Below are positions 1 through 19,165 of a stretch of 19,165 nt of DNA, piece after piece (within the stretch, counting starts at the first letter, position 1; each line of letters opens with the position of its first letter). Both the position numbers and the translations under genes were made by a program. Below the pieces are notes generated by a model, which made no database searches, was not told where the DNA came from, and saw only the letters and a list, made by a program, of their open reading frames with translations. The DNA is from Candidatus Heimdallarchaeota archaeon (GTDB lineage: Archaea; Asgardarchaeota; Heimdallarchaeia; Hodarchaeales; Hodarchaeaceae): the NCBI GenBank assembly GCA_020353515.1, contig CP070695.1, positions 193,683-212,847 of the forward strand, written 5' to 3'.

Positions 1-1
1 A

Positions 2-184
2 CTACCACGTAATCCAATCAAGGAGTCCTAATAACGCAAGCAATACTATGATTAATCCAACAAAGAGAGATAACCAGTCTTCATTCATCCACTGAAAATA
101 TCGGAAAATACCTTCTGCTGAGACATCTCCCTCTTTTTCCTCGGTATTTTTCTCTTCTATCTCCACTTCGTTATTTTGAGCCAT
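2..184 (-). CDS. Small single-pass membrane protein (EDW motif followed by a hydrophobic helix)
   Basis: 60 aa with an acidic N-terminus, then NEDWLSLFVGLIIVLLALLGLL. GGAG precedes the ATG and the TAG stop is at 2-4. Resembles the EDW-helix of YeiH/UPF0324-associated proteins (from recall). Confidence 0.6.
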   Translation of the reverse strand: MAQNNEVEIEEKNTEEKEGDVSAEGIFRYFQWMNEDWLSLFVGLIIVLLALLGLLDWITW

Positions 185-408
185 TATTCATACTCCTTTT
201 GATCTAATTGCTTTTCTATTGAAGATGGCACTGTTTAAGTAATCTTTTAATAAATATCGGTTTTAAATAGATATCTACCTAGAAAATTAAATTAGCGGTT
301 TTTTGATCTCCTTAGATGGAAAGAAATCCTCCTCTAGATGATGAAAATATATCGATATAGGTCTCATGGATTCCCTTGTTCTAGAAAATAATACTTAAGG
401 AAGTAAAA

Positions 409-1521
409 ATGTCAATCATTGCCTATTTCATCAGTGATCATGGATTCGGACATGCTTCTCGGAGTATAGCCATTATTCGCTCTCTCCTTGAATGTGACCT
501 AGAGATTTCAATAGAAATCCACACATCAAGTCCTTTATCTTTCGTTCAAAGATCATTCTCCCAAAATGAAGAGCCACCACGTGTACAGTTCCATAAACAG
601 ATGAACGATATTGGGTTTATTGGAAATGAAACAACTGGTAAGATAGATTACCAGAGTACAGCCAAAGAAGTCTCCTTGTGGATAAACGATTGGCACACTT
701 CTTACATCTTTGAAGAGTATCGCTATCTTAAATCAAAGAATATTGATCTTATTATCTCGGATATCGCTCCTCAGCCTTTTTTATTGGCGAAAAAACTAGA
801 TCTGCCTAGTATTGCCATTAGTAATTTCACTTGGCTTGATATTTATCAAAATCCTGCGTTCAAACTAGGAGATCTAGAAGCTGTTTGGAAGGCATATCGT
901 GAAGCTTCTCTTGGGTTGATGTTACCTTTCAACTTGGATAATACTGTTTTTTGTTCAGCAATGGAGACGAATCTCGTTAGTCGACCTCCATCCCGTACCA
1001 AACAACAGATGAGGGAAATTTTAAATCTGGACTCTGGTGAACAGGTCGTTTATTTAGGAACAGGATTCTCTTTTAAGACTCCTTTCTTAGATAAATGGAC
1101 TAAAAAAAATGAGTTCCAATTAATTATTGGAGGGCAACATGAGGTTCTTCATCCGAAAATCAGAGCTGTTCCTCTTTCTGACTCTGAGGGCCAAGATTAC
1201 ATTGCTTGTAGCGATATCGCTCTCATCAAACTTGGTTACAGTTCTTTAGCTGAAGCGATTCGATCACATGTTCCAATTATTGGCATAGATTTTCCTCAAA
1301 CAGCAGAAACAAAAGAAATGAAAAAAATAGTTGAGGATTTGGGAATAGGGCTGTGTATCACATCTGAAGATTTTTTTCAGGGTAAATGGCAAGATCTTCT
1401 CCCTAAAGTAGCTGATATGAAACAGAATTTTTCTCATTTACCTGATCGTTTCGTCAAACATGGTGAATCGCAGATTGCAGGCTTTATTTTAGATCTTTTG
1501 GATGAAATTTGCAGCGTATGA
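409..1521 (+). CDS. GT-B fold glycosyltransferase-like protein (resembles the L-arabinokinase N-terminal domain / GT1-GT28-like)
   Basis: N-terminal YFISDHGFGHASRS, central DLIISDIAP and ISNFTWLDIY, C-terminal DYIACSDIALIKLGYSSLAEA. Confidence 0.75.
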   Translation: MSIIAYFISDHGFGHASRSIAIIRSLLECDLEISIEIHTSSPLSFVQRSFSQNEEPPRVQFHKQMNDIGFIGNETTGKIDYQSTAKEVSLWINDWHTSYIFEEYRYLKSKNIDLIISDIAPQPFLLAKKLDLPSIAISNFTWLDIYQNPAFKLGDLEAVWKAYREASLGLMLPFNLDNTVFCSAMETNLVSRPPSRTKQQMREILNLDSGEQVVYLGTGFSFKTPFLDKWTKKNEFQLIIGGQHEVLHPKIRAVPLSDSEGQDYIACSDIALIKLGYSSLAEAIRSHVPIIGIDFPQTAETKEMKKIVEDLGIGLCITSEDFFQGKWQDLLPKVADMKQNFSHLPDRFVKHGESQIAGFILDLLDEICSV

Positions 1522-1527
1522 TAACAA

Positions 1528-2106
1528 TTATTTTGAGGTTTTTAATAGATCAGCTTTCGTAATTATCCCAATAATTTTTCCTTTCTCTGTAACCAGAACT
1601 GCTGCTGATACTTGAAGTAGACTAGTGATGGCACTTAACGGTATCTCTTTGTTGATAACTGGAAACACATCGTCCATGATTTTTTCAACTGGATCTCCTT
1701 CTATTTCCTTTAAGGTCTGTCCTTTCAATAATACATCAAGCAAGGTCTGTTCGGTGACACTTCCCATATTTCGGCCGCTTTTTGAGAAGACAGGTACTTG
1801 AGATATTCCATTATCTTTCATCAGTTTAAACACATGTCTAATAGAATCATCAGTTTCTACAAATATTACTGAAGACATTATTTCGTATGCTTTAGTTTGA
1901 TTACGATGTTCGATTGAATATAAAGTCTGATATATGCGTCGCACAACATCATATGATGGATTCAGAGTCCCATTTTCAATTTTAGCTATCATTGACTGGG
2001 ATATTCCAACTCTATGAGCTAATTCGACCTGCGTTAAGCCAATAATTTTCCTCATTCGCCGTAGTTCAATGAGTTCAGGTAAAATTACACCGCTCATCGT
2101 CATCAT
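1528..2106 (-). CDS. Transcriptional regulator, XRE/Cro-C1 HTH plus CBS-domain pair (COG3620-like)
   Basis: HTH: LRRMRKIIGLTQVELAHRVGISQSMIAKIENGTLNPSY. CBS: EIMS...MKDNGISQVPV...GSVTEQTL and KIMD...GIITKADL. The start is probably an ATG at 2106, 2103 or 2097 rather than the GTG at 2148. Confidence 0.9.
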   Translation of the reverse strand: MMTMSGVILPELIELRRMRKIIGLTQVELAHRVGISQSMIAKIENGTLNPSYDVVRRIYQTLYSIEHRNQTKAYEIMSSVIFVETDDSIRHVFKLMKDNGISQVPVFSKSGRNMGSVTEQTLLDVLLKGQTLKEIEGDPVEKIMDDVFPVINKEIPLSAITSLLQVSAAVLVTEKGKIIGIITKADLLKTSK

Positions 2107-2138
2107 AAGAAAAAGGAGAAAGAATAATGTATGTTTCC

Positions 2139-2183
2139 AATATTCCACTCAAGAATATTTCTTTCAGAAATATATGAATTCAT
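2139..2183. promoter_or_regulatory. Candidate operator array in the divergent promoter
   Basis: AATATTC-N7-GAATATT (2139-2159), ATATTTCT-N3-AGAAATAT (2155-2173) and ATGAATTCAT (2174-2183). A TTTAA TATA-like element follows, about 25 bp before the TTG at 2211. Confidence 0.5.
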
Positions 2184-2210
2184 TTAACAATACTGGCGGA
2201 CTGACCTGCA

Positions 2211-3269
2211 TTGCCACAGTATAGTACTATCTTAACAGGGATTCATCCACTTTCAGAATCTTTAATCAAAAAAATTTTTGATTTCAAGTATGGTAGAGCT
2301 GCTTCACCTACTCATGTCAGGGATGCATTTGAAAAGGATATTAAAGACCTTGTAACATTATTATTACAATGTTTTCCTATTGCCATTTCTACTGGCAATT
2401 TAGGTTGGTGGGATCTACTTAGACCGTTTTCAGAGGAGTTACAAGGCCTTACACATAAGGGGAACATCAGAAATCTTCCTGTAGCGCGTAATCCTCTGAC
2501 AAATACCTTCTATCGTCAACCTATTATTGCGGGAAAACTTTCCTCTAAAGGTTCAGCTCTCCAAACAGCAAAACACCCTTTTCTTGATGGGAATATTCTT
2601 CAAACAAATTATCTCTCGGATAAACTCGCGAATAATGGGAAAAGCTTGTGTTTACCAGGACCATTTACTTTTTCCAGAGCAGTTTCCATTAATACTGATG
2701 GATCCAAGGTTTATAAGACACGAGATGCTTTAATGACAGATTTTTCACAGATTTTACACAATGAATTGAAGTATCTCTCATCTGAAGGTTATTCCCATGT
2801 TGTACTTGATGAGAGTTCTATCGTCTGGGAGAAGGTTGATGAGGATAGTCGTTCTTTACTTACTGATTTATGGAATCAAATTGTATCGGAATCCTCATTG
2901 AAGGTAATTCTTCATACTTACAATCGCCTTACTGAAAACAAACTTCAATTGCTATTGGATTCCAATGCTTGGGCCATTGGTATTGATTGTATAAGAAATA
3001 ATCCTCAGAAATTAGTGGAACATGATTTTAATGGAAAAATACTCTTAGCTGGGGCTGTAGATAGTCAAAGCTATCTTAGGGATATAGATGGCAATTTACT
3101 TGTGGAAAATATTGCTGATTTAGTTCAGTTAGGTAATGATCTAGCAGAGTCACAATCAGATCACATCATTCTAGCCCCAACAACACGGTTAGAATTTGTA
3201 CCCAGATCTGTCGCCGATCTTAAGTTACATCGATTAGGTCAAGCACTCAAAAAATTACAGGAAATGTAG
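2211..3269 (+). CDS. Cobalamin-independent methionine synthase-like protein, non-catalytic (MetE N-terminal-like) subunit
   Basis: MetE barrel motifs LPGPFTF, VLDESS, AIGID, AGAVDSQS and ILAPTTRLEFVP...LKL. Zn ligands are absent (LHTY in place of HxC, PTT in place of PDC). TTG start. Confidence 0.8.
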   Translation: MPQYSTILTGIHPLSESLIKKIFDFKYGRAASPTHVRDAFEKDIKDLVTLLLQCFPIAISTGNLGWWDLLRPFSEELQGLTHKGNIRNLPVARNPLTNTFYRQPIIAGKLSSKGSALQTAKHPFLDGNILQTNYLSDKLANNGKSLCLPGPFTFSRAVSINTDGSKVYKTRDALMTDFSQILHNELKYLSSEGYSHVVLDESSIVWEKVDEDSRSLLTDLWNQIVSESSLKVILHTYNRLTENKLQLLLDSNAWAIGIDCIRNNPQKLVEHDFNGKILLAGAVDSQSYLRDIDGNLLVENIADLVQLGNDLAESQSDHIILAPTTRLEFVPRSVADLKLHRLGQALKKLQEM

Positions 3270-3277
3270 ATGATACT

Positions 3278-4549
3278 ATGACAGCTAATCAACATGATCC
3301 TTTTGATCTTTTATTATCTACTCATGAAGTAGGCTCAATGAGGAAGTTAAACGCAACTATCCTTGCACTTCAAGGGAGAAAAATCCCTACCCCTCATTTA
3401 GAGGAGATTCGTCTTTGGTGGCCTAAATTAGAACTTGGAGATCCCGAGGAAGCCATTTCTCTTCTTTTAAAAAGACCTGATAGTGGTGGAAAAGATCTTC
3501 AAGATTGGGAATTGGATGTTTTAAAGCTTAGATTACGATTTAATCTCCGTTTCTTAGAAAGTACTGATTTAGATTTTGTCTATAGTGGTGAAGCATGGAG
3601 ACGGGAGATGTATGAACATGCGGCTAAAGAGATCGAAGGTATATTTCTTGAAGATGAGCATATTCGTTCTTTCGATGACCGCTTTTACAAACCAGGTGTC
3701 AGAGTAAAAAACGTTGATATTCAACGTAAAAAGGCAATTTATATTGAGGAACTTGAATACACGCAGAAATATGCTAAGAAACCTCTACGATTTTGCTTTA
3801 CTGGTCCTTATACAATATTTAACTGGACAATTAGACCATCTAACGATACTCAATTCTTGTTTGATTTAGTGGACAATGTTTTCATCCCTGAGATTAAGGA
3901 GGCAATCAAAGCAGGTGCTCGCTTTATTACCTCTGATGAACCAGCATATACAACTATTCCTGACGATCGAGATATCTATAATGAGGCTTATCATAGATTC
4001 TTTAAGGGTGTTAGTAGATTTGCAAAAGAAAAGAATTGTAGATTAGGTTTTCATACCTGCTTCTCTCATCGTTATGATATCCTATTTGAAGATTTACCAA
4101 GTTTTCCTTGGGACTTTGCTAGCCTTGAGTATGCGAATCGTGATTCAAAGCAACTTGGAACCTCTCATGATGATCGCCCCTCGTATAAAGAAGCAGTAGA
4201 AAGTGCTCTTCAAATTTATAATAGCAGAAATCGTTGTAAATTAGCACTAGGAGTCTTAGAGGTTCATGCTGATCGTCTTTTTTCTGAAAAAGAATTTGAA
4301 GCTGGAACAGCCTATAAACAACTACGTGATCTTATCCGAGACAGGCTTCTATATCAATCAAGGTATTTATATGAGAATTTGGGGGATGAAGGCCCCTTTT
4401 TGCTATTAACTGCTCCAGATTGCGGGTTAAGACCTGTGCAACGAATTAATGCTCTACACACCATGCTCACCGCCATGGTCGACGGAGCGCATGACGCTAG
4501 AACATCATTGATTAATGAGTTTGATTTACCTACTTATAGAACGAATTAA
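3278..4549 (+). CDS. metE: Cobalamin-independent methionine synthase, catalytic (MetE C-terminal-like) subunit
   Basis: THEVGS, SGEAWRREM, FTGPYTI and DEPA. Zn ligands in FHTCF (HxC), SLEYANRD (E) and APDCGLR (C). Starts 8 bp after the upstream paralog. Confidence 0.88.
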   Translation: MTANQHDPFDLLLSTHEVGSMRKLNATILALQGRKIPTPHLEEIRLWWPKLELGDPEEAISLLLKRPDSGGKDLQDWELDVLKLRLRFNLRFLESTDLDFVYSGEAWRREMYEHAAKEIEGIFLEDEHIRSFDDRFYKPGVRVKNVDIQRKKAIYIEELEYTQKYAKKPLRFCFTGPYTIFNWTIRPSNDTQFLFDLVDNVFIPEIKEAIKAGARFITSDEPAYTTIPDDRDIYNEAYHRFFKGVSRFAKEKNCRLGFHTCFSHRYDILFEDLPSFPWDFASLEYANRDSKQLGTSHDDRPSYKEAVESALQIYNSRNRCKLALGVLEVHADRLFSEKEFEAGTAYKQLRDLIRDRLLYQSRYLYENLGDEGPFLLLTAPDCGLRPVQRINALHTMLTAMVDGAHDARTSLINEFDLPTYRTN

Positions 4550-4634
4550 AAAGTTTTTTCTCAAAATAAACTAAAATTTAGATACCTAACTGAAAAATGT
4601 AAAATCAAGAAATACTAAACGAAGGAATGAAATC

Positions 4635-5798
4635 ATGGTTTCAGCACGACATTTATTTACCTCTGAATCAGTAACAGAGGGACATCCTGATAAGATGGCG
4701 GATCAAATTTCGGACGCTATTTTAGATGCGATTTTGATGGATGATCCAGAGGCCCACGTTGCCTGTGAGACGTATCTTACCACAGGAATGGCGTTAATTG
4801 GTGGAGAAATTACCACATCGACTTACGTAGATGTCCAAAAAGTGGCTCGAAAAAAAATCCAAGAGATTGGCTATACTAACTCACGAATGGGATTTGATTA
4901 CAAGTCTGTGGCCGTATTAAATACTATCCATGAACAAAGTGGGGATATTGCTAGAGGGGTTGAAAAAATCCGACTTGAAGATCAAGGAGCTGGGGATCAA
5001 GGGATGATGTTTGGATATGCATGTAGAGAAACTGAATCACTCATGCCTCTTCCGATTGTCCTTGCTCATGGATTAACGAAGCAATTGGCCACGGCCCGAA
5101 AAAATAAAGAAATTTCATGGTTACGGCCTGATGGAAAATCCCAAGCCACTGTTGATTACAGCAATGGTAAGCCAACCGAAATCACATCTGTTGTTATAGC
5201 TGCCCAACACAGTGATGAAGTCAGCCATAATGAAATCAAAGAGGAAATCATTGCAAAAGTGATTCAAAAAGTGATTCCTGAACGTTACCTGACGGATGAA
5301 ACCGAATATTTCGTTAATGAGACTGGTCGCTTTGTCATTGGGGGTCCTCATGGAGACACTGGGTTAACAGGACGAAAGATCATTGTGGATACTTATGGTG
5401 GTGTGGGTTCACATGGCGGCGGTTGCTTTTCTGGCAAAGACCCCTCGAAAGTCGACCGATCTGGTTCGTATGCTGCACGCTGGGCAGCAAAAAATGTTGT
5501 CGCAGCTGGTCTTGCAGATGAATGTGAAATCCAGATTGCGTATGCTATTGGAGTTGCCAAACCTCTGTGTATCAACTTAGATACCAAGAGGTCAAATAAA
5601 ATCCCTGAACTTGACATCTTAGACCTAATCAAAAAGCATTTTGACTTCAGGCCAGGAATGATTATTGACCGACTTAAATTGAAAAGGCCTATTTACGCTA
5701 AGACGGCTGCATATGGTCACTTTGGCCGAGATGACCCTGATTTCACCTGGGAAAAGACAGATGTTGCCCAGATCTTACGTGAAGAAGCAGGATTATAG
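4635..5798 (+). CDS. metK: S-adenosylmethionine synthetase, bacterial/eukaryotic type
   Basis: [56 protein letters not shown] and [15 protein letters not shown] lies upstream. Confidence 0.98.
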
Positions 5799-5937
5799 TC
5801 ATTTATCCTGTTTCCATATGATTGTCTAATGTATGTTTTTCACTCAACAATTGTGCTCTTAATCCAATAAGATTATTTTCTAGAAATCTCATCAAAAGAC
5901 CTTATTAATGAAAACTGTTTGATATCTACATAATTTA

Positions 5938-6882
5938 ATGGTGAACATAATGGATCGAAGCACGATGGCTCAGTTGTTTGCACGGTTTCCTATAAGTATG
6001 CGATATGTTTTAGGTGTACTGTTAATTAGTGCTTACAGCTTCGATGTTCGCGTCATCAGAGATTACATTGAAGGGAAACTTGCAACAAAATTTAATTATT
6101 CTACTGAGGCCATAGATAAAATAAAATCTCTCAAGGATCATTATATGGGAGAAAGATGCTTTATTCTTGGAAATGGGCCAAGTCTGAATCAAACAGATCT
6201 AAGCAATTTGAAGAATGAGGTTTCTATCGCATCCAGTGGGATTTTTCACATATTTAAAGAAAATGATTATAGACCAACCTACTATACAGTTGTAGATTTT
6301 ATCTTTGCTCAACAATACGCTAAAATAATAGATAGAGTTATCAAAAAAGATAATATCACTGGAGTTTTGTTAAATTCACTGAAAAAATATATTCAGGGAG
6401 ATGATAGCACAATTTGGGTGAATTTCTTACCAACCTGGATACATGGTCATTACTCTCAATATACTCTTGAGAATATGGAGACAAATAGGGAGAATCCTCT
6501 ATTACCTGAATTTAGTGAAGATCTTGTTAGAGGAATTCACGATGCAGGAACCGTGACGTATGTTAATCTCCAGTTGGCTCTTTATATGGGATTTCAAGAT
6601 ATTTATTTGATTGGGGTCGACCATAACTACCATATTGAGAAAACGATCAGAACTAAAGATGAAGATATCCTGATTAGTGACTATGAAGTGGATCCAAATC
6701 ACTTTAGTCCCAATTATACCCCAAAGGGGCATAAAATGGCGGTTCCGAGAGTTAGTATAATGGAATCATCTTATTATAAGGCAAGAAAAGTGGCAGAATC
6801 TCGGGGGATAAACATTTATGATGCAACCAAAGGGGGGCAATTAAGAGTTTATCAAAAAGTTGATTATGATTCTTTATTCTGA
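5938..6882 (+). CDS. DUF115/MptE-like (Maf-related) protein, candidate nonulosonate transferase
   Basis: RCFILGNGPSL, GTVTYVNLQLALYMGFQDIYLIGVDHNY, DPNHF and IYDATKGGQLRVY. Adjacent to the CMP-synthetase. Confidence 0.75.
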   Translation: MVNIMDRSTMAQLFARFPISMRYVLGVLLISAYSFDVRVIRDYIEGKLATKFNYSTEAIDKIKSLKDHYMGERCFILGNGPSLNQTDLSNLKNEVSIASSGIFHIFKENDYRPTYYTVVDFIFAQQYAKIIDRVIKKDNITGVLLNSLKKYIQGDDSTIWVNFLPTWIHGHYSQYTLENMETNRENPLLPEFSEDLVRGIHDAGTVTYVNLQLALYMGFQDIYLIGVDHNYHIEKTIRTKDEDILISDYEVDPNHFSPNYTPKGHKMAVPRVSIMESSYYKARKVAESRGINIYDATKGGQLRVYQKVDYDSLF

Positions 6883-7601
6883 AAGTCAAATTCTTTATGT
6901 TTTTTCATTAATCTTTCTGCTTCATTTAATCTTTCTTGGGTATCAATATCAATTTTATTCTGAGGTAGATCTTCTAAAATCAGAGGTAATATTCGTTCTC
7001 CTGTCATTGAACCCATTTTAAGAATGACATGAGTCCGAACCACGTCTATATACCCTGTTTGCCAATAAATAGGTGTCAAGATTTGTCGAGGTTGGTTGTA
7101 GGCCTCTTTAATTGTAGTTTTCATTATTGGTTTTAAATATCCTTTCTCATTGATCTTCCACATTTTATAAGGATTTTCATCAGGTACTACAACAGCTCGG
7201 ACACTGTGAGCTTCTGGATTATTTATTAGTAGATTGATGGCTTTATCAACAATATGTGGGTGTCGTAATGGGCTGGTTGGCCGTAGTTGAACAATTATTT
7301 CTGGAGTATAATTTTCCTTGTCTTTTAACCACATAAGAGCGTGTGTAAAAACAGGTAGATCAGGAGTGAGATCTTGAGCAAATATGCTAGGTCGTGTAAA
7401 AGGGATTTCAGCTCCATATTGTTTACTAATAGTTGCAATCTCTGGATCATCAGTTGAAACTATTATTCGAGTAATCAATTTACTTTCTTGAGCTACTCGT
7501 ATAGAATAATAGATCAGAGGTTTATTGGATAGAATAGCAATATTCTTTTTGGGAAGTTTTTTAGAACCTCCCCGTGCTGGAATTAATGCTAAAATCTCCA
7601 T
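6864..7601 (-). CDS. neuA: Acylneuraminate cytidylyltransferase (CMP-nonulosonate synthetase)
   Basis: ALIPARGGSKKLPKKNI, IVSTDD, QLRPTSPLR, PRQ and IDIDT. Confidence 0.92.
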   Translation of the reverse strand: MEILALIPARGGSKKLPKKNIAILSNKPLIYYSIRVAQESKLITRIIVSTDDPEIATISKQYGAEIPFTRPSIFAQDLTPDLPVFTHALMWLKDKENYTPEIIVQLRPTSPLRHPHIVDKAINLLINNPEAHSVRAVVVPDENPYKMWKINEKGYLKPIMKTTIKEAYNQPRQILTPIYWQTGYIDVVRTHVILKMGSMTGERILPLILEDLPQNKIDIDTQERLNEAERLMKKHKEFDFQNKES

Positions 7602-7656
7602 TATAAACTACATCCATTATTTAAGCTTATCTGAAAGCACAAATTTCCCAATAAAT

Positions 7657-8496
7657 TTACCAACAAGTCCAACCACCATCAATAATGAGATTAGCACCAG
7701 TCATATAGGAGGAGGCATCAGATAATAAGAAGATCATTGCCCCTTGGTACTCATGTTCTTTAGCCATTCTTCCCAGTGGGACTCGTGAAGAATAATTGTT
7801 GACAAAGGTCTTATCATGCCCAGCAAAAACCCCACCAGGTGTTAGTGTATTTACTCGTATCTTATATTTTGCCCAATATGTTGCAAGATATCGAGTAAAG
7901 TTTAACACAGCGCTTTTCGTGGTTGCATATCCAATAGGTGTATTGATGGATTGTTCTCCATATTGACTTTTGGTTCCTTGATATATGCGATGATCAGGAG
8001 AGACAACACCGTATGTAGAGGCAACATTAACGATTGATCCCCCATCAGAATTTTTTTTCATTTGTTTTCCAATTTCTCGTGTTACTAGAAACATTCCAGT
8101 AAGATTTGTATCTAAAGCCAGCTGCCAGAGCTTAAGAGGGTAGTTCTCAAAGGCTGAAAAGTAATCCTTGAATTCTGTTCCTCCTTTGGCTACTGTTAAA
8201 GCAGCGTTATTAATTAATCCATTGATCCTTCCATATTTCTCGAGGGTTTGTTCTACAAGATTTTGTACACTTTTCTCTGAGGTAATATCTACTTCACAAG
8301 CAAAACCTTCCCCACCAGTTTCATGCTCTAATATTTTGATAAAATCTTCAGCTCCGTTTAATTTGATATCTGCTATCACAGGATACCCATTAGCTATAGC
8401 TATTGCTTCTGCATAGGTCTTACCAAGGAGCCCCATTCCCCCAGTAATTACGACAACCTTTTCTCGAAGACTAAATAATTCTTGAATATTTCTCAT
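7657..8496 (-). CDS. Short-chain dehydrogenase/reductase, PtmA/ElaC-like
   Basis: TGGMGLLG, LINNAA, VASTYG, YATTK (YxxxK), PGG, PLGRMA and MTGANLIIDGGWTCW. Confidence 0.88.
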   Translation of the reverse strand: MRNIQELFSLREKVVVITGGMGLLGKTYAEAIAIANGYPVIADIKLNGAEDFIKILEHETGGEGFACEVDITSEKSVQNLVEQTLEKYGRINGLINNAALTVAKGGTEFKDYFSAFENYPLKLWQLALDTNLTGMFLVTREIGKQMKKNSDGGSIVNVASTYGVVSPDHRIYQGTKSQYGEQSINTPIGYATTKSAVLNFTRYLATYWAKYKIRVNTLTPGGVFAGHDKTFVNNYSSRVPLGRMAKEHEYQGAMIFLLSDASSYMTGANLIIDGGWTCW

Positions 8497-8515
8497 TTTT
8501 CTTCCTTCATTTTTG

Positions 8516-9475
8516 TTAATGTTTCACTTTTAATACGACATCAAGGACCATTTTTCCATCGTTCAAGGTTATGAATGGTGTTTCTCTATTTTTTACACAT
8601 TTTAGAAAATATGTGACTTCCTCAACAAACATATCATTTCTCTCATAGTTCTTTGGCGTATGGAAGACTTTCTCTTGTTTTTTAATGCGATCAAATACGG
8701 TTAGAGAATTACTGTAATAATCCCAAAATATTTTCCCCTTTTCAGCGATAATTTCGAGAGTTCTTTTGGGAGGATCCTGAATATAATCAAGGAAAATCGA
8801 ACCAATTATTTCATTCTCATGCTTAAGGTTTATAATAGAACACTCATCTGTATTCGTGGTTAATACTCTTTTTTCACTTAAATGACCATATGCTTCTTTA
8901 ACAGAGCCAAAAAGCCATATCGCTGTATCTATATCATGACTCAATGTCAGAAGTGATCCTCCTCCTAATTCATCTCTGGCACTGTATCCTTTTCGATAAT
9001 CCTCCCATGGATGCCAGTTTGGGAGATATTCTCCATACATACTTCTATAACCAACAACTTCTCCGAGAGTTTCGTTTAAGAGAATATCTCTTATTCTCTT
9101 CAAGAGCGGATGGAATCGCATATTATAACCCACCATCGTAGTAATACCTTTCTCTTGTACAAGTTCACTAAATTTATCTAATCCTTCTAATGAATTTGAT
9201 ATGGGTTTTTCAATAAATAAGTGAGCAGTAGTTCTTTCTAAGACTTTTAATGCCATTGGCACATGCATACTAGTAGGATTTGTTAAGAATACAACCTTTG
9301 GGTTTTCATTAATGGCTTCATCAAAAGCAAAGTACTCTGTTATGTTATTTTTCTGACAAAATTCCATTTTTTCTGGTCGTGATCTATAAGCAATGAGATC
9401 ATGATACCCTAGTTTCTTCAGATTTGTTGCGTGTCTTTTTCCTATTGATCCAAGTCCAATCATTAAAATTTTCAT
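8516..9475 (-). CDS. Gfo/Idh/MocA family NAD(P)-dependent oxidoreductase
   Basis: IGLGSIGKRH, LFIEKP, VGYNMRFHP, YLPNWHPWEDYR and GGGSLLTLSHDID. Confidence 0.9.
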   Translation of the reverse strand: MKILMIGLGSIGKRHATNLKKLGYHDLIAYRSRPEKMEFCQKNNITEYFAFDEAINENPKVVFLTNPTSMHVPMALKVLERTTAHLFIEKPISNSLEGLDKFSELVQEKGITTMVGYNMRFHPLLKRIRDILLNETLGEVVGYRSMYGEYLPNWHPWEDYRKGYSARDELGGGSLLTLSHDIDTAIWLFGSVKEAYGHLSEKRVLTTNTDECSIINLKHENEIIGSIFLDYIQDPPKRTLEIIAEKGKIFWDYYSNSLTVFDRIKKQEKVFHTPKNYERNDMFVEEVTYFLKCVKNRETPFITLNDGKMVLDVVLKVKH

Positions 9476-9724
9476 CTAAATACACCGTTTTTGTTGCTTA
9501 TAAATCACCAAGGCAAAATAATCAAAAATTTGTGTAATTATTTTAATCTGATGGTTTTTTGAAAGTGCTTTAAACAATTTATAGGTATTTCCAAGTGAAA
9601 TTTGTACATGTTATGGAAACTTCTGATTTTTTCATTAATGCTTTAAAATAAATTCAATTATTGCCCATTGATTTAATTAACTCTTTTTACAACTTTATTT
9701 TCCTGATCACAACTAAAATAATCT
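9476..9724. promoter_or_regulatory. Divergent promoter region between the oxidoreductase-SDR-neuA and neuB-HAD units
   Basis: About 250 bp of very AT-rich spacer with several TTTAAA/TTTATA TATA-like hexamers. Individual elements cannot be assigned. Confidence 0.45.
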
Positions 9725-10633
9725 ATGATATTAATAGAAAAGAAGTGTAAAACTTTGAAGGAGATTATTGTTGGAAATAAGCGGATTTCAGAAGATTCAC
9801 CTGTATTTTTCATTGCAGAGATTGGTATAAATCATAATGGTGATTTGGATCTCGCAAAAGAAATCATCGATATTGCTGTTTTTTGTGGTGCGGACGCTGT
9901 TAAGTTTCAAAAACGTACTTTAGAACTTTCTATTCCACAGGAAATAAGAAATAGGGCGAAAGAGACCCCTTGGGGTGAGATGACCTATTATGAATATAAG
10001 CAGAGATTAGAATTCGGAGAGTCAGAATATAAGGAGATTGATAGGTATTGTAGGGAGAAGGGAATAATGTGGTCTGCTTCTGCTTGGGATGTTCCTAGTT
10101 TAAATTTTTTAGAAGAAAGGGAAGTTCCTTTTCATAAAATTCCATCACCACAATTGACAAACAGGGAATTACTTGTTGCAGCAAGAAAAACCAATAAACC
10201 TGTGTTTTTAGGAACTGGGATGAGTACTATAGAGGAGATGGAAAAGGCTATTCACATTTTCAAAGATTACCCATTAATAATAATGCACTGCAATTCTGAC
10301 TATCCTTCTAAAAATGGTGATTTGAACCTTTCTTATATCCCTAAGCTAATAGAATTATATCCAGATCATATTATTGGTTATAGTGGGCATGAGGAAGGAA
10401 TTTCAGCCAGTCTTGTTGCAGCAACATTAGGCGCAAAAGTGATTGAAAGACATGTAACCAAAAATCGAGCAATGTGGGGTACGGACCAAGCAGCATCAAT
10501 AGAATTAAGTGGATTGAGAAGAATAGTCCGTGATTTAAAGAAATTACCAATTTGGTTAGGAAATGGTAATAAAGTGGTGACACCATCTGAAGAGCTGATG
10601 AAGAAAAAATTAAGGAATGTGAAAACTCTTTAA
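9725..10633 (+). CDS. neuB: NeuB-family nonulosonate synthase lacking the C-terminal SAF domain (KDN-9-phosphate synthase-like)
   Basis: IAEIGINHNGD, DAVKFQKR, KIPS, GMST, MHC..YP, GYSGHE, IERH and WGTDQAAS. The protein ends just after the barrel. The start may be the TTG at 9755. Confidence 0.92.
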   Translation: MILIEKKCKTLKEIIVGNKRISEDSPVFFIAEIGINHNGDLDLAKEIIDIAVFCGADAVKFQKRTLELSIPQEIRNRAKETPWGEMTYYEYKQRLEFGESEYKEIDRYCREKGIMWSASAWDVPSLNFLEEREVPFHKIPSPQLTNRELLVAARKTNKPVFLGTGMSTIEEMEKAIHIFKDYPLIIMHCNSDYPSKNGDLNLSYIPKLIELYPDHIIGYSGHEEGISASLVAATLGAKVIERHVTKNRAMWGTDQAASIELSGLRRIVRDLKKLPIWLGNGNKVVTPSEELMKKKLRNVKTL

Positions 10634-10715
10634 TTTGATTTTCTTAGGCTAAACTACTTATTAAACAAATTCAAAGAAAATAAACTTGTGATTATTTAGT
10701 TTTAATGGTTGTGCG

Positions 10716-11225
10716 GTGAAAAATATCAAAGAAATAAGTTTAGAACCCTTTGAGGCCATCAAAAAGGTAAAAATGGCTATTTTTGATGTTGATGGAATAT
10801 TTACTGATGGCTGTGTCTATGTTGATTCGAAAGGGAGAGAACTGATAAAATTTTCCAGAATAGATGGAAAAGGAATAGAATTGTTAATAGAAGCAGGTAT
10901 TCATATTGGTGTTATTTCTTCAGAAGCTAGTGATGTAGTCAAGTTCAGAATGGGAAAACTTAACATTTCTGAGGTTTATCTAGGTATCAAAAATAAATTA
11001 GAGATTTATAATAGAATAAAAGAGAAATTTCACCTTACAGATAAGGAAATTTGTTATTGCGGGGATGATCTTCAAGACATCCCGGTCTTAAGACAATGTG
11101 GGTTTTCCTGTTGTCCAAAAAATGCCCAAGATGAAGTGAAAAATATTTGTGACTATATCTCAGAGTACGAGGGAGGCAGAGGTTTTGTTAGAGATATATG
11201 CAACAAAATATTAAGTGCCATTTAA
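10716..11225 (+). CDS. HAD C0 phosphatase of the KdsC family, KDN-9-phosphate phosphatase-like
   Basis: FDVDGIFTDG, ISSE, KNKL, GDDLQD and GGRGFVRD. GTG start. Confidence 0.88.
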   Translation: MKNIKEISLEPFEAIKKVKMAIFDVDGIFTDGCVYVDSKGRELIKFSRIDGKGIELLIEAGIHIGVISSEASDVVKFRMGKLNISEVYLGIKNKLEIYNRIKEKFHLTDKEICYCGDDLQDIPVLRQCGFSCCPKNAQDEVKNICDYISEYEGGRGFVRDICNKILSAI

Positions 11226-11300
11226 CTAAATTAACATTAAATGTTGTCATCATCGTTTTTAAATGACTTAAATAATCTTAAGATTTATCCCACGAAATGG

Positions 11301-12680
11301 ATGAAAATGACCACCAATGTTGCTGTAATAGGCATGGGGTATGTTGGAATCCCCATTGCCGTCTTACTCGCCGATAAGGAAATCTTTAACGTTACTGGCG
11401 TTCAACGACGTTCAAAGCGATCAGGGTGGAAGATTGATTATCTCAATCAAGGGAAATGCCCTATTAAAAATGAACCTGATCTCCCAGAACTGATTTCAAG
11501 AGTGGTTAACGAGAAAAAAACTTTCTCAGTGACGGATGACATTTCTGTTGTTAAGAACATGGATTATGTACTAATCGATGTTCAGACCCCGACCGATGAA
11601 CAGCATATTCCACAATATGTGTCTTTAAAGGAAGTCAGTCATCAGGTTGGTCAACATCTATCAAAAGGAACTACTGTCATCATTGAGTCCACCTGTGCTC
11701 CAGGGACAACTGATTTCATTGTAAAACCTATTCTAGAAGAGGGTTCATCATTTAAGTGTGAAGAAGATTTTTTTCTTGCTTTTGCCTATGAGAGAGTCAT
11801 GGTTGGCAGGTTAATCTATAACATCTTGAATTATCCACGAATAGTTGGTGGAATTGGGGCCGAAAGCTCAGAGAAGGCAAGTTGGTTATATAAACAGGTT
11901 TTAAACAGTGAGGTTGTACAAACCACCGCACTCACGGCTGAACTCGCGAAAGTAGTGGAAAACACTTACCGTGATGTAAATGTTGGCTTTGCAAATGAAG
12001 TAGCATTAGTTTGTGAGTCATTGGGAGTAGATGTTTATGAAGTACGGGATCTTGTAAATAACCTCCCTTTTATAGAAGGAAGAGGTAATCCTCATCGAAA
12101 TATGCACATACCAGGGGCTGGTGTGGGAGGCCATTGCCTTCCTAAAGATCCCTGGTTATTGAAATATGGTGTCACACAATATGGAAAGAACCCTGTCCCA
12201 TTGAATGTGATTGAATCCAGTCGCTTCCGTAATTTATCCATGCCAAAACATGTTGTTCATCTCTTGAAAGAATGTGAAGCTGAAACCAATCGTAAGAATT
12301 CTAAAGATCAGAAAATCGCAGTTTTAGGTGTAGCTTTCATTGAAGATTCTGATGATCCCCGAAACACTCCTACACAAGATTTAGTGAATTTCCTCATTGA
12401 AGAAAATTATCTATATGCAGTTCACGATCCCTTTGTACGCCAAGATGAGGTAGAATTCCCTTTCTCATCGAATTTAGAAGAAGTTATCCGCGATTCGGAC
12501 GCGGTAATTGTTGTTACAGCCCATCAAGAGTATAAAAACTTGGATTTAAGCTACATTAAATCCTTAATGAAAGACAATCCGATATTAATTGATGGAAGAA
12601 AGACTTTTGATCCTAAAAAAGTAATTCAACAAGGTTTCAGCTATCGAGGAGTGGGTCGGGGCCAGTTTAGAACGGGTTGA
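11301..12680 (+). CDS. Nucleotide-sugar 6-dehydrogenase (UDP-ManNAc/UDP-GlcNAc dehydrogenase, WecC/WbpA-like)
   Basis: VIGMGYVG, DVQTP, IESTCAPGTT, AELAKVVENTYRDVN, PGAGVGGHCLPKD and DDPRNTP. The start is more likely ATG 11301 or 11307 than 11241. Confidence 0.92.
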   Translation: MKMTTNVAVIGMGYVGIPIAVLLADKEIFNVTGVQRRSKRSGWKIDYLNQGKCPIKNEPDLPELISRVVNEKKTFSVTDDISVVKNMDYVLIDVQTPTDEQHIPQYVSLKEVSHQVGQHLSKGTTVIIESTCAPGTTDFIVKPILEEGSSFKCEEDFFLAFAYERVMVGRLIYNILNYPRIVGGIGAESSEKASWLYKQVLNSEVVQTTALTAELAKVVENTYRDVNVGFANEVALVCESLGVDVYEVRDLVNNLPFIEGRGNPHRNMHIPGAGVGGHCLPKDPWLLKYGVTQYGKNPVPLNVIESSRFRNLSMPKHVVHLLKECEAETNRKNSKDQKIAVLGVAFIEDSDDPRNTPTQDLVNFLIEENYLYAVHDPFVRQDEVEFPFSSNLEEVIRDSDAVIVVTAHQEYKNLDLSYIKSLMKDNPILIDGRKTFDPKKVIQQGFSYRGVGRGQFRTG

Positions 12681-12708
12681 GCGATTTAGTAGAGTTTCTT
12701 TGACTAAT

Positions 12709-13338
12709 TTAGATCAGTTTCCATCGAATCACTTCAAAAGCTTCAGCGTATTTCTCCTTGATTTGAACCCCCCTTGCGATTGCTAATCCTCGTACGAATT
12801 CTGGATTCACATATTCACGATGTGATTGGCTCTTATAGCACAGTAAAGCTTCTATTTTCTTCTGTACATGTTTTTCTTGTAAAACACTAAAACACTGAGT
12901 TCTAAAAGTGATATTATTCCAGGGTAATTCATAACCTAAAATAGAATCGGTTTTAAATGCTCTAACCCCTTCTTGTGAAAGTGTAGTATGGTCTTGGTGT
13001 AAATCATTTGGTGAAGGTAAGAAAATAATTTCTGGCTCTAATTCTTTCCGGAGTTTCACTAACTCTTCTAGAATATCCTGCCGATTATAAGAAAATCTTC
13101 GTACAGGATAATCATATAGCTTCAGGTGATCTTGAGGAAGACCTAACACGTCTGCTGCCTTTTTTATTTCCTTTATCAAAGTATCATCGGGTAATTCAGG
13201 ATTTATTGATGCTCTTGCACATGAAAAAGCAGCTAAATACAACTCTCTCTTCTGTTCTATGAGTTTTGCAATACTCCCACCCATTGAGAGTTCTCCATCA
13301 TCTGTATGAGGGGCTAACACTAAGATTCTTCCAGTCAT
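12709..13338 (-). CDS. PIG-L/LmbE family zinc deacetylase
   Basis: APHTDDGELSMGG, DLHQDH, YKSQ and YAEAFE. A strong AGAGGAG immediately precedes ATG 13338, supporting that start. Confidence 0.9.
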   Translation of the reverse strand: MTGRILVLAPHTDDGELSMGGSIAKLIEQKRELYLAAFSCARASINPELPDDTLIKEIKKAADVLGLPQDHLKLYDYPVRRFSYNRQDILEELVKLRKELEPEIIFLPSPNDLHQDHTTLSQEGVRAFKTDSILGYELPWNNITFRTQCFSVLQEKHVQKKIEALLCYKSQSHREYVNPEFVRGLAIARGVQIKEKYAEAFEVIRWKLI

Positions 13339-13502
13339 TTTTACTCCTCTTAATCCTGTCAATTCAAAAATGTTTAGTGATGTGAATGTTATTCATCAAT
13401 ACATAAAGATACTAGAATATCTCTAACTTCTCTTAATTCGCTATAAATCCTTTTTAACAGATATTTAAACCTTGTATTTCTCTTTTCTGAATCATCATAA
13501 TT

Positions 13503-14222
13503 TCATGATATAATAGAGGAGAAAGTTTGAAAATCATCAATAGCCTCGACAAGTGTCTGAAAGTCTTCTTTCTCTTTCCTAGAGTAAACCCATTTGTAAG
13601 GGTGAGTAAGTAACACAATAGTTTTTCCCTTAGAAGCAGCCTCAATTAACCAGGTGATTGGATAGCGTACAACATCACGATAATTTTCATCAAGCCAAAA
13701 AGATCCTTTAAAAACTTGCAATTCGCCCATTTGAAGCGGTTCTAAGGTTGGGATCTCCTCGTTTCCAGTAAAATATCGTAGATTCATTTCTTGGCCTAAT
13801 TTGATTAAAGAAGGAAAATCATATTCTACTGTATGATACTTTGAAAGCTTGAGCTGACCTGATCCATGTTTTGAGTACCCTAATATCGGTGTGGGAAGAT
13901 TTTTAGACAATTCCTGGAGATCATCTTGAAAATATCTTAGAGAGGCTGTTCTTTCTGCATGATAGGCGATTTCGTGCCCTGAGCTGAGTAACTCTTGTTG
14001 AAATTTTCTATTTGGTCTGGATTGTACACGAAAAAACCATGTGGCAGGAATCTTGGCTTCTCTTAAGGTATGAAAAAGGGATTTTGCTTGAGCGAGATAT
14101 CCAAGAAAGTCGTAACGAATAGGAAATCTTCGATAATTTGTGGAAAAATAATTTAACACCTTTTTTGGAAATGAATAATAACCATAAGGATTATCAACGT
14201 CAATTCTTAGAATAATAGGCAC
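13503..14222 (-). CDS. Polysaccharide deacetylase-like (NodB/GH57-type barrel) protein
   Basis: ILRIDVD, ATWFF, GHEIAYH, SKHG and LLTHP. AAGGAG lies upstream of the GTG. Confidence 0.7.
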   Translation of the reverse strand: MPIILRIDVDNPYGYYSFPKKVLNYFSTNYRRFPIRYDFLGYLAQAKSLFHTLREAKIPATWFFRVQSRPNRKFQQELLSSGHEIAYHAERTASLRYFQDDLQELSKNLPTPILGYSKHGSGQLKLSKYHTVEYDFPSLIKLGQEMNLRYFTGNEEIPTLEPLQMGELQVFKGSFWLDENYRDVVRYPITWLIEAASKGKTIVLLTHPYKWVYSRKEKEDFQTLVEAIDDFQTFSSIIS

Positions 14223-14237
14223 AAAACTTTCTCCTTT

Positions 14238-15425
14238 TCATTTACTTTTTTGAGGAGCTGAAAAAAATTTTCTGATTGATGATATAAAGGATAGTATGAA
14301 TTGCCAGCTAAGTGGAGATAGATCCCATTTTTTGATATCAGTACTATCCTTTTGAGCACATAATTGTAAATATGCTCCTAGTGACTTTATCTTTGAGGAG
14401 GAATCATAAATGTGTTTCACCCCCATAGGAAATGGCCAACCATGGACCTGTCCCACGTTGTACCTGAGAGTTGGAGGAACGTCTCCCTCGACTGCAACTT
14501 TGTATAGAAGATATGGGAAGTTTACTCCTGCTGCGATAGCGAGTCCCAAGGTTCCCCAAAACTTGGGATTCACCTCCAAAAGACGAGGATGATTTTCATT
14601 ATCCATTTTAAACTCTAACATCGCCACTCCATGCCATCTCAAGTGTGTCATTAATCGTTGACTGTACCGTACAAGTTTAGGATAATCTACCGTGATGTTC
14701 AGAGCACCAGAACCACCATTTACAGGATAACACAGGACTCTTTTTTGAGCAACGGCGGCTCGCATCTTACCATGAACAAATAACACTAACACGTCATAAA
14801 TATCTCCAGGGAGATATTCTTGAAGGATTGGGTGAGAATAATCAATTATGTCCTCTGAACTCTCCTTTTCTCTGGAAAATTCAGAAAATTCCCTAAGTAC
14901 CTTTTTAAGCCCTGATTTAGAATAAGCATATTTAACCTGACCAGTTCCACTTCCTTTCCGTGCTTTAACAATCCATGGAAATGATAAATGAGTAGAATAA
15001 GATAGTGCATCCCTTACTGACGTTACACTATAGGTTTGGGGAGTTGGTATTTTCAATTTTGTTGCTATTTCCATAACTCGCTGTTTATCATGAGCCTGAA
15101 CATAAGTGTGATAATCTACCACTGGCACCGTGGTATATTGTTCTAGTTCCTCTTTATACTTGGAGACCAGAGTAAAGGTGTCAATTCCTACGGGCATCAA
15201 AACATTGACGGTTTTTTTTCGCAGATAAGTAATTAAAAAACGCCTGAATTCTTCGGGAGTCCTTCTAGGAGACGGATATAAGACTCTAGCGCTAGGTAAT
15301 TTCGAATAGAAGCACAGACTTCTTTTCTTGAAGCTGCCAACATTTACCTTAATGTTATTCGATACTAATGCCCTTAAAGCAGCGAGACTGTTTTTATACT
15401 CTGCATTTGTAAGAAAAACACTCAT
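14238..15425 (-). CDS. ATP-grasp carboxylate-amine ligase family protein
   Basis: AHDK, FPWIVKARKGSG, ILQEYLPG, GVAMLEFK, LLEVNPKFWG and GVNFPYL. Confidence 0.88.
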   Translation of the reverse strand: MSVFLTNAEYKNSLAALRALVSNNIKVNVGSFKKRSLCFYSKLPSARVLYPSPRRTPEEFRRFLITYLRKKTVNVLMPVGIDTFTLVSKYKEELEQYTTVPVVDYHTYVQAHDKQRVMEIATKLKIPTPQTYSVTSVRDALSYSTHLSFPWIVKARKGSGTGQVKYAYSKSGLKKVLREFSEFSREKESSEDIIDYSHPILQEYLPGDIYDVLVLFVHGKMRAAVAQKRVLCYPVNGGSGALNITVDYPKLVRYSQRLMTHLRWHGVAMLEFKMDNENHPRLLEVNPKFWGTLGLAIAAGVNFPYLLYKVAVEGDVPPTLRYNVGQVHGWPFPMGVKHIYDSSSKIKSLGAYLQLCAQKDSTDIKKWDLSPLSWQFILSFISSIRKFFSAPQKSK

Positions 15426-15668
15426 TAATGAGTTACTCCGTCTAATAGTAACATTAATTCATTTTAACAATTAATTTATTATCTATAACAAAAGTTAAAC
15501 CTTATTTTCCTATTAATCTTCCGTTCTTCTCAAACATCTATAAATTGTAAAACTATTGTTAGATAGGTGGGAATTGCACATAGGATCACAAAGGAAATAT
15601 ATCTGATCTAATTCTTCTGTCTTGAGTCTGTTTAGGAGTTTGAGCGATAAAACTGGAGATAATTCCCT

Positions 15669-16757
15669 TTGAGAGTTTTGCATATAGAGGAAAATTTAGT
15701 CAGCACGCGAGCAGAAAGATTTATACAGTTGGATTCCAAACTTGGACACAATGTTGGATTTCTAGGCGGATTTGAACGGCCTCCGACTCCAAAATTAGAT
15801 ATATTGGATAATCTCGCTCTTTATCACGTCGGCCTCAATCGGGGATTTTTTCTGGGGAGGATTTCAAATGATCATTATGAGAAATTAGGGGCAGCGATAG
15901 ATGATTTTGATCCTGATATTATACATGCTCACAATATTCATTTTTTGAATTTTGTTCAGATTTACCTGAAAAAAAATCGAGTGGAAATTCCTATAGTCTA
16001 TAATGATCATGAATTCTGGTCAGAACGAGCAAGTCTCATTTATAAAGATCATCTCTCTTCTTTGAATTTAATCAAGTCCTTACAAACCTATTATAAATTT
16101 CGTTTATTCAAAAGGTGGGAAAAATCTTATGTCCCAATTTCAGCAGTACTCACCGTCTCTAAGGAAATTGCTGACGCGCATTCAAAAAAATATACCCCGA
16201 AATTCGTCTCCTACATTCCAAATATGCCTACTAATGCTGAATTGAATAAAGCGAGATTTGATGATCGTGAAGAAGAAAGAACTGCAGTATATGTTGGACC
16301 AGATTTTTCCAAAAGAGAAAATCCTTTTCGTGATGCAAGAGGACTGCTCAAAATGTGGAGAAAAAAAAGACCTGCCAAATTGATCCTTCTTGGTGATCCT
16401 TTTGCTCATACGGATGAGTCCGTTAAATCTCTAGGCCGTGTTCCTCATATGAAGATTTACGAATATTCAAGTAACGCTCATTTCGGTCTTCTCCCATACC
16501 TTCCACATTATTTTCACGAATATTGTAGCCCAAATAAGATTTACATCTATATACACTCAGGAGCCTTACCTATTCTCCCTAAAAAACTTAGATTTGAGGT
16601 AGATGTCCCACGATTTTCTACTGCAGAGGAATTTTTTGCCATCTTATCTAATTCGCCTCTCCCCGATGTTGATGAGGTTAAAATGATAGCCAAAGACACT
16701 TTAATTGCTGACCGATATTTAGAAAATTTAAAACAGGCTTATGAGATAACTCAATGA
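15669..16757 (+). CDS. Glycosyltransferase, GT4-like (divergent)
   Basis: RVLHI N-terminus, DFDPDIIHAHN, IVYNDHEFW, VLTVS, LGRVPH and SPNKIYIY. TTG start with GGAG upstream. Confidence 0.75.
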   Translation: MRVLHIEENLVSTRAERFIQLDSKLGHNVGFLGGFERPPTPKLDILDNLALYHVGLNRGFFLGRISNDHYEKLGAAIDDFDPDIIHAHNIHFLNFVQIYLKKNRVEIPIVYNDHEFWSERASLIYKDHLSSLNLIKSLQTYYKFRLFKRWEKSYVPISAVLTVSKEIADAHSKKYTPKFVSYIPNMPTNAELNKARFDDREEERTAVYVGPDFSKRENPFRDARGLLKMWRKKRPAKLILLGDPFAHTDESVKSLGRVPHMKIYEYSSNAHFGLLPYLPHYFHEYCSPNKIYIYIHSGALPILPKKLRFEVDVPRFSTAEEFFAILSNSPLPDVDEVKMIAKDTLIADRYLENLKQAYEITQ

Positions 16758-16780
16758 TATTAACAAACAGAATTAGAGAA

Positions 16781-17893
16781 TTAAAGCTCTCGGACCGTGG
16801 GGATCCTAGGAATAGTTTTACTTAATTCTTTTAATATTCGCTTTGATGCTTTTCCATCACCATAAATCGAATATTTAGCAGCTATTTTTTTATTGATCAT
16901 TTCTTCAATCGCTTGGGCTATCAATTCTGGATTGTTTCCTACTATTTTATTAGCTCCTTCCTCAACGGTTTCCAACCATTCTGTTTTGTTTCTTAACGTT
17001 ACACAGGGAACTTCTAATAAGTATGCCTCCTTTTGTAAACCCCCCGAGTCAGTTAACACCAATTTGGAATTTACGACTAAATTTAAAAAATTATGATATG
17101 ATTGGGGATCTATCAGTCTAATAGACGATGGCAATTCGATTTTTGATTTTTCAATGATTTTTCTAGTGTGTGGATGAATAGGAAAAATAGAAGTAATTCC
17201 AGTTTCTCCAATCGTTAGAAATATTTCATTGAGTTTTTCTGAGTCATTTAAGGTTTCACGTCTGTGAAGAGTCATTATTAAATAATCTTTCTTCTCAATT
17301 CCCAAATTTTCAGCTGCAGACTCAAATATCTTCCTATCAATTATCGCTTCTTTTTCTGAAATCAATAATTCTTGCATTGTATCGCCAGTAAACATGATAG
17401 TGCCAAGAACTGATTCTTTTTCTAAATTCTGAATAGCCATTTTAGTTGGAGTAAAGAGAAGGGCCGACCCGTGATCAATTAATCGTCTGTTAATTTCTTC
17501 TTGCATCATTAAATCAAAACTTCTTAATCCTGCTTCAATATGACACACAGGAATTTTTAGGAACATTCCTGCTAGAGCTCCAGCCAAAGCTGAATTTGTG
17601 TCTCCTGGAATTAACAATCCATCATAATTTTCCTTCTTGAGGATTGGAATTAGTTTTTTGAGGATCATTCGGATATGATAGTCTGTGGATCCTGAGCGTA
17701 CATCTAGTTCGTAATCAGGAGAATCCATTAATAGATTTTTAAAAAACACATCAGAAAGATAAGAATCATAATGTTGCCCAGTGAAGATATGGACAATTTC
17801 AATCTCAGTCAGCGTTTCGACATTCTTAATAAGGGGTACGGATTTAATAATTTGTGGTCTGGTTCCTGTAACAAGTGCATACTTTTTTACCAT
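16781..17893 (-). CDS. wecB: Non-hydrolysing UDP-N-acetylglucosamine 2-epimerase family
   Basis: GTRPQIIK, TGQHYD, GDTNSAL, HIEAGLRS, EEINR, TLHRRE, TDSGGLQKEA and YGDGKAS. The start is probably ATG 17893. Confidence 0.92.
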   Translation of the reverse strand: MVKKYALVTGTRPQIIKSVPLIKNVETLTEIEIVHIFTGQHYDSYLSDVFFKNLLMDSPDYELDVRSGSTDYHIRMILKKLIPILKKENYDGLLIPGDTNSALAGALAGMFLKIPVCHIEAGLRSFDLMMQEEINRRLIDHGSALLFTPTKMAIQNLEKESVLGTIMFTGDTMQELLISEKEAIIDRKIFESAAENLGIEKKDYLIMTLHRRETLNDSEKLNEIFLTIGETGITSIFPIHPHTRKIIEKSKIELPSSIRLIDPQSYHNFLNLVVNSKLVLTDSGGLQKEAYLLEVPCVTLRNKTEWLETVEEGANKIVGNNPELIAQAIEEMINKKIAAKYSIYGDGKASKRILKELSKTIPRIPTVREL

Positions 17894-18187
17894 AATAACC
17901 AACTTTTTAATCCGTCTGATAACGTCTATTTCAAAATGAGGAAGCAAAATAACCAAAGACAGAGTGCTAAATGGCGAATAGATTCTTTGGAATTTGAATA
18001 TTTTGTTATTATTATTTCTTAAAATTGATATGAACTGTAAGTGAAAAAAAATGAAGATGAAACAAATTTTTATAAAATCTCAAGATTAAGATTCGCCTGA
18101 AATAATGAATAAGTACTTTGATCTTTCTCCTAGATGATTACCAAGGGATATCATGTCTAAGTTTCAGAGACAATAGGTGACGAATTA

Positions 18188-18745
18188 ATGGAAGATAACA
18201 ATAGCTCAAAAAAACAAGATTTCAATGAACATATAGACAATCGACCTAAAACTAATCATTCCCAGTTGAAAAATCAATTAAAATTAAGAGAAGTCAAAAA
18301 AGATGATGTGACATTTTTATTTGAGCTTAGAAATGACCCTTCAGTAAGAGAATCATCTTTTCATGTAGAACCAATTGGTCTCACGGATCATAAGAAATGG
18401 TTTCAAGAGAAATTAAAAGCTAAAAATAGTCTAATTTTAATTGCTGAATATGGAGAGCAACGAGTTGGACAGATAAGATTTGATATAGGTGAAATGGCAA
18501 ATAGAGCGGAAGTAAGTATTGGAGTTCTACCAAAATTTAGGCAAAAAGGATTTGGGGTGAAAATTTTAAAGATAGGTTGTAAACTTGCATCTAAAAATCT
18601 TCAAATCAGTAGCATCAATGCCTTCATTAAAAAAGAGAATCTTATTTCTATAAGAACTTTTTCTAAGGCTGGTTTCGAGAAAAAAGGTTATTTAGAGTAT
18701 AAAGGATACCATTCTATGGAAATGGAGTTGGATGTCAGCAAATAA
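18188..18745 (+). CDS. GNAT N-acetyltransferase (PseH-like, or like the GNAT fused to PseG)
   Basis: LRNDPSVRESSF, HKKWF, VGQIRFD, AEVSIGV, RQKGFG, and N..S...F.KAGF. AGGTGA lies upstream at 18175-18180. Confidence 0.85.
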   Translation: MEDNNSSKKQDFNEHIDNRPKTNHSQLKNQLKLREVKKDDVTFLFELRNDPSVRESSFHVEPIGLTDHKKWFQEKLKAKNSLILIAEYGEQRVGQIRFDIGEMANRAEVSIGVLPKFRQKGFGVKILKIGCKLASKNLQISSINAFIKKENLISIRTFSKAGFEKKGYLEYKGYHSMEMELDVSK

Positions 18746-18779
18746 ATAGATTAGCTATATTCGAGGACGAGGAAAAGTA

Positions 18780-19165
18780 ATGAAAGCTCTCGTGACTGGG
18801 GGTGCAGGATTTATTGGTCGTTGGCTTGTAAAGAGGTTACTTGACGCCAAAAATTATGTTATTGCCTTGGATGATCTTTCTAACGGAAGAAAAGAAAACA
18901 TTGCTGAGTTTGAAGGTAATTTGTCTTTTGAATTTGTCAAAGGGGATATCAGAGAAGAAAGCTTGATTGATAGCCTGCAATTTGATGATTGTGACATCGT
19001 TTATCATTTAGCTGCAGAAATAAATGTTCAAAAATCACTTGATAATCCTTCTGAAACATTTCAAAGAGATGTTGTAGGCACATTTAACATTTTAGAGCAA
19101 TGTAGAACTTTCAAAGTGAAATTTGTATTTGTCTCTAGTTGTATGGTTTATGATAAGTCTTTTGA
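18780..19165 (+). CDS. NAD-dependent epimerase/dehydratase (extended SDR), truncated by the window edge
   Basis: Not in the ORF track. Translated by hand: MKALVTGGAGFIGRWLVKRLL...LDDLSNG...GDIR...YHLAAEINVQKS...GTFNILE...FVSSCMVY. GAGG motifs lie upstream. Confidence 0.92.
   Translation, partial: MKALVTGGAGFIGRWLVKRLLDAKNYVIALDDLSNGRKENIAEFEGNLSFEFVKGDIREESLIDSLQFDDCDIVYHLAAEINVQKSLDNPSETFQRDVVGTFNILEQCRTFKVKFVFVSSCMVYDKSF

Follow-up and report, generated by a model that had tools for sequence, protein, structure and literature searches.

To our knowledge, the regulation of methionine and SAM synthesis in archaea is essentially unknown, and MetJ, MetR, SahR and the SAM riboswitches all come from bacteria. 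The SAM-corepressed MetJ of Escherichia coli would share its role with the system described here, namely sensing of the end product SAM and control of methionine genes together with metK, and would resemble it in being encoded divergently from its targets, autoregulated and directed to short repeated operator boxes. In contrast, MetJ has a ribbon-helix-helix (RHH) fold and binds tandem met boxes, whereas the archaeal protein combines an XRE-type HTH with a CBS pair, is associated with an ATTC-N6/7-GAAT palindrome and would act, with a predicted ligand, in the setting of the archaeal TBP/TFB machinery. Membership of the MetJ family was rejected, given that there was no MetJ or RHH match among the Pfam or NCBIfam hits. 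Bacterial SAM riboswitches (the S-box and others) follow the same logic of SAM feedback on metK and methionine genes but are RNA based.

Among proteins with CBS domains, CcpN (YqzB) of Bacillus subtilis, which represses gapB, pckA and sr1, likewise carries an N-terminal DNA-binding domain and one Bateman module that binds adenine nucleotides, and its CBS pair (3fv6) is a Foldseek match to the regulator (E = 7e-9, 21% identity). It differs in being bacterial and in serving a gluconeogenesis regulon, and its N-terminal HTH is of a different class. No CcpN model appears among the 22 NCBIfam hits and the CBS pair alone matches 3fv6, so the regulator was not assigned to the CcpN family; sequence matches to solved structures included neither an XRE-family HTH plus CBS regulator nor the CcpN N-terminal domain. 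[quoted passage not shown] MJ0100 of Methanocaldococcus jannaschii provides an archaeal Bateman module with solved SAM and MTA complexes (profile search 3kpb/3kpc, E = 3e-13, and also Foldseek, ranking below many other CBS proteins in both), but is fused to another N-terminal domain without an HTH. Finally, HhpR of Pyrococcus yayanosii is an archaeal CBS-domain protein that acts on transcription, as an activator (PMC11705074); it has four CBS domains but no HTH and responds to pressure, and its model, NF053603, matches the regulator weakly (29.7 bits against a cut-off of 520).

The locus considered here lies in a 19,165-nucleotide stretch of a Candidatus Heimdallarchaeota genome (hereafter, the window; source genome G000). 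As the first-pass annotation had it, a gene for an XRE-HTH plus CBS-pair protein is divergent from metE-like-1, metE-like-2 and metK, with open reading frames and domains as described (Table 1). The longest frame of the regulator spans 1528-2148 on the minus strand, with other in-frame starts at 2103, 2106 and 2148 (GTG); the ATG at 2097 is preferred, as it agrees with the N-termini of orthologues and with the recorded call P0002. Pfam recognises HTH_3 (PF01381; E = 6e-12, 45.8 bits against a cut-off of 23, residues 29-72 of the 206-aa reading) followed by two tandem CBS stretches (PF00571; E = 7e-18, 65.1 bits). The AF2 model is confident (pLDDT 89.4), with four to five short helices in the HTH part and the beta-alpha-beta-beta-alpha pattern twice in the CBS part, and is matched by more than 400 CBS pairs of the PDB at E ≤ 1e-3 in Foldseek. 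Judged by Pfam architecture, the protein is of the COG3620 type found in archaea (N-terminal XRE HTH, then one CBS pair, ~180-200 aa). It is encoded once in the genome; 152 homologues at E ≤ 1e-10 share its architecture at lengths of 170-230 aa, and at least 597 homologous stretches occur in GTDB species genomes. The family bears merely generic names in the databases searched.

Table 1. Features of the regulator-metE-metK locus (window coordinates).
Feature	Position	Strand	Description
Regulator gene	1528..2097	-	XRE-type HTH (residues ~9-65) and CBS pair/Bateman module (~70-189); 189 aa
Putative regulator promoter block	2119..2130	-	AAAGAATAATGT (+ strand reading); conserved in 3/8 same-genus intergenic regions, variant in a fourth
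Putative operator	2139..2159	.	Exact inverted repeat AATATTC-N7-GAATATT, core TATTC-N7-GAATA at 2141-2157
Spacer and invariant block	2160..2179	+	TCTTTCAG spacer, then AAyATATGAA(T); columns invariant across the 8-genome alignment
SD-like motif and start codon	2202..2213	+	TGACC, then TTG of metE-like-1; TTG and TGAyC conserved in 8/8 same-genus orthologues
metE-like-1	2211..3269	+	352 aa; PF08267 (Meth_synt_1), E 1e-10
metE-like-2	3278..4549	+	423 aa; PF01717 (Meth_synt_2, catalytic-type half), E 8e-21
T6 tract	4554..4559	+	Straight after the metE-like-2 stop codon, read from the sequence
metK	4635..5798	+	Bacterial/eukaryotic-type SAM synthetase; TIGR01034, 584.9 bits against a cut-off of 309.4

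The two metE-like genes are separated by 8 bp and show no significant pairwise similarity to each other. metE-like-1 is a paralogue akin to Meth_synt_1, the N-terminal half of cobalamin-independent methionine synthase, with weak NCBIfam MetE matches, and metE-like-2 matches the methionine synthase models PRK04326/PRK01207 at E = 1e-38, under their equivalog cut-offs. Against TIGR01371, which describes full-length MetE as a single polypeptide of ~750 aa with both Meth_synt_1 and Meth_synt_2, they score just 38 and 66 bits (cut-off 930); to judge from their sequences, they are a split or two-paralogue form of MetE. metK is the sole MAT found in the source genome, being a single copy by tblastn, and a profile search there returned no archaeal-type MAT (PF01941). 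The first-pass annotation placed metE and metK together behind the shared divergent promoter; co-transcription of metK with metE may occur, but an 85-bp gap separates metE-like-2 from metK. This gap holds the T6 tract, which may be a partial archaeal terminator ahead of metK, and contains no second operator; the genome as a whole has only one good site.

The intergenic region of ~100 bp, which had been placed at 2107-2210 by counting from the in-frame ATG at 2106, has its bounds now set at 2098-2210 (113 bp). The absence of a SAM-I riboswitch from the leaders was borne out, in that Rfam 15 covariance models found no riboswitch in 1400-6000 at E ≤ 1. Midway between two divergent TATA-like boxes lies the palindrome. 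Taken alone it is not above chance, with 3 window matches at up to one mismatch against 1.84 expected, and what gives it weight is its conservation elsewhere, not the single occurrence: in 8 of 8 same-genus intergenic regions the left half is invariant and the N7 spacing kept, the right half being degenerate in two. On the regulator side, the AAAGAATAATGT block probably serves the regulator's own promoter as TATA box; its centre is ~27 nt from the ATG, and the regulator mRNA would therefore be leaderless, starting near 2097. On the other side, the AAyATATGAA(T) block probably provides the metE promoter with its BRE/TATA, and its end resembles a GAAT half-site. The tblastn alignments of metE-like-1 begin at residue 1, matching the TTG start.

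The proposal that homologues of the regulator would be linked to Met/SAM genes met with strongly positive results well beyond the genus. Every same-genus genome of the Hodarchaeales with readable flanks keeps the order regulator, metE1-metE2(-metK), giving seven genomes (G014 among them) besides the source genome, at 63-88% identity, and the order is also kept in another family (G034, 38% identity); in G002 and G034, MTHFR is inserted between metE2 and metK. Across phyla, we considered the best 80 homologous loci, which come from at least six archaeal phyla and include Bathyarchaeia, Woese-, Micr- and Iainarchaeota, Methanosarcinales, Nitrososphaerales and others. Bacterial-type metK adjoins the regulator in 32 of these loci and archaeal-type MAT (PF01941) in 14, mostly divergently, so that the same position is filled by two different MAT enzyme families. 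Elsewhere the divergent partner is a Cys/Met PLP enzyme (PF01053, MetY/B-like), HcyBio (PF01837) or a PALP enzyme. About a third of the 80 loci have no Met/SAM gene within the contig stretch examined, and some have unrelated neighbours, such as MCM, HisRS, a helicase or, in G033, CdhC/CdhD. On the evidence of gene order, the core conserved partner of the regulator across archaea is SAM synthetase, not metE, and the split metE pair is an addition of the Heimdall group between regulator and metK. Hence, the Met/SAM regulon put forward in the first-pass annotation gains strong support from synteny and the conserved operator, with metE giving way to SAM synthetase as its core.

The palindrome follows the regulator across genomes. 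In 61 of the 80 best loci, ATTC-N6-GAAT occurs in the 250 bp preceding the regulator gene, at a density of 3.2 per kb compared with 0.029 per kb elsewhere in the same loci (~110-fold). Where regulator and MAT are divergent in other phyla, nearly every intergenic region has the palindrome followed, after ~10-17 nt, by a TATA-like box. Five loci hold additional intergenic palindromes ahead of unlinked MAT genes, at a distance of 34-75 nt, and others precede MetA (PF04204) and two PALP genes. Conversely, the palindrome is absent upstream of metK in three same-class genomes that lack the regulator (92-95% complete). This co-occurrence suggests that the regulator itself binds the palindrome. Against the proposed regulon, in two same-genus genomes with unlinked metK the upstream region of this gene holds just a half-site-like remnant. 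In the source genome the regulon seems to be restricted to the local divergon; the other exact copies of the motif there adjoin unrelated genes.

The CBS pair itself resembles the SAM module of hCBS. Among NCBIfam models it best matches cystathionine beta-synthase, in the C-terminal module (TIGR01137, E = 1e-18), and its best Foldseek matches are human CBS structures (4l28, 4uuu), the SAM-bound regulatory domain 4uuu aligning at 25% identity and an rmsd of 2.3 Å. S99-Q100-x-P102 and T180/D183, invariant or nearly so in the regulator family, align with D444-Q445-x-P447 and T535/D538 of hCBS; within the SAM site, Q445, T535 and D538 are kept (Q100, T180, D183), while F443 is replaced by I98 and D444 by S99. 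Mutagenesis of hCBS showed that F443, D444, Q445 and D538 matter for AdoMet binding (PMC4276868). The adenosyl ribose motif G-h-h-T/S-x-x-D/N is present as G177-I-I-T180-K-A-D183, again invariant or nearly so in 71 sequences.

Collectively, we consider it likely that the 189-aa protein belongs to a family of transcription regulators of Met/homocysteine/SAM genes widespread among archaea, being its representative at this locus, and that it works as follows. A dimer of the regulator would bind AATATTC-N7-GAATATT through its two XRE-type HTH domains, at a site flanked by the TATA-like box of the regulator gene on one side and that of the metE-like-1/metE-like-2(/metK) operon on the other. The regulator's CBS pair, at the C-terminus, would bind an adenosyl-sulfur metabolite, most probably SAM, as suggested by the resemblance to the hCBS site and the logic of the regulon, and a ligand-driven rearrangement of the Bateman dimer would alter DNA binding. 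In this way, SAM would feed back on methionine synthase, SAM synthetase and the regulator's own gene. As for the sign of control, repression, with SAM acting as corepressor, is slightly preferred. Of the SAM-responsive repressor in the first-pass annotation, SAM stays a probable ligand, and the word repressor is not established: relative to the TATA box of its target the operator is placed upstream, where archaeal activators would fit as well.

Indeed, the same regulator and operator could form an activator, in which the ligand-free protein brings TBP/TFB to the promoter of metE (of MAT elsewhere) and represses its own, and SAM releases it, lowering Met/SAM expression. Archaeal sites upstream of BRE/TATA typically belong to activators, e.g., LysM, Ptr2 and TrmBL1, and the palindrome lies upstream of the target TATA-like box, separated from it by ~10 nt here and by 15-17 nt in other phyla, with its centre ~50 bp upstream of the predicted metE transcription start here and ~55-60 bp upstream of the predicted MAT start in other phyla. 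It also overlaps or abuts the regulator's own core promoter, its centre lying 24-40 nt from the regulator start codon in most other phyla, and this overlap fits autorepression combined with divergent activation. A GAAT/GGAAT half-site, however, comes directly after the target TATA box or overlaps it here, in two further loci (L047, L051) and in the Bathyarchaeia group whose MAT is bacterial-type, and would suit a second, repressing contact; we regard activation as a possible but somewhat less favoured arrangement. The ligand, too, could differ from SAM and be SAH, MTA, methionine or, as a gauge of energy charge, an adenine nucleotide, in which case the genes would answer methylation by-products or ATP supply. 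The T and D of G-h-h-T-x-x-D are generic for adenosyl ligands (AMP, ATP, MTA, SAH, NAD), and CBS pairs carrying this motif bind AMP, ADP, ATP, c-di-AMP or MTA; D444 of hCBS is not conserved, MAT consumes ATP, and the close matches from Foldseek or HMM searches include AcuB (AMP/ADP/ATP), CbpB (c-di-AMP) and MJ0100 (MTA and SAM), the first two scoring in Foldseek almost equal to hCBS. Yet the top sequence and fold matches are to the SAM-binding module of cystathionine beta-synthase, and invariant positions of the CBS pair include no basic residue of the phosphate-site kind except K181, the conserved polar residues being mostly S, Q, E, D and T. Moreover, since the partner genes (two MAT types, MetE, MTHFR, MetA, MetY/B-like, HcyBio and PALP) all lie on the route to Met and SAM, an end-product signal is favoured over energy charge, and a ligand other than SAM appears less likely.

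Far less probable is that the linkage reflects inherited gene order without function, with the protein regulating only itself or unrelated genes, or another factor binding the palindrome. The loci without a Met/SAM neighbour, the unrelated neighbours and the motif copies beside unrelated genes in the source genome would be compatible with it, but the pairing spans at least six phyla in otherwise scrambled surroundings, with either MAT family in the same divergent position, separate operators ahead of unlinked MAT, MetA and PALP genes, and none at metK where the regulator is missing.

Our search found no publication describing such a regulator, operator and Met/SAM system in archaea. The regulator-operator system described here is a strong candidate for a switch of archaeal Met/SAM synthesis, apparently unpublished, and names a candidate regulator, operator and regulon together across Asgard, Thermoproteota, DPANN and methanogen-related lineages. 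The chances are even that the family is an ancient pan-archaeal protein SAM sensor, made of an XRE HTH and a Bateman module whose ligand site is related to that of eukaryotic cystathionine beta-synthase, which through one conserved operator controls SAM synthetase of either family, with MetE, MTHFR, MetA, HcyBio and PALP as lineage additions, and is the archaeal counterpart of MetJ and the SAM riboswitches. If the proposed system is true, it would give a function to a large, generically named family, join the rare instances in which a CBS pair governs binding to DNA, and supply archaeal genetics and biosensors with a compact SAM-responsive switch.

The genome from which the window derives (G000; window at G000:C1:193683-212847) is a single contig of 4.94 Mb with 36% G+C, and the closest homologues come from Hodarchaeota, Hodarchaeales, Heimdallarchaeota or Hermodarchaeota. 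The first-pass annotation had described an HTH-CBS gene divergent from a split metE pair (metE1 and metE2) and metK, with leaders judged unable to hold a SAM-I riboswitch. In the present analysis, which is computational throughout, the ORFs, the Pfam and TIGR domains and the gene layout bear out this arrangement, and neither a riboswitch nor any other Rfam family matches positions 1400-6000 at E<=1, except for one chance snoRNA match. The regulator, metE1, metE2 and metK occur in one copy apiece in the genome, and no SAM synthetase (MAT) of the archaeal type (PF01941) is present in it. From the ORFs, domains, single copies and missing riboswitch, the original observation is therefore correct. 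For the regulator, a start at ATG 2097 is favoured by the N-termini of orthologues (M-S/T-x-P-x-LP[DE]L) and by the 189-aa gene product on record, a protein encoded at 1531-2097 on the minus strand.

Features of the regulator/metE/metK divergon in the window
Feature	Position	Strand	Remarks
Regulator ORF, longest frame	1528-2148	-	HTH_3 (E 6e-12), then two CBS motifs (E 7e-18)
Conserved AAAGAATAATGT block	2119-2130		Likely TATA of a leaderless regulator mRNA
Palindrome (candidate operator)	2139-2159		8 nt beyond the AAAGAATAATGT block
TCTTTCAG	2160-2167		Directly after the palindrome
Invariant AAATATATGAAT block	2168-2179		Likely TATA for metE
SD-like TGACC	2202-2206		~22 nt beyond the AAATATATGAAT block; then TTG at 2211
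metE1, Meth_synt_1-like	2211-3269	+	TTG start, conserved
metE2, Meth_synt_2	3278-4549	+	
metK, bacterial/eukaryotic-type	4635-5798	+	85-bp gap after metE2; TIGR01034, 585 bits vs cut-off 309

The Met/SAM operon adjoins a large nonulosonic-acid and glycan gene cluster (5938-19165), which encodes a MptE-like/Maf-like protein, CMP-sugar synthetase, SDR, Gfo/Idh/MocA, NeuB, HAD phosphatase, UDP-sugar dehydrogenase, PIG-L deacetylase, ATP-grasp, GT4, UDP-GlcNAc 2-epimerase, GNAT and 4,6-dehydratase proteins and points to a nonulosonic acid pathway.

Linkage of the regulator to Met/SAM genes, by which the proposal of a SAM-responsive repressor could be checked, holds within the same genus, in a genome from another family of the class (G034) and among the best 80 archaeal loci. 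A search of 22 genomes of the genus found the regulator in 9, G000 among them, at 63-100% identity. It is divergent from metE1-metE2 in 7 of the 8 others, that is, in all 7 with a readable flank (G014 among them); the contig of the eighth, G017, begins at the regulator gene. The position of metK is more variable: it directly follows metE2 in G008 and G011, is separated from it by an MTHFR gene (PF02219) in G002, and lies off the metE contig in G016 and G001 and apparently also in G021, the contig of which ends soon after metE2. In G034, a 38%-identical homologue is divergent from metE1-metE2-MTHFR-metK. G002 and G034 carry two metK copies each (L121, L126, L125, L127), and the operon-linked copy of G034 was interrupted, as aligned in the search, by a single in-frame TAG. 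In G033, which like G034 falls outside the window's family but within its class, the regulator homologue (L021:8306; 38% identity) has a perfect palindrome, TATTCC-N4-GGAATA, and CdhC and CdhD of acetyl-CoA synthase/CODH as its divergent neighbours; bacterial-type metK was not found in this genome with the query used.

A family profile search of GTDB species genomes retrieved at least 597 stretches, of which the best 80 loci (37-48% identity) were analysed by clustering the neighbouring ORFs and annotating representatives. These loci belong to Bathyarchaeia, Woesearchaeota, Micrarchaeota, Iainarchaeota, Methanosarcinales, Nitrososphaerales, Thermoplasmatales and other lineages. The commonest neighbour of the regulator is bacterial-type metK, found in 32 of the 80 and adjacent and divergent in 25 of these, counts that include several loci running to contig edges and related genomes that are non-independent samples. 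Archaeal-type SAM synthetase (PF01941, E 2.5e-164) is the neighbour in 14 more, and is adjacent and divergent in 12. Elsewhere, the divergent gene encodes a PLP enzyme of Cys/Met metabolism (PF01053; L042), a CBS fusion of HcyBio, which serves homocysteine biosynthesis in archaea (PF01837; L043), or a PALP enzyme (L069, L092). That two enzyme families catalysing the same reaction occupy the same position beside the regulator is easily explained by a functional tie and hardly by inherited gene order. SAM synthetase is the centre of this linkage, and the split metE pair is thus an addition of the Heimdall group, inserted into a regulator/MAT divergon that is older.

Other arrangements were also encountered. 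In L079 and L093 (Nitrososphaerales/Nitrososphaerota), archaeal-type MAT lies downstream of the regulator on the same strand, operon-like rather than divergent. The closest non-Asgard homologues (46-48% identity), from Bathyarchaeia (L026-L029), have neither the palindrome nor a MAT gene beside them. Their divergent neighbour is a putative cyclase (PF04199) and their convergent one an Obg-like GTPase, and they could be a subgroup that acts on another target.

The palindrome at 2139-2159 is statistically unremarkable within the window alone, and the weight that we attach to it as a putative operator is comparative. TATTC-N7-GAAT(A) is common to the same-genus intergenic regions, with the right half degenerate in two genomes; the G034 intergenic region contains TATTC-N6-GAATA, and (A)ATATTC-N6-GAATA(T) occurs in nearly every regulator/MAT intergenic region of other phyla. 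In 61 of the best 80 loci, ATTC-N6-GAAT is found in the 250 bp preceding the regulator gene. Its density there is 3.2 per kb, compared with 0.029 per kb across the other 924 kb of these loci, and several loci without an exact match carry one-mismatch versions rather than another palindrome. Among the 27 copies elsewhere in these loci, the intergenic ones are informative: in five loci (L039, L060, L064, L086, L104) the palindrome precedes, by 34-75 nt, a MAT gene that is not next to the regulator; in L057 it is 94 nt upstream of the homoserine O-acyltransferase gene MetA (PF04204); and in L083 two copies precede PALP enzyme genes. Conversely, in three genomes of the class (92-95% complete) where the regulator has no homologue, metK is present with no palindrome in the 400 bp upstream of it. 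The spacer is N7 in 8 of 8 genomes of this genus and N6 in G034 and almost all other phyla (compared: L022, L030-L104). In the alignment, the N7-genus regulators show a one-residue deletion at the HTH arm/CBS1 junction relative to the N6 lineages, which coincides with the longer spacer, as a correlation only. Recognition-helix variants in the family include SQSMI, SQSLI and SQAHV, the last of these in P0117 and P0120. Genome G023 has two N6 palindromes 177 bp apart (L020:7586 and 7763) upstream of its regulator homologue; one of the two is at the 3' end of an ORF of 320 aa without a Pfam match.

In the window, the elements between the regulator and metE1 are arranged symmetrically. The median distance of the palindrome centre in other phyla is 34 nt to the regulator start codon and 67 nt to that of MAT, and a TATA-like box follows 15-17 nt past the palindrome. 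If the mRNA is leaderless, the palindrome in these phyla would sit on the regulator's own core promoter, and negative autoregulation is therefore likely. As for the target promoter, the site lies upstream of its BRE/TATA, a position that would allow activation. Repression would fit the GAAT or GGAAT half-site that immediately follows the target TATA in Bathyarchaeia, L047, L051 and the window.

A wider regulon in G000 was looked for and not found. An exact scan for TATTC-N6/7-GAATA gave 58 matches, N6 and N7 being no commoner than other spacings; about 12 of them fall between genes, and only the window site adjoins Met/SAM genes. The other intergenic matches are flanked by unrelated genes (aminotransferase, octopine DH-like, EF-Tu-like, CheR, SDH, Eco57I and others). 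No copy of the relaxed motif precedes the Cys/Met PLP or PALP homologues of this genome, and tblastn with relatives' proteins as queries (1e-8) returned no homologue of MTHFR, MetA or HcyBio, in contrast to the MTHFR gene retained inside the operon in G002 and G034. A second operator before metK was likewise sought, and there is none in the window; two same-genus genomes with unlinked metK (G001, G016; L123, L124) have a right-half-like remnant only and no proper palindrome. The leader of these metK genes contains GGAATTTTTCTTTCAG, similar to the right half-site and spacer of the metE promoter, and also includes an everted GAAT-N7-ATTC. From these scans, the regulator in G000 seems to control only its own divergon.

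The AF2 model of the regulator is confident (pLDDT 89.4), and among curated families the CBS pair best matches cystathionine beta-synthase, in its C-terminal regulatory module (TIGR01137, E 1.2e-18; next family, 41 bits). The top Foldseek matches are to human CBS (hCBS), including the SAM-bound regulatory domain 4uuu (TM 0.77 on target, rmsd 2.3 A, 25% identity), with AcuB (AMP/ADP/ATP), CbpB (c-di-AMP), MJ0100 (SAM/MTA) and CcpN close behind; BurrH repeat-protein matches to a short CBS1 fragment were dismissed as chance, through 'GFSQ'. F443, D444, Q445 and D538 of hCBS are important for AdoMet binding (McCorvie et al., PMC4276868). By HMMER coordinates, the family-invariant G-I-S99-Q100-V-P102-V aligns with hCBS G-F443-D444-Q445-A-P447-V, and T180/D183 align with T535/D538 when the 516-525 deletion of the crystallised constructs is allowed for, the D444 position being Ser in the regulator and the T/D motif generic. 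The alignment thus argues for an intact adenosyl site resembling the known SAM site. SAM would be the likeliest ligand, chiefly because the partner genes all belong to the pathway that leads to methionine and SAM.

A search of the published full-text literature (subscription journals lay outside it) yielded no description of such an archaeal CBS + HTH Met/SAM regulator, which is not covered in PMC1282579, PMC3388794 or the AmzR preprint, and no solved structure has its HTH + CBS architecture. By function, the closest known system is MetJ, the fold of which is unrelated; by sensor module, it is the hCBS Bateman domain; and by design, it is CcpN, which controls a different regulon and the model of which is absent from the NCBIfam matches of the regulator. 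We class the protein as a putative end-product-sensing transcription factor.

Follow-up and report, generated by a model that had tools for sequence, protein, structure and literature searches.

Genes and features of the locus

The window, that is, the whole stretch of DNA that we analysed (19,165 nucleotides), is an entire 19.2-kb contig of the metagenome-assembled genome (MAG) of a Candidatus Heimdallarchaeota archaeon. It is bounded by 100-N spacers at either side and the gene cluster is therefore truncated at both ends; the nominal single contig of this assembly consists of 113 contigs with 100-N spacers between them, and the flanking loci L085 and L086, which lie on other contigs, were left out of the gene context. 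The host genome is 96 % complete. A search of it gave no archaeal SSU rRNA, and the identity of the host is based on named relatives (Promethearchaeota and Hodarchaeota MAGs) and on synteny within the genus. The best sources of the locus sequence are sediment metagenomes, and none among the listed sources is RNA.

A gene for a NeuB-family synthase is followed by one for a KdsC-family HAD phosphatase, and genes for two oxidoreductases and a cytidylyltransferase are transcribed divergently from this pair (Table 1). The block is kept in two genomes of the same genus, G139 (on a 233-kb contig) and G062, with the same divergent arrangement around the intergenic region. Within the genus, the NDP-sugar 6-dehydrogenase is kept behind the NeuB-HAD pair, where it probably belongs to the synthesis of a different sugar in the same glycan. 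Homologues of the MptE-like protein are encoded near the same module in two Chloroflexota loci (L057 and L084). As had been claimed in the original prediction, the window holds neither a hydrolysing NeuC nor a sugar aminotransferase: its epimerase is of the non-hydrolysing WecB type, and profile searches found no DegT family aminotransferase in the 19.2 kb. We likewise found no sugar kinase in the window, and neither NeuC nor NanE scored above cut-off in the host genome.

Table 1. Position and assignment of the features discussed (positions are those of the window)
Feature	Position	Strand	Basis or remark
MptE-like protein (DUF115, Maf/PseE-like), candidate nonulosonate transferase	5938..6882	+	Pfam PF01973
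CMP-nonulosonate cytidylyltransferase, LegF/PtmB-like SDR-linked subtype	6864..7601	-	Pfam CTP_transf_3; residue census
PtmA-like short-chain dehydrogenase (SDR)	7657..8496	-	PRK09186 197.7 bits, FlagModPtmA 131 bits, neither reaching its cut-off
PtmF-like Gfo/Idh/MocA oxidoreductase, transcribed away from NeuB	8516..9475	-	profile matches
AT-rich divergent intergenic region	9476..9724	.	between oxidoreductase/cytidylyltransferase and NeuB-HAD-dehydrogenase units
NeuB-family synthase, SAF-less, predicted nonulosonate-9-phosphate synthase	9725..10633	+	302 aa; Pfam, alignment, tree
KdsC-family (C0) HAD, predicted nonulosonate-9-phosphate phosphatase	10716..11225	+	169 aa, GTG start; TIGR01670, residues
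NDP-sugar 6-dehydrogenase (UDP-ManNAc dehydrogenase-like)	11241..12680	+	15 nt past HAD, co-oriented
Epimerase, non-hydrolysing WecB type	16781..17956		above cut-off for TIGR00236 with 291.5 bits; 64 bits for the NeuC model

The synthase and the adjacent phosphatase

In the 302-aa synthase, encoded by the single NeuB gene of the host genome, Pfam finds the NeuB domain alone (PF03102, residues 47-283, 236 bits) and no SAF domain, which confirms the lack of an antifreeze-like tail stated in the original prediction. By alignment, its Lys60, Gln62, Lys138, His222 and His243 correspond to Lys53, Gln55, Lys129, His215 and His236 of Neisseria meningitidis NeuB, with Lys60 and Lys138 being the PEP-binding lysines and His222 and His243 the metal pair. 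The protein scores below the equivalogs for both N-acetylneuraminate synthase (TIGR03569, 230.7 compared to a cut-off of 399.65) and pseudaminate synthase (TIGR03586, 171.5 compared to 340.25), and it shares only 34-39 % identity with BT1714-type synthases. Automatic protein names include 'N-acylneuraminate-9-phosphate synthase', which we treat as a lead only.

Directly after the catalytic Gln62 lies a Lys63-Arg64 pair. We found Lys-Arg at this place in 36 of 36 HAD-linked NeuBs but in 0 of 11 classical NeuBs. NeuB phylogeny had been suggested as a check of the original prediction, and our maximum-likelihood tree, built from few taxa with neither eukaryotic sequences nor a verified PseI, separates all HAD-linked NeuBs from the classical ones with a support of 100/99. 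The window NeuB falls within the HAD-linked clade and outside the classical one, and the NeuBs beside BT1713 orthologues are also inside the HAD-linked clade. We propose Lys-Arg as a phosphosugar signature, not yet an established one, in which Lys63 and Arg64 may bind the phosphate; the window NeuB thus combines the two features that we propose for phosphosugar synthases, the clade and the pair.

The short NeuB had itself been taken as a mark of the phosphate route, and this part of the original prediction does not hold. NeuBs adjoining true BT1713 orthologues (recognised via NF058599 and PDB 3e81) are about 346 aa long, keep the C-terminal tail and align over their full length with a NeuB model that contains the SAF region, while the Leptospira NeuB (6ncs) is SAF-less, yet without the Lys-Arg pair. 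The phosphate route should not be inferred from SAF loss; better guides are the linkage to a HAD, the Glu/Lys pair of that HAD and the Lys-Arg pair of the synthase.

The HAD is the sole KdsC-family member of the host genome. With 139.9 bits it clears the cut-off (106.95) of TIGR01670, the model for the KdsC/YrbI subfamily, and has the catalytic motifs of Asp24/Asp26, Ser68, Lys94 and Gly116-Asp117-Asp118 (GDD), with Asp24 as the nucleophile. The 19 N-terminal residues before Met20 are kept in same-genus orthologues, which supports the GTG start. The predicted ISSE and RMGKL motifs are present, with Glu70 and Lys81 separated by 11 residues, and Asp24, Glu70, Arg78 and Lys81 line up with Asp10, Glu56, Arg64 and Lys67 of BT1713 (numbered by aligning a Lewinellaceae orthologue to PDB 3e81 with HMMER, then transferred by MAFFT). 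The Glu56/Lys67 pair, together with Arg64 lining the sugar site, is reportedly the marker of KDN-9-P phosphatase, and the pair as given in the original prediction agrees with the residues in 3e81.

Alignment with BT1713 and KdsC, another suggested check, gives a clear separation. The Glu/Arg/Lys triad is present in 78 of the 78 NeuB-adjacent HADs examined among the matches listed, whereas the KDO-8-P phosphatases of solved structure (3n1u, 2p9j, 4hgn, 3i6b and 4nav) keep Arg alone, a difference that is far from chance. The ITGR said to be typical of KDO-8-P phosphatases is found in E. coli KdsC as IITGRK. Like KdsC, the window HAD is of the C0 fold family and has the conserved Arg that binds the carboxylate, but in KdsC enzymes Glu is replaced by Arg, Gly or Ala and Lys by Thr, Gln, Glu, Asp or Ala.

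The HAD scores below the equivalogs for both KDN-9-P phosphatase (NF058599, 131.5 compared to 180) and KdsC (NF007019, 139.3 compared to 208). NF058599 is a narrow model, passed by 23 of 301 Bacteroidales genomes and by none of the 4 other Bacteroidota genomes with NeuB-linked HADs. KDO-8-P phosphatases are the top-scoring solved matches of the HAD, and KDO-8-P synthase (KdsA; model TIGR01362) has no match in the 96 % complete host genome. In its gene context the HAD resembles a KDN-9-P phosphatase, adjoining a predicted nonulosonate-9-P synthase. The database names 'N-acetylneuraminate synthase' and 'KDO-8-P phosphatase' are probably wrong for these two genes.

The relatives' loci came from a contig listing dominated by Streptomyces, with B. 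thetaiotaomicron itself outside the matches listed. Among those matches, 77 of the 80 GTDB loci have the order cytidylyltransferase-HAD-NeuB. Fusions of the same genes are common, both as HAD-NeuB proteins (P0037 and P0123) and as cytidylyltransferase-HAD-NeuB proteins of about 680 aa (471 long proteins at E<=1e-40).

The cytidylyltransferase and two forms of the module

The cytidylyltransferase reaches 149 bits against the PseF model, below cut-off. It has a G-Y-I-D motif and carries Met at the position of Arg196, the gate of the Kdn-specific PpNeuA (located by profile alignment to PDB 9t4z; phmmer aligned the N-terminus alone to PpNeuA). The gate Arg that characterises Kdn-specific CMP-sialic acid synthetases is thus absent from the window enzyme, and Kdn-active enzymes do not all have it.

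An SDR adjoins this cytidylyltransferase subtype in 12 of 12 cases. The SDR-linked enzymes (n=12) have G-[HYQ]-[IV]-[DE] and Met or Leu at the gate, with a gap in one, compared to a gate Arg in 73 of the 75 others, nearly all of which have G-x-x-Y (mostly G-A-x-Y). A residue census of the synthases gave a parallel result at positions 117 and 227, near conserved active-site motifs, where the window NeuB has Ser at both places, smaller than the Streptomyces-type Phe and Gln: SDR-linked NeuBs never have Phe117 or Gln227, while the other NeuBs have Phe117 in 72 of 74 and Gln227 in 71 of 74 cases. In three lineages the changes in both proteins go together with the PtmA-like SDR, and genomes of Asgard archaea, Chloroflexota and Lewinellaceae keep the Gfo/SDR pair alongside the module. 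The module therefore has two residue-defined forms, one as in known Kdn producers and another as in the window, and it is this SDR/Gfo-linked form that is uncharacterised.

The KDN pathway of Bacteroides thetaiotaomicron (BT1714, BT1713 and CMP-KDN synthetase) has the same three-step logic, with a NeuB-family synthase of the same HAD-linked clade adjoining a KdsC-family HAD that carries the Glu56/Arg64/Lys67 triad. It differs in the longer NeuBs with SAF-region alignment found beside BT1713 orthologues, and the window adds the Gfo and SDR oxidoreductases. The actinomycete Kdn (teichulosonic acid) loci combine a cytidylyltransferase-HAD fusion with a NeuB of the same SAF-less family (48-57 % identity among the matches listed), and share the E/R/K HAD and the gene order; in contrast to the window they have G-A-x-Y plus Arg in the cytidylyltransferase and Phe117/Gln227 in NeuB, and no SDR or Gfo partners. 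Kdn teichulosonic acid is a component of Streptomyces walls (PMC11481543), and PDB 3mmz is a near-identical match to a Streptomyces HAD encoded beside a member of the SAF-less NeuB family. The Kdn-9-P synthetase of Prymnesium, Man-6-P-specific by experiment, is SAF-less and about 305 aa long (PMC6200933), and by eye comparison of short motifs it shares F-Q-K-R with the window NeuB. It differs in that no KdsC-type phosphatase has been found in that alga and in that PpNeuA has Arg196 where the window enzyme has Met.

The PtmF-PtmA-LegF(PtmB) legionaminic loci of Campylobacter, Vibrio and Plesiomonas show the same grouping of Gfo/Idh/MocA oxidoreductase, SDR and cytidylyltransferase. They have no HAD and rely on a LegI with a SAF domain, together with a NeuC-type epimerase, an aminotransferase and an acetyltransferase; none of these four legionaminic enzymes is in the window. 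The animal NANS/NANP/CMAS pathway also passes through a 9-phosphate intermediate, and NANS, unlike the window NeuB, retains an antifreeze-like domain. Animal CMAS has a KdsC-like C-terminal domain, which the window HAD matches with E=5.5e-18 (PDB 3ewi), and cytidylyltransferase-HAD fusions encoded in other Asgard genomes repeat the domain order of CMAS. NANP is a member of another HAD family (PMC8208679).

The proposed pathway and its product

The identities of substrate and product are what we infer from these comparisons. The NeuB homologue would convert PEP and a hexose 6-phosphate, of which mannose-6-P is the simplest candidate, to a nonulosonate 9-phosphate. The adjacent HAD would take off the 9-phosphate, with Arg78 and the Glu70/Lys81 pair holding the nine-carbon acid, and the divergently transcribed cytidylyltransferase would yield a CMP-sugar for a surface glycan. 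The phosphorylated route of the original prediction is strongly supported at the sequence level by synteny, fusions, the Glu/Lys marker, Lys-Arg and phylogeny, with the KDO pathway undetected. The lack of the gating Arg, together with the PtmF- and PtmA-like oxidoreductases, suggests that the activated sugar is KDN or a KDN-related nonulosonate. We thus consider it probable that the phosphorylated route leads to KDN or, about equally likely, to a 9-hydroxy nonulosonate related to KDN in which a substituent or stereocentre is altered.

The original prediction named KDN as the product, with Man-6-P and PEP giving KDN-9-P, KDN and finally CMP-KDN as the donor; the SDR and Gfo would then serve another sugar of the glycan. 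This reading is plausible, somewhat short of probable. What speaks for it is that NeuC and NanE stay below cut-off, that the window has no aminotransferase, that archaeal PGI/PMI is encoded in the host genome and that Kdn-producing Streptomyces have NeuB relatives 48-57 % identical among the matches listed. Even the missing gate Arg has precedents, as the L123 cytidylyltransferase, encoded next to a BT1713 orthologue, lacks it too and trout CMAS prefers Kdn despite a Leu at this position. The invariant SDR neighbour, the Met or Leu in place of the Arg seen in 73 of 75 others, and the smaller residues in the linked NeuBs, so unlike the Phe/Gln of the Streptomyces type, all make plain KDN uncertain. 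The hydrophobic gate residue would also fit an animal-type route from ManNAc-6-P and PEP via Neu5Ac-9-P and Neu5Ac to CMP-Neu5Ac, given that Neu5Ac-active CMAS enzymes have Leu there. The smaller NeuB residues could accommodate a larger substituent such as N-acetyl, BT1713 also turns over Neu5Ac-9-P, and the window encodes a GNAT besides the WecB epimerase. We nevertheless regard this route as distinctly unlikely: the window has no hydrolysing epimerase or sugar kinase, NanE is not above cut-off, and the product of WecB is UDP-ManNAc, for which the adjacent dehydrogenase would fit a conversion to UDP-ManNAcA instead.

The conservation of the oxidoreductase pair with the module in three groups, and the correlated residue changes in NeuB and the cytidylyltransferase, could alternatively reflect a phosphate-route ulosonic acid of other chain length or stereochemistry, in which Gfo and SDR first epimerise or oxidise a sugar phosphate, or which starts from another aldose phosphate. 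This is unlikely, as the window HAD keeps the Glu/Lys pair indicative of nine-carbon substrates; the solved homologues of Gfo and SDR give no clue to their substrates. Classical unphosphorylated NeuB, LegI or PseI chemistry beside an unrelated HAD, for example a KDO-8-P phosphatase, would account for the KDO-8-P phosphatases that lead the solved matches of the HAD, for the PtmF/PtmA/LegF-like trio typical of legionaminic acid loci and for the full legionaminic-type set found 7 kb downstream in a sister genome. It is, however, very improbable in view of the missing KDO-8-P synthase in a 96 % complete genome, the existence of HAD-NeuB fusions and the placement of the window NeuB beyond the classical clade and under both equivalog cut-offs. 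In addition, 6-deoxy sugars are unable to bear a 6-phosphate, and legionaminic-type genes are absent from the only NeuB locus of the host genome.

Returning to the favoured phosphorylated route to KDN or a KDN-related nonulosonate, a more specific hypothesis is that the SDR/Gfo-linked module makes a 9-hydroxy nonulosonic acid not described so far and different from KDN, Neu5Ac, Leg and Pse, and that Lys-Arg is a general predictor of phosphosugar use in the NeuB family. We put this forward tentatively, as a possibility that we lean against. The mark of such a module may be G-[HY]-I-D plus Met or Leu at the gate, together with a NeuB that has the two smaller residues.

The phosphate route is already known and widespread, in Bacteroides, Streptomyces, algae and animals, and the module described here is of a known kind, in a new host lineage and as an uncharacterised variant. 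The animal-like sialic acid logic of the original prediction stands as an analogy and not otherwise, since many bacteria and archaea carry the module and its distribution among Asgard genomes is patchy; an Asgard link to eukaryotic sialylation is not implied by the module alone. According to a 2021 survey, no archaeal sialic acid synthase had been characterised (PMC8208679). A well-supported phosphate-route module in an Asgard archaeon suggests that the surface glycans of this organism probably carry a sialic-acid-like sugar.

Contig and gene content

The window is exactly one complete contig of the MAG (19,165 bases; G000:C1:193683-212847). The "single contig" genome is in fact 113 contigs strung together by 100-N spacers and two of these flank the window, so the gene cluster is cut at both ends and the sequence past the window ends is not its true neighbour. 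The nearest relatives of the window NeuB are named Promethearchaeota (81 %) and Hodarchaeota (71 %). The whole run of genes between glycosyltransferase and dehydrogenase, both included, is also present in two genomes of the same genus, on a 233-kb contig of G139 and in G062, showing that the contig belongs to this Asgard lineage. The window also places a bacterial/eukaryotic-type MetK on an archaeal contig; this is not a binning artefact, since the enzyme is 87 % identical to the G139 copy.

Genes of the window, in their order along the contig
Gene	Position	Strand	Remark
Glycosyltransferase			first of the listed genes
HTH-CBS regulator, split MetE			
MetK	4635-5798		bacterial/eukaryotic type; Pfam S-AdoMet_synt N, M and C domains
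MptE-like protein	5938-6882	+	
Cytidylyltransferase	6864-7601	-	
PtmA-like SDR	7657-8496	-	
Gfo/Idh/MocA oxidoreductase	8516-9475	-	
NeuB	9725-10633	+	divergent from the oxidoreductase, SDR and cytidylyltransferase genes
KdsC-family HAD	10716-11225	+	
NDP-sugar dehydrogenase	11241-12680	+	UDP-ManNAc dehydrogenase-like
PIG-L deacetylase, unassigned ORF, ATP-grasp ligase, GT4			in this order
WecB-type epimerase	16781-17956	-	non-hydrolysing
GNAT			
Truncated epimerase/dehydratase	18780-19163		last gene, cut by the contig end

The NeuB-HAD pair and a probable 9-phosphate route

The original prediction read the NeuB-HAD pair as a phosphorylated, KDN-type sialic acid route, and the motifs that it described in the HAD are confirmed. 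The HAD contains ISSE...RMGKL with eleven residues from Glu70 to Lys81, and in a MAFFT alignment its Asp24, Glu70, Arg78 and Lys81 share the columns of Asp10, Glu56, Arg64 and Lys67 of BT1713, the Bacteroides thetaiotaomicron KDN-9-P phosphatase (PDB 3e81, numbered from a HMMER alignment). Glu56 and Lys67 are reportedly the mark of KDN-9-P phosphatases. E. coli KdsC has IITGRK at the corresponding place, in line with the predicted ITGR of KDO-8-P phosphatases, and only the Arg of the Glu/Arg/Lys triad is kept in five solved enzymes of that type (Legionella 3n1u, Aquifex 2p9j, Bacteroides 4hgn, E. coli 3i6b, Xanthomonas 4nav). Among the matches listed in GTDB species-representative genomes, mostly Streptomyces, 77 of 80 loci have a KdsC-type HAD beside the NeuB family member; the whole triad is found in all 77 and in the window HAD.

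Scored as a whole, the window HAD lies closer to KDO-8-P phosphatases than to BT1713. It passes the KdsC/YrbI subfamily model alone, reaching neither the KdsC equivalog (139.3 versus a cut-off of 208) nor the BT1713 equivalog (131.5 versus 180), so the basis for assigning it is its marker residues and context instead of overall similarity. It is the only KdsC-family gene of its genome. KDO-8-P is not a plausible substrate, because no KDO-8-P synthase was found in this genome (96 % completeness).

As predicted, the window NeuB (302 aa) consists of the NeuB barrel alone (residues 47-283) with no SAF domain. The protein is not truncated: its conserved C-terminal tail is shared by homologues of about 292 aa that number in the thousands. 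Published work already describes NeuBs without a SAF domain in environmental bacteria (PMC8208679). Uroviricota is the commonest known member phylum of the nearest protein-atlas cluster, suggesting that phages may carry SAF-less synthases of this kind. Two NeuBs with 52-57 % identity across nearly the whole window NeuB carry an extra fused domain, of the B12-binding radical SAM or the methyltransferase type (P0124, 771 aa; P0130, 587 aa), which hints at tailored nonulosonates elsewhere.

The proposed use of the short form as a marker of the route does not hold. We located true BT1713 orthologues in 23 of 301 Bacteroidales genomes with the NCBI equivalog model, one of them matching 3e81 at 227 bits. 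The NeuBs beside these orthologues are about 346 aa long, span all of the 329-position NeuB model in alignment, SAF region included, and are only 34-39 % identical to the window NeuB; conversely, a Leptospira enzyme is SAF-less and lacks the Lys-Arg pair that follows the catalytic Gln (Gln55 in N. meningitidis) in the window NeuB. This pair, Lys(Arg)-Arg(Lys), directly follows that Gln in all 36 HAD-linked NeuBs sampled, the window motif being F-Q-K-R (residues 61-64, window 9905-9916). All 11 classical NeuBs have Thr-aromatic there, and the solved classical enzymes read T-H (N. meningitidis), M-F (B. subtilis SpsE) and A-Y (Leptospira 6ncs). The Prymnesium Kdn-9-P synthetase is, like the window NeuB, SAF-less, with about 305 aa and K-F-Q-K-R at the signature place (PMC6200933 and supplement), and is experimentally Man-6-P-specific and inactive on mannose (PMC6200933). 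We infer that the Lys-Arg pair binds phosphate, and it may be a better predictor of phosphosugar use than SAF loss.

In a tree of 47 NeuBs, a branch with 100/99 support separates every NeuB with a known adjacent HAD from the 11 classical NeuBs. The HAD-linked side comprises SAF-less family members, eight NeuBs neighbouring true BT1713 orthologues and two Asgard NeuBs whose alignment extends across the SAF region of the model; on the classical side 5 of 11 pass the TIGR03569 equivalog and one sits in a legionaminic-type cluster. In the Asgard sample an adjacent HAD accompanies 8 of 10 NeuBs with at least 44 % identity to that of the window and 0 of 10 more distant ones, a count that is descriptive only because the genomes are related.

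Cytidylyltransferase-HAD-NeuB is the prevailing gene order at the 80 loci among the matches listed. Cytidylyltransferase-HAD fusions of about 390-416 aa occur in Streptomyces (L005), Chloroflexota (L026, L057, L061) and other Asgard genomes (L110 and L112, in G143 and G131), HAD-NeuB fusions are represented by P0037 and by P0123 from a Nanoarchaeota MAG, and Streptosporangiales often have all three domains in a single protein of about 680 aa. Long proteins at E<=1e-40 number 471. Streptomyces make Kdn teichulosonic acid (PMC11481543), and the sole kind of locus they have among the matches listed is cytidylyltransferase-HAD plus SAF-less NeuB, with a HAD nearly identical to PDB 3mmz. Taken together, marker residues, gene order and fusions, phylogeny, signature and chemistry make a nonulosonate-9-phosphate route for the NeuB-HAD pair quite probable.

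Identity of the product and other sugars of the glycan

Plain KDN, the predicted product, is the simplest reading: the genome has neither NeuC nor NanE above cut-off and just two genes of WecB type, the window holds no aminotransferase, and Man-6-P can be supplied by the archaeal bifunctional PGI/PMI of the genome. Speaking against it, the modules split into two residue-defined forms and the window has the one in which a PtmA-like SDR adjoins the cytidylyltransferase. Among the matches listed, 75 cytidylyltransferases without an adjacent SDR have the sugar-site motif G-x-x-Y in all but one case, mostly G-A-x-Y, and 73 of them have Arg at the position of Arg196 in PpNeuA, the Prymnesium Kdn-specific CMP-sialic acid synthetase (set by profile alignment to PDB 9t4z; chain numbering offset 18). 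This Arg gates Kdn versus Neu5Ac, and the R196L mutant switches preference (PMC12934254). At the SDR-linked loci (window, G139, G062, Chloroflexota and one Lewinellaceae genome) the cytidylyltransferases have G-[HYQ]-[IV]-[DE] in 12 of 12 cases, with Met or Leu at the gate and a gap in one. None of the 12 NeuBs has Phe at the position of residue 117 of the window NeuB or Gln at that of residue 227, smaller residues standing instead, while among the matches listed the other 74 have Phe117 in 72 and Gln227 in 71 cases; the two positions adjoin conserved active-site motifs (the W-x-A-S-x-W-D strand; five residues past the metal-binding His).

The SDR-linked loci lie at at least three places on the NeuB tree, so the correlation between SDR and residues reflects no single inherited event, and the independent cases are few. 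Trout CMAS prefers Kdn despite Leu at the gate, and the cytidylyltransferase beside one BT1713 orthologue is likewise without the gate Arg. Weighing the SDR-linked residue form with these two caveats, we give plain KDN as the final product somewhat less than an even chance. About equally likely is a related 9-hydroxy nonulosonate that is epimerised or bears a bulkier group at C5.

Legionaminic acid loci typically hold oxidoreductase-SDR-cytidylyltransferase trios similar to that of the window. Solved homologues of the Gfo oxidoreductase and of the SDR gave no pointer to their substrates. At the SDR-linked Chloroflexota locus L057 (1116-1802) a hexapeptide-repeat acyltransferase separates the Gfo oxidoreductase from the SDR, and the cytidylyltransferase-HAD and NeuB genes are flanked by two large proteins (670 and 530 aa) without Pfam matches. 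Downstream of its NeuB-HAD block, at a distance of 7 kb, G139 has a complete legionaminic/pseudaminic-type set (L108, G139:C6:20001-40000, 523-8445), comprising a Gfo-like oxidoreductase, flippase, SAF-bearing NeuB, UDP-GlcNAc 2-epimerase-family gene (Pfam Epimerase_2), hexapeptide acetyltransferase, DegT aminotransferase and 4,6-dehydratase; its surroundings showed no second cytidylyltransferase. This set is absent from the window's genome, which has one NeuB only. The UDP-ManNAc dehydrogenase-like gene lies 15 nt after the HAD in all three same-genus genomes, with the WecB nearby in the window, and the two are better explained as making UDP-ManNAcA for the same glycan than as supplying NeuB with ManNAc.

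Relation to the animal pathway

The original prediction called this an animal-like logic. The three-step scheme is indeed shared with animals (PMC6200933, PMC8208679). Animal CMAS has the domain order of the cytidylyltransferase-HAD fusions of other Asgard genomes, and its KdsC-like domain (3ewi) matches the window HAD. The animal phosphatase of this route belongs to a different family. We saw no evidence for a special link to eukaryotes: in our tree, built without eukaryotic sequences, the window NeuB nests with Woesearchaeota, Pacearchaeota, Thermoplasmatota, Patescibacteria, Caldiserica and Bacteroidales sequences. A NeuB at least 44 % identical to it occurs in only about 10 of the 201 Asgard genomes sampled.

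The NeuB and HAD are thus a well-supported predicted nonulosonate-9-phosphate synthase and phosphatase pair. In a host lineage without a studied example, the window module is a partner-enzyme variant of a kind of pair that is already known, widespread and usually mis-named.
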